Shown: piece after piece, positions 1-64,000 of the stretch
How positions within the stretch are numbered: the first letter of the stretch is position 1
How the letters are laid out: every line of letters begins with the position of its first letter
Origin: Candidatus Omnitrophota bacterium
GTDB lineage: Bacteria; Omnitrophota; Gorgyraeia; 2-01-FULL-45-10
Assembly: GCA_903843285.1 (NCBI GenBank)
Contig: CAIMPC010000007.1
Location: 92,730-156,729 of the forward strand
Reading direction: 5' to 3'
Length of the DNA stretch: 64,000 nt
The notes under the pieces: model-generated
Databases searched by the model: none
Seen by the model: the letters and a program-made list of their open reading frames with translations, nothing else
Told to the model about the DNA's origin: nothing
Made by a program: the position numbers and the translations under genes

Positions 1-1
1 C

Positions 2-172
2 GATATTATCAGGTGCGATATTCTCGATAAAAAGATGGGTAGTATAATCAGCGCAGCCGGTTTTATGGAAATTAGATCCAATAACAGGTTTCTCATATAT
101 CCTATAACGGTGCCTCCGGTTAAGCGCAATTGGCATTTGACATATAGTGACTCGGATCTCGACCTATTCTGA
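2..172 (+). CDS. possible 3' end of an upstream + strand gene (partial, function unknown)
   Basis: Frame-2 reading is open from the window edge to TGA at 170-172, 4 nt before ATG 177 of the next gene. This tight spacing matches the rest of the locus. No recognisable motifs. Confidence 0.3.
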   Translation, partial: DIIRCDILDKKMGSIISAAGFMEIRSNNRFLIYPITVPPVKRNWHLTYSDSDLDLF

Positions 173-176
173 CACA

Positions 177-968
177 ATTATGAAAAATTTAATTAAATAT
201 TTAATGCACTGTCTTCAGGACTGCATAAGCTTTATCATGTACATCTTCTTGGCCTGGATGAGTAAGAGGCGTCCGGTTACGCTGGTCTACCACTCCGTAG
301 GCAGGGTGGACCCATCGCAGGACCCGTACAGGCTGAGTATCATTCCCGAAAGATTTGAGGAGCATCTGAAGATAATCTCAAAATCCAGGGATGCAGTGAA
401 GATCTCGTTCGATGACGGATATGGGAATAATTACGATAGCGTATTTCCGTTATTGGAGAAGTATGGCCTGACAGCTACTATATTCCTGATAACCGATTTT
501 ATAGATGGTAAGATCGTATCTCAGAAATTTGGCGGAAGAGGCCTATCATTGAGGCCCCTTACCTGGGATGAGATAAAAGCTATGGATAGGGCGGGCATTA
601 TATTCGGTTCTCATACAAAATCTCATCCAAAACTATCCTCTTTATCCCGCGATGCTGTCAGGGAGGAGCTTATGGGCTCAAAAGAGCGTATCGAGGAATT
701 GCTCGGTCATAAGATATATGGCCTGGCATATCCTTCGGGCTACGGCGGCTCATTTAACCCTATGGTAACGGAGGTTGCGAAGGAGGTAGGGTATAAATTT
801 GCCTATACAAACATGATGGGAAGCAATAATTACGGCAAAGAGGAAGGTTTTGGGCTTCGAAGAGTACGAATATATAGCGAAGATGGCCCTATGAAGCTGA
901 AGATGAAGCTGAGGGGGGCCTACGACTGGGTCGATCTGCCCTTTATTCAGCGCCTATTCGTAGCTTGA
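177..968 (+). CDS. polysaccharide deacetylase (NodB-homology / carbohydrate esterase 4) family protein
   Basis: NodB-type motifs FDDGYGNNY, TATIFLITDF, HTKSHP in the translation. The ORF track starts at GTG 147; ATG 177 is preferred because the upstream frame stops at 172, but the start is uncertain. Confidence 0.7.
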   Translation: MMKNLIKYLMHCLQDCISFIMYIFLAWMSKRRPVTLVYHSVGRVDPSQDPYRLSIIPERFEEHLKIISKSRDAVKISFDDGYGNNYDSVFPLLEKYGLTATIFLITDFIDGKIVSQKFGGRGLSLRPLTWDEIKAMDRAGIIFGSHTKSHPKLSSLSRDAVREELMGSKERIEELLGHKIYGLAYPSGYGGSFNPMVTEVAKEVGYKFAYTNMMGSNNYGKEEGFGLRRVRIYSEDGPMKLKMKLRGAYDWVDLPFIQRLFVA

Positions 969-993
969 CAGGATGGACAATAATAGATAAAAT
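965..993 (+). promoter_or_regulatory. sigma70-like promoter: -35 TTGACA (965-970), 17-nt spacer, -10 TAAAAT (988-993)
   Basis: Read directly from the sequence, in the 100-bp gap upstream of the radical SAM gene at 1070. Same architecture as the promoter at 23929-23957. Confidence 0.55.
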
Positions 994-1015
994 CGTTTAA
1001 AACGTTTTGAACGAT
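992..1015. promoter_or_regulatory. 24-bp near-perfect palindrome ATCGTTTAAAACGTTTTGAACGAT (putative operator) overlapping the -10 element
   Basis: Inverted repeat with a perfectly palindromic AAAACGTTTT core. A second copy with the same half-sites lies at 23956-23979. Confidence 0.55.
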
Positions 1016-1069
1016 ATGGTCGAGCATTTACGCAATATCTAGCCAATATATGATAGAATATACACTGAT

Positions 1070-1972
1070 ATGAATAAACTAAGCTGCATAAAAGCACGGC
1101 CGGATCAAAATTACGTAGCCTATTTTCTTACGTTGGCATGTAATCTTCGCTGCCCGTATTGCATTAACATGCATAACGGTGGACCGAAAAAGGCATCTAT
1201 TGAGAGACGCCACCTGACTGCCGATGAATGGATAAAGGCCGCCGACCGCCTCGTGCTGAGGGACGACCTGCCATTGACTCTTCAGGGAGGCGAGCCGACA
1301 TTACATAAAGGCTTTTACGACATAGTGAATAAGGTCAAAGAGTCTATAAAGATGGACCTATTGACCAACATGCATTTCGATACTGACGAATTTATAAAAA
1401 ATGTGCCTGTCTGGCGGTTTACCCGGAAGGCGCCGTATGCGTCCATTAGAGCTTCCTATCATCCGGGACAGAATAACATAGATGAGCTTATTAAGAAGAC
1501 TTTTAAGCTGCAGGATGCGGGTTTCAGGGTAGGTATCTATTCGTTATCGAGCCCCGATGTAAAGACTAAGGAACATGTAGAGGCGGTGCGGGCCAGATGC
1601 CTGAAAGATGGTATAGATTTCAGATATAAAGAGTTCCTAGGAGAGTGGGATGGAAAACTGCACGGAATGTTCAAATATGATGGTTCTGTCATGGGGAGAG
1701 ATACGAGATGGTGCGAATGCAGGACCACAGAGCTCATCGTAGATCCAGCCGGCCATGTCTATAAATGCCACGCCGACCTATACAAGGGCAGGTCTCCTAT
1801 AGAGCATATATTGGATGAAGATTTTAACGGCGAATCCCTCCGGGAGTTCAGGCCTTGCGATAAATATGGTGACTGCAATCCTTGCGATGTTAAAGTTAAA
1901 ACCAACAGGTTTCAGATATTCGGGCACACAAGCGTCGAGATAAGAAATATTAAGAGGCATGATGGCGGATAA
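1070..1972 (+). CDS. radical SAM protein with C-terminal Cys-rich (SPASM/twitch-like) region
   Basis: CNLRCPYC (CxxxCxxC) motif near the N-terminus. C-terminal WCEC...C...CDKYGDCNPC cysteine cluster. Confidence 0.7.
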   Translation: MNKLSCIKARPDQNYVAYFLTLACNLRCPYCINMHNGGPKKASIERRHLTADEWIKAADRLVLRDDLPLTLQGGEPTLHKGFYDIVNKVKESIKMDLLTNMHFDTDEFIKNVPVWRFTRKAPYASIRASYHPGQNNIDELIKKTFKLQDAGFRVGIYSLSSPDVKTKEHVEAVRARCLKDGIDFRYKEFLGEWDGKLHGMFKYDGSVMGRDTRWCECRTTELIVDPAGHVYKCHADLYKGRSPIEHILDEDFNGESLREFRPCDKYGDCNPCDVKVKTNRFQIFGHTSVEIRNIKRHDGG

Positions 1973-3038
1973 ATATCTTATAGACGGCCATAAATTATTC
2001 TGGCACATGGACAAAGTGTCCGACTGGCAGAAAGGAAAGCCGGTAACACCGATCTATATAGAGATCAGTCCGGTGTCACTATGTAATCACAGATGCATAT
2101 TTTGCGGCATAGATTTTGTGCGCGATGTTGATTTTAAGCTCGATACGGAGCTTCTCCGTAAGAGGCTTAAAGAGATGGGCAAGCTCGGCGTTAAAAGTGT
2201 GATGTTTGCCGGAGAAGGCGAGCCCTTACTGCATAATGGCCTGGAGACATTCGTGAAGACGGCGAAAAATGCCGGCATGGATGTGTCGATCACTACGAAC
2301 GGCAGCCTCGGCAATTATAATATATGGAAGAAGCTCCTGCCGTATCTCACCTGGATAAGATTCAGTGTTGATGCCGGGAACGCCGAAAGTTATGCCAGAG
2401 TGCATAAGGTTGCCGGGAGCGTCTTCCACAAAACGATAAAGAGCATAGAGGATGCGGTAAAAGTTAAGAAGGACCTTCGCTTAGATGTGACGATAGGCGT
2501 CCAATTCCTGATGATAGAAGAGAATTTAAAGAGCCTGGAGGATGCCCTTAAACTATTTTCCAAGTCCAGAGTGGACTATTTCAGCTTAAAGCCTTATTCT
2601 CTCCATCCGCAAATGGTGCATAAGCGTGATATATTCTACACAAAACGGATAGCCGGAAATGTCCGTGCGCTTGTAGATAAATTCAGGAAGACATCAAAGA
2701 TGGAAATAATATTCAGGGATGATGCAATGGAAAAGTACGTTGGTAAAAAGAAGCAGTTCGGGCATTGCCGGGCCCTGCCTTTCTGGGGGTATGTATCATC
2801 AAGGGGAGATTTTTATACCTGTAGTGTGTTTATCGGAGATAAGAGATTCAGAGCCGGTAACGTCCACAAGGATAGTATGGCTAAAATATTATTAGGTAAA
2901 GATCGTGCGCGATCTATAGCCTATGCGGCCAGGAAATTGTCTGTCGGTAAAGAATGCAGGGTTAATTGCAGGATGGCGAGAGTAAACGAATTTTTGGAGT
3001 TTTTAGAGAATAGGCCTGAACATATCAATTTCGTATAG
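1959..3038 (+). CDS. radical SAM protein
   Basis: CNHRCIFC (CxxxCxxC) motif and glycine-rich FAGEGEPLL SAM-binding motif. Start overlaps the upstream gene by 14 nt. Confidence 0.7.
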   Translation: MMADKYLIDGHKLFWHMDKVSDWQKGKPVTPIYIEISPVSLCNHRCIFCGIDFVRDVDFKLDTELLRKRLKEMGKLGVKSVMFAGEGEPLLHNGLETFVKTAKNAGMDVSITTNGSLGNYNIWKKLLPYLTWIRFSVDAGNAESYARVHKVAGSVFHKTIKSIEDAVKVKKDLRLDVTIGVQFLMIEENLKSLEDALKLFSKSRVDYFSLKPYSLHPQMVHKRDIFYTKRIAGNVRALVDKFRKTSKMEIIFRDDAMEKYVGKKKQFGHCRALPFWGYVSSRGDFYTCSVFIGDKRFRAGNVHKDSMAKILLGKDRARSIAYAARKLSVGKECRVNCRMARVNEFLEFLENRPEHINFV

Positions 3039-3047
3039 GAGTTAATT

Positions 3048-3995
3048 ATGTCCACAAAGATACTTATCGTGAAGCTGGGATATTCGGAGACGCTCGACTC
3101 GGAGATTACCAGGATCCCAAGTCTCGGGGATGTTTTAAGGACCACGCCGATATTGTGGGCCCTAAAGGAAAAATATCCGGATTCTAATGTCACATGGCTT
3201 GTCGATAAACAGGCTGAACCGCTCTTGCGCGGCAATCATCTTATCGACCGTATACTGATCTGGGACGAGTTTGTGCCGTTTCAGCTTATGAAGGAAAAAT
3301 TTGACATACTGATAAACCTTGAAAAGATAGCGGGCGTCTGTGCTCTATCGGATATGATAGACGCGTGGGTGAAGTATGGTTTCAGGTTCGACGGAATTAA
3401 CGGCACATACCATGCCTACGAACGCGGCCTGGATTTTATCGACTATATTGAGAAGAAAAAAGTGGGCAAGTCCAGAGACTGCTGGCAGAAGATCCTGATA
3501 AAGATGATGGGCTCCGAATGGAAAGGCCAGGAATATATAATCGGCCATAAGCCTAAGTCGAAAGAGATCCACGACGTAGGGCTGAACTATACTGTCGGCT
3601 CGAAATGGCCGCACAAAGCGATGCCTGTCGAGAAATGGCGGGAACTGGAAAAGAAGCTTGTCGCAGAGGGGTATAAGGTATCCTGGCAAGAGGGCGTCGA
3701 CGACTTATATGCGTATATGGATTGGTTGAATTCCTGCAGAATAATAGTGTCGAACGACAGCCTCGGCCTTCACATAGCGTTTGCCCTTAAAAAGAAGGTG
3801 ATAGGGTTATTTGGCCCGACCGATTCGAAAGAGATATATTTCTACGGTGACGGCAAGATCATCCGGTCAAATGTGAAATGTAAAAATATGCCGTGCTATA
3901 AACTGGAGTGCGTATCCGGTAAAAAATGCATGGAAAAGATAAACACTGACGTCATAATCGATCGTGTTAACGATTTCGGAAAAGTGAAAAGGTGA
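3048..3995 (+). CDS. glycosyltransferase family 9 (heptosyltransferase-like)
   Basis: N-terminal ILIVKLGYSETLDS...LGDVLRTTPIL and C-terminal SNDSLGLHIAFALKKKVIGLFGPT motifs, typical of ADP-heptose:LPS heptosyltransferases. Confidence 0.7.
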   Translation: MSTKILIVKLGYSETLDSEITRIPSLGDVLRTTPILWALKEKYPDSNVTWLVDKQAEPLLRGNHLIDRILIWDEFVPFQLMKEKFDILINLEKIAGVCALSDMIDAWVKYGFRFDGINGTYHAYERGLDFIDYIEKKKVGKSRDCWQKILIKMMGSEWKGQEYIIGHKPKSKEIHDVGLNYTVGSKWPHKAMPVEKWRELEKKLVAEGYKVSWQEGVDDLYAYMDWLNSCRIIVSNDSLGLHIAFALKKKVIGLFGPTDSKEIYFYGDGKIIRSNVKCKNMPCYKLECVSGKKCMEKINTDVIIDRVNDFGKVKR

Positions 3996-4837
3996 GCGTG
4001 ACAAATACGGTGCTTAATGCAAAAGATATCAGAAAAAAAGCAGACCGGATAAGGGCGGAAGTTATAGATGTCGCGGTACGGAACGGTGCCGGGCACATCG
4101 CGCCTTCTCTGTCCTGCATCGATATACTCGTAGCGCTCTATTATGGCTCGATGTCCTACAGGCCGGGATATCCCGCTTGGGACGGCAGGGACAGGCTTAT
4201 ATTCTCTAAGGCACATGGCTGCTACACACTGTACGCGATATTAGCTGATATAGGTAATATGCCGAAAGAGGAGTGGAAAAAGTTTTATACCTGCGACAGC
4301 ACGCTCTCCGGCTGCGCAGAAAACAGGCCCGAGTATGGTATCGAGGCAAGCTGTGGTTCTCTGGGTCATGGATTACCCATGGCTGTCGGCAATGCGTTAG
4401 CCGCAAAATTACAGAAGAAGAAATATCACACTTTCTGTATTATCGGGGACGGAGAAATGCAGGAAGGCACCACATGGGAAGCTATTCAGTTTGCGGTTAA
4501 GCATGAGTTGAATAATTTAACCATAATAATCGACGAGAACCGTATTCAAGCCATGGATTTTATTACTAATATCATGGATATCGGGGTAAATGATAAGATA
4601 CGTAAATTAAAAGGTTTTGGCCTGTTGCCCATAGTATGCCCGGGGCATGATGTTGTCAAATTGGCAGGTGCCATCAGGCTCGCCCGCAGGCCATCCGGCA
4701 GAGTTCCCAAGGTACTTATAGCACAAACGACAAAAGGTTTCGGCCTGAAATGCATGGAGGATGTGCCTAAGTTCCATTTTCGTATTCCTACAGAAGAAGA
4801 GATATGTTTGGGAAGAAGCTATGGCTGCGGATATTAA
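3992..4837 (+). CDS. transketolase, N-terminal (TPP-binding) subunit
   Basis: GSLGHGLPMAVGNALAAKL and GDGEMQEGTTWEA motifs of the thiamine-diphosphate-binding half of split transketolases. GTG start. Confidence 0.75.
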   Translation: MSVTNTVLNAKDIRKKADRIRAEVIDVAVRNGAGHIAPSLSCIDILVALYYGSMSYRPGYPAWDGRDRLIFSKAHGCYTLYAILADIGNMPKEEWKKFYTCDSTLSGCAENRPEYGIEASCGSLGHGLPMAVGNALAAKLQKKKYHTFCIIGDGEMQEGTTWEAIQFAVKHELNNLTIIIDENRIQAMDFITNIMDIGVNDKIRKLKGFGLLPIVCPGHDVVKLAGAIRLARRPSGRVPKVLIAQTTKGFGLKCMEDVPKFHFRIPTEEEICLGRSYGCGY

Positions 4838-5312
4838 TTTTAGAAAAGATATAGGCGATAGCCTTCTGCCTTATTTTAAAAAAGATAAACGGCTCCATCT
4901 TTTAGTATGCGATATGGGGTTCGGGGTTGTCGATCGGATCAATAAACAGTTCCCGGGAAGAGTCATTAACTGCGGTATCATGGAACAGGGAACGGTCGGG
5001 ATCGCTGCGGGTATGAGCATGAGCGGTTTAGTTCCCATAGTCTATTCGATAGTGAATTTTCTTGTTTACAGGGCGCTGGAGCAGATGCGGAACGATGTCG
5101 TACTGCAGAAATTAAATGTTAAATTTATCTCTACAGGTGCGGATGATTACTTTAAGTTTCTCGGGCCCTCGCATTGTTGCGCCCAGGATGACATTAAGCT
5201 AATGAAGCTGATCAAGATGAAGGTTTACGATCCTTATACCGATAAGAAGGGTTTTCATAAACTGGTCAAGGAATGGATAGCTGATGATAAAGCAGGTTAC
5301 TTGAGGATCTGA
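4821..5312 (+). CDS. transketolase C-terminal subunit, pyrimidine-binding (Pyr) domain only (about 163 aa)
   Basis: CGIMEQGTVGIAAGMSMSGLVPIV Pyr-domain motif. Start set at ATG 4821 (MAADINF), overlapping the upstream gene by 17 nt. The C-terminal transketolase_C domain appears absent. Confidence 0.65.
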   Translation: MAADINFRKDIGDSLLPYFKKDKRLHLLVCDMGFGVVDRINKQFPGRVINCGIMEQGTVGIAAGMSMSGLVPIVYSIVNFLVYRALEQMRNDVVLQKLNVKFISTGADDYFKFLGPSHCCAQDDIKLMKLIKMKVYDPYTDKKGFHKLVKEWIADDKAGYLRI

Positions 5313-5317
5313 AACAT

Positions 5318-6103
5318 ATGGACAAAAAAATATTAGATCTTACCGTAGTGATGCCGGCACTCAACGAAGAACAGAATATTATATCCGCTATCGATTCGAC
5401 TTTAAAGGCCTTCGAAAGTCTGCATATTAATGGCGAGATCATCATTGTCAATGACGGCAGTTCCGATAAGACGGAAGAGTTAGCCTCCGGCATGATGCAA
5501 GGCGAGAACCGCGTCAGGATGGTAAGGCACGAGATCCCAAGGGGAATTGGCGCGTCATTCTGGGACGGTGTAAAAATTTCCGACGGAGACGCTGTTGTGT
5601 TGATACCGGGAGACAACGAGGTCGATTCCGAGGAGGCCTTGCGCTACTTTCCGCTTATGCAGCATGTAGATATCGTGATACCGTTTGTTTATAACAGGGA
5701 GGTCAGAAACCCGTTTCGTAATTTTCTATCAAGCGTATTCATATTCATTATTAACGTAACTTTCCGCGTTAACCTGAATTATACCAACGGTACGGTTATT
5801 TATCGAAAGTCCGTGCTATCTAAATTATCCCATTACAGTAATGGCTTTTTTTATCAGGCGGAGAGCCTTATAAAATTGATCAAAAAAGGATACCTTTTCG
5901 CCGAAGTACCGTATTATTTGCAGAGAAGAAAATTCGGGTCATCAACAGCGGTTAATTACCCATCACTCTATCGCGTCGCCAAGGGCTATTTTAATCTTAT
6001 CAAAGCTATCTATCTATCGGCAGATTACGCTAATGATAAAAGTCAATTTAATGAAGGATCAATATCCTCGAAACGCTATAAAGCATACGAAGATAAACAA
6101 TAA
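5318..6103 (+). CDS. glycosyltransferase family 2 (polyprenyl-phosphate sugar transferase, DPM1-like)
   Basis: LTVVMPALNEEQNI...IIIVNDGSSDKT GT2 signature. Confidence 0.75.
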   Translation: MDKKILDLTVVMPALNEEQNIISAIDSTLKAFESLHINGEIIIVNDGSSDKTEELASGMMQGENRVRMVRHEIPRGIGASFWDGVKISDGDAVVLIPGDNEVDSEEALRYFPLMQHVDIVIPFVYNREVRNPFRNFLSSVFIFIINVTFRVNLNYTNGTVIYRKSVLSKLSHYSNGFFYQAESLIKLIKKGYLFAEVPYYLQRRKFGSSTAVNYPSLYRVAKGYFNLIKAIYLSADYANDKSQFNEGSISSKRYKAYEDKQ

Positions 6104-6118
6104 GGGATCTTAAGTATA

Positions 6119-6637
6119 ATGAACGTATTGCTATATAGCATCCTGTTAGTCGTATTCGCATCCGTATTACATCTCGCCATATGGAAGATACGAATACCGA
6201 AAAGACAGACAAACGCATTGTTCGGGATATTTGTATTCACTCTTTCGCTAGGGACCTTCATTCTGTTCAGGTTTTCCGGATCCATAAGCTGGAATATCCT
6301 TCCTGCAGGCAATCTCTTTGAGATCGCGCAGTTTGTCCTGTTCTTTACTTCGATCGCAGTCGGCTACATACTCTCATATCCGGCTGTCGAAGTCGATAGC
6401 CCGACGCTCATAATAATAAAGGCCGTTTCGGATGCAGGTCGTAATGGAATAGAAAAGGACAGGCTGAAGGAGTTAGTGAATAATGACCTGCTGATTATTC
6501 CCCGCGTTAAAGATATGTTATCCGATAAGATGGTATATCTAATCGACGGGAAATATAAGCTGACCGGAAAAGGCCTTATAATGGCCCGGGTCTTTTCGAT
6601 CTACAGGGACTTTATGCGGCTCGGAAAGGGCGGGTGA
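6119..6637 (+). CDS. small membrane protein: about 3 TM helices plus a C-terminal winged-helix-like soluble domain
   Basis: Hydrophobic N-terminal segments. C-terminal ...MVYLIDGKYKLTGKG... is paralogous to the next ORF. Confidence 0.4.
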   Translation: MNVLLYSILLVVFASVLHLAIWKIRIPKRQTNALFGIFVFTLSLGTFILFRFSGSISWNILPAGNLFEIAQFVLFFTSIAVGYILSYPAVEVDSPTLIIIKAVSDAGRNGIEKDRLKELVNNDLLIIPRVKDMLSDKMVYLIDGKYKLTGKGLIMARVFSIYRDFMRLGKGG

Positions 6638-6643
6638 CCTGAA

Positions 6644-7195
6644 GTGAAGAGTGCGGCGATATTGATATTTGTATTAACACCGTTGATCGGGCTAAAGATA
6701 GACGCGCTGGTCCAGATCTTCAGCTGCCGCTCTAATCCCGGGGTTGGATTACTGAGATCTATCTATCTGGGTTTTTTTGCGGGTCTCTGCGGCCTTGCTA
6801 TGATCGATATCGCGTATTTGGTCTTCGCTCCGCAACTATTTAGGGATCTCACTCTTTCCAGTATCTCAAACATGATCATTTACTTTGCGCTCGGCTACGC
6901 CTATTTTCATTTTGTCGGCCTGGGTGAGACCGCGCGCAGGATCAGGATGCTGATAGAGATATATGGTTCTAAGAACAGCCTATCCCTGGAGGAGATATTA
7001 CAGCGCTATAATGCCACCGAGATAGTGAAGAAGAGGGTGGGGCGTCTCGTTGCCAATGGGCAGCTGATATGCAGAGATGGGAGATATTTTATCGGTAAGC
7101 CCGTCGTATTGTTCATTGCGCGCAGCGTTATATTGATCAAATATATATTTCTCGGCAAAGGAAGCGAATTCGATAAGGGACCGATTAATGGCTAA
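6644..7195 (+). CDS. small membrane protein (paralog of 6119-6637): about 3 TM helices plus a C-terminal winged-helix-like domain
   Basis: GTG start. Hydrophobic N-terminus. C-terminal SLSLEEILQRY...GQLICRDGRYFIGKP parallels the preceding ORF. Confidence 0.4.
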   Translation: MKSAAILIFVLTPLIGLKIDALVQIFSCRSNPGVGLLRSIYLGFFAGLCGLAMIDIAYLVFAPQLFRDLTLSSISNMIIYFALGYAYFHFVGLGETARRIRMLIEIYGSKNSLSLEEILQRYNATEIVKKRVGRLVANGQLICRDGRYFIGKPVVLFIARSVILIKYIFLGKGSEFDKGPING

Positions 7196-8615
7196 GGTGC
7201 TATTTTTACAGGACCTGGAGTATGAATTTTTAGGGCCGATGTACATTTCCTCGATCCTGAAGGAACACTCTCACAAAGTTATTATGCGCATAGGCGGACG
7301 TATCGATGATTTCAGGTCGACGATAGCCGACTTTAATCCGGACTTCGTGGCGTTCTCGATCATGAGCGGCAGCCATCACTGGGCTCTTGATATGGCGCGA
7401 CAGGTTAAAAAAGAGTATGGTATAGCCAATATCTTCGGCGGACCGCACCCTACCTACTTTCCCGAGTTCATAGAAGAGAAAGACGTCGATATCATAGTCA
7501 GGGGCGAGGGCGAGGAGGCCTGCCTCGAGCTGATGGACCGCTTTGACAGGAAAGAAGATTTCCTGGATGTGAAGAATATATGGGTTTCGCGAAGCGGCCA
7601 GATACATAAAAACGAGGTAAGGGCTCTTTGCGAAGACCTGGATAAGTACCCCTTTCCCGATCGTGAGCTTTACTCCGACCTGAAGGGCAAGGTAGACCTG
7701 AGCGTCCGTAATGTAATAGCTTCGAGGGGCTGCCCCTGGCACTGCACTTTCTGTTTTAACGATACGATGCAGGCTCTCTATAAAGACAAAGGGAAGTATG
7801 TCCGGATCCGGAGCGTCGATAAGGTGACCGAAGAGGCGAGGCTCCTGCGCGATGTCACAGATACGAAGACGATATACTTCGTGGACGATGTATTTGGCCT
7901 GGACAGCGAGTGGATGTTCGAATTTCTGCCCAAATTTAAAGAGAAGGTCGCCCTTCCTTTCATATGCCTGGTCAGGGCCGATGTTGTATGCAGGAACGAG
8001 AAATATGCGGAGTATCTGGCCGACTATGGATGCATGTCGGCCTGTTTCGGAATAGAGTCAGGCGATGAGAATATGCGCAATACCATCCTTAATAAAAATG
8101 TTTCCGACAAGTCACTTTATGAGGCCGCTGACCGGCTGCATAAGGCGGGCGTAAAGTTCAGAACGTTCAATATCATGGGACTACCAGGCGAAACCCTGGA
8201 GGACGCGTTCCAAACGCTTCAGATGAATATCGATATGAAGACCGACTATCCATGGTGCTCGATGTTCATGCCTTTTCCTGGCACAAAGCTTACCGAATAC
8301 GCGAAGGAGAAAGGGTATCTGCCGAAAGATTATACGATCGCCGATCTTTCGAAGAGTTTCTACTCTAAGTCCAGCCTGAGTAATCATCCGCAGATCAGAC
8401 AGATCCAGAACCTGCAGAATTTCTTCCAGACGGTAGTTCTTTGGCCATGGACGCTCGGTCTAGTCAGACAGCTGATAAAACTTCCTCAAAATATGATATT
8501 TACTATGTGGTTCGGGTTTGTATATTTTGTCGTTTATGTAAGATCTGAAAATAGAAGTTTTTGGCGGACGCTGTATTTTACCTTAAGAAATTATAAGCGT
8601 CTTATTAAAAGATGA
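7188..8615 (+). CDS. cobalamin-binding (class B) radical SAM protein
   Basis: N-terminal B12-binding-like domain with GGPHPT motif, then RGCPWHCTFC radical SAM cluster motif. Paralog of 37358 and 58167. Confidence 0.8.
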   Translation: MAKVLFLQDLEYEFLGPMYISSILKEHSHKVIMRIGGRIDDFRSTIADFNPDFVAFSIMSGSHHWALDMARQVKKEYGIANIFGGPHPTYFPEFIEEKDVDIIVRGEGEEACLELMDRFDRKEDFLDVKNIWVSRSGQIHKNEVRALCEDLDKYPFPDRELYSDLKGKVDLSVRNVIASRGCPWHCTFCFNDTMQALYKDKGKYVRIRSVDKVTEEARLLRDVTDTKTIYFVDDVFGLDSEWMFEFLPKFKEKVALPFICLVRADVVCRNEKYAEYLADYGCMSACFGIESGDENMRNTILNKNVSDKSLYEAADRLHKAGVKFRTFNIMGLPGETLEDAFQTLQMNIDMKTDYPWCSMFMPFPGTKLTEYAKEKGYLPKDYTIADLSKSFYSKSSLSNHPQIRQIQNLQNFFQTVVLWPWTLGLVRQLIKLPQNMIFTMWFGFVYFVVYVRSENRSFWRTLYFTLRNYKRLIKR

Positions 8616-8636
8616 GAATAGAATAATCCGTGGCCT

Positions 8637-9248
8637 ATGAAAAATACAAATCTGCTTAATAATCCTATAATTTGGGAATCGTACAGAATTTTAGCTAATT
8701 GCGCGTTCGGAGTTTGCCGCAAACGTTTTAAATTCCTGCTCGATCATGGTTTACTGAACAGTGATTTATCCATCATTGATATAGGATGCGGAATCGGCTG
8801 CTATTCCTCCGTAACCCGCGGGAAATACTTTGGTGTGGACCTAGAAGGCAGATACATTGATTATGCGAGGAAGCGGAATTGCTTTCCGAACTGCTCGTTT
8901 CAATCTGCGGATGCTGCATCGATATCGCCTGAGGGGCAGGGGTTCGATATAGCGTTAATGGTTGATTTTCTGCATCATATACCTGATGATCAATGTTTAA
9001 ATATCCTGAATAATGTGAAGCGCATAGCCAGGCGCCATATCATCATTTTCGATCCCGTGGCAATAGATACGAGAGGCCTCTTAGGGCGATTCCTGGCAAT
9101 GGGGGAAAGAGGCGAATATGTAAGGTCCGTTGACAGATTATACGGACTGCTGGAACAATGTAAATTAAAAATAACACATAGCGTTCACCTGTCTTTTGGG
9201 CCTGTCGATTCTGTGGCTATTATAATCGATCTGCCGCAGAGCCCATAG
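8637..9248 (+). CDS. class I SAM-dependent methyltransferase
   Basis: IIDIGCGIGCY motif I of Rossmann-fold methyltransferases. Confidence 0.65.
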   Translation: MKNTNLLNNPIIWESYRILANCAFGVCRKRFKFLLDHGLLNSDLSIIDIGCGIGCYSSVTRGKYFGVDLEGRYIDYARKRNCFPNCSFQSADAASISPEGQGFDIALMVDFLHHIPDDQCLNILNNVKRIARRHIIIFDPVAIDTRGLLGRFLAMGERGEYVRSVDRLYGLLEQCKLKITHSVHLSFGPVDSVAIIIDLPQSP

Positions 9249-9278
9249 GGTGTGATGAGCTAAAAGGAATGAGTCAGC

Positions 9279-11060
9279 GTGGAGCATATCACAGGGATTG
9301 TTAAAAAAAATAAGTTTATATTTTCAATGCTGGTGCTGTCATTTTTATGCTGGGGAAGACTTTTATTCCTGAGAGGCATATGGGTGGATGACTGGGCTTG
9401 GATATGGCACTATTTCAGTACCGGCAGCTTATCCGAATTTATCGCACCACTATCGAGTCTGCGTCATCCCTTGGATGGTCTGTTATTTTACGCGAATTTT
9501 AAACTGCTGGATATCATTCCGGCGCAGGCGGATAACATATGGAATATCTGGAAGTTCATATTTTTCATTACTAATCCGATCCTCCTCTATCTGATATTGA
9601 GGGGCTTGATGAAGAACCGCTCCATATTACCGGCAACAATAGCTGCGATCTATTTAACTTCTCCGATCGTCCATAATCTTTGCACGGTCGAGCTTGGCCG
9701 ACGGGTTTATATCTTCGCCTTCCTTGTTTCGATATTGCTATCGATGCTGTCAGTGCGTAAGAGCGGTATCAGGATAACATATTATATATCGGCGGCGATC
9801 CTTTCGGTAATTTCCATTTGCGGCATCGAGAGTTTCTTCTTCTTTGAGCTTGCCCGACCGGCTCTTATATTTTATTTGTTTAATAAAGACCGGAGAGACA
9901 GTTCTCTGAAAAATACCGGTAAAACCGTGATATATTGCATGCCTTTTTTTATTTTAGGGTCATTTATATTATTGTTTAATATGGGAGTCATAAGACCGCG
10001 TTCAGGTGTCTATGCCGATGCTTACACTCTATATCATGTGTCACTGGGCAAGTACCTGATGATCGTTATTAAAGCATATGCTGTGTCTATCGTCCGGTTA
10101 TTTGAGTTTAATTTTCATTTGTTCTTCAATAAGTCCATCCTCGCCAAGGACTATATTTATATATCGTTCACAGCCTTACTGTCAGCGATACTTATGATTT
10201 TTACACTCTTCAGGATCGATAACTCTAAGATAAGCCGTGAAGACCATAGCGATATCGCGATGGAGGCCAGGTCCTGGGTTATCATCGGGGCCATTCTTAC
10301 CATTCTGGGGCTGTTCCCTTACATGGTAGTGCGCGGAGCCTTGTCATTCGGCATCGGAAGCAAGCACGCGATCTTGGCTAGTATTGGTTTTTCAATATTT
10401 TTAGCATCAGCTCTTCTTTGGCTCTATCACAGCGTTCATATAAGAAAGGCTTTCTATTATATTCTATTCGCGGGGGTAATATTTCTCGGCGTCTTTAACT
10501 GCAACGTCGCCGTTAAGGCGTATAGTGATGACTGGCAGCAGCAAAAAGCTTTTTGGGCCGGGTTCGTCAAAAAGGTTCCAGAAATAAAGAAGAACACGTA
10601 TCTTATCGTTGATATGCCGCGCAATGAGCATATGTTTTTAGGCGAGTGGCGGGGTACTTTTGAATTCTCGGCGCCGCTAAACCTGATTTACGCCGCCTCA
10701 AGAAGTAAAGATGACGTGAATAGTCATTTTGCGGATACCTTCGAAGATGCCATGAATGCCGGCTCTGAGCAATCGTACGTAAATATTAGAGATAAGGCAG
10801 AGATCGAGTTTGAGTCGTACAAAGGAATACAGAAGCTGTATCCAAGAAATCTGATAATGGCGTCTTATCATGACGGACGATTATACCTTAATGATGAAAT
10901 TGAAAATTCCGGGCTGGGCGCTGAGGCTTGCGATGCGGCAGCTCATGCGTCGAAAGATCAGATAATTTACGGAAACAGAGCGGCCAGTCATCCGCTGCGA
11001 AGGATAATGGGATTTGAAGATAAAGATTTTCAGCCGATTAAACAGGTGATGAACAAGTAA
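9279..11060 (+). CDS. polytopic integral membrane protein (possible glycan polymerase or GT-C-fold transferase)
   Basis: More than 10 hydrophobic segments. GTG start with AAAGGA RBS. No diagnostic motif recognised. Confidence 0.4.
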   Translation: MEHITGIVKKNKFIFSMLVLSFLCWGRLLFLRGIWVDDWAWIWHYFSTGSLSEFIAPLSSLRHPLDGLLFYANFKLLDIIPAQADNIWNIWKFIFFITNPILLYLILRGLMKNRSILPATIAAIYLTSPIVHNLCTVELGRRVYIFAFLVSILLSMLSVRKSGIRITYYISAAILSVISICGIESFFFFELARPALIFYLFNKDRRDSSLKNTGKTVIYCMPFFILGSFILLFNMGVIRPRSGVYADAYTLYHVSLGKYLMIVIKAYAVSIVRLFEFNFHLFFNKSILAKDYIYISFTALLSAILMIFTLFRIDNSKISREDHSDIAMEARSWVIIGAILTILGLFPYMVVRGALSFGIGSKHAILASIGFSIFLASALLWLYHSVHIRKAFYYILFAGVIFLGVFNCNVAVKAYSDDWQQQKAFWAGFVKKVPEIKKNTYLIVDMPRNEHMFLGEWRGTFEFSAPLNLIYAASRSKDDVNSHFADTFEDAMNAGSEQSYVNIRDKAEIEFESYKGIQKLYPRNLIMASYHDGRLYLNDEIENSGLGAEACDAAAHASKDQIIYGNRAASHPLRRIMGFEDKDFQPIKQVMNK

Positions 11061-11074
11061 AACGCGGATATGGT

Positions 11075-12199
11075 ATGTATAAAACAGACATTGTGATAAT
11101 AGGGGCCGGCGTTATCGGATTGGCTGTCGCGAATGAACTTAGCGATCTGTCTAAAGATATAGTTGTTCTGGAAAAGAACGATAGTTTTGGCCGTGAGACA
11201 AGCTCCAGGAATAGCGAAGTCATTCATGGCGGGATATATTATATGCCCGGCAGCCTTAAAGCCTTAATGTGCGTACGGGGCAGGGAGCTCTTGTATGAAT
11301 TCTGCGCGAATAACAAAGTGCCTAATAAGAAGACGGGTAAGCTTATAGTCGCTACAGAGAAGGAGGAGGTCGGCTCGATTGCATCACTCTTCAGCAATGC
11401 GCGTCAGAACGGGGTTAAGGGCTTGAGGATCATCGGCCGGGAAGAGATCAGTGTTATGGAACCGGAGGTTCGCGGAATAGAGGCGCTGTATTCCCCTGAA
11501 ACGGGGATAGTCGATTCCCATAGTCTCATGCAGCGGCTGCTGGACAGGGCTAAAGCTAAAGGCGTTTCGGTGGTTTTTGAATCCGAGGTCACGGCTATAA
11601 GAAAAGACAAAGATATTTATAACGTTACGGTAAAGGGCGGGAATGAGACGACGGCCTTATCGGCAAGGGTCGTGGTCAATTGCGCCGGCCTCGATTCAGA
11701 CCTGGTAGCCGCTATGACGGGGCTCGATATAAAAGAACGTAAATATGAGCTGCAATACTGTAAGGGGCAGTATTTTCGTCTTAATAGAAAGAAGGCCGGG
11801 CGCGTAAAGATGTTAGTGTATCCCGTGCCAAATCCGGTATCCGGCGGGCTTGGTATACACGCCACCCCTGACCTTGCCGGAGGACTCCGATTAGGCCCCG
11901 ACCATGAAAAGATGAAGGGGCGTATTAAGGATTATTCAGTGGATGAGTCGAGAAAGAAGGATTTCTGCGCATCTGTCAGCAAGTTCCTGCCTTTCATTGA
12001 AGAAAGAGATGTCTTTACCGATACAGCAGGAATAAGGCCCGAATTACGCGATGACGCAAACGGCTATCGCGATTTTATCGTAAAGGAAGAGGCCCCGGCC
12101 GGACTTCCCGGATTTATCAATATGGTAGGGATAGAATCTCCGGGGCTGACTGCTTCACTGGCGATGGCCGAGCATGTGAGAAAGCTTGTCAGGCTGTAA
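11075..12199 (+). CDS. FAD-dependent oxidoreductase (L-2-hydroxyglutarate oxidase / GlpA-like family)
   Basis: N-terminal DIVIIGAGVIGLAVA dinucleotide-binding motif and SSRNSEVIHGGIYY motif typical of LhgO-like enzymes. Confidence 0.7.
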   Translation: MYKTDIVIIGAGVIGLAVANELSDLSKDIVVLEKNDSFGRETSSRNSEVIHGGIYYMPGSLKALMCVRGRELLYEFCANNKVPNKKTGKLIVATEKEEVGSIASLFSNARQNGVKGLRIIGREEISVMEPEVRGIEALYSPETGIVDSHSLMQRLLDRAKAKGVSVVFESEVTAIRKDKDIYNVTVKGGNETTALSARVVVNCAGLDSDLVAAMTGLDIKERKYELQYCKGQYFRLNRKKAGRVKMLVYPVPNPVSGGLGIHATPDLAGGLRLGPDHEKMKGRIKDYSVDESRKKDFCASVSKFLPFIEERDVFTDTAGIRPELRDDANGYRDFIVKEEAPAGLPGFINMVGIESPGLTASLAMAEHVRKLVRL

Positions 12200-12236
12200 A
12201 TCGTTTTGACTATAGACATAGTTAGTCGCGGCAGTG

Positions 12237-12242
12237 TATAAT
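12237..12242 (+). promoter_or_regulatory. TATAAT -10-like hexamer in a 101-bp intergenic gap (no convincing -35)
   Basis: gtgTATAAT sits 58 nt upstream of ATG 12301. A TTGACT lies 25 nt upstream, which is too far for a canonical -35. Confidence 0.25.
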
Positions 12243-12300
12243 TTATGATTGCGCTGGTTTACATCCGGCACAGGTAATTTAATTAACCGGAGCATGATTT

Positions 12301-13836
12301 ATGGCTGAACATAAGAGCGTTATCCTGATATATCCGAAAACCGGTATGGATTTCGGATCGACTGTCGCCCCGCCCCATTCGCTATTGACTATTGCTGCTC
12401 CATTGCACAGCGAAGGCTATCGAGTAAAGATAATAGATCAAAGAGTGGACAGAGACTGGAATAAACATCTGGCCGATGAGCTGATGCTTGACCCTATATG
12501 TATCGGGATATCCTCTATGACTGGTATGCATATACATTTTGCTGTTGAAGCGGCCAGGATCGTCAGGTCATTAACCAAGAATCGCGCGGTGCCTATTGTG
12601 TGGGGAGGCCCGCATCCGTCCATATTGCCGGAGCAGACACTTAATAGCGATTACGTGGATATAGTATGTGTCGGTGAAGGGGATATCACATTTAATGAAC
12701 TTGTAAAGGTCCTCGAGAAAGGTGGGGACCTGTCGGGAGTAAAGGGAATTGCGTTTAAGGATGGCAATAAAGCAGTAGTGAATTCTCCTGCTCCATTGAT
12801 CGACGTGGAAAAGCTACTGCCCGTACCATGGGAACTGATCGACGTGGAAAAGTATATTCATCCGGATATGTATCTTAAAGAAAGCTCCCGAACTTTAGAT
12901 ATAGGGCAGACGAGCAGGGGTTGCCCTTTCAGCTGCGGTTTCTGCTGCAGCGCCAGCCTGAGAATGAGGAAATGGCGCGCGATGTCAGTAGAGCGAAGCC
13001 TGCAGGCGATCGTGGATCCGATCAGGAGATTTAAGCTTAACGGTATCTGGATAAGGGATGACGAGTTCTATATTGACAGAGAAAGAGCTTCACGGATATG
13101 CGAGGGGATAATAAGAGAGAAGCTAAGCATAAGCTGGTATACATCAGGAACGAGAGTCGATGTATTTAATAAGGCATCCGATGAGCAGACGTCCCTGCTA
13201 AAGAAGAGCGGCGCGTACGTTCTGAAATATGGGGCCGAATCCGGCTCAGACAGGATCCTTAAGATGATAGAGAAGGGCATAAAAGTCGAAGATACTATCA
13301 GGGCCAACCTTAAGGCAAAGAAACATGGCATAACTCCGGCTTTTTCTTTGATGATAGGCTTTCCCACTCAGACGTTCGAAGAGATAGATGCTACCATTGA
13401 GCTTATGTTCAGGCTTAAGAGAGATAACCCCAGCGCGCAATTTGAGGCCATAGCGACCTATACCGCATTGCCGGGAACCCCGATGTACGATCTGGCTCTT
13501 AAGAACGGTTTGAAACCGCCTGATAGTTTGGAGGGATGGATTAACTGGAATTTTATCGATTATGACCTGGAGGGAGAGAGGATCCCGTGGTTCGATCTTG
13601 ATGCAAGAAGAAAGATAGGGAATATATGCTATTTAAGCATCCTGGCTAACGGGTTTCGCAATGCCATTGACAGCATAGAGAATGTGCTATTAAGGATGGT
13701 GGCGAAAGCATTTTATACGCCCATTAGTCTGTTTTATCGTCTCAGGCTTGAGCGAAAATGGTATAATTTTTCATGGGATCTCATGATCATAAGATTCATA
13801 AGGGCGAAACTTTTCTACAAGGGTTATTCCAAATAA
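12301..13836 (+). CDS. cobalamin-binding (class B) radical SAM protein
   Basis: B12-domain motif WGGPHPS. SRGCPFSCGFC radical SAM motif. Paralog of 47596 and 54824. Confidence 0.8.
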   Translation: MAEHKSVILIYPKTGMDFGSTVAPPHSLLTIAAPLHSEGYRVKIIDQRVDRDWNKHLADELMLDPICIGISSMTGMHIHFAVEAARIVRSLTKNRAVPIVWGGPHPSILPEQTLNSDYVDIVCVGEGDITFNELVKVLEKGGDLSGVKGIAFKDGNKAVVNSPAPLIDVEKLLPVPWELIDVEKYIHPDMYLKESSRTLDIGQTSRGCPFSCGFCCSASLRMRKWRAMSVERSLQAIVDPIRRFKLNGIWIRDDEFYIDRERASRICEGIIREKLSISWYTSGTRVDVFNKASDEQTSLLKKSGAYVLKYGAESGSDRILKMIEKGIKVEDTIRANLKAKKHGITPAFSLMIGFPTQTFEEIDATIELMFRLKRDNPSAQFEAIATYTALPGTPMYDLALKNGLKPPDSLEGWINWNFIDYDLEGERIPWFDLDARRKIGNICYLSILANGFRNAIDSIENVLLRMVAKAFYTPISLFYRLRLERKWYNFSWDLMIIRFIRAKLFYKGYSK

Positions 13837-13837
13837 G

Positions 13838-14809
13838 ATGAATGCCATATCTAAAGACGTATCGATCGAGCTCTACAATATTATGATGCGGATCAGGCTG
13901 GTGGAGCTTAAGATCGAGGAACTATATGCGCAAGATGAGATGAGGACGCCGATTCATCTGTGTGTAGGACAGGAGGCGATAGCAGCCGGAGTATGCGCAA
14001 ATCTAAATAAGGCAGACTATGTATTCAGTAATCATAGAGGACATGGCCACTACATAGCAAAGGGCGGCGATCTGAGAGCTATGGTCGCGGAGCTCTACTG
14101 TAAGGAGACGGGGTGTTCAAGGGGCAGGGGCGGATCGATGCACCTAATCGATACGTCGGTAGGCTTCATGGGATGCTCTTCGATAGTAGGCGGCAGCATA
14201 CCGATAGCGACAGGCGCGGCCCTGAACTCACTTCTGTGCAAGGATGGCAGGGTGTCAGTAGTCTTCTTCGGTGATGCGGCCTCCGAAGAAGGCGTTCTGT
14301 TCGAAAGTATGAACTTCGCAGCCTTAAAAAATTTACCCATCGTCTATATCTGCGAAAATAATTTTTACTCTGTTTGCTCTCACCAAACCGCCAGACAGGC
14401 AAACTGCGACATATCAATGAGGCCAAAAGCTTTCGATATATCTTCCTGTAAAGTCGACGGCTCGGAAGTCATGGAAGTATATGCAGAGTCAAAAAAGGCC
14501 ATCGATAAAGCGCGATCCGGCAAGGGTCCGTCTTTTTTAGAATGCCGCGCATATCGCTGGAGGGGCCACGTGGGTCCCGGGGATCCGCAGAAGGATTCCT
14601 ATAGAGAGCAGAAAGAATGGGTAGAATGGATGAAGAAAGACCCTCTTAAGAAGTTTGAGGACTCTTTAACGAAAAGCGATATTTTGGATGACGCGTGCAT
14701 AAAAAATATCAGATGTAAGATCGATGAGGATATTTCAGAAGCTTTTGAATTTGCCAAAAATTCCCCATTGCCGGACAGAAGAGAGCTTGAAAAATATCTA
14801 TATGGTTAA
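13838..14809 (+). CDS. thiamine-diphosphate-dependent dehydrogenase E1 alpha subunit-like protein (pyruvate/acetoin dehydrogenase E1 alpha family)
   Basis: NHRGHGHYIAKGGDL...GCSRGRGGSMHL motifs of E1 alpha. Confidence 0.75.
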   Translation: MNAISKDVSIELYNIMMRIRLVELKIEELYAQDEMRTPIHLCVGQEAIAAGVCANLNKADYVFSNHRGHGHYIAKGGDLRAMVAELYCKETGCSRGRGGSMHLIDTSVGFMGCSSIVGGSIPIATGAALNSLLCKDGRVSVVFFGDAASEEGVLFESMNFAALKNLPIVYICENNFYSVCSHQTARQANCDISMRPKAFDISSCKVDGSEVMEVYAESKKAIDKARSGKGPSFLECRAYRWRGHVGPGDPQKDSYREQKEWVEWMKKDPLKKFEDSLTKSDILDDACIKNIRCKIDEDISEAFEFAKNSPLPDRRELEKYLYG

Positions 14810-14814
14810 ATAAT

Positions 14815-15858
14815 ATGCCCTGGACAAAATTTATCATTGAAAAACAAGAACCGGGCTACGATGAGCACGCAGGTGGATCCGATCGGAAATTGACCGTACC
14901 TGAGGCCATAAGAGAGACGCTGGACCGGGCGCTTGCGATAGATAAGCAAGTCTTCGTAATGGGTCAGGGAGTTGACGATCCTTCGGGCATGTTCGGGATG
15001 ACGCTGGGCCTTCAGGAGAAATATGGTAAGGAGAGAGTATTTGATACGCCTTTGTCAGAGAATGCGCTGACGGGTATAGGCGTGGGGGCGGCTCTTACCG
15101 GGTCCAAACCCGTGTATTTTCATAACAGGCCTGACTTTCTGCTTTTAGCGATGGATCAGATCGTCAACCATGCAGCCAAATATAGTTACATGTTCGGAGG
15201 TAGAGTAAGGATCCCGTTAGTAATAGTCGCGATAATAGGGAGAGGGTGGGGTTCCGCCGCGCAGCATTCGCAGTCTCTGCACGGGTTATTTATGCACATA
15301 CCTGGCTTGCGCCTCGTCATGCCCAGCACGGCATACGACGCGAAAGGGTTATTGGCCGCCAGCATTGCTGATGGGAACCCGGTCATCTTTATTGAGCATC
15401 GCTGGCTGTTTAAACACAGGAGTTATGTTCCTGAGGAGCTGTATACGATCCCACTGGGAAAGGGCCTGGTGCGCCGTAAAGGAAAAGATGTGACGATAGT
15501 AGGTATATCCTATATGGTGATAGAGGCATTGAGGGCGGCGGAGGAGCTTAAAGGTGAGGGGTTTGATGCGGAGATTATCGATCCCAGGACGCTGAGGCCG
15601 CTTGATGAAGAGATTATCCTTGAATCAGTAAAGAAGACCGGGCATCTCGTGATAGCCGATACGGACTGGAAGACCGGCGGTGCTGCATCCGAGATCGCCT
15701 CGATGGTAGCGCAAAAGGGTTTTAAATATCTTAAGGCACCGGTAAAGATAGTAGCCTGGCCGGATGTGCCGGTTCCGGGTAGCTATGTCCTGGAAGAGGC
15801 TTTTTACCCGGGTAAAGACGATATTATAAGATTAGTAAAGGATCTGGTAAATATATGA
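14815..15858 (+). CDS. E1 beta subunit-like protein (transketolase-like Pyr and C-terminal domains)
   Basis: FVMGQGVDDPSGMFGMTLGL...ENALTGIGVGAALTG motifs. C-terminal transketolase_C-like segment. Confidence 0.75.
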   Translation: MPWTKFIIEKQEPGYDEHAGGSDRKLTVPEAIRETLDRALAIDKQVFVMGQGVDDPSGMFGMTLGLQEKYGKERVFDTPLSENALTGIGVGAALTGSKPVYFHNRPDFLLLAMDQIVNHAAKYSYMFGGRVRIPLVIVAIIGRGWGSAAQHSQSLHGLFMHIPGLRLVMPSTAYDAKGLLAASIADGNPVIFIEHRWLFKHRSYVPEELYTIPLGKGLVRRKGKDVTIVGISYMVIEALRAAEELKGEGFDAEIIDPRTLRPLDEEIILESVKKTGHLVIADTDWKTGGAASEIASMVAQKGFKYLKAPVKIVAWPDVPVPGSYVLEEAFYPGKDDIIRLVKDLVNI

Positions 15859-16787
15859 AGATATTAGTTACTGGGGCGGCAGGATACATAGGGTCTGTTT
15901 TGGTTCCCGAATTGTTGAAAGAGGGATTTCAGGTCATCGCGTTAGATAATTTCATGTATAATCAGGCGTCATTACTGGATTGCTGTAATAATAAGAATCT
16001 GACCATAATCCGCGCAGATGTGCGGGACAAGGGAGTGGTTTCTAGATGTTTGAAAGATGCCGATGTCATCATCCCGTTAGCATGCTTTACAGGAGCTCCT
16101 CTTTGCCAGATCAATCCATTCGAAGCTAAGAGTGTGATTTTGGACGCGATAAAGATGATGCTGGATCTGCGCAGTAAAGAACAGATCATCATATATCCCA
16201 CCACAAATAGCGGTTATGGGATAGGCCAGAAGGGAATATACTGTACCGAAAAGACTCCTTTAAAACCCGTATCTCTGTATGGTAAGCTGAAGGTTGAGGC
16301 TGAGAAGGCTCTGCTGGATGTGGGCAACTGCGTTACTTTAAGGCTCGCTACGGCATTTGGGATCAGCCCGAGGATGAGGCTGGACCTCCTGGTAAATGAC
16401 TTCACCTATCGCGCCGTAAACGATCGGTTCTTAGTGCTCTTCGAAGCTCATGCAAAGAGAAATTATATACACGTCCGCGATGTAGCGAAGGCCTTTATTC
16501 ACTGCCTGAATAAGTTCGATCGGATGAAGGATGAGCCGTATAATGTCGGTTTAAGCGATGCCAATCTCAGTAAATGGGAGCTGTGCGAAAAGATCAGGGA
16601 ACAGGTCCCTGACTTCTATTTCATAGAGGCGAATATCGGGGAGGATCCGGATAAGAGGGACTATATCGTCAGCAACCAAAAGATAGAGAAGACCGGATTC
16701 AGTACGAGCATGTCAATGCATGAAGGTATTCTGGAACTGATAAAGGGATATAAGATCATCAGAAGGAACCAATATTCCAATGTCTAA
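15855..16787 (+). CDS. NAD-dependent epimerase/dehydratase (extended SDR)
   Basis: ILVTGAAGYIGS Rossmann motif and YGKLK (YxxxK) catalytic motif. Confidence 0.75.
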   Translation: MKILVTGAAGYIGSVLVPELLKEGFQVIALDNFMYNQASLLDCCNNKNLTIIRADVRDKGVVSRCLKDADVIIPLACFTGAPLCQINPFEAKSVILDAIKMMLDLRSKEQIIIYPTTNSGYGIGQKGIYCTEKTPLKPVSLYGKLKVEAEKALLDVGNCVTLRLATAFGISPRMRLDLLVNDFTYRAVNDRFLVLFEAHAKRNYIHVRDVAKAFIHCLNKFDRMKDEPYNVGLSDANLSKWELCEKIREQVPDFYFIEANIGEDPDKRDYIVSNQKIEKTGFSTSMSMHEGILELIKGYKIIRRNQYSNV

Positions 16788-17532
16788 TATAAATATGGCA
16801 GATAAAGTAACCCTGATAATCCCTACGCTGAATGAGATAGATGGCGTGCGCGTTATCATGCCGAGGATAAAACCCGAATGGTACGATCAACTTATAGCCC
16901 TTGACGGCGGTTCGACCGACGGGACTGTCGAGTATCTGAGGGAGCGTGGTTATGAAGTCGCTTTTCAAAAAGCTGTAGGGTTAAGGAAAGCGTTCATTGA
17001 AAATTATAAGAACGTCAAAGGCGATATAATGATCACCTTCAGCCCCGACGGTAACTCTGTCCCGGAATTAATACCCGCGCTAATTGCCAAGATCAGAGAG
17101 GGCTATGACATGGTCATAGTCTCCAGATATCTGGATGGTGCCAAAAGTTACGATGATACTTTTATTAGCGGATTGGCAAACAAATTCTTCAAAAAAACCA
17201 TCGGCTTACTTTTCGGGTATAAGTACACGGACGCGCTAGTCATATATAGGGCGTACAGGAGAGAGATAGTGGATGAGCTGGGCATCCTTAAGCCGCGATC
17301 CGACTTCTATGAAAAGCACATAGGAAGATATGTAAGCTGGGAGCCTCAATTATCTATCCGCTGCGCAAAGAGAAGATTAAAGATCGCCGAGATCCCGGGA
17401 GACGAGCCTAAAAGAATAGAAGACGAGAGCAAGGTGGGACTGCGGATGCTGCCATCCAGCAGGATAAGACATTTCAGGGTCGGCTTTGCGTGTATAGCCC
17501 TGATCGTAGATGAGTTCTTCAGATTTCGTTAA
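16780..17532 (+). CDS. glycosyltransferase family 2
   Basis: VTLIIPTLNE...ALDGGSTDGT GT2 signature. Confidence 0.7.
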   Translation: MSNINMADKVTLIIPTLNEIDGVRVIMPRIKPEWYDQLIALDGGSTDGTVEYLRERGYEVAFQKAVGLRKAFIENYKNVKGDIMITFSPDGNSVPELIPALIAKIREGYDMVIVSRYLDGAKSYDDTFISGLANKFFKKTIGLLFGYKYTDALVIYRAYRREIVDELGILKPRSDFYEKHIGRYVSWEPQLSIRCAKRRLKIAEIPGDEPKRIEDESKVGLRMLPSSRIRHFRVGFACIALIVDEFFRFR

Positions 17533-17568
17533 ACAGATCAGGCGAAAGGATGGTTAAGGACTAGACAT

Positions 17569-18576
17569 ATGGTTATAAGCAGAACGCCTTTTCGTATATC
17601 TTTCTTTGGAGGGGGGACGGATTATCCTGTGTGGTATAAAGATAATCGCGGTGCGGTATTGACGGTCTCAATAAACAAGTATTGTTATCTGACCTGCCGT
17701 TATCTTCCGCCGTTTTTTAAGCATAAGTCCCGGATCATCTGGTCTGAAATAGAATACGTGAAAGGCATATCCGAGATTCGTCATCCATCGGCCAGGGAAT
17801 GTTTGCGATTTATGGACATCAAGAAAGGTGTGGAGATACATCATGACGGTGATCTGCCTGCCAGGACTGGAATGGGCTCGAGTTCTTCTTTTACGGTCGG
17901 ATTACTTCATGCGCTTTATGCGTTAAAAGGTATCATGCCCACTAAGAGGCAATTGGCGCTTGATGCCATTCACCTAGAACAGGAAGTGATGAAGGAGAAC
18001 GTCGGCTCCCAGGACCAGGCACAAGCCGCCTTTGGCGGATTTAATCTGATAGAATTTGGCGGAAAGGACCATATTATGGTCAGGCCGATGACCATAAATC
18101 CTGATAGATTGGCGCATTTTCACTCTCACCTGATGCTTTTTTATACGGGTCTTTCCAGGACCGCTTCGGAAATAGCGGCTGAGCAGATAAGATGCACCCC
18201 CTACAAGAAGAAAGAGCTGCATATGATGCATGGATTCGTAAATGACGCCATAGAGATCCTAAATGGTAATTCCCGACTGTCAGAGTTCGGGAAACTGTTG
18301 CATGAAAATTGGCTGATCAAGCGAAGCTTGTCCCATAAGATCTCGACAACCGCTATTGACCGAATGTATTCAACCGCTATAAGGGCGGGCGCCTCAGGGG
18401 GCAAACTTCTTGGTGCCGGCGGCGGAGGATTTATGTTAATATTTGCTAAGCCCGAGAATCAGCATGAGATAAGAGAGAAACTAAAAAAACTTTTATACGT
18501 GCCCTTTCGGTTTGAAGATCTGGGTAGCCAGATAATCTTTTACAGTCCCGGAGACTCTTTAACAAGTCCTGTTTAG
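17569..18576 (+). CDS. GHMP sugar kinase (D-glycero-D-manno-heptose 7-phosphate kinase HddA-like)
   Basis: RISFFGGGTDYP N-terminus, PARTGMGSSSSF GHMP ATP-binding motif, LLGAGGGGFM C-terminal motif. Confidence 0.7.
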   Translation: MVISRTPFRISFFGGGTDYPVWYKDNRGAVLTVSINKYCYLTCRYLPPFFKHKSRIIWSEIEYVKGISEIRHPSARECLRFMDIKKGVEIHHDGDLPARTGMGSSSSFTVGLLHALYALKGIMPTKRQLALDAIHLEQEVMKENVGSQDQAQAAFGGFNLIEFGGKDHIMVRPMTINPDRLAHFHSHLMLFYTGLSRTASEIAAEQIRCTPYKKKELHMMHGFVNDAIEILNGNSRLSEFGKLLHENWLIKRSLSHKISTTAIDRMYSTAIRAGASGGKLLGAGGGGFMLIFAKPENQHEIREKLKKLLYVPFRFEDLGSQIIFYSPGDSLTSPV

Positions 18577-18599
18577 AACTAATTAAGGGCGGGTAGGAT

Positions 18600-19610
18600 A
18601 TGACCGACAAGAGAGATGTTTCACGCGTACTGATAACCGGCATCTACGGTTCAGGCGCCAGTTACCTGGCGGAATACATAGTTCAGAACCATCCGAAGGT
18701 AGAAGTCCATGGGATAGCACGTTGGCATAGCACTGCGCAGATTAAGAATATAGAAGCGATCCGTGATAAGCTGTCGATCCATGAAGCAGATCTTATGGAT
18801 CTCGGTTCCGTCCTAAACGTAATGGAGAGCGTGAAGCCGGACGTTATCTTTCATTTGGCGGCTTACGCAAACGTGAGGGCCTCATTCATCACGCCATATA
18901 GCGTCATGAGCAATAACATCCTTGGGACCGTTAACCTGTTTGATGCTGTCAGGCTGGCAAAACTGGATCCTATGATCCAGCTTTGCAGTACTTCTGAAGT
19001 GTACGGGCAGGTCGATCCAAAAGACGTCCCGATCAAAGAAGGTGCACCGATACGGCCGGTCAATCCGTATTCAGTATCAAAGGCAACCCAGGACCTATTG
19101 GGGTTCAGTTACTTTAAAAGTTACGGTATGCGTATTATCCGCACCCGCATGTTCACGTATATAAATCCCCGCAGAACAGATCTTTTCGCCACATCATTCG
19201 CAAAGCAGATCGCCTGGATCGAGAAAGGCATGCAGAAGGAGCTATTGCACGGCAACCTGGACTCTGTGCGCACGATAGTCGATCCGCGGGACGGAATGCG
19301 AGCATATTGGGACGCGATAATGTTTTGCAAATTCGGTGAAACATATAATATAGGCGGCACGGTCTCTACGACGGTCGGAGAGGTCCTGAAGCGCTTAATA
19401 TCAATGAGTGATCAGGCTATACCGACACGGTTGGATCCCGCCCTTCTGCGTCCGGCGGATGTAACTCTGCAGATACCATGTGTAGATAAATTTGTAAGCC
19501 AGACTGGATGGAAGCCGAGGTACACGATGGAAGAGAGCCTCGAGTATCTTCTTTCTTATTGGCGGAAGGAAGCCGAAAAGGCCGTTAAGATGAGAGAGTT
19601 CGACAGCTAG
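18600..19610 (+). CDS. GDP-sugar 4,6-dehydratase (Gmd / GDP-manno-heptose dehydratase DmhA-like)
   Basis: ITGIYGSGASYLAEY...VHGIARW, STSEVYG, PYSVSKA and NPRRTD align with the ITGITGQDGSYLAE...VHGIKRR, STSELYG, PYAVAKL and NHESPRRG blocks of Gmd. Confidence 0.75.
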   Translation: MTDKRDVSRVLITGIYGSGASYLAEYIVQNHPKVEVHGIARWHSTAQIKNIEAIRDKLSIHEADLMDLGSVLNVMESVKPDVIFHLAAYANVRASFITPYSVMSNNILGTVNLFDAVRLAKLDPMIQLCSTSEVYGQVDPKDVPIKEGAPIRPVNPYSVSKATQDLLGFSYFKSYGMRIIRTRMFTYINPRRTDLFATSFAKQIAWIEKGMQKELLHGNLDSVRTIVDPRDGMRAYWDAIMFCKFGETYNIGGTVSTTVGEVLKRLISMSDQAIPTRLDPALLRPADVTLQIPCVDKFVSQTGWKPRYTMEESLEYLLSYWRKEAEKAVKMREFDS

Positions 19611-20324
19611 ATGAGAAGCGAAAATGATCCCGGCAGGATCGATGCCGTAATCCTCTGCGGAGGTAGAGGCGAACGTCTTAAGCGGATAGTTAAAGATAGG
19701 CCGAAGCCGATGGCCGATATTAACGGACGGCCATTCCTTGACATGGTTATAGATCATTTGTCGGACTACGGCTTTAAGCGGGTGGTATTGTGCCTGGGCT
19801 ACAAGGCCGACGTGATCCGTAAGTATTATTCAGGAAGGCACAGCAAAATAGAGATACTTTTTTCTGCGGAAGCATTTCCTCTGGGCACGGCAGGGGCGAT
19901 TAAGAATGCGGAGGCACTGATAGGCAGCGATCCGTTTCTCGTCATGAATGGTGATTCATACTGCTCCATAAATCTGCAGCGTTTCATAGATTTCCATATA
20001 AAAAAGAAGAATGTTCTTTCGATGGCTTTAACCAGATCCGTTGAAAATGAAGATTGCGGCTTTGTTCGTCTGGATCGTTCGCGAAAGATCACCAGTTTTA
20101 ACGAAAAGAATCGCACCGATAAAGATAGATACGTGAATACCGGAATATACTTATTTTCTAAGAAAGCCCTTAAGTTAATACCGCCAGGAAAGAAAATATC
20201 CCTGGAATATGAGGTCATACCAAAAATATTGAACAAAAAAATCTACGGATTCGTAACGGATGAAAGATTGACGGACATAGGCACGCCTGGCAGGTACAGG
20301 AAAGCAAAGATATGTTTTAAATGA
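19611..20324 (+). CDS. sugar-1-phosphate nucleotidyltransferase (heptose-1-phosphate guanylyltransferase HddC-like)
   Basis: AVILCGGRGERLK...KPMADINGRPFL nucleotidyltransferase N-terminal signature. Confidence 0.7.
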   Translation: MRSENDPGRIDAVILCGGRGERLKRIVKDRPKPMADINGRPFLDMVIDHLSDYGFKRVVLCLGYKADVIRKYYSGRHSKIEILFSAEAFPLGTAGAIKNAEALIGSDPFLVMNGDSYCSINLQRFIDFHIKKKNVLSMALTRSVENEDCGFVRLDRSRKITSFNEKNRTDKDRYVNTGIYLFSKKALKLIPPGKKISLEYEVIPKILNKKIYGFVTDERLTDIGTPGRYRKAKICFK

Positions 20325-20364
20325 TTATTTTTGATCGGTTATCGGTAAGGAAATAACAGGAGAG

Positions 20365-21603
20365 ATGAGCGTGGCTGAAAAGAAGAACGGAAAGCGACCG
20401 GTCACAGTGCCTTTTGGGACTTTGTCGATTAATGGTAAGTCCAGGGCTCTGGTGAATAAGGTTCTCGACTCCAATAGGGTCTCTTGCGGAAAATATGTCA
20501 GAGAGTTCGAGAAGAGGTTTGCCGAGCTGGTCGGTGCTAAAGAAGCAGTTGCGCTAAGCTCAGGCACGGACGCAGACGCGCTTGCCCTGGCGGTGCTATA
20601 CGACTTCGGCGCGCATCGAGGGGACGAGGTCATAGTTCCGGCCCTGTCGTTCGTAGCAACGGGCAACGCGGTGCTGCAAGCCGGTTTTACTTCTGTCTTT
20701 GTCGACATTGAGAGAAATACACTAAATATAGACCCTTTAAAGATCGAAGCGGCGATCACTAATAAGACCAGGGCCCTGATGCCGGTGCACTTGATCGGTA
20801 AACCCGCAGCCATGGACGCGATAAATAGGATAGCTAAAAGGCATAAGCTCATAGTTATCGAAGACGCTGCAGAGGCGCATGGGGCGGAATACAAAGGACG
20901 TAATGCCGGCACGCTCGGTGACATGGCGGCCTTCAGCCTTTATGTGGCGCACATCATAACGTCGATCGAAGGCGGCATAGTCACAACCAACCGCAAAGAT
21001 TATGCGGAGATATTAAGGTCGCTTCGGTCGCATGGCCGGGCATGTAAATGCGATAAGTGCGTGCTCAATACCGCTTCAGCATATTGTGCCAAGAGATTTA
21101 AATACGGATCCAGTAATGATATAAGGTTTGTTTTTGAGCGCATAGGATATTCAAGTAAAATGAACGAATTGGAGGCCGCAATAGGCCTTGGCAACCTGAG
21201 CGACTACCACAGCATATTAGCTCGTAGGAGAAAGAACCTGGGTTATCTTACCGATAAGTTTAAAAGATTCGCTCCTTACTTGCTGACGATCGAGGCTGGT
21301 GCCAAAGAAAAAATAGGGCCGCACGCGTTTCCGGTGATAATCCAGGAGTGTGCTCCGTTCACCAGGGAAGATATGACCGCTTATCTGGAAAAAAATGGCG
21401 TTGAGACGAGAACATTATTTTCGTCTATGCCTACCCAGTGCCCCGGCTACAAATTTTTGGGTTACGAATTGGGTGATTTTCCGAATGCCGAGTATATAGG
21501 CAATAACGGATTTCATATAGGTGTCCATCAGGATCTGAAACAGAGGGAGCTGGATTACTTCCTCAAGTCTGTAGCGGATTTTTTGTCAGATAAAATAAGG
21601 TGA
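20365..21603 (+). CDS. DegT/DnrJ/EryC1 family PLP/PMP enzyme of the 3-dehydratase type (ColD / E1-like)
   Basis: The active-site block SLYVAHIITSIEGG has His where aminotransferases carry the Schiff-base Lys, as in ColD and CDP-4-keto-6-deoxyglucose 3-dehydrase E1. It follows a Gmd-like gene. There is an extra 4-Cys insertion CKCDKC...C. Confidence 0.7.
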   Translation: MSVAEKKNGKRPVTVPFGTLSINGKSRALVNKVLDSNRVSCGKYVREFEKRFAELVGAKEAVALSSGTDADALALAVLYDFGAHRGDEVIVPALSFVATGNAVLQAGFTSVFVDIERNTLNIDPLKIEAAITNKTRALMPVHLIGKPAAMDAINRIAKRHKLIVIEDAAEAHGAEYKGRNAGTLGDMAAFSLYVAHIITSIEGGIVTTNRKDYAEILRSLRSHGRACKCDKCVLNTASAYCAKRFKYGSSNDIRFVFERIGYSSKMNELEAAIGLGNLSDYHSILARRRKNLGYLTDKFKRFAPYLLTIEAGAKEKIGPHAFPVIIQECAPFTREDMTAYLEKNGVETRTLFSSMPTQCPGYKFLGYELGDFPNAEYIGNNGFHIGVHQDLKQRELDYFLKSVADFLSDKIR

Positions 21604-21614
21604 CGTAAGATATT

Positions 21615-23885
21615 ATGGATAGAATCTCTGACAGAGCTGAATCGGTCGGGATCCCGAACCGGATCAAGACAATTTATGTATGCACAGCCGTTCTATTGAT
21701 AAGCGTATTTATAGCCCTGCTTTATCGTCCTATACAAGCCGCGTTTCACGAGCACGATCTCCTATTTATGATGCCTGTCATGTCTTCCATCCCGGCGGGC
21801 CAGTCTTTTTTTGAAAGTATAAAAGTATTTCTTTATAATCCGTACACGATGGTTTTCGGTGACCCATGGATGAATACTTATTTGTCAGTGGTGTTAGCCG
21901 TTTTTGGATTTCAAACAAAGTACTACATTTTTACGTCTATAGCGCTCCACTTTTTATGCGCTCTATTTTTGTATCTTGTCCTACGAATGATAGATTTTGA
22001 TTTCAGAGTTGCCTTTTTTTCGAGCCTCGTGTATTTAACGTTATTTATTCATTTCGGTTATTATTTCTTTCCCATGGCAACCCATCATGTCTTCGTGATC
22101 TTCTTTAGTTTACTGATCATGTACCTTTATTTTAGTACGATGAAAAAAATCGACGAAGATCGTAATTGGAGGTATTTGTTTTGGCTCACGATCTCCGCTA
22201 ACTTCCTGGCGTCTTTTTGCCAGATAACGATCCTTATTTTACCTATCGGCATTCTGTCGCACATTCTAATATCTTCAAATGACGTGGCGGATAGATTAAA
22301 AAAATACGATATCTGGATTCCTTTATTTATAACTTATTTAGGTTACCCTCTCTTGAGAACCGCTTACACGACGTTTCCGCATCTTAAGGTATTTCTTCAT
22401 AGACAAGGTGATGCCCCCGGAGGGCATTCATTGTATTTATTGCTTTTTCTGTCAGGTATCGGTTTGCTTTCTGTTCTTAGATATATTTTAAAGTTGTCCT
22501 GTAAGTATCATTTTGGCAGGATATTGAAGATTCTTTGTGTGTCGGCGATCGTGTCTTATATCGTCGCTTTTATTATCGTATTGGGCAGAAACGATCTGAT
22601 AACGCCGAGCAAGGTAAAATTATTTGATTGGCTGTCCCCGCTTAATATCTTTCGACCCATGGCGGTGATGCTCGAAGATTTTATTTTTCCTATTAAAGCG
22701 GCGTTTTCTACGGATTCAACCGTAATATTCAATGTCATGTCTAGGCATAGTGGCGCCATCGCCTTATCGTCAGCCGTATTTATGTGCGTTATTTTCATGA
22801 AGAAGTTTTTCTTCAGGCACAAAGGCCTTATAGTGATAATGATGTTTTATATCATCGCGCTTCGCTATATGCGAATTGAGACCTCTGTTATCCGGTCGCG
22901 ATATTTTATTTATGTGACGCCTCTGTTCTGTATCGTTTTCTGCTCTTCATTTATGTATATGTACGACCTTATCATTAAAAAGACCAGATTAAAAACGATC
23001 TTTCAGGAGTTCATTTTGGCTCTTATATTTATCGGGCTTTGCATACCGAATATCTTTGCTATAAAGACAGAATTATATAGAAGTAAATTCGTAAATAATT
23101 TTCTTTCGTATGATGATATCAGAGCAGCCTATATTATAAACAACGATATTAATACTTCGGGCTCCATAAGGCTCATTAGTCCGGAAAATATATTTATTGA
23201 GGGTGTTCAGCCCATGCCGTTCATTTTTAACGAGCTTTACACCCTTGAGCTGGAGGACCATTTGAAATATGATCCATTCAGATATGTCTTAGCCCAGACG
23301 CTTGACAATAGATCAGTGCTTCATGTAAGTGTCAATATGGGTAAGCCGGGCGATATGAAAGGAAAATTGTTATTTAATATTAGTGGGCCCAGGATATACG
23401 ATTCAAAAGGCTTAAATATTGACAGATTTAGCTCGTGTTTTGACGATGCTATGCGAGAGCTGAGGCTTGGCGATTACAAAAAGGCCTATGTGCTGTTCAG
23501 GAAAGCCATTGGGATGAGGCCATTTTTGCTGAATTATATATTATCCAAGAACGACTTGAAAGAGCTGAAATGTATTACTGGCGAACGTGACCTAAAAAGC
23601 TGGGTTAAAGTTATAGTGAATTATTATGAGACCACCGGTGGTAATGAAAAGAAAGCGATGAGTAACTCAGCTCTTATTAACGATGAGATAGACGAGTATA
23701 TTAGATGCATTGTTTACGCGGCATATTTAAGCTATATTGCCGGTGAGCGGGAAGAAGGCAATAGGCTCTTGGAGCAGATAAGATACATTGAAAATGACCA
23801 GAATAAGGTACTGGCATTATTGAATAATGAGTCATCAATCCAGTCTGAGCATATCTTACAAGCGTTTTCCTCGAATAGTCCTTAA
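21615..23885 (+). CDS. large polytopic membrane protein with a C-terminal soluble TPR-like region (possible GT-C-fold transferase or polymerase)
   Basis: Many hydrophobic segments in the first roughly 500 aa. C-terminal hydrophilic region with TPR-like repeats. Confidence 0.4.
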   Translation: MDRISDRAESVGIPNRIKTIYVCTAVLLISVFIALLYRPIQAAFHEHDLLFMMPVMSSIPAGQSFFESIKVFLYNPYTMVFGDPWMNTYLSVVLAVFGFQTKYYIFTSIALHFLCALFLYLVLRMIDFDFRVAFFSSLVYLTLFIHFGYYFFPMATHHVFVIFFSLLIMYLYFSTMKKIDEDRNWRYLFWLTISANFLASFCQITILILPIGILSHILISSNDVADRLKKYDIWIPLFITYLGYPLLRTAYTTFPHLKVFLHRQGDAPGGHSLYLLLFLSGIGLLSVLRYILKLSCKYHFGRILKILCVSAIVSYIVAFIIVLGRNDLITPSKVKLFDWLSPLNIFRPMAVMLEDFIFPIKAAFSTDSTVIFNVMSRHSGAIALSSAVFMCVIFMKKFFFRHKGLIVIMMFYIIALRYMRIETSVIRSRYFIYVTPLFCIVFCSSFMYMYDLIIKKTRLKTIFQEFILALIFIGLCIPNIFAIKTELYRSKFVNNFLSYDDIRAAYIINNDINTSGSIRLISPENIFIEGVQPMPFIFNELYTLELEDHLKYDPFRYVLAQTLDNRSVLHVSVNMGKPGDMKGKLLFNISGPRIYDSKGLNIDRFSSCFDDAMRELRLGDYKKAYVLFRKAIGMRPFLLNYILSKNDLKELKCITGERDLKSWVKVIVNYYETTGGNEKKAMSNSALINDEIDEYIRCIVYAAYLSYIAGEREEGNRLLEQIRYIENDQNKVLALLNNESSIQSEHILQAFSSNSP

Positions 23886-23928
23886 CTTGCTTCCCGGCAA
23901 ATATTTGCAGTCAAAAGACATTATTATA

Positions 23929-23957
23929 TTGACAAAGTTATCGGCAGATAGTATTAT
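23929..23957 (+). promoter_or_regulatory. sigma70-like promoter: -35 TTGACA (23929-23934), 17-nt spacer, -10 TATTAT (23952-23957)
   Basis: Read directly from the sequence in the 108-bp gap upstream of the regulator gene. RBS AAGGA lies 7 nt before ATG 23994. Confidence 0.6.
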
Positions 23958-23979
23958 CGTTTAGAACGTTATAAACGAT
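23956..23979. promoter_or_regulatory. 24-bp palindrome ATCGTTTAGAACGTTATAAACGAT (putative operator), second copy
   Basis: Same half-sites (ATCGTTTA / TAAACGAT) and same position relative to the -10 as the copy at 992-1015. Confidence 0.55.
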
Positions 23980-23993
23980 AATAAGGATAAATT

Positions 23994-24488
23994 ATGCATA
24001 ATAAGCTTGAAATGGCACAAGATAAGTTTATGGAGGGCATAGGTAAGCTGGCGGAAAGTGTTGGCGTTAGCCGCTTTATCGCCCAGTTATACGCAGTTCT
24101 ATATCTAAGTGATAGGCCTTTATCCCTGGATGATCTAGTTGAACGTCTAAAAGCAAGCAAAGGCAATATAAGCCTCAATATAAGGGAGCTTGAAAAGTGG
24201 GGAGGCGTTAAGAACATTTGGGTTAAAGGCTCACGCAAGGACTATTATGAAGCGGACCCCGATATTAAGAAATTTGTTCTTAAGAAGATCAGGTCCGGGG
24301 TCCAGAAAAGGATAGGGCAGGTTACGGATATGATGGATGAGTTTAAAGAATTGATAAACTCCGGTAATGATGAAATGGGTGACGAAGATAAGATGATAGT
24401 AAAAACGTATCATGAAAAACTGAAGAATATTGAAAATATGAAGAGCCTGGCCGACAAAGCGCTTATGCTGGCCGATAAATTATTATAA
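23994..24488 (+). CDS. winged-helix transcriptional regulator, GbsR/COG1510 (MarR-like) family
   Basis: RFIAQLYAVLYLSDRPLSLDDLVERLKASKGNISLNIRELEKWGGV...WVKGSRKDYYEA matches the characteristic HTH and RKDYYEA block of COG1510 regulators. Confidence 0.55.
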   Translation: MHNKLEMAQDKFMEGIGKLAESVGVSRFIAQLYAVLYLSDRPLSLDDLVERLKASKGNISLNIRELEKWGGVKNIWVKGSRKDYYEADPDIKKFVLKKIRSGVQKRIGQVTDMMDEFKELINSGNDEMGDEDKMIVKTYHEKLKNIENMKSLADKALMLADKLL

Positions 24489-25556
24489 GTGCGTATGAAA
24501 AAGACGAGAAAAACATGTAAGCAGAATGAAATAAGAATAGGCAAGAGACAAGTCGGTGCCGCCTATCCTCCGCTAGTGATCGCCGAGATAGGCATTAATC
24601 ACGAGGGAGTATTCGAAAAGGCCGTCAAGATGATAGACGACGCTGCCAGGGTAGGGTGCGAGTGCGTTAAGTTCCAGTCTCATATTATTGATGATGAGAT
24701 GATCCCGAATCGGGTTATCCCGGCAAACGCGAAAGAATCGATATGGGAGATAATGGATCGTTGTGCCCTGTCGGAGAATGAAGAGGCCAAGCTGAAAGAA
24801 TATACCGAATCAAAAGGGATGATATTCTTAAGTACGCCTTTTTCCAGGGCCGCGGCAGAGAGATTGAAAAGGATCGGACTTGCTGCCTATAAGATAGGAT
24901 CTGGAGAGTGCAATAATTACCCGCTGGTCGAACACATATCCCGATATGGCAAACCGGTGATCCTTTCGACAGGAATGAATAATATTAAAAGCATAGGGAG
25001 ATCCGTAAGGATATTGAATGATGCCGATGTTCCGCTTGCTATCATGCACTGCACAAGTATGTACCCTACCCCTTACAATAAGATCCGTCTGGGAGCTATC
25101 GCCGAGCTTAAAGCTGCGTTCCCGATAGCGGTGGTGGGGCTATCCGATCACTCGCTATCTAACTATCCCTGTCTTGCGGCTGTGGCTCTAGGGGCTAGCC
25201 TTATTGAAAGGCATTTTACATCCGATAAGAGATGGCCTGGACCCGATATTCCAATTTCAATGGATCCGAAAGAGCTAAGGGAGCTTATCGAGGGCAGTAG
25301 GGCAATTCACGAAAGCCTTGGCGGGTCCAAGAATATACTGAAAGAGGAGCAGCCCACAATAGATTTTGCCTATGCCTGCGTAGTAGCTACGCGCGATATT
25401 GCGGCCGGGGAGCGTTTCAGCGCTGACAATATTTGGGTTAAACGGCCTGGCACCGGGCAGATAAAGGCAGAACACTATAACAGAGTTCTGAATAAGAGAG
25501 CCAGGTCAGAGATAAAGAAGAACGAGCAAATCGTGTGGAGCAAAATAGATGGCTAA
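24489..25556 (+). CDS. neuB: nonulosonic acid (sialic acid-like) synthase, NeuB/PseI/LegI family, with C-terminal SAF domain
   Basis: PPLVIAEIGINHEG...CVKFQ TIM-barrel N-terminus and C-terminal antifreeze-like domain (ATRDIAAGERF...WVKRPGTG). Family-level call only. Confidence 0.8.
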   Translation: MRMKKTRKTCKQNEIRIGKRQVGAAYPPLVIAEIGINHEGVFEKAVKMIDDAARVGCECVKFQSHIIDDEMIPNRVIPANAKESIWEIMDRCALSENEEAKLKEYTESKGMIFLSTPFSRAAAERLKRIGLAAYKIGSGECNNYPLVEHISRYGKPVILSTGMNNIKSIGRSVRILNDADVPLAIMHCTSMYPTPYNKIRLGAIAELKAAFPIAVVGLSDHSLSNYPCLAAVALGASLIERHFTSDKRWPGPDIPISMDPKELRELIEGSRAIHESLGGSKNILKEEQPTIDFAYACVVATRDIAAGERFSADNIWVKRPGTGQIKAEHYNRVLNKRARSEIKKNEQIVWSKIDG

Positions 25557-25602
25557 GCAGATACTATTTAAGTAGTCGGTTTATGTTGAAGGAGCTATAA
25601 AG

Positions 25603-27084
25603 ATGAGCATTAAAATTCTCTTAATATCCTGTGCCTGTCCCGAACCGTCATCCCCATCGCTGGGGGTTACGTCAATAGCGACCCATCTATTATCAAAAGG
25701 AATCGAGACCAGGGTGTTTGATGATGGGCCCTATATGTTGGATATTGCCGATGTGAAAACTGACCCTCGCGAGCTGATATTGTCTGTTCAAAAAACCGAT
25801 TCAATGCAGCTTTACCGGCTCGATTACGACAAACGATTTTCAGATCTACTTGCCATGGTGAAAGAGTTCAAGCCCGATCTGATAGGAGCGTCGTCGACTG
25901 AGGCTACATTTTATAACGCCATTGCCTATTTCAAAAAAATTAAAGAATGCCACCCTAATATTAAGACAATGCTTGGAGGCGCTTTTGCGATACTTGCGCC
26001 GGACATAGCGATCGCACAGGAAAGTGTGGATATGGTCGCGCTTGGCGAAGGAGAAACGATCCTTGAGGAGTATTGCATGCGCAGCGCATCCGACGATAAT
26101 CCTATCGATACAAAAGGCATATGGGCCAAGGATCCGGATGGCAAGATTCACAAAAATGCGATGTCAGAGCTGACTGCTATTGATAAGACTCCACCGCTTA
26201 AGTTTGATCTGTATCCTGCTAAGAGGCTCTTGCGCCCGATAAGCGGTGCAGTGAGGCGGATGCTTCCTCTTGAGGTAAGCCGCGGTTGCATGTATAACTG
26301 TACCTATTGCGGATCGTCGGGCATGGCTTCCAAGTTTAAGCTTCAAGGCAACTGGAACCGCTTTAAGAGCATAGAGAGCATAGAAGAGGCCATAGGGGCG
26401 TATGTGAAGCTCTATCGTCCGGAGTATTTCTTTGTTATCTCGGAAACATTTTTAGCGATGAAAGATGATTATTTTGACAGATTTATAAGGATGTACGGTA
26501 AATTTAAAGTACCGTTCTGGATGAATACCAGGCCCGAAACTATAAGTGAAGACAGGATAATGCGACTGAAGGAAGTAGGACTAGAGAGGGTAAGCGTCGG
26601 AGTAGAATGCGGGAATGAGTCATACCGGAGGGAACGTCTCAACCGTAAGCATTCGAACGCGCTTCTTATAAAAGTATTTGAGATTCTGAGAAAATATGAT
26701 CTCAAGACGTCGGCGAATGTGATGATCGGCCTTCCGGACGAAACGCGTGAGCTAATATTCGACTCGATTAGGTTAGTCAAGCTTCTCAAGGCTTCGGGCT
26801 TGGGATTAGCTATATACCAGCCATACAAAGGGACAGCTCTTTATAATCATGTTATTGAGAAAGGGTATTATGATCCTGCCAAGATAGCTGATACGACATG
26901 TTACACCCCTAGCATCTTCAATCCTAATTTATCAAACAAGGAAATAATGAAGTTTCTTTATATTTTTAATCTATACGTCAAGATGGATGAGGCGGAATGG
27001 CCCAAACTGGATAGTATCGATCTTGAGACAGAACGGGGATGGCCGCGACTAAAAGAATTGTTGGAGCAGTATGCTTCCTGTTGA
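25603..27084 (+). CDS. cobalamin-binding (class B) radical SAM protein
   Basis: B12-domain-like N-terminus. SRGCMYNCTYC radical SAM motif. Confidence 0.75.
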   Translation: MSIKILLISCACPEPSSPSLGVTSIATHLLSKGIETRVFDDGPYMLDIADVKTDPRELILSVQKTDSMQLYRLDYDKRFSDLLAMVKEFKPDLIGASSTEATFYNAIAYFKKIKECHPNIKTMLGGAFAILAPDIAIAQESVDMVALGEGETILEEYCMRSASDDNPIDTKGIWAKDPDGKIHKNAMSELTAIDKTPPLKFDLYPAKRLLRPISGAVRRMLPLEVSRGCMYNCTYCGSSGMASKFKLQGNWNRFKSIESIEEAIGAYVKLYRPEYFFVISETFLAMKDDYFDRFIRMYGKFKVPFWMNTRPETISEDRIMRLKEVGLERVSVGVECGNESYRRERLNRKHSNALLIKVFEILRKYDLKTSANVMIGLPDETRELIFDSIRLVKLLKASGLGLAIYQPYKGTALYNHVIEKGYYDPAKIADTTCYTPSIFNPNLSNKEIMKFLYIFNLYVKMDEAEWPKLDSIDLETERGWPRLKELLEQYASC

Positions 27085-27111
27085 ACTTAAAGAATTGACG
27101 GAGGTGTGTAG

Positions 27112-28236
27112 TTGATCAGGAGAATATTCTTCATAACGGGTACGAGGGCTGATTTTGGTAAGCTGAAACCGCTTATAAAAGCCATGCAGAACGATAAGGA
27201 GCTTGAGCCGTATATCTTTGTTACGGGGATGCACATGTATCCCAAGTACGGTTTTACGGGCGAAGAGGTTGCGGGGTGCGGTTTTAAAAATATCTTTAAC
27301 TATATAAACCAGAAGCCGAACGATAGCATGGACACTATCCTCGCTAACACTATCCTGGGTTTAAGCAATTACCTTGTAATTCAAAAGCCTGATATGGTCG
27401 TGATCCATGGCGACCGCGTCGAAGCGCTTGCGGGCGCTATAGTCGGCGCGCTTAATAATATCATAGTTGCGCATATAGAGGGCGGTGAGATCTCGGGTAC
27501 AATCGATGAGTCGATCCGTCACGCTGTATCTAAGCTGGCGCATCTCCACTTTGTATCCAATAACCAGGCGAAGAAGAGGCTTCTTCAGATGGGTGAGTCT
27601 GAGCGCAACATTTACGTTATCGGTTCACCGGATATAGATCTGATGTTATCACCCGACTTGATTAGCATATCGGAAGTAAAGAGACATTATGACATACCTT
27701 TCAAGCGGTACGCTATTCTTGCCTATCACCCGGTCACTACGAGCCTCCACGCGTTAATAAAGAACACACGTGAGCTTCTGAAGGCTGTGATTGATTCCGG
27801 GGAGAATTATGTGGTGATCTATCCGAATAATGATCCCGGAGCGGACATTATCTTGGAAGAGTATGCTATGCTCAAAAATAACAGTCAATTAAGGATATTT
27901 CCGTCTATCAGATTTGAGTATTTCCTTACGCTGTTGAAGAATTGTGAATTCATAATTGGAAATTCAAGCGCCGGAATACGGGAGGCACCATTCTATGCTG
28001 TGCCCACCATCAATGTCGGCAGCCGTCAGAAAGGGCGTTTTTCATACGAAACTATAATTGATGTTGACGACTCCGCCGAGGCCATACTTGCGGCCGTTGG
28101 AAGGGTTAAAAAGGTGAAGGGGGTCAGTTCCAATCATTTTGGTGACGGCAAAAGTAGCGAGAAGTTCTTAAAGGTTCTCCGTGAAGATCAAACGTGGAAT
28201 GTTACTATACAGAAGTTTTTTATGGACAGGGTCTAA
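27112..28236 (+). CDS. neuC: UDP-N-acetylglucosamine 2-epimerase (hydrolysing), NeuC family
   Basis: IFFITGTRADFGKLKPLI N-terminus and HIEGGEISGT motif typical of NeuC-type hydrolysing 2-epimerases. TTG start after a GGAGG RBS. Confidence 0.75.
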   Translation: MIRRIFFITGTRADFGKLKPLIKAMQNDKELEPYIFVTGMHMYPKYGFTGEEVAGCGFKNIFNYINQKPNDSMDTILANTILGLSNYLVIQKPDMVVIHGDRVEALAGAIVGALNNIIVAHIEGGEISGTIDESIRHAVSKLAHLHFVSNNQAKKRLLQMGESERNIYVIGSPDIDLMLSPDLISISEVKRHYDIPFKRYAILAYHPVTTSLHALIKNTRELLKAVIDSGENYVVIYPNNDPGADIILEEYAMLKNNSQLRIFPSIRFEYFLTLLKNCEFIIGNSSAGIREAPFYAVPTINVGSRQKGRFSYETIIDVDDSAEAILAAVGRVKKVKGVSSNHFGDGKSSEKFLKVLREDQTWNVTIQKFFMDRV

Positions 28237-28240
28237 AAAT

Positions 28241-29605
28241 ATGAAGAATATCTTCTCTGCGCCTACAGCAGTAAATCTGGAAATAACCGATGCGTGCAAC
28301 CTGAAGTGCCGCCATTGTTATAACTTCTGGAGGGAGGAAGGAAGCGCAACAGTATCGCTCTCCAGAGACCAGCTCGACGGATTATTGGATATTTTTGTGG
28401 AAGCGAAGGTCTTTCATGTCGTCTTCAGCGGTGGTGAACCGATGACTAGATTCGATATTCTAGAGTATGGGATAAAGAGGGCGTTATCTCTTGGCATGTC
28501 GGTCAGCTGCAATTCTAATCTTCTTCTCGCTACGGATGACAATCTGGCGCGTCTTTCAGACGCGGGCCTTGATCACATCCTGACAAGCCTGAATTCGTAC
28601 GATCGCGAAACTAACGATTATATGGTCAGGCTCGATGGTGCATTTGATAAGATCGTGAGCGGCATTGAAGCGGCCGTGTGTAACAGGATCAGAGTCAGCG
28701 TGAATATGATCGTGGCACAGAAGAATAGAAACCATGTTTATGAGACCGGTAGGCTCTGCCACAGATTGGGATGCCAGAAATTGTTCGGCACACGTACGGT
28801 GCCATCGATCAATCTGGAACATGCCGATGAGACTGAGTTCAGATTGATCAAAGAAGACGCCCGTCACACACTTGATCAGCTCGTCAGGGTAAAGAAGGAT
28901 ACTGGGATCATGATCGGTACGCTTGTCAGTTATCCGCTATGTCTGCTCGGCGATCTGGAAAAATACGCTGATTTTGTCGGGCGGGGTTGCCCGGCTCAGT
29001 CAGGGCATGTGATCAGTATCAATGCTAACGGAGAGACGCATGCATGCGTACATGAAGCTCAGGGGTACGGAAATGTCTTTGAGATAGGCATAAAACAGGC
29101 ATATCAGAACATGATCAAGTGGCATGATAAAAGTTACTATTACAAAGAGTGCGCAGGATGTGAATACATCCAAATATGTGAAACAGGATGCAGGTTATCG
29201 GCCCACGCGTATTTCGGGTCACTTGATGGAAAAGATCAACTGATGGAGGGTAAAGACAAGTTCATCGAGCCTTACAAGCTTGTGTACGACCCGTCTTTTT
29301 ATCAGAAAGTTAATCAGGGAGCGGTCTTTACCGTTCCCAGGCGTCTGCGATTCCGGAAAGAAGATGGTTATTATCTTGTCAATATAAGATGGGCCAATAC
29401 GATCACTTGCCCCACTGACGTGGCCGAATTATTGATCAAATATCAAGCATCGGGACTGGGATTCGGTATCGATGATATAGGCGTAAATAATCGTGAGATA
29501 TTGGCCAGATTGTTTTTTAAGGATGCCATAGAATGCAGTGAGCTTAAATATAATGATTTGAGGCACAAGGCCGGATTGAGCGATAGTATTATCGATCGTG
29601 TATGA
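28241..29605 (+). CDS. radical SAM/SPASM domain protein (anSME-like architecture)
   Basis: CNLKCRHC radical SAM motif. C-terminal CAGCEYIQICETGC (CxxCx5CxxxC) SPASM motif. An alternative upstream start at 28181 overlaps neuC. Confidence 0.7.
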   Translation: MKNIFSAPTAVNLEITDACNLKCRHCYNFWREEGSATVSLSRDQLDGLLDIFVEAKVFHVVFSGGEPMTRFDILEYGIKRALSLGMSVSCNSNLLLATDDNLARLSDAGLDHILTSLNSYDRETNDYMVRLDGAFDKIVSGIEAAVCNRIRVSVNMIVAQKNRNHVYETGRLCHRLGCQKLFGTRTVPSINLEHADETEFRLIKEDARHTLDQLVRVKKDTGIMIGTLVSYPLCLLGDLEKYADFVGRGCPAQSGHVISINANGETHACVHEAQGYGNVFEIGIKQAYQNMIKWHDKSYYYKECAGCEYIQICETGCRLSAHAYFGSLDGKDQLMEGKDKFIEPYKLVYDPSFYQKVNQGAVFTVPRRLRFRKEDGYYLVNIRWANTITCPTDVAELLIKYQASGLGFGIDDIGVNNREILARLFFKDAIECSELKYNDLRHKAGLSDSIIDRV

Positions 29606-29665
29606 TCACGATCTATGTAATTTGCCTGGCAGGGTAAACCATAATCAAAGGAGCGTGAAATTGTC

Positions 29666-30322
29666 ATGCAGATAGATATTTCAAAAGCGTTTGACTATGA
29701 AAATGGTTTTTATCTGGCCTCCCAGCAGCAACGGATAGGTAAGTTTGCCGCCCATCTGGAGCTTTTCAGGAAAGTATCCGATGTAGCGGGTGAAATAGTT
29801 GAATGCGGCGTATATAAGGGCGCGTCGTTATCCAGGTTCATAAAGTTTAGAGCCGTATTTGAAAATCCTTTTAGCAAGAAGATAATCGCCTTTGACACGT
29901 TTGGCGCATTTCCAGAGGCGCATTATGAACCTGATAAAGCGAAGAGAGATCAATTCATAGAAGAAGGCGGCCCCAACAGCATATCCAAGGAGGAGCTTGC
30001 CGATATTTTAAAGAAGCTGGATCTTTATGAAAACATCGAGCTGATAGAGGGGGATGTGCTCCTGACGATCGATGAATATAAGAAAAAAAATAAGCAGCTC
30101 AAGATATCCCTTCTGCATATTGACGTAGATCTTTATGAAGCGACGAAGGCCTGCCTTGAAGGTCTTTATCCGATGATGACAAAAGGCGGTATAGTGATAT
30201 TGGATGATTACAATAAGTTTGCCGGTGCGACCAAGGCAATAGATGAGTATTTCTCAGGCAGGAGCATTCGAATACAGAAACTACCGTATTCGGGCGCGGT
30301 TTCGTTCATAGAGATCCGGTGA
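29666..30322 (+). CDS. TylF/MycF-family (macrocin O-methyltransferase-like) sugar O-methyltransferase
   Basis: GVYKGASL...LLHIDVDLYEATKACLEGLYPMMTKGGIVILDDY matches the TylF-family class I methyltransferase fold. Confidence 0.7.
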   Translation: MQIDISKAFDYENGFYLASQQQRIGKFAAHLELFRKVSDVAGEIVECGVYKGASLSRFIKFRAVFENPFSKKIIAFDTFGAFPEAHYEPDKAKRDQFIEEGGPNSISKEELADILKKLDLYENIELIEGDVLLTIDEYKKKNKQLKISLLHIDVDLYEATKACLEGLYPMMTKGGIVILDDYNKFAGATKAIDEYFSGRSIRIQKLPYSGAVSFIEIR

Positions 30323-30325
30323 TTT

Positions 30326-31552
30326 ATGGGATCCAGCCAGACCAGCAACAGATATAGCGTAAAGTGGGGGCTTCCGGAAGAGGTTCAGTTTTGCAAGAAA
30401 TGCGTTATGTCGAATCAGGTGCCCTCAGCTGTCATAGAAACAAGACATAAGAATACGGATAAGAAGCCAACTCTTACTTTTGATGAAGACGGTATCTGCC
30501 ACGCGTGCCGCTGGGCAGAGATGAAAGACTCAATAAACTGGTCTGAACGGGAAAAGGAGTTGCAGGATCTCCTGGATATGCATCGAAGGAACGATGGGCA
30601 TTATGATGTTATTGTGCCATCGAGCGGGGGGAAGGATAGCTCATTTGCTGCGCATATGCTTAAGCATAAGTATGGAATGCATCCGTTGACGGTTACGTGG
30701 GCACCGCATATCTACACTGAGATCGGTTGGCAAAATTTTCAGAACCTTATACATGCCGGATTCGATAATGTTCTTATAACGCCGAACGGAAGAGTTCATC
30801 GCACCCTCACTAAACTGGCCTTTAAGAACCTGGTGCATCCATTTCAGCCGTTTATAATCGGACAGAAAAATGTAGCGCCGAGGCTGTCTATCGAGAAGAG
30901 CGTCAGTCTGATCATATATGGGGAGAATCCCGCCGAGGCAAATTCAACGGTCGGAAATAATTCTTCGCCGATCATGGACCGTGAACACTATGCTATCTCG
31001 CAGGAAGACTTAAAGGATGTGCGCCTGGGGGGTGTCAGCTTACAGGAGCTTGAGTCATATGGCATAAGCAGGGCTGATCTGAATCTATATCTTCCGGTTG
31101 ATATTCAGAGAGTGGTTGAAAACAGGACAGAGGCTCATTATTTGAGCTATTATGTTAAGTGGGATCCGCAGGCAAATTTTTACTATGCCGCGGAGAATGT
31201 GGGGTTTAAAGTGAATCCCGAGCGGACCGAAGGGACGTATTCAAAATATGCGAGCCTGGACGATAAGATAGATGGGTTTCATTACTTCACTACTTATATT
31301 AAATTTGGTCTGGGCCGGGCTTCGTATGATGCGTCTCAGGAGATCCGACGCGGCCATATCACAAGAGAAGAGGGAGTGGCTCTGGTCAAAAAATATGACG
31401 GTGAGTTTCCCAGGAAGTATTTTAAAGATTTTCTGGAATATATGGATATACCAGAGGATGGTTTTTGGAAAATAATAGATGGTGCGCGCTCAGAGCATCT
31501 ATGGCGCAGCATGGATGACGGAACGTGGCAACTTAGACACCAGGTGCAATAA
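30326..31552 (+). CDS. N-acetyl sugar amidotransferase (PP-loop ATPase; WbuX/PseA-like)
   Basis: PP-loop VPSSGGKDSS. Family is normally paired with HisH/HisF-like WbuY/WbuZ, which are present at 33704-35277. Confidence 0.7.
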   Translation: MGSSQTSNRYSVKWGLPEEVQFCKKCVMSNQVPSAVIETRHKNTDKKPTLTFDEDGICHACRWAEMKDSINWSEREKELQDLLDMHRRNDGHYDVIVPSSGGKDSSFAAHMLKHKYGMHPLTVTWAPHIYTEIGWQNFQNLIHAGFDNVLITPNGRVHRTLTKLAFKNLVHPFQPFIIGQKNVAPRLSIEKSVSLIIYGENPAEANSTVGNNSSPIMDREHYAISQEDLKDVRLGGVSLQELESYGISRADLNLYLPVDIQRVVENRTEAHYLSYYVKWDPQANFYYAAENVGFKVNPERTEGTYSKYASLDDKIDGFHYFTTYIKFGLGRASYDASQEIRRGHITREEGVALVKKYDGEFPRKYFKDFLEYMDIPEDGFWKIIDGARSEHLWRSMDDGTWQLRHQVQ

Positions 31553-31574
31553 TACCAAAAAGGCCTTCACGACA

Positions 31575-32279
31575 ATGTATAAAGACAAGAAGATATTGGC
31601 TATAGTTCCGGCTAGAGGAGGATCTAAGGGTCTCCCGGGAAAGAATATAATGGAGATCTTTGGCAAACCCGCTATCGCCTGGACCATAGAGAGCGCGCTT
31701 AAGAGCGCGTTTCTTGATAAGACTATTGTCACTACTGATGATCAAGAAATAGCCGATATAGCGCGTAAATATGGCGCAGTCATACCTTTTATCAGGCCAA
31801 AAGAGCTGGCAGGCGATAAGACTCCTATGATAGATGTTATTCTTCATGCGTTAGATTTCTTTAAAAAATGCGGTGAGGCATATGACATCATGGTCCTGTT
31901 ACAGCCGACATCGCCGCTTCGAAAGGCCGAAGACATAGATGGATCAATAAAAGCCATGTTCGAGAAGGGTGCAGGTTCGGTTATTTCTGTATGCGAAACA
32001 GAACATCCGCCGTATTGGTCCAATACACTCCCTCCCGATGGGTGTATGAAGGACTTTGTCCGAAAAGATATTATGAACAAGAACAGGCAGGAGCTGCCTA
32101 AGTTCTACAGGCTTAACGGAGCTATATATGCCTCCGATGTTGAATATTTATATAAGTTGAACTGTTTTTTTGGAGAGAAAACATTTGCATATGTAATGCC
32201 GTTTGAACGCTCCGTAGACATAGACCACAAGACGGATATGCTGCTATCGGAGATCTTACTGAGGGCGCAAAATGGCTAA
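31575..32279 (+). CDS. neuA: acylneuraminate cytidylyltransferase (CMP-nonulosonate synthetase, NeuA family)
   Basis: KKILAIVPARGGSKGLPGKNI N-terminal signature. Start set at ATG 31575 (the ORF-track start at 31479 overlaps the upstream gene). Confidence 0.75.
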   Translation: MYKDKKILAIVPARGGSKGLPGKNIMEIFGKPAIAWTIESALKSAFLDKTIVTTDDQEIADIARKYGAVIPFIRPKELAGDKTPMIDVILHALDFFKKCGEAYDIMVLLQPTSPLRKAEDIDGSIKAMFEKGAGSVISVCETEHPPYWSNTLPPDGCMKDFVRKDIMNKNRQELPKFYRLNGAIYASDVEYLYKLNCFFGEKTFAYVMPFERSVDIDHKTDMLLSEILLRAQNG

Positions 32280-33693
32280 AAGGCCACGGGTTCTATTCAT
32301 CATACATGACCTCTATCAGGAAGATAACCATTTCCCATTAGGTCCGGCGTATCTGGCTGCCATAATGAGGCGCAATGGTGTTGATGTCGAGATATATTGC
32401 CAGGATGTATTCCATTACTCAAGCGATGAATTGGCTCGCTACCTGGATAGAAATGAGTTTGACGTGATCGGCGTCGGTTTCTTGGCGGCCAGGTTCGCCG
32501 AGACAATAGACCCGCTTTGTAAAGTGATCAATCATCATAAAAAAGGAGCTTGGCTTGTATTGGGCGGGCCAGGCCCTTCTCCCATACCCGACTATATGCT
32601 TAAGACGACAGGTGCCGATATTGTAGTTATGGGTGAGGCTGAAGACACTATGATGGAGCTGATCAGCGGTAAGATCGCAAATGCCGGCTTATCCGGGATA
32701 AAAGGTATAGCCTACATGGATGGCGTCGAAGCCAGGATAAATGAGAGACGTAACCCCGTAAAAGATCTCGACTTGATACCCTTCCCCGAATGGTCGTTAT
32801 TTCCCATGGAAAAGTATATCAGGTGCCTAAAGCCATTCAGGGCGAATGAGAAGGACGTGGTATTTGGTATGGTTACAAGCCGCGGTTGCGTCAACCGGTG
32901 TAACTTTTGCTATCGTATGGAAGACGGTATTCGCACTCGGAGCGTAAAGAATGTGGTCGAAGAGATAGAGTACCTATACAAGACCTATGCGGTAAATTAT
33001 TTTGTAATGTACGATGAGCTATTCGTTTTTTCCAAGAAAAGAATACGTGATTTCAAGAACGCGCTGACTGAGCGGGGATTGAAGATAAAATTCTCATGTA
33101 ATGCCAGGGTGGATCTTTTTGACGAGGAACTGGCCGGGCTTCTGAAAGATTGCGGATGTCAGTTCCTGAACCTGGGGATGGAGTCTTCGGATCAGACAGT
33201 CCTGGATGCTATGAAGAAGCGGACCACTGTAGAGCAGAACATAAAAGCTGCGGAGATAACCAAGAAGGCCGAGATAGGGCTCGGATTGAATTTTATATGG
33301 GGGAATATAGGCGATACCGAGGAATCTCTTAAAAACAACGTGATGCTAATCAAAAAATATAATACATATGACCAGCTGCGGACGATAAGACCTGTCACGC
33401 CTTATCCTGGATGCGATCTTTATTACGAGGCTATAAAGAGAAATAAGCTCAAAGACGCCGAAGATTTTTTCCGGAAATTCAGCAATTCCGATCTTCTCAC
33501 CGTAAATTTTACGGATATTCCCGATGACATATATTGCTCCGCACTTTTCGAAGCGAACAAGTATCTTATAACCGACCATTATGAAAATACTACAGGAGAT
33601 ATGGCAGCGGCTTCAAAGATGATAAAGGATTTTCAGGACCTCTACCTGGGCAAGAATATAAAATTCAGAGGCGCCCGCCATTACATAAAGTGA
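32272..33693 (+). CDS. cobalamin-binding (class B) radical SAM protein
   Basis: B12-domain motif LGGPGPS. SRGCVNRCNFC radical SAM motif. Confidence 0.75.
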   Translation: MAKRPRVLFIIHDLYQEDNHFPLGPAYLAAIMRRNGVDVEIYCQDVFHYSSDELARYLDRNEFDVIGVGFLAARFAETIDPLCKVINHHKKGAWLVLGGPGPSPIPDYMLKTTGADIVVMGEAEDTMMELISGKIANAGLSGIKGIAYMDGVEARINERRNPVKDLDLIPFPEWSLFPMEKYIRCLKPFRANEKDVVFGMVTSRGCVNRCNFCYRMEDGIRTRSVKNVVEEIEYLYKTYAVNYFVMYDELFVFSKKRIRDFKNALTERGLKIKFSCNARVDLFDEELAGLLKDCGCQFLNLGMESSDQTVLDAMKKRTTVEQNIKAAEITKKAEIGLGLNFIWGNIGDTEESLKNNVMLIKKYNTYDQLRTIRPVTPYPGCDLYYEAIKRNKLKDAEDFFRKFSNSDLLTVNFTDIPDDIYCSALFEANKYLITDHYENTTGDMAAASKMIKDFQDLYLGKNIKFRGARHYIK

Positions 33694-33703
33694 TCATAAG
33701 TCC

Positions 33704-34618
33704 ATGTGTAAGAATATTCGCATAATACCCAGGCTTGATATAAAAGGGGAAAATCTCGTTAAGGGTATTCATCTGGAAGGGCTGCGCGTCCTTGGCAAGC
33801 CAGAGGACTTTGCTTATGAGTACTGCGCCGGAGGAGCGGATGAATTACTCTACATCGATATCGTGGCAAGCCTTTACGGCAGGAATAATCTTATCGATAT
33901 AGTTCGCCGCACGGCCGCGAATATATTTATCCCACTAACGGTAGGTGGAGGGATAAGATCTGTAGACGATATAAGGATGATGTTGCGCGCCGGCGCGGAT
34001 AAGGTCGCGATAAATACTGCAGTCGTAAAAAGACCGGAGTTTATTAGCGAGGCAGCTAACGCATTCGGTTCCCAGTGTATCGTCCTTTCGATTGAAGCAA
34101 AGCGTACCGGAGACGGAACTTATGAAGCGTATACCGATAACGGCAGAGAGCGAACGGGCCTCGATATCTTTAAATGGGCGCTTAGGGGAGCGGAACTCGG
34201 CGCAGGTGAGATCCTTATCACTTCTATCGATAATGAAGGCACCGGTAAGGGGTTTGATATCGATCTAATAAGAAAGATGTCGGCTATTGTGGATATCCCG
34301 GTGATCTCCTGCGGTGGCGCGGGTAAAATGGGTGATTTTGAAGACGCGGTTGTGAGCGGAAGTGCTGATGCGATATCGGCCGCTTCGGTATTCCATTACC
34401 ATCTAGTCAAGACACAGTCGGTGCCGCAAAAATTTAATTTAAAGAGCAATCTGGATCATCTTGCGAAGAGCCTTTCGAGTGATGGTGCCAGTTTTGGCGC
34501 GATAGAGACATTCAGCGTCAAGGGCCTGAAGTCATATTTGGTCGGGAAAGGGCTGCCGATCCGTCCGGTGATGAGCGCTCATATACTGATAGAGCCTAAT
34601 GCCGAGAATATTTTATGA
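33704..34618 (+). CDS. imidazole glycerol phosphate synthase cyclase subunit HisF-like (WbuZ-like)
   Basis: RIIPRLDIKGENLVKG...VGGGIRS HisF signature. Sits in a sugar cluster next to a HisH-like gene. Confidence 0.8.
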   Translation: MCKNIRIIPRLDIKGENLVKGIHLEGLRVLGKPEDFAYEYCAGGADELLYIDIVASLYGRNNLIDIVRRTAANIFIPLTVGGGIRSVDDIRMMLRAGADKVAINTAVVKRPEFISEAANAFGSQCIVLSIEAKRTGDGTYEAYTDNGRERTGLDIFKWALRGAELGAGEILITSIDNEGTGKGFDIDLIRKMSAIVDIPVISCGGAGKMGDFEDAVVSGSADAISAASVFHYHLVKTQSVPQKFNLKSNLDHLAKSLSSDGASFGAIETFSVKGLKSYLVGKGLPIRPVMSAHILIEPNAENIL

Positions 34619-35277
34619 CACATCGCATCGTGATCGTAGATTATGGAGCCGGAAACCTTTATAGCATAGAGCGGGCATTGGATTTCATAGGCGTTCAAGC
34701 CGAAGTGGTAAGCACTCCGGAAAAGATAGCTGGTGCCGAACGCATAATTTTGCCGGGAGTCGGCGCTTTCAAGAACGGTATGCGAGGATTGTCTGAACGT
34801 GGCCTGGTAGGTCCGCTGCAGGAATATGTCAGGTCGGGCCGACCATTGCTCGGCATCTGTCTGGGCATGCAGCTACTGATGAGTGAAAGTGAGGAATTTG
34901 GCAGATACGATGGACTCAACATGGTCAAGGGCAAGGTAGTCCGGTTAGACCCAGCGCTTCCAGGCAAGGAGCGATTCAAGGTTCCGCATGTAGGATGGAG
35001 CAGGGTAATACGGAGGGAAAGCAGTTGTGCGGAGATGCCGGATGGGTGGACGGAGGGCGTTCTTAAGAGCCTCCCCAATGGTTTCTTTGCATATTTTGCC
35101 CACTCATTTGTGGTTGTGCCCGAAGATGGCTCGGCCTGTATAGCTCAGACAAAGTATGGTGGAGCGACATTTTGCTCTTGCCTGCAGCAGAATAATTTAT
35201 ACGGCTGCCAGTTCCATCCGGAGCGTAGCGGCATAGAAGGTTTGGAGATCTATAGGGACTTTGTCCGGAGAAATTAG
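34615..35277 (+). CDS. glutamine amidotransferase HisH-like (WbuY-like)
   Basis: IVIVDYGAGNLYSIERAL...LPGVGAF class I GATase signature. Confidence 0.8.
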   Translation: MTHRIVIVDYGAGNLYSIERALDFIGVQAEVVSTPEKIAGAERIILPGVGAFKNGMRGLSERGLVGPLQEYVRSGRPLLGICLGMQLLMSESEEFGRYDGLNMVKGKVVRLDPALPGKERFKVPHVGWSRVIRRESSCAEMPDGWTEGVLKSLPNGFFAYFAHSFVVVPEDGSACIAQTKYGGATFCSCLQQNNLYGCQFHPERSGIEGLEIYRDFVRRN

Positions 35278-36445
35278 CTTTATGGGAAGAATAAAAAAAA
35301 TTGTGTTTCTCATAGAGTCTTGCTACAACAAACGAGACCACGAGCGTTTCGGTATCGATATACTGATTAGGAACGGCTTCGATGTTGAAGTCTGGGATTT
35401 TACGTCGATCTTAGCTTCATCCAAATTCGGCAAAGTAAGACCTCCAGATCCGATAAAATGGAATAAATGGACTCTCTTCGAAACCAAAAAACAGGCTGTA
35501 GACGCTCTCCTGAGTTTGGACCGGTCGGTATATATTGTTTCGCTGGTCCGTTGTTATAGTAAGACGTTTTATCTGTATAAGGCCATTAAAAATAAAATGA
35601 CGCCTTATTGCGTACTGGGTGACAGTACGCCAAAAAGCTCGAGGCAGGAAGAAGCGGTCGTGAAGCAGATTAAGAACTTCACTTTTAGAAAACTGCTTCG
35701 TAAGATCACTGAGATCAAACCATTGAAATATTATTCGGTAATGGCGCCGGATATTATAATGGCCATGGGAGAGAGATATTTTGCGAATACTTACCCGGTG
35801 AGGAAAGAGACTGAGGTGGTCTGGTCGCATAGTTTCGACTACGATATCTATATGAAGATGAAAGGCTCTGCCGGTATAGCTAACCCTAAAGTTTGGGTTT
35901 TCTTAGACGTCTATTTCCCATTTCATCCGGATTTCATTAATTACGGGCTATCATTGAATGCCGATCCCGATGAATACCATTTGTCGCTTCGCCGATTTTT
36001 TGATCATATTCAGAGCGCATTTGGTGTTAGGAGCATAATTGCAGCGCACCCGCGTTCACATTATGAAAAACACGGTGATTGTTTTGGCGGCCGGGAGATC
36101 GTACGTGGCAGGACAGCGCAGCTGGTGAGGGAAAGCGATCTTGTAATCATGCATAATTCTCTCGCAATTAATTATGCCGTCCTTTTTAAAAAGCCTATCA
36201 TCTTCGTTACTACGAATCAGTATAACGCCAGTCAGGTTTATGAGGAGCCTTCAGTGAAATGGCTTGCCGGCTATTTCGGAAAAAGAGTGCATAATCTCGA
36301 TGACCCTATTAATGTAAAGCTGGAGGAAGAGATGAAAGTTAATGAGCCGGCGTACAGCAAATACAGGAACGATCACATAAAAAAAGAGGGTTCGGCAGAA
36401 TTACCATTCTGGCAGATCCTGGCCGATAGGCTTAAGCTAAAGTAG
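35261..36445 (+). CDS. putative CMP-sugar (nonulosonate/Kdo) glycosyltransferase, sialyltransferase/KpsC-KpsS-like GT-B with HP motif
   Basis: AAHPRS (HP motif), then about 28 aa later LVIMHNSLAINYAVLFKKPIIFV, resembling the C-terminal nucleotide-binding half of capsule Kdo transferases and bacterial sialyltransferases. Tentative. Confidence 0.35.
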   Translation: MSGEISFMGRIKKIVFLIESCYNKRDHERFGIDILIRNGFDVEVWDFTSILASSKFGKVRPPDPIKWNKWTLFETKKQAVDALLSLDRSVYIVSLVRCYSKTFYLYKAIKNKMTPYCVLGDSTPKSSRQEEAVVKQIKNFTFRKLLRKITEIKPLKYYSVMAPDIIMAMGERYFANTYPVRKETEVVWSHSFDYDIYMKMKGSAGIANPKVWVFLDVYFPFHPDFINYGLSLNADPDEYHLSLRRFFDHIQSAFGVRSIIAAHPRSHYEKHGDCFGGREIVRGRTAQLVRESDLVIMHNSLAINYAVLFKKPIIFVTTNQYNASQVYEEPSVKWLAGYFGKRVHNLDDPINVKLEEEMKVNEPAYSKYRNDHIKKEGSAELPFWQILADRLKLK

Positions 36446-36475
36446 TCCATTTTTAACGTTACGGAATATGTTAAT

Positions 36476-37339
36476 ATGAAAAAATGTTATTTGTGCGGTG
36501 CGAGCAAGATCGACTGTGTGGTCGGAAAAGTTCGGGATTTGCCTGATATACCGATCCTGAGATGTAAGGAGTGTGGCCTGGTATTTCTTGCGAATTTCGA
36601 TCACATAGACGATCGATTTTACGAAGAGTCGATGATGAGGGATAGATCGCCGATCGCTAACTGGAAGCTGTATTTAAAAGACTGTGCCAATGATGATGCG
36701 CGGCGCTCCCGGTGGATAAGGCCGGTGGCTACCAGCAAGTCTCTCCTTGATCTTGGCTGTGGCGCAGGCGGGTTCCTGTCGCGAGCCAAGAGGTTTACAA
36801 AAAAATGCGCGGGAGTCGAAAAAGACGACAGTTTAAGACGAGCGATACAAAGGCACTTTAGTATCAGGACTTACCCCGATATTGCAGAAGTCGATGAAAA
36901 ATTCGATATTATAACTCTGTTCCATGTGCTGGAGCACTTTAAGGATCCTAAGGGTGTCTTGATTGGCCTGGCCAAATTATTAAATAAGAACGGAAAGATC
37001 ATCATAGAAGTGCCGAATTCAAATGATGCGTTATTATCCTTGTATAAGAGCAAGGCTTTCTCAGAATTTACTTTCTGGAAATGCCACCTTTATCTGTTCA
37101 ATGATTCAAACTTACGGAGGCTGCTCCGTAAGGCCGGTTTACATGTAAACTCCATTGTGCAGATCCAAAGATATCCTCTTTCCAATCATCTTTACTGGCT
37201 TTCTAAGGGCAAGCCGGGCGGGCATAAGATATGGAATTTTATGGACGATAAAGAATTGACTCGTAAATATGAATGTCAGTTGGCTAAGATCGATGCTTGT
37301 GACACATTAATGGCAGTGGTGAGTAAATCAAGTAGATGA
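36476..37339 (+). CDS. class I SAM-dependent methyltransferase with N-terminal Cys4 zinc-ribbon
   Basis: CYLCGAS...CKECG zinc ribbon. LLDLGCGAGGFL motif I. Confidence 0.65.
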   Translation: MKKCYLCGASKIDCVVGKVRDLPDIPILRCKECGLVFLANFDHIDDRFYEESMMRDRSPIANWKLYLKDCANDDARRSRWIRPVATSKSLLDLGCGAGGFLSRAKRFTKKCAGVEKDDSLRRAIQRHFSIRTYPDIAEVDEKFDIITLFHVLEHFKDPKGVLIGLAKLLNKNGKIIIEVPNSNDALLSLYKSKAFSEFTFWKCHLYLFNDSNLRRLLRKAGLHVNSIVQIQRYPLSNHLYWLSKGKPGGHKIWNFMDDKELTRKYECQLAKIDACDTLMAVVSKSSR

Positions 37340-37357
37340 AATGAAAGGACAGTAACT

Positions 37358-38788
37358 ATGGATAGAGATAATTATAAAATCCTATTGGTTTCATTTTACA
37401 ATGATGAAGCGTACGGATTAAGACAGCTGCACGCTATCCTGTCTAATCGAGGTTACGATGCGAGAATGTTGTTTGCTAAGAACAGAATCCAGGATTGTTT
37501 TACAGGCCAATTGAATAATGTGACACCTAAAGAAGAATCGCTCTTGGCCGACTTTATTATAAAATTTAAACCAGATGTAATTGGATTCAGCCTGGTATCT
37601 TCCAATTTCTCATTGTATAAAAGAATTTTTAAAAGGATTCGCGCGCTTGGAAACTTTAAGATAATACTTGGTGGCTGGCAAGCAACGCTGAATCCCGAGA
37701 ATAGCTTAGAATACGCGGATATAGTATGCATAGGGGAAGGGGAAGATACTCTCTCCGAGACTATAGAACTGCTATATAGCGCCCAGCCCATCAATAACGT
37801 AAAGAATTTATGCTTTAAAGCTGACGGGAAGATCATAAAAAATCCAGTCCGCCCCCTCGTCCAGGACCTCAGCTTATATCCCGTGCATGTTTTTAATAAT
37901 AGCGTAGCTTACTTTATTGAGAGTGATGAAATCGTTCAGAAGGATCCATATTTTGATAATACTCGCTACGGTACAATGATAGGAAGGGGCTGCCCCTATA
38001 GTTGCACCTATTGCTCTAATTCCTTTATGGCTGAGCATATTTACCCCGGCCATTGGTCCAGGATGCGCTATAGAAGCGTTGACCACGTAATGCTTGAATT
38101 AAGAGGTGCGAAAAAGAATCTGCCAAAGCTAGAGCGTATTAATTTTTACGACGAAGTATTTTTACCAAAGATGGATTGGGCTAAAGAATTTGTCTACAAA
38201 TATAAAGAGGAGATAGCGTTGCCGTTCTATTGTATGTTCTATCCGGGAACATGCAGTGATGATATGGCAAAGTTATTAAAATCATCATTATTGGCCGGAG
38301 TTTGGCTTGGCATTCAATCCGGTTCCGAAAGGGTAAGAAGGGAAGTATTTAAAAGAAACTACTCGAACTCCGTTGTTAGGGAACAGGTTAATATTTTTCA
38401 TAAATACGGCATACCCGTTAAGTATGATTTTATTTTCGATAATCCATTTGAGACGTTTGAGGAATCATTGGAAAGTATTAGCCTGTTATTGGATTTTCCC
38501 GAACCGTTTTCTGTAAATTTATTTTCGCTTAAATATTTTCCAAATACTAAAATAACTGAAATGGCATTAGAGGCTGGTAAGATCAAAGAGAGGGATCTTA
38601 ACGATCGCTTGAACGCAGATCATCACAATATCGTGGTGCAGCATAATAATGACGAAGATAGAGATTTCGTTAATAATTTGACAAAGCATATTTCAGCACT
38701 TGCTGCACAATCAAAAGTAAAAGATGAAAAGGCGAGGATCATAGATACAATCGACAGGTACAGAAATCGAAAGAAGCGTGTTCCATAG
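37358..38788 (+). CDS. cobalamin-binding (class B) radical SAM protein
   Basis: B12-domain-like N-terminus (ILGGWQAT). GRGCPYSCTYC motif. Confidence 0.75.
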   Translation: MDRDNYKILLVSFYNDEAYGLRQLHAILSNRGYDARMLFAKNRIQDCFTGQLNNVTPKEESLLADFIIKFKPDVIGFSLVSSNFSLYKRIFKRIRALGNFKIILGGWQATLNPENSLEYADIVCIGEGEDTLSETIELLYSAQPINNVKNLCFKADGKIIKNPVRPLVQDLSLYPVHVFNNSVAYFIESDEIVQKDPYFDNTRYGTMIGRGCPYSCTYCSNSFMAEHIYPGHWSRMRYRSVDHVMLELRGAKKNLPKLERINFYDEVFLPKMDWAKEFVYKYKEEIALPFYCMFYPGTCSDDMAKLLKSSLLAGVWLGIQSGSERVRREVFKRNYSNSVVREQVNIFHKYGIPVKYDFIFDNPFETFEESLESISLLLDFPEPFSVNLFSLKYFPNTKITEMALEAGKIKERDLNDRLNADHHNIVVQHNNDEDRDFVNNLTKHISALAAQSKVKDEKARIIDTIDRYRNRKKRVP

Positions 38789-38832
38789 ATAATTAAAGAG
38801 ATGCTTTCGCAAAGCACGAAAGGAGAGGTAGT

Positions 38833-39684
38833 ATGGCTGTATTTATCATTGCGGAGATAGGGATTAATCATAACGGAGACTTGGCTATTGCTAAAAAACT
38901 GATAGATGTGGGGGTTTTCGCCGGTTGCGATGCAGTAAAATTCCAGAAACGAACAATAGATAAAGTATACAGCAAAGAGGAGCTCGATCGTCCCAGGGAA
39001 AGCCCGTGGGGGAAGACCAATCGTGACCAGAAAATAGGCCTGGAATTCGGCAGAAAAGGATACGATGAGATCGACAGATACTGCAAAGAGAAGAAGATGC
39101 CATGGTTTGCTTCCGCATGGGATATAGATAGCCAGCTCTTTCTGAGGCAATATGATTTAAAGTATAATAAGGTAGCATCGGCAATGCTTACGCATATAAA
39201 TCTATTAAATATGATAGCTGAGGAAAAGAAATACACTTTTATTTCGACCGGAATGAGCACGCTGGAGCAGATCGATGGAGCGGTAGAGATATTCCGTAAG
39301 GCAGGATGTCCGTTTGAGCTAATGCATTGCAAGTCAACCTATCCCATGGATGACGAGGATGCGAATCTCGCTTCTATAAATACGTTGAGGGAGCGCTATG
39401 GATGCAAAATCGGATATAGCGGGCATGAGGTTGGGTTAGCAGTATCTTACGCAGCCACTGCCCTAGGTATAACATCCCTGGAAAGGCATATAACTCTGGA
39501 TAGGGCGATGTATGGTTCCGATCAAGCGGCCTCTGTGGAGCCTATGGGATTTTACTTATTGGTTGGGGCTGTGCGTAAAATCGAAAAAGCTATTGGTGAT
39601 GGTAAAATTTATGTGCAGCCAAAAGAGGTGCCGATAGCTCTTAAGTTACGCTCGCATATCCCCTGGAGCGATGCTCGCGTCTAA
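38833..39684 (+). CDS. NeuB-family nonulosonate/ulosonate synthase lacking the C-terminal SAF domain
   Basis: VFIIAEIGINHNGD...CDAVKFQKR N-terminus. Only 283 aa, versus 355 aa for the NeuB paralog at 24489, so no antifreeze-like domain. Confidence 0.7.
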   Translation: MAVFIIAEIGINHNGDLAIAKKLIDVGVFAGCDAVKFQKRTIDKVYSKEELDRPRESPWGKTNRDQKIGLEFGRKGYDEIDRYCKEKKMPWFASAWDIDSQLFLRQYDLKYNKVASAMLTHINLLNMIAEEKKYTFISTGMSTLEQIDGAVEIFRKAGCPFELMHCKSTYPMDDEDANLASINTLRERYGCKIGYSGHEVGLAVSYAATALGITSLERHITLDRAMYGSDQAASVEPMGFYLLVGAVRKIEKAIGDGKIYVQPKEVPIALKLRSHIPWSDARV

Positions 39685-39719
39685 TCAGTTATAAGACCTA
39701 TAACAGTCAGGATGACCTT

Positions 39720-40460
39720 ATGGTTTATGGAATTGTGCCGGCCCGGGGCGGGTCCAAGGGTGTACCGGGCAAGAATATAAAGCTATTAGGCGGATATCCG
39801 CTGATCGCTTACTCTATAGCGGCGTCTAAAATGGCTGGGTCCATCTCCAGGACTATAGTTTCAACAGATTCCGCGGAGATCGCAGATATCGCAAAAAAAT
39901 ACGGGGCGGAGGTACCTTTTTTACGGCCGGCGATATTGGCCGGGGATAGATCGCCAGATATTGATTTCATCCTGCATGCGATAAATTGGTTTCAACAGAA
40001 TGAAAAAAAAGTCCCGGAATACTTCGTTCATCTTAGGCCGACGACTCCTTTAAGAGACCCGGCTATAATAGATCGGGCGATCAAAGAGATGAAGAGTAGC
40101 GGTGACGCAACTTCATTGCGCTCCGGTCATCCGGCACCTGAGTCGCCGTTCAAGTGGTTCCTGCGCGATGCGCATGGTTATTTCAAAGGGATTTTGCCTG
40201 AGTACTCCAATGATTTTATCAATTTACCAAGGCAGTCCTTTCCCATCGTATATATTCCCGACGGTTATGTGGACGTATTAAAGACACCCTTTATAATCGG
40301 TTCAAATACCCTTCACGGGGACAAGATGATCGGCTTTATTTCGCCGTTCTGCGTCGAAGTTGATAGTGCTGAAGAGTTCGCGTTTCTGGAACTGGAGATA
40401 CAGAAAGGCTGTAACGCTGTTTACATGTATTTAAAGGCAAATTTTCCAAAGGAGATTTAA
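39720..40460 (+). CDS. acylneuraminate cytidylyltransferase family (second CMP-nonulosonate synthetase)
   Basis: VYGIVPARGGSKGVPGKNI N-terminal signature. Confidence 0.75.
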   Translation: MVYGIVPARGGSKGVPGKNIKLLGGYPLIAYSIAASKMAGSISRTIVSTDSAEIADIAKKYGAEVPFLRPAILAGDRSPDIDFILHAINWFQQNEKKVPEYFVHLRPTTPLRDPAIIDRAIKEMKSSGDATSLRSGHPAPESPFKWFLRDAHGYFKGILPEYSNDFINLPRQSFPIVYIPDGYVDVLKTPFIIGSNTLHGDKMIGFISPFCVEVDSAEEFAFLELEIQKGCNAVYMYLKANFPKEI

Positions 40461-40462
40461 GC

Positions 40463-41848
40463 ATGGCGGGCTGGAATTTCAATGCTGATCCGACTAAAGT
40501 GCCGAAAGTAAATACCAAGTATCGTAAGATCGTCACCAGGCTGCCAGTGCCTGCAAGCGCTAAACTTTTTAAAGAACTGGAGCGGTATGAATCTCGTTCG
40601 ATGCATGGTCAGATGCCGGTAGTCTGGGATAGAGCGGAGGATTTCCAAGTTTATGACGGTTATGGTAACTGCTGGATCGATTTTACTTCGACCATATTTG
40701 TCGCTAATTCCGGCCATTCTAATCGACGCGTAATTAAATATATCAGGGAAACACTGGACAGAAGGCTGATTCATACCTACACTTTTGTAAGCAAGATAAG
40801 AGCGCGTTTTCTGAAGAAGCTGGTCGACATGACACCGTCTTTCTGCGAGAAAGCATTTCTTCTTTCTTCAGGAACGGAAGCTACTGAATGCGCGCTAAAG
40901 CTTATGAAGATGCGCGGACAAACGATTGCCAGATCAAAGACCGGCATTATCTCTTTTCGGGGTTGTATGCATGGAAGGACAATGGCTGTCGAGATGCTTA
41001 AAGGAGATGATAAGTCCTCCGAATGGATAGGGTATAAGGATCCGAATATATTTCATATGCCTTTTCCTTATCCGTGGCTTGCTGATGGTCGAAAAGATGC
41101 CGGGGTTTTCTGGAAAAGCCGTTTTAAGAAAGATATCGCTGATCTAAAAAATAATGGCGTACGGTTCGAAGATATATGCGGCATTATGATCGAATCTTAC
41201 CAGGGTTGGGGGGCTGTCTTCTACCCAAAGGAATATATCCGGGAACTTTTCATCTTTGCCCGAAAATATAATATACTAGTCACCTTCGATGAGATCCAGA
41301 GCGGTATGTGTCGAACGGGAAAACTATTTGCATATCAGCACTACGGCGTCGAGCCGGACTTACTTTGTCTCGGGAAGGGGTTAAGCGGAGGCCTGCCTCT
41401 CTCAGCAGTTATCGGCAGAAAGAGCATCCTAGACCTGCCGGATGTCGGCTCAATGAGCAGTACCCATTCTGCGAATCCGATATGCTGTGCCGCCGGTTTG
41501 GCGAATCTTGAGGAGATAGAGAGACTGGACCTGACCCGGGTATCCGCTAGAAAAGGCGCACTGCTTCATCAGAGACTGAAAAAGCTTAAGGCTAAGTTTC
41601 CCGATAATATAGCTCGTGTAATAGGTAAGGGTATGGTGGCAGCATTAATAGTGACCGATCCGGTCACTCATAAGCCGGATGGGCGCCTGGCCAGCATAAT
41701 TTGCGAAAAAGCCATGCAGAAAGGCCTTCTCCTTGTGCATACCGGCCGAGAGTCCATTAAGATAGGCCCGCCGCTGACAATATCGAATGATGCGCTCCTG
41801 GAAGGCATAAGCGTGCTGGAGGAGTGTTTCGCGGAGATAGAGAGATAA
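40463..41848 (+). CDS. class III PLP-dependent aminotransferase
   Basis: FDEIQSGMCRTGKLFA block carries the PLP lysine region of class III aminotransferases. SSGTEATECALKLM. Confidence 0.75.
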   Translation: MAGWNFNADPTKVPKVNTKYRKIVTRLPVPASAKLFKELERYESRSMHGQMPVVWDRAEDFQVYDGYGNCWIDFTSTIFVANSGHSNRRVIKYIRETLDRRLIHTYTFVSKIRARFLKKLVDMTPSFCEKAFLLSSGTEATECALKLMKMRGQTIARSKTGIISFRGCMHGRTMAVEMLKGDDKSSEWIGYKDPNIFHMPFPYPWLADGRKDAGVFWKSRFKKDIADLKNNGVRFEDICGIMIESYQGWGAVFYPKEYIRELFIFARKYNILVTFDEIQSGMCRTGKLFAYQHYGVEPDLLCLGKGLSGGLPLSAVIGRKSILDLPDVGSMSSTHSANPICCAAGLANLEEIERLDLTRVSARKGALLHQRLKKLKAKFPDNIARVIGKGMVAALIVTDPVTHKPDGRLASIICEKAMQKGLLLVHTGRESIKIGPPLTISNDALLEGISVLEECFAEIER

Positions 41849-41854
41849 AAATAT

Positions 41855-42283
41855 ATGATGAGCGTACGGCATGTTGGGATTGTGGTAAAGGATATGAAGA
41901 AGGCCATCCGTTTTTATGGGGATATTTTAGGCCTGAGGATAGCAACGGACGCTCAGGAGTCCGGAAGATATATCGGTACTGTCCTGGGGATTAATAATTG
42001 CAGCGTAAGGACGGTAAAGATGTCCTGCGGAAGCGGCAGCCTCGTAGAGCTTCTTTGCTATAAGGCAGGTTCATTTAAGGCTAGAAGAAGAGATATCCGT
42101 GCTCCGGGATACTCACATATAGCTTTTACTGTAGACAACATAAATTCCATATACAGGCAGCTCATAAGTAGAGGCATAAAATTTGTTTCCAGTCCCCAGA
42201 TATCTCCGGATGGCAAGGCAAAGGTTGCATTTTGTAGTGACCCCGAAGGTAATTTTATAGAATTAGTAGAGCAGATAAAGTAG
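41855..42283 (+). CDS. VOC (glyoxalase/bleomycin-resistance/dioxygenase) superfamily protein
   Basis: VRHVGIVVKDMKKAIRFYGDILGL N-terminal beta-alpha-beta-beta-beta module typical of the VOC fold. Confidence 0.6.
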   Translation: MMSVRHVGIVVKDMKKAIRFYGDILGLRIATDAQESGRYIGTVLGINNCSVRTVKMSCGSGSLVELLCYKAGSFKARRRDIRAPGYSHIAFTVDNINSIYRQLISRGIKFVSSPQISPDGKAKVAFCSDPEGNFIELVEQIK

Positions 42284-42307
42284 AATATTTTTTAAAGAGG
42301 GAATAGA

Positions 42308-42973
42308 ATGCCGAAATATATTGATACGATTTATAGCGAAAAATTGAGACCATTTACGAAATATCCTTCACAGTTATGCGGATATCTATTTGGCAGGTTC
42401 GGCATGAAGAAGGGTGATAAGGTATTGGAGGTGGGTTGCGGACGGGGAGATTTTCTAAAAGGATTTAAAGAACTAGGGCTGGACGCGTATGGCCTAGATC
42501 GTGAAAAGACCGTATCTGAACAGTTGAACGGGATAGAATTGCAATATCGGGATGTCGAAAAAGAAAAGTTCCCATATGGGGATGGCACGTTCGATGTGGT
42601 TTTTTCCAAGTCGCTGATCGAGCATCTTATCGATCCGGGTAACTTCATGCAGGAGTGCCACAGGGTCCTGAAGCCCGGGGGAAGGATTATAATAATGACT
42701 CCAGACTGGGGAAGTCTCATGAAAATATTCTTCGATGATTATACGCATCGCCAGCCATACACTGTCTGCGCGGTTAAAGACTTGTTGAATATTTTCAATT
42801 TCAAAGACTCCGGATCCGAAATATTTTATCAACTGCCGATTATATGGAAATATCCGGCGCTGAAAACGGTGAGCCGTATTATAAGGTTTTTTGTACCTGT
42901 TACAACAAAATCTAGCATAAAGTTCATTCGCTGGTCTGTAGAGTTGATGATCCTGGGAACGGGAGTAAAATAA
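42308..42973 (+). CDS. class I SAM-dependent methyltransferase
   Basis: VLEVGCGRGDFL motif I. FDVVFSKSLIEHL motif. Confidence 0.65.
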   Translation: MPKYIDTIYSEKLRPFTKYPSQLCGYLFGRFGMKKGDKVLEVGCGRGDFLKGFKELGLDAYGLDREKTVSEQLNGIELQYRDVEKEKFPYGDGTFDVVFSKSLIEHLIDPGNFMQECHRVLKPGGRIIIMTPDWGSLMKIFFDDYTHRQPYTVCAVKDLLNIFNFKDSGSEIFYQLPIIWKYPALKTVSRIIRFFVPVTTKSSIKFIRWSVELMILGTGVK

Positions 42974-42977
42974 TTCG

Positions 42978-43778
42978 ATGAAGTGTTTTAATGGACTCAC
43001 GACAGTTAACATTGAATTGACTTCCAGATGTAACAAAAACTGCTGGATGTGCGGACGAAGAAAGGTAGACCGTGAGCACCCGGAGTTACTCATGAAATAC
43101 GGGGATATGGATCTTGGCCTGGCAAGGTCCATAGCAAAGCAGCTGCCGGAAAGAATAGTCGTCCAGCTTCATAATAACGGCGAGCCATTGCTTTACCCCC
43201 ATTTTAAGAATGCAGCCAGTTTGTTTAAAAAACAGATCAGATGCATGGACACGAACGGTAAGCTGATCGTGGAGAAGGCTGACGAGATAATCGGTAATCT
43301 CGATACTTTGACGGTATCGATATTTGAAAATGATGAGGAATCCGATGAGCAGTACGCTCTTATAAAGAAGTTCCTTAAGTTAAAGGGGGATAGAAATCCG
43401 AATGTTATTATACGTTGCCTTGGAGATGTCAAGCTGGCTAAGTACAAAAAGCTGGGTTGCATCATCGCTACGAGAATACTTCATTCGCCATTGGGGAGCT
43501 TTAATTATGTAAAGAAAGATCCCGCTGTCCCCGAGATAGGCATATGCCTGGATTTTCTCAGTCACATGGTCATAAAAAGGGATGGTAAAGTTTCGACGTG
43601 CGTCAGGTTCGATCCTCTCGGATTAGGAGTCATAGGAGACGCTTCAAAAGAGAAACTCATAGATATATGGAATAGCTCCACTAGGAGAAGATGGTTAGGT
43701 CTTCACATCAAGGGGCAGAGGGATAAGATGCCCTTATGTAGCTACTGCAAGTTTTGGGGCGTGCCGACAGGGCGCTAA
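42978..43778 (+). CDS. radical SAM protein (small, 266 aa)
   Basis: IELTSRCNKNCWMC CxxxCxxC motif. C-terminal CSYC pair. Confidence 0.65.
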   Translation: MKCFNGLTTVNIELTSRCNKNCWMCGRRKVDREHPELLMKYGDMDLGLARSIAKQLPERIVVQLHNNGEPLLYPHFKNAASLFKKQIRCMDTNGKLIVEKADEIIGNLDTLTVSIFENDEESDEQYALIKKFLKLKGDRNPNVIIRCLGDVKLAKYKKLGCIIATRILHSPLGSFNYVKKDPAVPEIGICLDFLSHMVIKRDGKVSTCVRFDPLGLGVIGDASKEKLIDIWNSSTRRRWLGLHIKGQRDKMPLCSYCKFWGVPTGR

Positions 43779-43794
43779 CCCGGAATTACAAACT

Positions 43795-45783
43795 ATGGGA
43801 AGTCGTGATATGGCGGATATTCTAAATATAAATAATAAATCAGTTTGCTGGGTTGAAAAACTGACCGTTCCGGACATTCTCTTTTTTTTGATCCATAGCT
43901 GTTTTGCTGATATAAAGGTAAATTACGACCAGAATCAGGTGCGTCCATCGGCTCGTAAGTTTCTCAGGTTATTAGAAAAATTACGGATAGGTGATTGCTT
44001 TTGCGCCGTAAAACTATCGCTTCATGGAGTTGACCGGGAAGGGTTCGCTTTATTCTATAAGGTCAATAATGATATCGAAGGCTGCATAGAGGATTTTTTT
44101 GCGCGGCATATTTCACGCGAGTCGAAGCGCTTTAAGGATATGCTTAAGTCCTATCTGGCTGGATACATAATAGGCAAATTTACTTTTATCGCTATGGTAG
44201 ATCATGAAATCTACTCAAAAAAACTGCCTGAAGGCCAAGGCAATCTCATACATCTTTCCAGGAGTCCATTCAATCACCTGATTCGTAATTATTATAGTGA
44301 CCGCGAATTTACTGTTAGCATGCCGTTCCTATCGTTAAGCGGTTTAACCTTTTATCTTAGACCTTTCTTTTATTTGGCTGGCGTTTTATTATGCAAAATT
44401 TTCAGTTTCAAAGTACGTAATAATATCACAGACATTAAGCCAGCCGTATGGGTTGAATATAGTCCAGGATATCTTCATTCTTTTTGGGTAGACCATATTA
44501 AATCAGGGGACTTCGATATTGTATATTATATAGACCGCCCTGATACGCCAACAACAAAAGAGATAACGGATGAGATAGAGGGCCGGGGATTGAAATGGGT
44601 TGACGCGCATCCTTTGTCGGTGCTTAAGATGGGCAGACTACGATGGTCAGTTATTATGGAGATGTTCAAAAAACTGTTTCATGTCTATCTTTCTAAGCCT
44701 GTGTGGTTGGGAATATTCCGATATGAGCACTATTATCTATCAGTGGCATATGAAGCGATATTTTCTCGTCACAAGGTGAAGGTGTTATTGCAACACCAGG
44801 AAGCCCTCTGGAAACAGGAATCGCAGGCCCTGGCGATAGAGCGTTCCGGCGGGATCATGGTGGGGTATCACTGGTCTGTTTATGCTTTCTGTCTGGTGCC
44901 TGCACATTTTTTCCCCCAACATGTTTATTTTGTATGGGGTAAATACATGGGTGAATTACTCAGTAAGAAGGGTAGCGCGTGTCGTTACGTGCTGCCATCC
45001 GGAATATGGATCGTCCCAGGTGATAAGGGCCATCAGGCTGGAGATCTTTTTAGCGATAATGTCAATTTTATTATAACCGTTTTTGATGATTCTGTAAGCT
45101 ACAACGTATTCCAATCTCCGGGCTCGTTGGCTGACTTCTATCTAAGGATCCTGAGTATAGCTGAAAACAACCCAAGGTTTGGCTGTATAATAAAAAGCAA
45201 GAATCCGCTCGATCGAGTGCTCATGTCGATTCCCTCAGGGAAAGAGATCAAAAAAAGGGCCGAAGCCCTAAGGATACAAAAGAGGTTGACGATACTTGAT
45301 TCTTCCGTTTCACCGGTTGTCGCGGCGACGCATTCAGACCTATCCGTAGGCTATAGCGTAAATTCAGCGTGTACTATCTCGGCGATAATATGTGGCTCGG
45401 CTGCTATTTGTTGGGATTGCGCAGGGTTTAGGAAGCATCCATTCTATAAGCACTCGGATCAGAAGCTTGTCTTCAGCACTTTGGATGAGCTCGAAGAAGC
45501 TATTTTGAAGTTTAGCAGGGGCGATAAGACTATAGGGGATTACAGCCGATGGAAGAAGTGCATAAATCATTTTGAAGATGTTGCTGGAATTAACCGTATA
45601 GCCGGTTTTTTGACGGACTATATGAAAGAGAACATGTCAACTGGTAAACCTGAGCATTCTCTGGATTTTGCGGTAAAGAAGTACCTGAATGAAAATAAAG
45701 TCGGTGACGATTTTTATGAACATGAAGATATCTGGAATAGTGAGATATTCACGGAATGTCAGGCGGGCATGAATGTTAAATAA
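43795..45783 (+). CDS. hypothetical protein; C-terminal half resembles the GT-B nucleotide-binding half of KpsC/sialyltransferase-like enzymes, with NP in place of HP
   Basis: KSKNPLD... then LSVGYSVNSACTISAIICGSAAICW parallels the HP...GAASGTMIEAASVGIPVIA pattern of the ORF at 52309. Very tentative. Confidence 0.3.
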   Translation: MGSRDMADILNINNKSVCWVEKLTVPDILFFLIHSCFADIKVNYDQNQVRPSARKFLRLLEKLRIGDCFCAVKLSLHGVDREGFALFYKVNNDIEGCIEDFFARHISRESKRFKDMLKSYLAGYIIGKFTFIAMVDHEIYSKKLPEGQGNLIHLSRSPFNHLIRNYYSDREFTVSMPFLSLSGLTFYLRPFFYLAGVLLCKIFSFKVRNNITDIKPAVWVEYSPGYLHSFWVDHIKSGDFDIVYYIDRPDTPTTKEITDEIEGRGLKWVDAHPLSVLKMGRLRWSVIMEMFKKLFHVYLSKPVWLGIFRYEHYYLSVAYEAIFSRHKVKVLLQHQEALWKQESQALAIERSGGIMVGYHWSVYAFCLVPAHFFPQHVYFVWGKYMGELLSKKGSACRYVLPSGIWIVPGDKGHQAGDLFSDNVNFIITVFDDSVSYNVFQSPGSLADFYLRILSIAENNPRFGCIIKSKNPLDRVLMSIPSGKEIKKRAEALRIQKRLTILDSSVSPVVAATHSDLSVGYSVNSACTISAIICGSAAICWDCAGFRKHPFYKHSDQKLVFSTLDELEEAILKFSRGDKTIGDYSRWKKCINHFEDVAGINRIAGFLTDYMKENMSTGKPEHSLDFAVKKYLNENKVGDDFYEHEDIWNSEIFTECQAGMNVK

Positions 45784-47599
45784 GATATCTTTTGTATTAA
45801 CAAGGAATGAAAAAAAAGGCCTGGCGGGTCTGGCTATTGGTTCGGTTCTACTCGCATTATCCGAGACCGTCAGCATAGGACTGATAATCCCTATAACCAG
45901 CCTGTTTATGTCGGATGGCCCGGTGGGGTCGTCCAAAGCGATCGGATGGCTGCAGGGGATTACGGGGCTTCATGACAGAACTGTTTTCCTGACCGTTCTT
46001 ATAGCCGTGACGATGGTGATATTTCTTTTTAAATCCGTCTATTCCGTATTTATGCTCCGCAGTCAATACGACTTCACGAGTGGCATTTACTGTCGTTTGA
46101 CCGGTAAGGTCATGTCCTCATATCTCTATAGCCCATATTCTTTTCATCTCAATAGCAATTCTTCTGTATTATTCAAGAACATGATAGGTGAGGTAGGTCA
46201 ATTCACCTCCGGGTTTCTGTCGCCGGCCATCATCATAGCTTCCGAATCCCTGGTGTTTATCGCCATTCTAACGCTATTAATGTACGTATATCCGGTAATG
46301 ACAATCGCTCTTGCCGCTATGTTATTTATGATGATGCTTTCCTTCAACTTATTTGTTAACCGTAAAATAAAGGATTATTCCAGAGAGAGGGAAACGTATA
46401 GTGAAGCCATATATGTGATGGCGAATGAGGCTCTCAGTGGCATTAAAGAGATCCAGGTTAACAGCGTACAAGACTATTTTATTAAAAGATTTTCGACCGC
46501 TACTAGGAAATACCAGGATAGCTTCACGAAATTCAGTGTTCTTTCCAACTTGCCGCGTTATATCATGGAGAGCGCGGTCTTCTTCATTATGCTGGCGGCA
46601 TTGCTTATCAGCCTTCACCTTCACAGGCCTCCCTCAGAATTGGTGCCTATGTTGACGGTTATGGGAGCGGCGGCTATAAAGCTTCTACCGTCGATCAACA
46701 AGATATATCTGAGCTACAATTCCATTAATTATTTTGCTAATAGCCTGGATGTTGTTTATTCGATCCTTAAGGATGTCGTTTCGCCCCAGACTGAACTCGA
46801 TGCGGGCGAACGCGCGGCTGATGGAGCAAAAGACGGTACTTCAGCATTCAGGCTCGCGGGCGCCGGATTCTCCTATAAAGAGGGTGGACCGTCCGTTCTC
46901 GACGGCTTAGATCTTGATATTCCATTTTTTTCCACTACGGCGATTGTGGGCGCTTCCGGAGCTGGCAAGAGCACCTTAATTGATATATTTACCGGTCTTT
47001 TGACGCCGACACAGGGAACCCTGTACTACAGGGGTACGGTTGTAAATGCGAGAAATCTTCATGAAGTGCGCAAAAAGATAGGGTATGTCCCCCAGAATAT
47101 ATTTCTTATTGATGATACTATCAAGGCGAACATAGCTTTCGGAAAGGCGGAGGAGGCTGTGGACCATAAACTGATCGATCAAGCCGTTCGCCTATCTAAT
47201 CTTGAATCATTTATCGGTGCGTTGCCAAAAGGGATAGACACACCGACAGGTGAAAGAGGTGTAAGGCTTTCCGGTGGCCAGCGACAGCGTATAGGGATAG
47301 CCAGGGCGCTATATCGTAATCCGGAGGTTCTGATACTGGATGAAGCTACGTCCGCTCTTGACGGCAATAGCGAGGCAGAGGTGATGGGAGCCATAAAAAA
47401 AATGAAAGATGCCGGTATGGCAGTCATTCTAGTGGCCCACCGTTTAAGCACGATCTCTAACGCGGATCTTGTATGCATTATGGACCATGGAAAAGTCGGT
47501 GCAAAGGGCAGCTTTAAAGAGCTGCATGACAATTCTGACTTATTCAATAAGATATTACACGAGAAAGACAATATGAATAAAAAGGCATCAGCTCAATGA
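45773..47599 (+). CDS. ABC transporter, fused permease/ATP-binding protein (MsbA-like exporter)
   Basis: Six N-terminal hydrophobic segments. Walker A GASGAGKST, ABC signature LSGGQRQR, Walker B ILILDEATSALD. Confidence 0.8.
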   Translation: MLNKISFVLTRNEKKGLAGLAIGSVLLALSETVSIGLIIPITSLFMSDGPVGSSKAIGWLQGITGLHDRTVFLTVLIAVTMVIFLFKSVYSVFMLRSQYDFTSGIYCRLTGKVMSSYLYSPYSFHLNSNSSVLFKNMIGEVGQFTSGFLSPAIIIASESLVFIAILTLLMYVYPVMTIALAAMLFMMMLSFNLFVNRKIKDYSRERETYSEAIYVMANEALSGIKEIQVNSVQDYFIKRFSTATRKYQDSFTKFSVLSNLPRYIMESAVFFIMLAALLISLHLHRPPSELVPMLTVMGAAAIKLLPSINKIYLSYNSINYFANSLDVVYSILKDVVSPQTELDAGERAADGAKDGTSAFRLAGAGFSYKEGGPSVLDGLDLDIPFFSTTAIVGASGAGKSTLIDIFTGLLTPTQGTLYYRGTVVNARNLHEVRKKIGYVPQNIFLIDDTIKANIAFGKAEEAVDHKLIDQAVRLSNLESFIGALPKGIDTPTGERGVRLSGGQRQRIGIARALYRNPEVLILDEATSALDGNSEAEVMGAIKKMKDAGMAVILVAHRLSTISNADLVCIMDHGKVGAKGSFKELHDNSDLFNKILHEKDNMNKKASAQ

Positions 47600-49134
47600 A
47601 GGTGTCGCTTATAAATCTGAGGACCAGAAGCGACCACGCTTTTCTTAATCTCGGTGCTCTCTATGTTGCCTCTAGCATACGTAGTGCCGGGCATGAATTA
47701 GAATTTGTAGATCTCGTGCGGCATCCGATGGATGACGCTGAAGTCGCCGCTGTCATCAAGAGGATTGACCCAGATCTGATAGCTTTCAGTGGCATCATAA
47801 CGACATACTATAGGCTTAAAGGGCTGAGTCAATATCTGAGGCTAACTTTTCCTTCCATTCCACAGCTTTTAGGCGGGTCCGTGGGTCAGAGCGCTCTTGG
47901 GATCATAGAGTCATACACACCGATCGATTTTGTCTGTGCGGGTGAAGGTGAAGATATGGCGATAAAGTTTCTGGATGAGCTTAAAGGCGAAAGAAGATGG
48001 GCCGATGTGCCAAATCTCCATTACAGGGTTGAGGGATCGTTCAGGATGTCCCGGAAGCAAGGGGTATACGCTGAGGACCTAGATGCCTTACCGCTACCGG
48101 CTTATGACCTCGTTGATATGGATTTTTATATAGATTATGCTACGTCGATATTCGGAACTGAACTCGCCGACTGCGGAAAAGTGCCGCGGGTCATGCCGAT
48201 GGTATTTTCGAGAGGCTGCCCGTTCTCGTGCTCTTTCTGTTATAGACTGATACGCAGATGGCGGCATCATTCAGCGGAAAATATCGTCGCGCACTTAAAG
48301 GTTTTAAAGGATAGGTATGGTATAGGTGGCATAGCCCTGAACGACGAGCTGGTCTTTGTCGACAGGGGGTGGTTTGTTTCGGCGTGTGATGCGATTCTGG
48401 CGTCCGGGGTTGGAATAAAATTTTCATGCGGCGGTGGCAAGCCCAGCATGGTGACGGAAGATATTATGGCAGCTATGAAGCGAACAGGCTTCAGACGCAT
48501 CGGTTATGGAGTAGAATCCGGCAGTTCAAAGATACTCAAATTGATGCGTAAAGAGGTGACGGTGGAAGGCAATTTTAACGCACTTGCGTTGACGCTAAAG
48601 TATGGCATGATAAGTAGAGCAAACTTTGTATTCGGCCATCCCGGCGAAGATAAGAAGACAATTCGGGAGACATTGGATTTTATCGACGGTCTATATAAAT
48701 TACAGGAAAGATATGGGGTGATTGAAGACCATATCCAGGTATGGTTCGCTACTGCATATCCGGGGTCTCCGATGTGGGAGATGGCGCTGGCAAAAGGTAT
48801 TATACATGACGAGGAAAGCTATCTTATAAAGGTTACCAGTCAGGACAAATATCTGATAAATCTTTCTGAATTAAGATCCGTCAGCCAACTCAGGAACTAT
48901 GTTTACCGCGGGCTTACAGAGCTGGATATTAAGAAGCATGCACGAAGAAAACAGTATAGGCAGCTTGTAACCGACCTTAAGCGCCTCGCTTTGCTATATA
49001 TAGTGTACTTTATGACATTGGGCCGATTTGCCAAACTATCTGATCTGTTAGAGGCGACGCGCCTTATGCCTAGCAAGAATGTATTTGCGCATATCAAGCG
49101 CGCCAAAATGAGGTATCTATGGAACAGGGCCTAA
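47596..49134 (+). CDS. cobalamin-binding (class B) radical SAM protein
   Basis: B12-domain-like N-terminus. SRGCPFSCSFC motif. ATGA overlap with the ABC gene. Confidence 0.75.
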   Translation: MKVSLINLRTRSDHAFLNLGALYVASSIRSAGHELEFVDLVRHPMDDAEVAAVIKRIDPDLIAFSGIITTYYRLKGLSQYLRLTFPSIPQLLGGSVGQSALGIIESYTPIDFVCAGEGEDMAIKFLDELKGERRWADVPNLHYRVEGSFRMSRKQGVYAEDLDALPLPAYDLVDMDFYIDYATSIFGTELADCGKVPRVMPMVFSRGCPFSCSFCYRLIRRWRHHSAENIVAHLKVLKDRYGIGGIALNDELVFVDRGWFVSACDAILASGVGIKFSCGGGKPSMVTEDIMAAMKRTGFRRIGYGVESGSSKILKLMRKEVTVEGNFNALALTLKYGMISRANFVFGHPGEDKKTIRETLDFIDGLYKLQERYGVIEDHIQVWFATAYPGSPMWEMALAKGIIHDEESYLIKVTSQDKYLINLSELRSVSQLRNYVYRGLTELDIKKHARRKQYRQLVTDLKRLALLYIVYFMTLGRFAKLSDLLEATRLMPSKNVFAHIKRAKMRYLWNRA

Positions 49135-50882
49135 AAACAAATGTATGGGAAAGCATGAGGCCTATACGAAATAATATGAATGTCGAGATACTAGACTGCA
49201 CGATACGGGATGGCGGGTATGTAAATAACTGGGATTTCGATAAGCGACTCGTGCGAGAAACCTATCGGGCGCTATCGAAAGGAGGGGTCGACTATATCGA
49301 GCTCGGCTATCATGGAAGCCAGAAATGGTTCGATAAGAAACAATATGGTGCCTTCAGGTTATCTCTCGCGGAGGACATACGATTTGTATGCAACAATATT
49401 GCGGGTGCAAAAGTTGCGGTGATGGTTGATTACGGCAAATTTGATGTAGAAGAGCTTGCTCAATATAAAGATACCCCAGTCCGGCTGATACGCATAGCCG
49501 TTCACAGGCATTCTATAAAAAAGGCGATCCATGCTGCTGCCGGAATACGACGAATGGGGTTTCTTGTTGCCGTTAACCTTATGGGATTTACGCTCTACAC
49601 GCCGAAAGAGCGAAAAAAGGTCGCGTTGCTATTTCGCGACGCGCCGATTGATTACGCTTATTTGGTTGACAGTCACGGATCCTTCTTCCCGAACCAGATA
49701 GGGGATATTTGCGGACCCCTTTTCGGCATAAGGCATATTCGATGGGGGTTCCATGCTCACAATAATCTTCAAATGGCTTTTGCCAATACTCTCAGCGCTA
49801 TGGCAGCCGGTGCCCATATAATTGATAGTTCGGTATTCGGTATGGGGCGAGGTGCCGGCAACCTGCCTACGGAGATCATCCTGGCATATATGCACCTTTT
49901 AAAGCCGGAGAAATATAACGCAATACCGGTTTTAAGCCTGGTCGATCGTTATTTTACAAAATTGTACGATGCGTCACCATGGGGGTATAACCTGCCCTTT
50001 ATGCTTTCGGGAATACATGATTGCCATCCAGATTATCCAAAAAACCTGATCAATAGAAAAGAATACGATATAGAAGATATATGGAAGATATTAAATGCCG
50101 TACGGTTAAGTGCGCCGGTCGGATTTAATAAGGAGCTCCTTGAAGGCATAATAAGAAATGGACTCTTTTCAAAAAAACCCGCCGCATCGGGAGTAGCTTC
50201 GAAAGCGAATACCAGTAAGCGCAAGAAGACCTCTGTCAGCTATCGTGGCAGGCACAGAAACGCCGATTTTCTTGTTCTTGCAAACGGCCCGAGCCTGAAA
50301 AGCAACCATAAGCAGTTAGCTGCTTTTATAAGCAAATATCAGCCGATCGTCCTGGCTTCAAATTATCTGGGAGGACTTTTTAAGCCCCACTATCATGCTT
50401 TTAGCAATAAACGAAGATTGATAGATTATATTGACACGGTCGATAAGAGTTCTCGGCTTCTTATAAGTCAGTTTATATCGCCTCAGATGATACGGGAATA
50501 CACTGACCGGGATCACGAAACCATTTATTATGAAAATACCGATGCGCAATTCACTATCAATGATGGCGTCATCAGCTCACATTGCAGAACCGTGGCGCTT
50601 TTATTGCTGGGCGTAGCTATTGTTATGGGCGCTAGGCGTATTTTTGTTGCAGGCTTGGATGGGTATACCGGCATAAATAAGAAGGGGCAGATTCATTTCT
50701 ATAATGAGAAGGATGAGACGGAAGATAGGAATGTGCTAATGGAAAAACATATGAGTAATTTACGCTACCTTGAACAGATAGATGAGTATATGTGCTCTCA
50801 CGGAAAAGAAGGTATCCATATTATAACGCCTACCAACTACACTAAGTATTATAAAGGCATTGAGAATTATATATCAAAATAA
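49119..50882 (+). CDS. fusion protein: N-terminal HMGL-like (pyruvate carboxyltransferase/aldolase TIM-barrel) domain plus C-terminal GT42/Maf(DUF115)-like sialyltransferase domain
   Basis: N-terminal LDCTIRDGGY (DxxLRDG-like aldolase motif). C-terminal FLVLANGPSLK and RRIFVAGLDGY resemble the IIAGNGPSL and IYLSGIDFY blocks of Cst-II-type alpha-2,3/2,8-sialyltransferases. Confidence 0.55.
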   Translation: MEQGLKTNVWESMRPIRNNMNVEILDCTIRDGGYVNNWDFDKRLVRETYRALSKGGVDYIELGYHGSQKWFDKKQYGAFRLSLAEDIRFVCNNIAGAKVAVMVDYGKFDVEELAQYKDTPVRLIRIAVHRHSIKKAIHAAAGIRRMGFLVAVNLMGFTLYTPKERKKVALLFRDAPIDYAYLVDSHGSFFPNQIGDICGPLFGIRHIRWGFHAHNNLQMAFANTLSAMAAGAHIIDSSVFGMGRGAGNLPTEIILAYMHLLKPEKYNAIPVLSLVDRYFTKLYDASPWGYNLPFMLSGIHDCHPDYPKNLINRKEYDIEDIWKILNAVRLSAPVGFNKELLEGIIRNGLFSKKPAASGVASKANTSKRKKTSVSYRGRHRNADFLVLANGPSLKSNHKQLAAFISKYQPIVLASNYLGGLFKPHYHAFSNKRRLIDYIDTVDKSSRLLISQFISPQMIREYTDRDHETIYYENTDAQFTINDGVISSHCRTVALLLLGVAIVMGARRIFVAGLDGYTGINKKGQIHFYNEKDETEDRNVLMEKHMSNLRYLEQIDEYMCSHGKEGIHIITPTNYTKYYKGIENYISK

Positions 50883-50906
50883 GGTGTTATTTAACGGAGG
50901 TGTATT

Positions 50907-51638
50907 ATCAAAACGGTAGGAATCATTCCGGCTCGATATGAATCTTCAAGGTTTCCGGGCAAACCCATTATAGAACTCTGCGGTAAGCCAATGATAATCT
51001 GGGTGGCGGAAGTCACTGCTAAGGCTCTCGGAAAAGAAAACACCTATGTCGCTACCGATGACAAGCGTATATCGGACACGGTAAGAAGGAGCGGCTTTAA
51101 GTCCATTTTGACATCAGAGAAGGCAATGACCGGCACCGATCGAATAGCGGAGGCGGCGCGAACAATAGACGCCGATATTTATATTAATATTCAGGGTGAC
51201 GAACCTTTGCTTGATCCGGATGATATAAAAAAGGCAGTGGCCGCAAAGAAGAAATTTCCGAAAGCAGTCATTAACTGCATGTGCGTCCTTGGAAGTGACG
51301 AGGACCCATCCAATCCTAACATACCGAAGGTCATTACGACTGAAGATGAACGCCTTGTTTACATATCGCGTCTGCCGGTTCCGGGGTCGAAGTCTATAGA
51401 TAATTATCCTAAGACATTTTGGAGGCAAGTCTGCATTTATGCATTCTCGGGGGACGAGTTAAACGCGTTTAGCGGGTTTGGACGTAAGGGCAATCTGGAG
51501 CGCATTGAAGATATAGAAATATTGCGCTTCCTTGAATTGAGTATCCCAGTTCGAATGGTGAAAGTCACCAGCGGCTCAAAGGCAGTCGATGTGCCCGAGG
51601 ATGTCCGTGCGGTAGAGACTTTACTGAGGGCCAGATGA
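50907..51638 (+). CDS. kdsB: 3-deoxy-manno-octulosonate cytidylyltransferase (KdsB) family CMP-sugar synthetase; non-AUG start or 5' lesion
   Basis: In-frame translation upstream of the first ATG (50991) reads KTVGIIPARYESSRFPGKPIIELCGKPMIIW, which is the conserved KdsB N-terminus. GDEPLL motif downstream. Only ATT (50904) or ATC (50907) is available after a GGAGG RBS (50896-50900); the frame is closed by TAA at 50892. Confidence 0.6.
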   Translation: MKTVGIIPARYESSRFPGKPIIELCGKPMIIWVAEVTAKALGKENTYVATDDKRISDTVRRSGFKSILTSEKAMTGTDRIAEAARTIDADIYINIQGDEPLLDPDDIKKAVAAKKKFPKAVINCMCVLGSDEDPSNPNIPKVITTEDERLVYISRLPVPGSKSIDNYPKTFWRQVCIYAFSGDELNAFSGFGRKGNLERIEDIEILRFLELSIPVRMVKVTSGSKAVDVPEDVRAVETLLRAR

Positions 51639-52312
51639 TCTCAATAAACAAATATAAGACTTGGATATTCGATTGCGATGGTGTTATTTTGGATTCCAAT
51701 GGTATTAAGACAGAAGCATTTTATGAAGTGGCGCTACCGTATGGAAAGGATAACGCCGCAGCTCTGGTGAAGTACCACAAAGAATACGGCGGGATGTCGC
51801 GTTTTAGAAAATTCGATTATTTCTTTAAGGATATCCTAAAGATGAAAGTTTTTGACAATGAATTTGCGCGAGCGTTGGAAAAATATGGATCGCTTGTCAG
51901 CAAGAAGATGATAGGATGTCCGGAATCACAGGGTTTAAGATCGTTCTTGGGCCTGATACCGGAAAAAATCCGCAAGATAGTCGTCTCGGGAGGCATGGAA
52001 AATGAACTACGGGATATTTTTGCAAAGCGTGGACTCAGCGTATATTTTAATGATATATATGGCAGCCCAGATGCTAAAGAGGTAATACTGAAGAGGGAGC
52101 AAAAGGCGGGCATGATAGCATCGCCCTCGATATTTATTGGTGACACGCAATATGATCACGAGTGCGCGCAAAAGATAGGCGCAGATTTTATATTCATGTC
52201 CGGGTATACTGAATTTGATGGATGGAAGCATTATTGCGATGTAAAAAATGTTATTGTTGTCCAGGATTTAACATATCTCAAAGCTCGTTTGGATGGTGGA
52301 AAGAACTCATGA
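51635..52312 (+). CDS. HAD-superfamily hydrolase (phosphatase, subfamily IA-like)
   Basis: WIFDCDGVILDS motif I (DxDG). Downstream GDTQYD motif. Confidence 0.7.
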   Translation: MISINKYKTWIFDCDGVILDSNGIKTEAFYEVALPYGKDNAAALVKYHKEYGGMSRFRKFDYFFKDILKMKVFDNEFARALEKYGSLVSKKMIGCPESQGLRSFLGLIPEKIRKIVVSGGMENELRDIFAKRGLSVYFNDIYGSPDAKEVILKREQKAGMIASPSIFIGDTQYDHECAQKIGADFIFMSGYTEFDGWKHYCDVKNVIVVQDLTYLKARLDGGKNS

Positions 52313-53838
52313 GCGATGAAGCAGACAGTCTTATGAGGATATTTGATGCGATAGCTAAAGTGAATAAGGAAGCTTATAGGGACGTGTTCATGATATCCAA
52401 CTCAGTGTTGAATAAAAACCCTTTCAATAATAATTTATTTAAAAGGTATTCACGCAAAGAAGCTATCGGCAAGTATCCGTTTTGCGCTAAGGTATATAAG
52501 CTTTTGCTGTATTATATTAAGAGCACGCTGTATTTTGGAATGTATCTCATCAGGTTTTTTGAGTTCGTTGTATCGGGGTTTAAGTTCGATTTATCAAGCG
52601 GCGGCAAAGAACTCGTGCTTATAGACGTTCCGTTTTTGCTGGAGGATATTGCGAAGTCATCAGCTTTTCGTGATCGGTACCTTCCAGGCCTGGAGGATAT
52701 TCTGAAGAAGAGAGGGAGGCAATACGCCTATCTGCCGCTATTTTACAGCCAGCAGAATCACAAGAGGCCGTTAGAGCTTCTGCGCGCCCTAAGAATATTG
52801 AAGAGATTTAAGATACCGCTAATAACCGAATATCAGATGTTCAGCTTGAGCGATATTTTCAAGCTCATTTTCTTTATATTGACCTACCCGTTTCACGTGA
52901 TAAGGTGTGCAGACAAGATACAGGATGATACAGAAGAAGGAAAGGCCGTAAAATATGAATTGATGGATACTCTTGACCAGGCGACTTTTTATAATTATTC
53001 ACGCCTTCTCTTAGGAAGGCGGATAGCGCGGATGCGTTACGCAGGCATAAAAGTTATAAGCTGGTATGAGAACCGTCCAACCGATAAAAATCTTTACAAA
53101 GGATTAAGGGATGGTTCGCACTCGGCGCATATCAGAATCTACGGCGCACAGCTATTTCTCTATTCAAAAAAAACGCCCTGTTTCGTCCCTCATGAAGATG
53201 AGCTCGATTTTGGGGTTTTGCCGGATAAGATACTGGCTAATGGGCCGTATTATATTCAGAATGGGACACGCCTCAATCACGTTGTAGGGCCTTCGCTCAG
53301 ATACGCAGGCATTTTCGCAATGGATGTAAATCAAACCGACCGTACCAATATCCTGATCTTATTGCCATATTTTATTAAAGACGCGGAGAAAATATTAAAG
53401 ACGCTAGCAAGCGCGGCGATGTCTCGAAGAAAGTTTTTTATTAAAGCGCATCCGGCTACACCGCTTTCAAGGTTTAAGGGTCTTCTGCCTGCGAGTGCGA
53501 TGATAGTGAGAGATGATATATTCAAACTTTTTAGGACGACTAAGATACTTATCGGTGCTGCGAGCGGTACTATGATAGAAGCTGCGAGCGTGGGTATTCC
53601 GGTCATTGCTATTAAAAGCCATGATGGACTGGATATTAATAATCCTATGCCGGAATACGGCCGGGGAATAATATGGGATTATGCGCTTGACGCCGTAAGC
53701 CTGAATGAACAGATAAAAGCATTCGAGGAGAAGCTTGCTACGAGAGCTGTGATAATAAGGGATGTAGCAGCAAAATATAAAGATATGTTCTTTTCCCGGC
53801 CTACGGAAAGTGCGATCGTCGATGCGTTCGAGCTTTAA
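52309..53838 (+). CDS. putative CMP-sugar (nonulosonate/Kdo) glycosyltransferase, sialyltransferase/KpsC-KpsS-like GT-B with HP motif
   Basis: FIKAHPATP (HP motif), then ILIGAASGTMIEAASVGIPVIAIK, resembling the C-terminal half of capsule Kdo transferases and sialyltransferases. Start at ATG 52309 (ATGA overlap with the HAD gene). Confidence 0.4.
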   Translation: MSDEADSLMRIFDAIAKVNKEAYRDVFMISNSVLNKNPFNNNLFKRYSRKEAIGKYPFCAKVYKLLLYYIKSTLYFGMYLIRFFEFVVSGFKFDLSSGGKELVLIDVPFLLEDIAKSSAFRDRYLPGLEDILKKRGRQYAYLPLFYSQQNHKRPLELLRALRILKRFKIPLITEYQMFSLSDIFKLIFFILTYPFHVIRCADKIQDDTEEGKAVKYELMDTLDQATFYNYSRLLLGRRIARMRYAGIKVISWYENRPTDKNLYKGLRDGSHSAHIRIYGAQLFLYSKKTPCFVPHEDELDFGVLPDKILANGPYYIQNGTRLNHVVGPSLRYAGIFAMDVNQTDRTNILILLPYFIKDAEKILKTLASAAMSRRKFFIKAHPATPLSRFKGLLPASAMIVRDDIFKLFRTTKILIGAASGTMIEAASVGIPVIAIKSHDGLDINNPMPEYGRGIIWDYALDAVSLNEQIKAFEEKLATRAVIIRDVAAKYKDMFFSRPTESAIVDAFEL

Positions 53839-53865
53839 ATAGATGCAATATAAAAGGATAGTGTC

Positions 53866-54801
53866 TTGGAATCGATAAACCCGAAAGATCCGGTTCGCTC
53901 GGAATTTAGCGTAGTCATAACGGTCTATAATAAGGAAAAGTATATAGCCCGCGTGATAGAGTCTGTGCTAAGCCAGACCTTTCAGGACTTTGAAGTGATA
54001 GTGGTGGATGATGGATCTACGGACGGTAGCAGAGACGCCATTCTGTCATTCGATGACAGCCGTATAAAGTACGTGCACCAGGATAATAGCGGCCTTCCCG
54101 CAGCGGCGAGGAATAAAGGCATGGATCTTTCGCGAGGCAGATATATCGCACTTCTTGACGGAGACGATTATTGGCATAAAGATAAGCTGATGAGATGTAA
54201 AGAGGTGCTGGACAAGATGCCGGAGGTCAGCCTGGTGAGCCATAATATAGCTTTTATGTACAAAGGCAAGGCCCTGAGGATAGTTAAGTTCGGGCCGTAC
54301 GTAAAGCGTATGTACGATAAGTTATTATTTGAAGGTAATTGCCTCGGCCCTTCGGCTGTTGTTATACGAAGAGAAGTCTTCTTTGATGACGGCTTCAGGT
54401 TCAATGAGGATAAGTCGCTCTTTGCGCTGGAGGATTATGAGTACTGGATGCAGCTATCGCGCAAACACCGGTTTTATTTCATTCCCGACGTGCTCGGATA
54501 TTACACAGCTACGGACTGCGGAGCATTTTCTAAAGATACCGATGGAAATGCCATGAATTTGCTCCTGCTTCTGGACACTCATTTCGCAAAGCTGGATACG
54601 ACGGGCAAGAATATACGGAAGATATGGATGCGGCGCAGAGCTTCTGCGATGTGCGGGGCCGGCAGGATGTACAATCATCTGCATAAATTTGAGGATAGTA
54701 GAGAGTGGTATTTAAAGGCGCTCAGCGAGTATCCGTTTAGCTTTAAGGCGTTTATCGGGCTCGTGATGTCTGTACTAAGGGTCAGCGTAGTCTATAAATA
54801 G
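53866..54801 (+). CDS. glycosyltransferase family 2
   Basis: FSVVITVYNKEKYI...VIVVDDGSTDGS and ALLDGDDYW (DxD) motifs. TTG start after an AAAGGA RBS. Confidence 0.7.
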   Translation: MESINPKDPVRSEFSVVITVYNKEKYIARVIESVLSQTFQDFEVIVVDDGSTDGSRDAILSFDDSRIKYVHQDNSGLPAAARNKGMDLSRGRYIALLDGDDYWHKDKLMRCKEVLDKMPEVSLVSHNIAFMYKGKALRIVKFGPYVKRMYDKLLFEGNCLGPSAVVIRREVFFDDGFRFNEDKSLFALEDYEYWMQLSRKHRFYFIPDVLGYYTATDCGAFSKDTDGNAMNLLLLLDTHFAKLDTTGKNIRKIWMRRRASAMCGAGRMYNHLHKFEDSREWYLKALSEYPFSFKAFIGLVMSVLRVSVVYK

Positions 54802-54823
54802 CGTCAGGAGAAATTCTTGCAAT

Positions 54824-56320
54824 ATGAAAAAAAATACGATTGCGCTTTTCTATCCTAAGACGGAAAAAGAGAGCGTTAATAAGAACTTACCATTTGCCAT
54901 ACTGAAGCTGGGATCCGAGCTTAAGGGTGAGGGGTATGACCTTGCTATCATAGATGAGAGATTTGAAGAGCAGTATCAACACCGTCTATCTGAAGTTCTA
55001 GATAAAGCAATCTGTTTCGGCGTCAGCGTTATGACCGGATATCAGATACAGAGCGGCCTGTCGGCATCTGAATTTGTCAGGAAGATCAACAAGAATGTGC
55101 CGATAGTGTGGGGCGGCTGGCACCCGTCGATATTACCGCGGGAAACACTGGAAAATGCTAACATCGATATTGTGGTCATGGGGCAGGGGGAGAGGACCCT
55201 ATGCGAATTGGCCGGTACCCTAAAAAAGGGAGGGCCGCTCGAAGGGATCGACGGGCTTTCATACAAGAAGGGCGGAAGCATAGTCATTAATAAACGGCGG
55301 GAACCGCAGGACGTTAATACTCTCCATCCCTTAAGGTTCGATGTCCTCGATATAGAGAGATACATTTTCCGAAGCGCTCTTGGCAATCGATCGATCTTCT
55401 GGAATTCTTCTCAGGGATGCCCTTACGGATGCGGCTTCTGCAGTACGCCAGCTGTGTACCACAGGCGATGGACCGGACTAAAGGCGGAAACCCTTATAGG
55501 CCAGCTCTCGACCCTAGTCGATAAATACAAGATAGACAGCGTTACGTTTGCAGAGGATAATTTTTTCGTAGATATCAAAAGGGTCGAAACGTTATGCGAA
55601 CTCCTGATAATAAATAAGATAAAGCTTAAGTGGGCCTCCGACGTCCGTGTCGATAAGATCATACATTTTTCGGACGATATGATGCGTCTATTAAAAGAGA
55701 GCGGTTGCGTTAAATTATACGTAGGTGCGGAGTCGGGTGACCAGGATGTCCTTACCCTGATAAATAAGATGATAAGAGTGGAAGATACTTATAAGGCCGC
55801 TGAGATGCTGGATAAGTATAAGATCATATCGGAGTTCTTCGTTATAGTCGGGTTCCCGAACGCCCCGAAGAAGGATTTAGCGAAAACGCTCGAGCTTATA
55901 AAAGGCATTAAATCCCGTTATCCTGATCATCAGTTTTCGACATATATTTATACTCCGTATCCCGGGACACCGCTCCTGGGTTTGGCCGTGGAACACGGCC
56001 TTAAGATACCTGACAAATTGGAAGATTGGGTACGATGGAATATACTCTCCATTAATACACCATGGGTAGATGAGAAATATCTCGATACCGTTAATATGTA
56101 TTCCAAGTGTTATTACCCGCTTGCGTTTCCGTCCCCGGCTTTAAAGAAAAAATTTAATGAGAATTTATTAGGGCTGGTGTATCTTATATTGCATAAACTA
56201 TCGCTTTTCAGGGTGAATAATAATTTCTTTATTTTCCCCGTAGAATGGAAGCTCGTTAAAGCGTTTAACGGGATTAGAACCAGATATGGCATATTCAAGG
56301 AGATGGAATCTTTCAGGTAG
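54824..56320 (+). CDS. cobalamin-binding (class B) radical SAM protein
   Basis: B12-domain motif VWGGWHPSILP. SQGCPYGCGFC motif. Close paralog of 12301. Confidence 0.8.
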   Translation: MKKNTIALFYPKTEKESVNKNLPFAILKLGSELKGEGYDLAIIDERFEEQYQHRLSEVLDKAICFGVSVMTGYQIQSGLSASEFVRKINKNVPIVWGGWHPSILPRETLENANIDIVVMGQGERTLCELAGTLKKGGPLEGIDGLSYKKGGSIVINKRREPQDVNTLHPLRFDVLDIERYIFRSALGNRSIFWNSSQGCPYGCGFCSTPAVYHRRWTGLKAETLIGQLSTLVDKYKIDSVTFAEDNFFVDIKRVETLCELLIINKIKLKWASDVRVDKIIHFSDDMMRLLKESGCVKLYVGAESGDQDVLTLINKMIRVEDTYKAAEMLDKYKIISEFFVIVGFPNAPKKDLAKTLELIKGIKSRYPDHQFSTYIYTPYPGTPLLGLAVEHGLKIPDKLEDWVRWNILSINTPWVDEKYLDTVNMYSKCYYPLAFPSPALKKKFNENLLGLVYLILHKLSLFRVNNNFFIFPVEWKLVKAFNGIRTRYGIFKEMESFR

Positions 56321-56356
56321 TTTTATTTAATTAAACATATTATCAGGAGAAAGACG

Positions 56357-57106
56357 ATGGATAAGAAGCAGGAGATAAAAGATCTTTACGATGGGTATGC
56401 AGAATATAGATATAATGATGCAACAAATATCAAGGATATCCATACAGATATCTCTCCCGTAATGAGGTACTATCGCAGCAGAAAAGTCGAGACTGCGCTC
56501 GGCATGGGAAAGTTTGCCAGCGGAGCTAATCTTCTGGAAGTTGGCTCAAATGCCGGTCAATATACCACCATTTTAGTTGAAAAAGGTTTTGCAATGACCG
56601 GGATCGACCTTTCCGACAAGGCGTTGGTAGTGGCCAGAAGAAACGCCGAGCTTTCGAATCTTAAGAATGTCGAATATTTCACCTCTGATGCCGAAGATAT
56701 GAGTCTGTTTAAGGACAATACCTTTGATGGTGTCGTGTCATTTTCAACATTACGCTACGTCCCCGATTTGAAGAAAGCGCTAGGCGAGATATACAGGGTC
56801 ACTAAGAAAGGCGGAACGGTAGCACTGGATTTCCCTAACAAGCACTGTCCCTGGTTTAACATCCTGAAGAATAAATTCGGAGTGAACAACCATATCTACG
56901 ATAACTTCTATTCAGCAGGGGAGCTGCGCAGATTATTTGCCGCCGTTGGCTTTACTGTCATTGAGACTCGGAATATATTGTATACCCATTACAAATTCAG
57001 CCCAAGATTACTTGCGACATTCAAAGCCATCGATTTCGTCGGTGAGCGCACTCCCGTGCTCAAAGAACTCGCTGCCATTATTTTCTGTAAAGGCGTAAAA
57101 TCTTGA
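56357..57106 (+). CDS. class I SAM-dependent methyltransferase
   Basis: LLEVGSNAGQY motif I. FDGVVSFSTLRYV motif. Confidence 0.65.
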   Translation: MDKKQEIKDLYDGYAEYRYNDATNIKDIHTDISPVMRYYRSRKVETALGMGKFASGANLLEVGSNAGQYTTILVEKGFAMTGIDLSDKALVVARRNAELSNLKNVEYFTSDAEDMSLFKDNTFDGVVSFSTLRYVPDLKKALGEIYRVTKKGGTVALDFPNKHCPWFNILKNKFGVNNHIYDNFYSAGELRRLFAAVGFTVIETRNILYTHYKFSPRLLATFKAIDFVGERTPVLKELAAIIFCKGVKS

Positions 57107-57996
57107 CATTGCCCGTTCGGGTATTGATAACGTTTGATATCCACGCAGCAGCAGGTGCTGTCGCTGACGTGCGGCTCTGGGTCAGAGAAACCCTGTATTT
57201 CCTTGAATCACTTTCTATAAAAGCCACATTCTTTATCCCGGCTGTCTTTGCCGAGCAGATACCCGAAGAGGTGCGGATGATAGTAGGGAGGGGCCATGAG
57301 GTAGGATGCCACGGCATGACCCACGGGCCCGATGAAGAGTATAATTTGCTACCCTATGAGAGACAAAAGGCCTTTCTTAGCGAAGCGAAAAGTAGGATAG
57401 AAGCAGTGACAGGCCAGGAGATTGTATCTTTCAGGGCACCGGCGTTCAAGCTTAATGGTGACACGATAATGGCGCTGGAGAATACGGGTTTTAAGGCGGA
57501 TCTATCGGTCACGTCCCAAAGGCTCGGCATATTGAGCTCAGAGGTTTCGAATTTAGGGTGGCTATATTCACCCAGGAGTCCCTATCATCCGGATCATCGT
57601 AACCCATTTAAAAAAGGAGAGTCAACTCTTTGGGAGATACCGCAGTCCTCCCTTATTCTTCTCTTCTCATCAAACCTTATAATGGCTTTCGGTGGATTCT
57701 TTATTAAATTATTCTTCAAACTTCTTTTGGCTGAATCGCGCCTTAGAAAGAACCCGATCGTTTATATGACGCATCCGGAAGAGATCTATCCTCGCGATAA
57801 GAAATATGCATACAAATTCCAATGGAGGCATTTATTACCCTCTAAGAAAGACGGGTTTATATTGAGATATATATTTCTCCATAATAAGGACGCCAAGAAA
57901 ATATCTCAGCATAATGTCAGTTTAATAAAGTTTATAAAAGCTTCAAAAAACGTGAATTTCGTAACTGCGAAAGAAATGGTAGAAATACTGAAATAA
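57103..57996 (+). CDS. polysaccharide deacetylase (NodB-homology) family protein
   Basis: VLITFDIH...ATFFIPAVFAEQ...HEVGCHGMTHG NodB motifs. Confidence 0.7.
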   Translation: MTLPVRVLITFDIHAAAGAVADVRLWVRETLYFLESLSIKATFFIPAVFAEQIPEEVRMIVGRGHEVGCHGMTHGPDEEYNLLPYERQKAFLSEAKSRIEAVTGQEIVSFRAPAFKLNGDTIMALENTGFKADLSVTSQRLGILSSEVSNLGWLYSPRSPYHPDHRNPFKKGESTLWEIPQSSLILLFSSNLIMAFGGFFIKLFFKLLLAESRLRKNPIVYMTHPEEIYPRDKKYAYKFQWRHLLPSKKDGFILRYIFLHNKDAKKISQHNVSLIKFIKASKNVNFVTAKEMVEILK

Positions 57997-58029
57997 CATA
58001 TAATGCAGCCGTTGCTTACCTTCCGATGT

Positions 58030-58053
58030 GAACACCCAATGCGAACACCCAAT
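58030..58053. repeat. tandem direct repeat, 2 x GAACACCCAAT separated by GC
   Basis: Read directly from the sequence in the 170-bp intergenic gap, about 115 nt upstream of ATG 58167. Confidence 0.6.
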
Positions 58054-58166
58054 ATACGTTGCTTTTCCAATTTGGCTATGTTAAAATCTGTGCAAATAAT
58101 ATATCGAAGATGGTATGCTCATAAACAAGTGTGTATTTTAGTAGCTTAAGGGAATATATTTAAAAT

Positions 58167-59609
58167 ATGAAAATTTTATTCATTCTAAAAGAATCTGTGA
58201 TGAATGAGCGGCTAGGCATAATGTGTTTAAGCGCCTCGCTAAAAGCTCAAGGCTTTAAGACGAGGCTTGCAATATGCGATACTTTAGGTATTAAAAAAAT
58301 CAAGGAATTGATAAACGAATATAAGCCGGAAGTCGTAGGGTATAGCGTAATGACCGGTGAACATATTAAATTGTTAGAGGTCAATAGGATCCTTAAGAAA
58401 GAATTTAAATTTATTTCGGTGTTTGGCGGTCCCCATGCAACTTTTTTTCCGGATTTAATTAATGAAGATGGTGTAGACGCAATTTGCGTAGGTGAGGGTG
58501 ATGTGGCGTTTACGGAATTCTGTAAAAGAGTCTCAGAGGGCAAAGACTTTTGGAGTGCGCCAAATTTTTTAGTTAAACATGGTGGGAAAGTTATTGAGAA
58601 CGAGGTCCTGCCATTGGTTGAAAATTTAGATACCCTGCCGCTTCCTGACAGGGATATCATGTATCGGGCGGATCGCGCTCTATATAATGGGGGCGGCAAG
58701 ATATTTACTTCATCTCGAGGATGTCCTTATCATTGTACATATTGTTTTAACAGCAAGTATAATGATCTGTATAAAAATAAGGGCTCGGTGGTGCGTTATC
58801 GTTCTCCCGAGAACTTAATTGCCGAGATCTGTGCCGTTATAGAGAACTATCCGGTTAATGTAGTTTCGATAGTTGACGATACTTTTATAGCAAAGCCAAA
58901 AGAATGGTTTGTTCGATTTGTAAAACTTTATAAAGAAAAGGTAAAACCGCCGTTCAGTATTAATGTACGGGCTAATCTGGTAAATGAGGAGATCATCTCC
59001 CTGCTGAAAGATGGCGGCCTGACTTCAGCATTGATCGGGATAGAATGCGGCAACCAAGAAATAGCCAACTCCGTCCTGAAGCGCAATCTTACTAACGAAC
59101 AGATTATTAATGCATGCAGTATTATAAAAAAATATAATATAAAACTCATGACTCTGAGTCTCATAGGCCTTCCGGTGCAAGACAGTTATTCGGTTGATCT
59201 GGAAACGCTCGACCTGAATATTAAAATTAAACCTACATTTGCGTTGTCTTCAATCCTCTATCCTTATCCGGGTACGCCTATCGAATCTTACGCGAGAGAT
59301 AATGGCTTATTATCAGAAAAGACACCTATTCTAGAGACGAATAAACGCGCTTCAGTGTTTAAATTTTCTGACACGGAAAAGAAAAAAATTACTAATCTTC
59401 ATAAATTGTTCGGCTTGATCGTGCGTTTACCGTTTCTTCGGAAATACACTGATTTTTTATGCGTCCTGCCATTAACTTTTCTATATGTCATGCTCTTCTA
59501 TTTTTGGTACGGATATAATATGAAGTTTATATTTTACCCTTTCCTTTCCCTTAGAAAAGAATTTTTCCATTATGTGTCTTTGTGGTATAGATTTCTTTGG
59601 AAGACGTAG
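58167..59609 (+). CDS. cobalamin-binding (class B) radical SAM protein
   Basis: B12-domain motif VFGGPHATFFP. SRGCPYHCTYC motif. Close paralog of 7188. Confidence 0.8.
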   Translation: MKILFILKESVMNERLGIMCLSASLKAQGFKTRLAICDTLGIKKIKELINEYKPEVVGYSVMTGEHIKLLEVNRILKKEFKFISVFGGPHATFFPDLINEDGVDAICVGEGDVAFTEFCKRVSEGKDFWSAPNFLVKHGGKVIENEVLPLVENLDTLPLPDRDIMYRADRALYNGGGKIFTSSRGCPYHCTYCFNSKYNDLYKNKGSVVRYRSPENLIAEICAVIENYPVNVVSIVDDTFIAKPKEWFVRFVKLYKEKVKPPFSINVRANLVNEEIISLLKDGGLTSALIGIECGNQEIANSVLKRNLTNEQIINACSIIKKYNIKLMTLSLIGLPVQDSYSVDLETLDLNIKIKPTFALSSILYPYPGTPIESYARDNGLLSEKTPILETNKRASVFKFSDTEKKKITNLHKLFGLIVRLPFLRKYTDFLCVLPLTFLYVMLFYFWYGYNMKFIFYPFLSLRKEFFHYVSLWYRFLWKT

Positions 59610-59883
59610 GTATCCTCAGGTCACCCTCGCAGATTCCTGTCCAGGCTTCTGCATGAGATGGCCTCAGAGATATGATGCGGTTGTGTAACTTTTTTTTGAC
59701 CAGATCCGCGATCGTGCGTGATATTTTCAGCAGTTTATCGCATAGCGCCAAGATGCCCAGCTCTAAGATCGCAAGTTCAAGTAACTACCCGCTATCTTTA
59801 TCTTTTATATTATTAACAAACGAAGTAGGTGGTTCTCGAGATTAATATTAGAACGGTTATATAAATGGCCACGGAGTAAAGCT

Positions 59884-60750
59884 ATGGTAAAGAAAATATT
59901 AATGACTATTGTGATCCTGATCTCTATGCTATTACTAGTCGAGATTGCCGCCAGAGTTAAGTTATCACTGCAAACAAACAATTATAGATACCTTATCTAC
60001 TATGCGGGCATGGTCAAAACTCAGCCCGTTAATGATATTAAACATTGGTTACAGCCGATCAGGTTCAAAAAAGGTGATAATAAAAATAGAAAAGTAATAA
60101 TGATCGGTACTTCTGTTATAGCGAGAATCTCAGATGACTTGAAAGCTTTGCTGATAAAAGATGGATGGCACGAATTCAACTCAATCGGCGCTAAGCAGCA
60201 ATCGATTGAAGTCGAATACGGAGACAATTCAGTAATAATTATGGAAACTATGATTTTGCCGGCAATATATAATGATTTCTTTGGTATTAGAAACGGCATT
60301 AAAAAGTTTTTAGGGACGCCATTATATACAAACCTATATCAAAACTCGGTATTTTTTTTAATACTAAGTGAAAAAATGACCGGTGCAGTTTCTTTTTCTG
60401 CAAAATCTAAGCAGGAATTTATCGAAGAGAGCTTGCCTGTATATGAAGAAACTTTTAAGAATATTCAGAAATCAGATGCAAAGATCCTTCTTGTGAACTT
60501 TCCAAATCGTTTTTTGGAAAATGGGCAAAAAGCTTTTGGAGTACATTGCGGGGAAGTCGCAGATATGGCAACAACTGCGCTGCGTACCCTGGTCGACAAA
60601 TATTCAATTCCCTACCTGGATATATACACTTTATATAACAAAAATTTCGGCCGGGAAGATTATGAGGACGATTTTCACTTAAATAAAAACGGGGCTAAAA
60701 AAGCGGCTATTTATATACGTGAAGCGCTCAAAGCCATTACCAAAAATTAA
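59884..60750 (+). CDS. hypothetical protein with N-terminal signal/anchor; possible partner of the downstream MBOAT (AlgJ/DltD-like role)
   Basis: N-terminal hydrophobic segment MVKKILMTIVILISMLLLVEIAA. Lies immediately upstream of the MBOAT gene with a 2-nt gap. No catalytic motif recognised. Confidence 0.3.
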   Translation: MVKKILMTIVILISMLLLVEIAARVKLSLQTNNYRYLIYYAGMVKTQPVNDIKHWLQPIRFKKGDNKNRKVIMIGTSVIARISDDLKALLIKDGWHEFNSIGAKQQSIEVEYGDNSVIIMETMILPAIYNDFFGIRNGIKKFLGTPLYTNLYQNSVFFLILSEKMTGAVSFSAKSKQEFIEESLPVYEETFKNIQKSDAKILLVNFPNRFLENGQKAFGVHCGEVADMATTALRTLVDKYSIPYLDIYTLYNKNFGREDYEDDFHLNKNGAKKAAIYIREALKAITKN

Positions 60751-60752
60751 GC

Positions 60753-62141
60753 ATGTTATTTAACTCCCTTACATTTGCGGTTTTTTTTATTATTGTTCTA
60801 ACGCTTTATAATGCGCTGAGCAAATATTATAAGTTACAAAATTATTTGTTGCTCATAGCCAGTTATATTTTTTACGGATGCTGGAACTGGAAATTTTTAT
60901 TTCTTATATCTTTTTCAATTATTTTTGATTATTTTGCTGCCGTATTTATAGATTCTGAAAAACTGCCGGCTAAACGAAAGCTTTTCCTCGCCCTAAGTAT
61001 TCTTGTAAATTTAGGGCTGCTTGGTTTTTTTAAATATTATAATTTCTTTACACAAAGCTTTGTCACCCTGCTGCAAAACATAGGACTAAGCTCTAATTTC
61101 GACACATTGAACATCCTGCTTCCGATCGGTATTTCATTCTATACATTTCATTCTTTAAATTACGTTATCGACGTATATCGTGGCAAGATAAAACCGGCCA
61201 ATTCGATATTTGAGTATGCTCTTTTCGTCTCTTTCTTCCCGCAGCTTGTGGCTGGCCCTATATTACGGGCGGCTGACTTACTGCCTCAATTTCAAAAGCC
61301 AAGAGTTGTAAGCCGGTATGATTATAATCTGGGATTCTGGCTGATAATATGGGGCCTTTTTAAGAAAATTGTGATAGCCGATAATTGTGCGATAATAGCA
61401 GATGCGATATTTAAAAAAGGTGCTGTGGCCGGCGGCGGGGATATCATTATCGGCACATTACTGTTTACTTTCCAGATCTACTGCGACTTCTCCGGATATT
61501 CGGATATGGCAATAGGCCTTGGCCGTTTAATGGGATTTAAGATAGATATTAATTTTAACTTACCCTATCTTGCTCGTAATATATCCGAATTCTGGCAAAG
61601 ATGGCACATAAGCTTATCTACCTGGCTCAGGGATTATTTATATATACCGCTGGGAGGGAACCGGAACGGTAATCATAATACATACTGCAATCTTATGATT
61701 ACAATGTTATTGGGCGGCCTTTGGCATGGCGCAAACTGGACTTTTGTTATATGGGGAGGTTATCATGGCCTTGCGCTTGTCGGTCATCGTATCGCCGAGA
61801 ATAAGATAAGAGTTTGGGCGCCGATAGGTGTAGTGGCCACGTTTTGTTTGGTAAGTTTCGGTTGGCTGATTTTTAGGGCCGAATCGTTCGCTCACCTGAA
61901 AGAAATGATGTCCGTGATTTCTAATGGGTTTTTGATCAAAAGGGCCTACCCGGGCATAAACGAGTTATTATTCTATATAGTGTTTCTGATCGTTTTTCAG
62001 GTAATACAGTATAAGAAAAAAAATTTGTATTTTATCGCCGAAACAGGTAATTTTAAAATATTTTTTTATTCGCTTATCGTAATATTCATTTTTTTAAGTG
62101 GTAATTTCACCGCGCATCAGTTCATATATTTTCAGTTTTGA
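60753..62141 (+). CDS. membrane-bound O-acyltransferase (MBOAT; AlgI/DltB family)
   Basis: Polytopic. FFPQLVAGPILRA and WQRWHISLSTWLRDYLYIPLGG blocks carry the conserved MBOAT His. Confidence 0.8.
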   Translation: MLFNSLTFAVFFIIVLTLYNALSKYYKLQNYLLLIASYIFYGCWNWKFLFLISFSIIFDYFAAVFIDSEKLPAKRKLFLALSILVNLGLLGFFKYYNFFTQSFVTLLQNIGLSSNFDTLNILLPIGISFYTFHSLNYVIDVYRGKIKPANSIFEYALFVSFFPQLVAGPILRAADLLPQFQKPRVVSRYDYNLGFWLIIWGLFKKIVIADNCAIIADAIFKKGAVAGGGDIIIGTLLFTFQIYCDFSGYSDMAIGLGRLMGFKIDINFNLPYLARNISEFWQRWHISLSTWLRDYLYIPLGGNRNGNHNTYCNLMITMLLGGLWHGANWTFVIWGGYHGLALVGHRIAENKIRVWAPIGVVATFCLVSFGWLIFRAESFAHLKEMMSVISNGFLIKRAYPGINELLFYIVFLIVFQVIQYKKKNLYFIAETGNFKIFFYSLIVIFIFLSGNFTAHQFIYFQF

Positions 62142-62243
62142 TCTTAGCAAGCTCGATATGCAGTAGGACTGTTCCTTACGCAGAACCCCCCTTATAGTCT
62201 TGCATATAACCTATCATTATAATATAATTGGTACCTTATAATT

Positions 62244-63062
62244 ATGGATACTGTTAAAGACACTAAAGATACATATAGTCTGCTCTGGAGAGAGAGTGGT
62301 GCTTCCATTCCTCAAAGATGGCATTATAATGCCATGCAGGAGGTCATTCCTGAGTCTATCGTGCGGGGCAGAATTGGCATAGAGATCGGTTCGGGATGCG
62401 GATATGATACTTACATAATGGCAAAGGGAAATCCCTCCGTAAGGTTCATAAGCATCGATATAAGCGATGGTATTTTCAATACAGGCCGGATCACTAAGGG
62501 CCTGGGTAATGTAATGGCCATGAAGTGCTCTGCGCTTGAAATAGCTGTCAAGTCGTCCACTCTCGACTTTGCCTATTCATTCGGGGTGCTGCACCACACT
62601 CCGGACCCGAAAAAAGGGTTGATGGAGATTTCGAGAGTCTTAAAAAAAGGATCTCCCGCGTTTATTTATCTGTACGAAGACCATTCCGAGAATGCGATAA
62701 AACACGTTTCGCTGAAACTCGTAACCGGTGTAAGGCGGGTCACCACTTGTATGCCAAAAAAAGTCCTTTTTGCCCTTTCGTGGGCGCTCTCGCCGCTCGT
62801 TTATGTCGTCTTTACGTTGCCGTCGAAGGTAATGAAGAATTTTAAGGCTACAAAGAATATCGCGTCAAATATGCCGTTTAATTTTGGAACAGGCCCTTTT
62901 TCCTTAACCGGGGATCTCTATGACAGGTTTGGAGCCCCGGTCGAATACAGGTTCAGCAGAAAAGATATGAGCGACCTGTTTATCGAATGTGGTTTTTCCG
63001 ATATTCATATCACCAGGCTGCATGACACGGCGGGCTGGGTAGCATGGGGACGTAAAATCTGA
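62244..63062 (+). CDS. class I SAM-dependent methyltransferase
   Basis: GIEIGSGCGYDT motif I. FAYSFGVLHHTPDP motif. Confidence 0.65.
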   Translation: MDTVKDTKDTYSLLWRESGASIPQRWHYNAMQEVIPESIVRGRIGIEIGSGCGYDTYIMAKGNPSVRFISIDISDGIFNTGRITKGLGNVMAMKCSALEIAVKSSTLDFAYSFGVLHHTPDPKKGLMEISRVLKKGSPAFIYLYEDHSENAIKHVSLKLVTGVRRVTTCMPKKVLFALSWALSPLVYVVFTLPSKVMKNFKATKNIASNMPFNFGTGPFSLTGDLYDRFGAPVEYRFSRKDMSDLFIECGFSDIHITRLHDTAGWVAWGRKI

Positions 63063-64000
63063 TGCTTAAAAATGAAAATATAATATGTATCTCCTCCATA
63101 GACTGGGACTTTATATGGCAGGGCCATCAGGAGATCATGTCGGCGTTTGCGAAGAACGGCAACAGGGTGCTCTTTATAGAGAACACCGGAGTCAGGACCC
63201 CGAAGCTACGCGATGTCGGCAGGCTTAAGAAACGGATCTCGAACTGGCTTAAGAGTACTAAGGGTTTCAGGAAAGAGTCCGAGAATCTTTTCGTGTATTC
63301 GCCGGTTGTGCTGCCTTTTCCGTATTCAAAGATCGCCTGCTGGATTAACAGGCGATTGCTGATAGAGCCTTTGAAACGTTGGATGAAGGCCATGTCCTTC
63401 CATGACCCCATAATATGGACTTTTCTCCCGACCAATATCGCTCTCGACATAATAAATGAATTTGACGACAGGAGGCTTCTGGTATATTACGATATCGCCG
63501 ATTTTGACGTGTTGACCGATAATCCCAGGAAGCTGCGGGAGATGGAAGACCTGTTGATTAAAAAATGCGATCTTATATTCGCGCAAGGCGAGGCAATAGC
63601 CGATAAATGCAAAAAATTGAATTCAAATGTGCATATATTCCCTTTCGGTGTTAACATAAAAGTATTTGATGATTTCTTATCGAGCGCTAAAAAAGAAGAT
63701 CCTCCGGACATCTCAGGTTTTAAGCGGCCAATAATCGGGTACGTGGGAGGGATACATAAACACGTCGATCTGCCGCTGATAGGTTATATAGCCAAATGCC
63801 ATCCCGAATGGTCAGTCGTATTGGTCGGGCCTAAGCAGGTGGATACCAGAGAGCTGGATGTGATACCTAACGTATTTGCCCTGGGAAAGAAAGAATTTGG
63901 AGATCTGCCAGCATACATAAACCAATTTGACGTTTGCACTATACCGTATCTGGTATCCGATTATACCAAGACTGTTTACCCGACCAAACTTAACGAGTAT
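63062..64000 (+). CDS. glycosyltransferase family 4-like (GT-B, WcaI-like), 3'-truncated by the window edge
   Basis: ATG 63062 overlaps the upstream TGA. N-terminal ICISSIDWDFIWQGHQEI...NRVLFIE is typical of WcaI-type GT4 enzymes. The frame is open to the end of the window. Confidence 0.6.
   Translation, partial: MLKNENIICISSIDWDFIWQGHQEIMSAFAKNGNRVLFIENTGVRTPKLRDVGRLKKRISNWLKSTKGFRKESENLFVYSPVVLPFPYSKIACWINRRLLIEPLKRWMKAMSFHDPIIWTFLPTNIALDIINEFDDRRLLVYYDIADFDVLTDNPRKLREMEDLLIKKCDLIFAQGEAIADKCKKLNSNVHIFPFGVNIKVFDDFLSSAKKEDPPDISGFKRPIIGYVGGIHKHVDLPLIGYIAKCHPEWSVVLVGPKQVDTRELDVIPNVFALGKKEFGDLPAYINQFDVCTIPYLVSDYTKTVYPTKLNEY

What the first reader, a model, noticed from the sequence alone, without database searches (positions are those of the whole stretch)
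49119..50882. Unusual fusion: HMGL-like aldolase/carboxyltransferase TIM barrel plus Cst-II/Maf-like (GT42) nonulosonate transferase domain
Residues 1 to about 340 carry a DxxLRDG-type motif (LDCTIRDGGY) of the HMG-CoA-lyase/4-hydroxy-2-oxovalerate-aldolase fold. Residues from about 370 to the end carry LVLANGPSLK and FVAGLDGY blocks that resemble the AGNGPSL and SGIDFY motifs of Campylobacter Cst-I/II sialyltransferases and DUF115 Maf proteins (flagellin nonulosonate transferases). A C-C lyase/aldolase domain covalently fused to a putative sialyltransferase is not an arrangement I know to be described. It could couple formation or trimming of a keto-acid substituent to transfer.
Basis: partly seen in the sequence, partly recalled or inferred. 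Interest (0 to 1): 0.6.

Follow-up and report, generated by a model that had tools for sequence, protein, structure and literature searches.

The report
Conserved aldolase–sialyltransferase-like fusion enzyme
This gene really does encode a pyruvate-aldolase barrel joined to a distant relative of bacterial sialyltransferases, and the fusion is widespread, uncharacterised and nearly always next to a CMP-Kdo-synthetase-like gene, which points to an unstudied route for making and attaching an acidic keto-sugar to cell-surface glycans.

Summary
ORF 49119..50882 is one uninterrupted 587-aa protein. Its N-terminal domain is an HMGL-like/DRE-TIM barrel (Pfam 87 bits). Its C-terminal domain is MptE-like/DUF115 at sub-threshold score (E 8e-6).

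The fusion is not an assembly artefact. Thousands of full-length homologues of 50-83% identity occur in many phyla. A 510-aa gut Bacteroides/Prevotella version is the parent of PDB 3DXI.

A diverse profile of the C-domain finds the GT42 sialyltransferases Cst-I and Cst-II as its best solved relatives by sequence (E 2.6e-5 to 1e-3). By fold, the best matches are the MptE pyrophosphokinase and SteA.

In 25 of 30 loci the fusion lies beside a CTP_transf_3 cytidylyltransferase, KdsB-like in 20. A HAD phosphatase (19) and a TIGR04326/BFO_1060-like glycosyltransferase (17) are usually present; NeuB rarely is (2). One metagenomic contig encodes aldolase, MptE-like and KdsB-like domains in a single 769-aa protein.

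Best reading, inferred rather than shown: the aldolase builds a Kdo-like 3-deoxy-2-ulosonic acid from pyruvate or oxaloacetate, the neighbours dephosphorylate it and CMP-activate it, and the C-domain binds and transfers the CMP-sugar. A kinase or a regulatory role for the C-domain is not excluded. I found no literature on this protein.

The parts
49119..50882 (+). Whole fusion gene, 587 aa. An alternative start at ATG 49155 (M13) would give 575 aa.
   Evidence: Single ORF. The full-length architecture is conserved in the 120 best homologues. P0001 is 100% identical and 575 aa. GAGG lies 5 nt upstream of ATG 49119.
49182..49904 (+). DRE-TIM (HMGL-like) metallo-aldolase barrel, aa 22-262. The metal and enolate site is R30, D31, E61, H212 and H214. 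Y34 stands where DmpG has His21.
   Evidence: Pfam PF00682, 87 bits. NCBIfam best match is the 4-hydroxy-2-oxovalerate aldolase subfamily, E 1e-39 but below cutoff. PDB matches: 3dxi E 6e-45, DmpG/BphI-type aldolases E 1e-19 to 1e-24, with motifs aligned. These residues are invariant in 34 homologues. pLDDT is about 90.
49905..50156 (+). Helical subdomain after the barrel, aa 263-346. It corresponds to the C-terminal helical region of 3DXI and of DmpG-type aldolases.
   Evidence: The alignment to 3dxi runs to aa 325. Conserved WGY, MLSG and CHP motifs. Helices in the AlphaFold model, at lower confidence.
50157..50240 (+). Variable, K/S-rich, disordered interdomain linker, aa 347-374.
   Evidence: Not conserved and variable in length in alignment A1. 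pLDDT is below 50 for aa 350-368.
50241..50873 (+). C-terminal MptE-like / GT42-like phosphonucleotide-binding domain, aa 375-585. Conserved residues are the N389-G390-P391-S392 loop, N415, Y425-H426, N430, R433, C489-R490, G512-x-D514-G515-Y516, F527-Y528-x-E530-x-x-E533, H544 (at least 90%), E564, H567 and T570-P571-T572.
   Evidence: Pfam PF01973 E 1.4e-6 to 7.9e-6, and 23 of 23 homologues hit it. AlphaFold model with pLDDT 91 and pTM 0.91. Foldseek best hits are SteA and MptE HPPK. Diverse profile against PDB: Cst-I E 2.6e-5, Cst-II about 1e-3, MptE 0.017. Invariant residues.
50904..51638 (+). KdsB-like (CMP-Kdo-synthetase-like) cytidylyltransferase. It probably starts at a non-canonical ATT (50904) or ATC (50907) after a GGAGG Shine-Dalgarno sequence; the ATG-called ORF is 50991..51638.
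   Evidence: Pfam CTP_transf_3. NCBIfam PRK13368, 214.7 bits, starting at profile position 29. The conserved VGIIPARYESSRFPGKP motif is encoded in frame upstream of the first ATG, both here and in the 83%-identical locus L006. An orthologous gene lies next to the fusion in 20 of 30 loci.
51635..52312 (+). HAD-IA family phosphatase (HAD_2).
   Evidence: Pfam and NCBIfam. A HAD gene lies within 7 kb on the same strand in 19 of 30 fusion loci.
52309..53838 (+). Putative GT-B-type glycosyltransferase related to the TIGR04326 and BFO_1060 families. The ORF listing gives 52222..53838; ATG 52309, which overlaps the HAD stop as ATGA, gives 509 aa, the same length as the L006 orthologue.
   Evidence: No Pfam hit. 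NCBIfam TIGR04326 E 1.8e-7 and BFO_1060-family glycosyltransferase E 1.9e-4. BFO_1060 is a homologue of the genetically proven Tannerella Pse/Leg-derivative transferases (PMC5420450). Homologues follow the cytidylyltransferase in 17 of 30 loci.
47596..49134 (+). B12-binding radical SAM enzyme immediately upstream, overlapping the fusion's ATG 49119 by 16 nt. It may tailor the same sugar; its membership of the module is uncertain.
   Evidence: Pfam B12-binding plus Radical_SAM. B12-rSAM genes lie near the fusion in 10 of 30 loci.

Best explanation
The gene encodes a genuine, widely conserved bifunctional enzyme. It is the signature of a small cassette that makes, activates and transfers an acidic keto-sugar for a surface glycan.

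Shown:
- Both domains are real.
- The aldolase metal and enolate site is intact.
- The fusion is conserved across phyla.
- It is almost always linked to a CTP_transf_3 (usually KdsB-like) cytidylyltransferase, and usually also to a HAD phosphatase (or a PfkB kinase in Bacteroidales) and a putative GT-B transferase.
- NeuB/KdsA-type synthases are usually absent.

Inferred mechanism:
1. The N-terminal class II (DmpG/BphI/RhiG-like) aldolase generates a pyruvate enolate, from pyruvate or by decarboxylating oxaloacetate. It adds this to a sugar or sugar-phosphate aldehyde, giving a 4-hydroxy-2-oxo acid, that is, a Kdo-like 3-deoxy-2-ulosonic acid.
2. The HAD enzyme removes a phosphate.
3. The KdsB-like enzyme converts the product to its CMP ester.
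4. The C-terminal domain, a distant relative of GT42 sialyltransferases, binds the CMP-activated product through its NGPS loop, R490 and D514-G-Y516. It transfers the product, with CMP as the leaving group, to a conserved acceptor.
5. The neighbouring TIGR04326-like glycosyltransferase performs a further transfer.
For: Domain calls.

Aldolase active site: R30, D31, H212 and H214 align with DmpG R17, D18, H200 and H202 and are invariant. The closest characterised relatives are pyruvate aldolases, not Claisen condensing enzymes: E 1e-39 for the aldolase subfamily against 1e-14 to 1e-16 for the homocitrate and isopropylmalate synthase models. RhiG is a precedent for an HMGL-like aldolase used biosynthetically in the aldol direction (10.1101/2021.04.07.438883).

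C-domain: a confident model. The diverse profile finds Cst-I, the 9c08 sialyltransferase and Cst-II as the best solved sequences (E 2.6e-5 to 1e-3), ahead of MptE (0.017). R490, D514 and Y516 fall on Cst-II R129, D154 and Y156.

Context in 30 fusion loci: a KdsB-like gene in 20, with 5 more carrying another CTP_transf_3; HAD in 19; the TIGR04326-like glycosyltransferase in 17; NeuB in only 2.

Fusion and replacement evidence: L104 encodes aldolase, MptE-like and KdsB-like domains in one 769-aa ORF, followed by a HAD gene. In L097 a stand-alone copy of the C-domain family sits where the glycosyltransferase normally lies.

The gut Bacteroidales version lies in Wzy-type capsule loci next to CTP_transf_3.
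Against: There is no biochemical evidence for any step, and the product sugar is unknown.

The C-domain scores below Pfam's gathering threshold for PF01973, and the window protein gives no CST-I hit.

Foldseek ranks SteA and the pyrophosphokinase MptE first, at TM about 0.45, and lists no GT42 or Maf structure in the top 50.

hhalign against Cst-II aligns only 34 residues at 23% probability.

The Cst-II catalytic His188 has no unambiguous equivalent. The profile alignment puts it on E530. By spacing it would be H544, which is Q or N in 3 of 34 homologues.

The C-domain is as conserved as the aldolase barrel (59% against 58% mean pairwise identity). That is more typical of a small-molecule enzyme than of a glycan-acceptor transferase.

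Most cassettes already carry a separate candidate transferase.

Fusing the first and last steps of a pathway is unusual.
Confidence: 0.45

Rival explanations
1. The C-domain is a kinase or pyrophosphokinase, not a transferase. Like MptE and thiamine pyrophosphokinase, it would use ATP to phosphorylate the aldose substrate or the aldol product. The pathway would then be kinase, aldolase, HAD phosphatase and KdsB-like activation, analogous to ManNAc kinase / NANS / NANP / CMAS. The neighbouring TIGR04326-like GT-B protein would be the only transferase.
For: The best structural matches are MptE HPPK and SteA, which has a TPK-like nucleotide pocket (PMC12977500). Invariant acidic residues E467, D514, E530, E533 and E564 could bind Mg2+. 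The C-domain is as conserved as the aldolase barrel across phyla. Fusions usually join consecutive steps. A dedicated candidate glycosyltransferase is present in 17 of 30 cassettes.
Against: By sequence profile the family is closer to GT42 sialyltransferases than to MptE (2.6e-5 against 0.017). The Bacteroidales and L003 variants carry a separate PfkB kinase next to the fusion. In L097 a stand-alone copy occupies the glycosyltransferase position. The constant partner is a CMP-forming enzyme, which matches the CMP-binding members of the superfamily.
Confidence: 0.22
2. The C-domain is a non-catalytic CMP-sugar sensor. It would bind the end product and feedback-inhibit the fused aldolase, which catalyses the first committed step, much as CMP-Neu5Ac inhibits GNE.
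For: The fold is a phosphonucleotide-binding domain. It is fused to the first enzyme of the inferred pathway. The GT42 catalytic His is not strictly conserved.
Against: 129 of the 150 best cluster representatives of the C-domain family are stand-alone proteins of 205-270 aa with no aldolase to regulate. About 40 residues are invariant, among them Arg, His, Asp and Glu residues, which looks catalytic.
Confidence: 0.1
3. The aldolase domain does not build the sugar backbone. It would either cleave or trim an existing nonulosonic acid (lyase direction), or act as a Claisen-type condensing enzyme that makes an acyl or keto-acid substituent for the Pse/Leg-type sugars produced elsewhere in the window.
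For: The window contains two NeuB genes, four CTP_transf_3 genes and many tailoring enzymes. HMGL-like enzymes include the Claisen condensing enzymes IPMS and homocitrate synthase, as well as HMG-CoA lyase.
Against: NeuB lies near the fusion in only 2 of 30 loci, whereas a dedicated KdsB-like cytidylyltransferase is present in 20. Sequence affinity to pyruvate aldolases is far stronger than to the CoA-dependent members. The Bacteroidales capsule loci (L091/L092) carry the module with no NeuB within 10 kb on either side.
Confidence: 0.12
4. The fusion is an assembly or annotation artefact, that is, two genes joined by a missed stop or frameshift.
For: None, beyond the low-complexity linker at aa 347-374.
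Against: The frame is uninterrupted. The same architecture at the same length occurs in hundreds of independent assemblies from many phyla. Full-length orthologues are 50-83% identical across both domains.
Confidence: 0.01

Closest known systems
DmpG/BphI-type 4-hydroxy-2-oxovalerate aldolases (PDB 1NVM, 4LRS, 4JN6, 8IH7) and the biosynthetic homologue RhiG
   Same: DRE-TIM barrel with the same Arg-Asp...His-x-His metal and enolate site. The chemistry is formation or cleavage of 4-hydroxy-2-oxo acids through a pyruvate enolate. PDB E-values are 1e-19 to 1e-24 and the motifs align. RhiG shows that such enzymes can work in the synthetic direction.
   Different: The window protein scores below the NCBIfam cutoffs (123-136 bits against 229-286). 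DmpG His21 is replaced by an invariant Tyr34. No acylating dehydrogenase partner (DmpF/BphJ) is present. The context is glycan biosynthesis rather than aromatic catabolism, and the protein is fused to a nucleotide-binding domain.
PDB 3DXI, 'putative aldolase' (a structural-genomics entry)
   Same: It is the best solved match (E 6e-45, about 32% identity over aa 20-325) and shares the RDGGY..NW signature. Its parent protein (P0278, 99% identical) is a 510-aa Bacteroides/Prevotella protein. The C-terminal part of that protein, about aa 308-480, also matches the C-domain family HMM (E 1e-11). It lies next to a CTP_transf_3 gene in capsule loci.
   Different: Only the aldolase domain was crystallised, and I found no functional study. 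That C-domain is divergent: GGGFNA replaces ANGPS. Its partner enzyme is a PfkB kinase rather than a HAD phosphatase.
GT42 sialyltransferases Cst-I and Cst-II of Campylobacter jejuni (PDB 2P2V, 1RO7)
   Same: They are the best solved relatives of the C-domain family by sequence profile (E 2.6e-5 to 1e-3). They share the N-terminal NGPSLK loop, the Asn-containing second and third strands, R129/R490, the hydrophobic helix, and G-I/L-D-F/G-Y (D154/Y156 matching D514/Y516). In both cases the gene sits beside a CMP-sugar synthetase.
   Different: The window protein gives no CST-I Pfam hit. Only the core aligns (23% hhalign probability). The 155-188 lid is much shorter. The catalytic His188 aligns with Glu530 or with a His that is not invariant. 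Foldseek does not place GT42 in its top 50. The donor would be a different, Kdo-like, sugar.
MptE (archaeal 6-hydroxymethyl-dihydropterin pyrophosphokinase, PDB 8SD5) and SteA (9HMZ/9HMY); Pfam PF01973
   Same: PF01973 is the Pfam family that the C-domain hits. These are also its best structural matches (Foldseek E 5e-5 to 1e-3, probability 1.0). All share the phosphonucleotide-binding core.
   Different: TM-scores are only 0.43-0.47. The sequence profile E-value is 0.017 for MptE and 0.097 for SteA, weaker than for GT42. There is no pterin or folate context. SteA is a cell-division regulator.
Maf flagellin nonulosonate transferases (PDB 5MU5)
   Same: Same Pfam family (the former MAF_flag10/DUF115), and the same association with CMP-ulosonic-acid biosynthesis genes.
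   Different: 5MU5 scores E 1.9 with no significant stretch. Maf proteins are about 600-aa proteins with extra N- and C-terminal domains and lie near flagellin genes. Here the domain is about 210 aa, is fused to an aldolase, and the window has no flagellar genes.
Kdo and sialic acid 'synthase - phosphatase - cytidylyltransferase - transferase' pathways (KdsA/KdsC/KdsB/WaaA; NANS/NANP/CMAS)
   Same: The same inferred pathway logic and the same partner families: a KdsB-like CTP_transf_3, a HAD phosphatase, and a CMP-dependent transferase.
   Different: The carbon-carbon bond-forming enzyme is a DRE-TIM pyruvate aldolase, not a PEP-dependent KdsA/NeuB synthase, and it is covalently joined to the putative transferase. 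In L104 it is joined to the cytidylyltransferase as well.

Membership tests
DRE-TIM metallolyase / HMGL-like (PF00682) | Match to the family profile above the curated threshold. | tested here: met
   87.4 bits against a gathering score of 29, aa 22-262.
DRE-TIM metallolyase / HMGL-like (PF00682) | Conserved Asp plus His-x-His divalent-metal ligands, and the Arg that stabilises the enolate. | tested here: met
   R30, D31, H212 and H214 align with DmpG R17, D18, H200 and H202 and are invariant in 34 homologues.
4-hydroxy-2-oxovalerate aldolase (DmpG/BphI; TIGR03217, PRK08195) | Score above the equivalog or subfamily cutoff. | tested here: not met
   122.9 bits against 286 and 136.5 bits against 229.
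4-hydroxy-2-oxovalerate aldolase (DmpG/BphI; TIGR03217, PRK08195) | Catalytic His (DmpG His21) in the R-D-G-x-H motif, and an adjacent acylating aldehyde dehydrogenase partner. | tested here: not met
   The motif is RDGGY, with an invariant Tyr34. No aldehyde dehydrogenase gene was found among the ORFs scanned in the window or in the related loci.
MptE-like / DUF115 (PF01973) | Match to the family profile above the curated threshold. | tested here: inconclusive
   26.2-28.7 bits against a gathering score of 34.6, at E 1e-6 to 8e-6. 23 of 23 homologues hit the family (best 9.7e-10). Foldseek finds MptE and SteA with probability 1.0 but TM of about 0.45. This supports superfamily membership; family membership is not established.
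MptE-like / DUF115 (PF01973) | Pyrophosphokinase activity (ATP to AMP, with a diphosphorylated substrate). | not testable with these tools
   This needs an enzyme assay.
GT42 sialyltransferases (Cst-I/Cst-II; PF06002) | Match to the family profile. | tested here: not met
   The window protein gives no CST-I hit, and only 2 of 23 homologues hit at E 1e-3 or weaker. The reverse search with family profile A3 finds Cst-I at E 2.6e-5 and Cst-II at about 1e-3, but only over the core.
GT42 sialyltransferases (Cst-I/Cst-II; PF06002) | CMP-binding and catalytic residues: the NGPS loop, R129, D154, Y156, Y162 and the general base H188. | tested here: inconclusive
   The NGPS loop, R490, D514 and Y516 are conserved and aligned. 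H188 aligns with the invariant E530 in the profile alignment. By spacing it would be H544, which is absent in 3 of 34 homologues.
GT42 sialyltransferases (Cst-I/Cst-II; PF06002) | Transfer of a CMP-activated ulosonic acid to an acceptor. | not testable with these tools
   This is inferred only from the adjacency of a KdsB-like cytidylyltransferase and the triple fusion in L104.
Maf flagellin glycosyltransferases | Protein of about 600 aa with the MAF_flag10 core flanked by Maf-specific domains, and linkage to flagellin genes. | tested here: not met
   5mu5 scores E 1.9. The domain is about 210 aa and fused to an aldolase. No flagellin or flagellar genes were found among the window ORFs scanned.
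Ulosonic-acid biosynthesis cassette (Kdo/NulO type) | A CTP_transf_3 cytidylyltransferase of KdsB/NeuA type encoded with the synthase. | tested here: met
   The gene at 50904..51638 scores 214.7 bits to the KdsB subfamily PRK13368, and the L001 orthologue exceeds the cutoff of PRK05450.1-5. Such a gene is present in 20 of 30 loci, and 5 more carry another CTP_transf_3.
Ulosonic-acid biosynthesis cassette (Kdo/NulO type) | A PEP-dependent KdsA/NeuB-type synthase. | tested here: not met
   NeuB lies within 7 kb in only 2 of 30 fusion loci. In the window the two NeuB genes are 10 and 24 kb upstream, each with a cytidylyltransferase gene nearer to it than the cassette's. The aldolase domain is proposed to take over this role.

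The most novel reading that the evidence does not exclude
The fusion marks a previously unrecognised route to a CMP-activated Kdo-like ulosonic acid that does not use NeuB or KdsA. The sugar backbone would be built by a class II DRE-TIM pyruvate/oxaloacetate aldolase. It would be installed by a new glycosyltransferase family only distantly related to GT42. The route would be widespread, from candidate phyla (Margulisbacteria/WOR-1, Omnitrophota, Elusimicrobia) to abundant human-gut Bacteroidales capsule loci, and would probably yield a sugar not yet described in bacterial glycans.
Probability: 0.35. Interest if true: 0.75.

Novelty: new variant of a known kind. Interest (0 to 1): 0.55.

Why it matters
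All well-studied bacterial ulosonic acids (Kdo, sialic, pseudaminic and legionaminic acids) are made by PEP-dependent KdsA/NeuB synthases. These sugars shape immune recognition, phage receptors and capsule diversity.

A conserved cassette in which a different aldolase superfamily is welded to a sialyltransferase-like domain and paired with a KdsB-like activator would mean a second biosynthetic logic for acidic keto-sugars. It would probably also mean an undescribed sugar.

The module occurs in very abundant gut Bacteroides/Prevotella capsule loci, where a crystal structure of the aldolase half already exists (3DXI). The hypothesis is therefore directly testable in cultured, genetically tractable organisms. 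If confirmed, it would also define a new glycosyltransferase family, or a new kinase family, within the MptE/GT42 superfamily.

Tried and rejected
Libraries that were unavailable:

Sequence comparisons of the C-domain that gave little:
- The narrow C-domain profile (A2) against PDB sequences gave nothing significant.
- hhalign of A2 against Cst-II aligned only the core, at 23% probability. The Cst-II sequence was recalled from memory and then verified as identical to 1RO7.

Literature searches that found no paper on this protein:
- HMGL-like plus DUF115.
- 4-hydroxy-2-oxovalerate aldolase plus nonulosonic.
- BVU_2661.
- MptE plus HPPK.
- Aldolase plus KdsB plus polysaccharide.

Searches with limited yield:
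- The metagenome scan with a broad alignment of stand-alone proteins failed because no stretch was conserved enough. A narrower alignment gave 12 loci.

Readings rejected:
- Assembly artefact or frameshift.
- Orthology with DmpG/BphI catabolic aldolases.
- Maf identity.
- A phosphonate (RhiG/FrbC-type) pathway. No PEP mutase was found among the window ORFs scanned.
- Read-through from the fusion into the KdsB-like gene. The two are in the same frame, but two TAA stops separate them.

Left open:
- The stand-alone 316-aa aldolases (Omnitrophota, Cohnella, Paenibacillus; about 37% identity) lack the cassette. They were set aside as a separate subfamily.

Full report
**What is there**

ORF 49119..50882 on the + strand is one uninterrupted frame of 587 codons. 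Pfam places an HMGL-like (DRE-TIM) domain at aa 22-262, E 1.3e-24, 87 bits against a gathering score of 29. It places an MptE-like (PF01973, formerly DUF115/MAF_flag10) match at aa 376-514, E 7.9e-6, 26 bits, below the gathering score of 34.6. NCBIfam ranks the N-domain closest to 4-hydroxy-2-oxovalerate aldolases (E 1e-39 and 1.6e-35, both below cutoff). The homocitrate and isopropylmalate synthase models come far behind, at 1e-14 to 1e-16.

AlphaFold2 with a 34-sequence alignment gives two well-folded domains separated by a disordered linker, aa 350-368. The C-domain modelled alone is very confident, with pLDDT 91 and pTM 0.91.

**The fusion is real and common**

A search of 5.8 billion proteins returned 2,414 hits among 8,000 scored candidates. 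All but one of the best 120 are 567-591 aa and cover 96-99% of the query at 50-100% identity; the exception, P0044, is a 486-aa partial protein. They come from Margulisbacteria/Saganbacteria/WOR-1, Planctomycetes (Scalindua, Brocadiaceae), Syntrophorhabdaceae, Omnitrophota and Proteobacteria. Source names are 'aldolase catalytic domain-containing protein', 'hypothetical protein' or '4-hydroxy 2-oxovalerate aldolase'.

In a 34-sequence alignment both domains are strongly conserved and only the linker (aa 347-374) varies. Mean pairwise identity is 58% for the barrel and 59% for the C-domain. A missed stop or frameshift is therefore excluded. Most homologues, including the 100%-identical P0001 (575 aa), start at the equivalent of M13 (ATG 49155). 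ATG 49119 has a good GAGG Shine-Dalgarno sequence and overlaps the upstream gene by 16 nt, so the start remains uncertain.

**The aldolase half**

The best solved relative is 3DXI, 'putative aldolase' (E 6e-45). DmpG/BphI-type 4-hydroxy-2-oxovalerate aldolases follow at E 1e-19 to 1e-24. R30, D31, H212 and H214 align with DmpG R17, D18, H200 and H202 and are invariant, as is E61. The metal and enolate site therefore looks functional. DmpG His21 is replaced by an invariant Tyr34, and the family carries its own RDGGY.N.W signature, which it shares with 3DXI.

The parent protein of 3DXI is a 510-aa Bacteroides/Prevotella protein (P0278, 99% identical; 247 member sequences). Its C-terminal region, about aa 308-480, matches my HMM of the C-domain family (E about 1e-11), although Pfam sees only HMGL-like. 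So the architecture also exists in abundant gut Bacteroidales, and the aldolase half of one member was already crystallised by structural genomics. I found no functional study.

RhiG of rhizocticin biosynthesis is a precedent for an HMGL-like aldolase working biosynthetically. It carries out a decarboxylative aldol addition of oxaloacetate to an aldehyde (10.1101/2021.04.07.438883).

**The C-terminal half**

A profile search of 1.84 billion cluster representatives found only 658 clusters at E no greater than 1e-3. The family is therefore small and distinct. Of the 150 best clusters, 129 are stand-alone proteins of 205-270 aa and 20 carry the aldolase. No other fusion partner was seen.

A more diverse profile (A3, 71 sequences) finds GT42 sialyltransferases as the best solved sequences: Cst-I 2.6e-5, 9C08 4.4e-4 and Cst-II about 1e-3. 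These are ahead of MptE (0.017), SteA (0.097) and Maf 5MU5 (1.9). The aligned core puts R490 on Cst-II R129, D514 on D154 and Y516 on Y156. The N-terminal NGPSLK loop is identical to that of Cst-II.

The catalytic His188 of Cst-II aligns with the invariant E530 in the profile alignment. By spacing it would correspond to H544, which is Q or N in 3 of 34 homologues. Membership of GT42 or Maf is not established, and the fold alone cannot separate a CMP-dependent transferase from an ATP-dependent (pyro)phosphokinase.

**Genomic context**

The whole 64-kb window is one same-strand glycan supercluster. It contains:
- two NeuB genes, four CTP_transf_3 genes and a NeuC-like 2-epimerase;
- DegT-type and class III aminotransferases and a HisH/HisF-like pair;
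- GT2 and GT9 transferases and an ABC exporter;
- an MBOAT plus GDSL pair and deacetylases;
- many methyltransferases and nine B12-binding radical SAM paralogues.

Immediately downstream of the fusion lie three genes. The first is a KdsB-like cytidylyltransferase (PRK13368, 214.7 bits). The second is a HAD-IA phosphatase. The third is a 509-538-aa protein with no Pfam hit that weakly matches TIGR04326 and the BFO_1060 glycosyltransferase family. BFO_1060 is a homologue of the genetically proven Tannerella Pse/Leg-derivative transferases (PMC5420450).

I collected 30 loci carrying the fusion. I scored neighbours within 7 kb on the same strand with HMMs built from the first loci.

| Neighbour | Loci out of 30 |
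|---|---|
| KdsB-like cytidylyltransferase | 20 |
| Another CTP_transf_3 | 5 more |
| HAD phosphatase | 19 |
| TIGR04326-like protein | 17 |
| HpcH/HpaI aldolase plus LdpA-like Fe-S protein (always together) | 12 |
| NeuB | 2 |

Three cassette variants recur:
- fusion, LdpA_C, HAD, HpcH, KdsB-like, glycosyltransferase;
- fusion, KdsB-like, HAD, glycosyltransferase (this window and L006);
- fusion, CTP_transf_3, PfkB kinase, in Bacteroidales Wzy-type capsule loci and in L003.

Two loci are especially informative. L104 encodes aldolase (aa 2-328), MptE-like (aa 339-523) and KdsB-like (aa 526-765) domains in a single 769-aa ORF followed by a HAD gene. Pfam confirms the two outer domains and my family HMM confirms the middle one. 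In L097, a stand-alone member of the C-domain family occupies the position normally held by the TIGR04326-like glycosyltransferase. Stand-alone members elsewhere sit next to CTP_transf_3, radical SAM/SPASM and aminotransferase genes in glycan clusters.

**Interpretation**

Four things are shown: a genuine, conserved two-domain enzyme; an intact aldolase metal and enolate site; a phosphonucleotide-binding C-domain whose nearest sequence relatives are CMP-sialic-acid transferases; and tight, cross-phylum linkage, including a natural triple fusion, to a KdsB-like cytidylyltransferase.

The mechanism is inferred. 3-Deoxy-2-ulosonic acids are 4-hydroxy-2-oxo acids in open-chain form, which is exactly the product class of DmpG-type aldolases. 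The cassette has a phosphatase, a CMP-activating enzyme and transferase candidates, but usually no KdsA/NeuB. The most economical reading is therefore that the aldolase domain replaces the PEP-dependent synthase and builds a Kdo-like sugar from pyruvate or oxaloacetate plus a sugar or sugar-phosphate aldehyde. HAD and the KdsB-like enzyme then process it to the CMP ester, and the C-domain uses that ester with CMP as the leaving group.

I put this at about 0.45. The main rival, at about 0.22, is that the C-domain is a kinase or pyrophosphokinase feeding or pulling the aldolase. That rival is favoured by the fold matches, by the conserved acidic residues, by the unusually high conservation, and by the presence of a separate candidate glycosyltransferase. 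A regulatory CMP-sugar sensor (about 0.1) and an aldolase that tailors or cleaves NulO sugars rather than building a backbone (about 0.12) remain possible. The identity of the sugar cannot be deduced from sequence.

**Novelty**

The architecture is present in databases under generic names, and half of one member has a PDB entry. I found no paper describing the fusion, its cassette or its function; the library does not cover most subscription journals. As a system it is a new variant of the known synthase, phosphatase, cytidylyltransferase and transferase logic for ulosonic acids, using a different aldolase superfamily.

Noticed in passing
window 50883-50995 (and L006 11729-11840): The KdsB-like gene downstream of the fusion has no canonical start codon in front of its conserved N-terminal nucleotide-binding motif, VGIIPARYESSRFPGKP. 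The only in-frame candidates after the GGAGG Shine-Dalgarno sequence (50896-50900) are ATT (50904) and ATC (50907). The first ATG (50991) would remove the motif. The same arrangement is conserved in an 83%-identical relative from an independent assembly, which suggests a genuine AUU/AUC start.
   Followed up: partly
window 7188-8615, 12301-13836, 25603-27084, 32272-33693, 37358-38788, 47596-49134, 54824-56320, 58167-59609 (plus a non-B12 radical SAM at 28181-29605): Eight B12-binding radical SAM paralogues (21-36% identical to one another), plus several other radical SAM/SPASM genes, lie in one 64-kb same-strand glycan cluster, often next to cytidylyltransferase genes. By analogy with Fom3 acting on a CMP-linked substrate, they may C-methylate CMP-activated sugars. 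This density is unusual.
   Followed up: partly
window 52222-52312: The ORF finder starts the TIGR04326-like gene at 52222, which overlaps the HAD gene by 91 nt. ATG 52309 overlaps the HAD stop as ATGA and gives 509 aa, the length of the L006 orthologue, so it is the more likely start.
   Followed up: partly
L104 2113-4422 (JGI contig Ga0193955_1002709): A natural triple fusion, 769 aa: DRE-TIM aldolase, MptE-like domain and KdsB-like cytidylyltransferase in one ORF, followed by a HAD phosphatase gene.
   Followed up: yes
L001, L002, L004, L005, L008, L009, L011, L013, L016, L017, L018, L026 (for example L001 11746-14278): In 12 of 30 loci the fusion is accompanied by an invariable trio: an LdpA-like 4Fe-4S protein (about 335 aa), a HAD phosphatase and an HpcH/HpaI class II aldolase. 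A second pyruvate aldolase and an Fe-S protein in the same cassette are unexplained. This trio is absent from the window.
   Followed up: partly
window 9279-11060, 21615-23885, 30326-31552, 35261-36445, 43795-45783: Five sizeable ORFs (593, 756, 408, 394 and 662 aa) in the glycan cluster have no Pfam match at E no greater than 1e-3 to 1e-4, and no paralogue in the window. The 662-aa ORF also has no NCBIfam hit. They may be novel glycosyltransferases or polymerases.
   Followed up: no
window 3992-5312 and 13838-15858: A split transketolase-like pair (Transketolase_N, then Transket_pyr) and a 2-oxoacid dehydrogenase E1 alpha/beta pair are embedded in the sugar cluster. This suggests ThDP-dependent two-carbon chemistry on sugars or keto acids.
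   Followed up: no
window 24489-25556, 38833-39684, 31479-32279, 39720-40460, 33704-35277: Two NeuB-type synthases, further CTP_transf_3 genes and a HisF/HisH-like amidotransferase pair indicate at least two separate nonulosonic-acid (Pse/Leg-type) pathways in the same window, in addition to the aldolase cassette.
   Followed up: partly
window 59884-62141: A GDSL-like hydrolase gene followed by an MBOAT gene. This is the arrangement typical of polysaccharide O-acylation systems (AlgI/AlgJ- or DltB-like).
   Followed up: no
L027-L087 (for example L040 Paenibacillus popilliae, L034 Cohnella terricola, and many Omnitrophota): A separate subfamily of stand-alone aldolases of about 316 aa (about 37% identical to the N-domain and sharing its signature) occurs without the C-domain and without the cytidylyltransferase/HAD cassette. 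Its role is unknown.
   Followed up: partly
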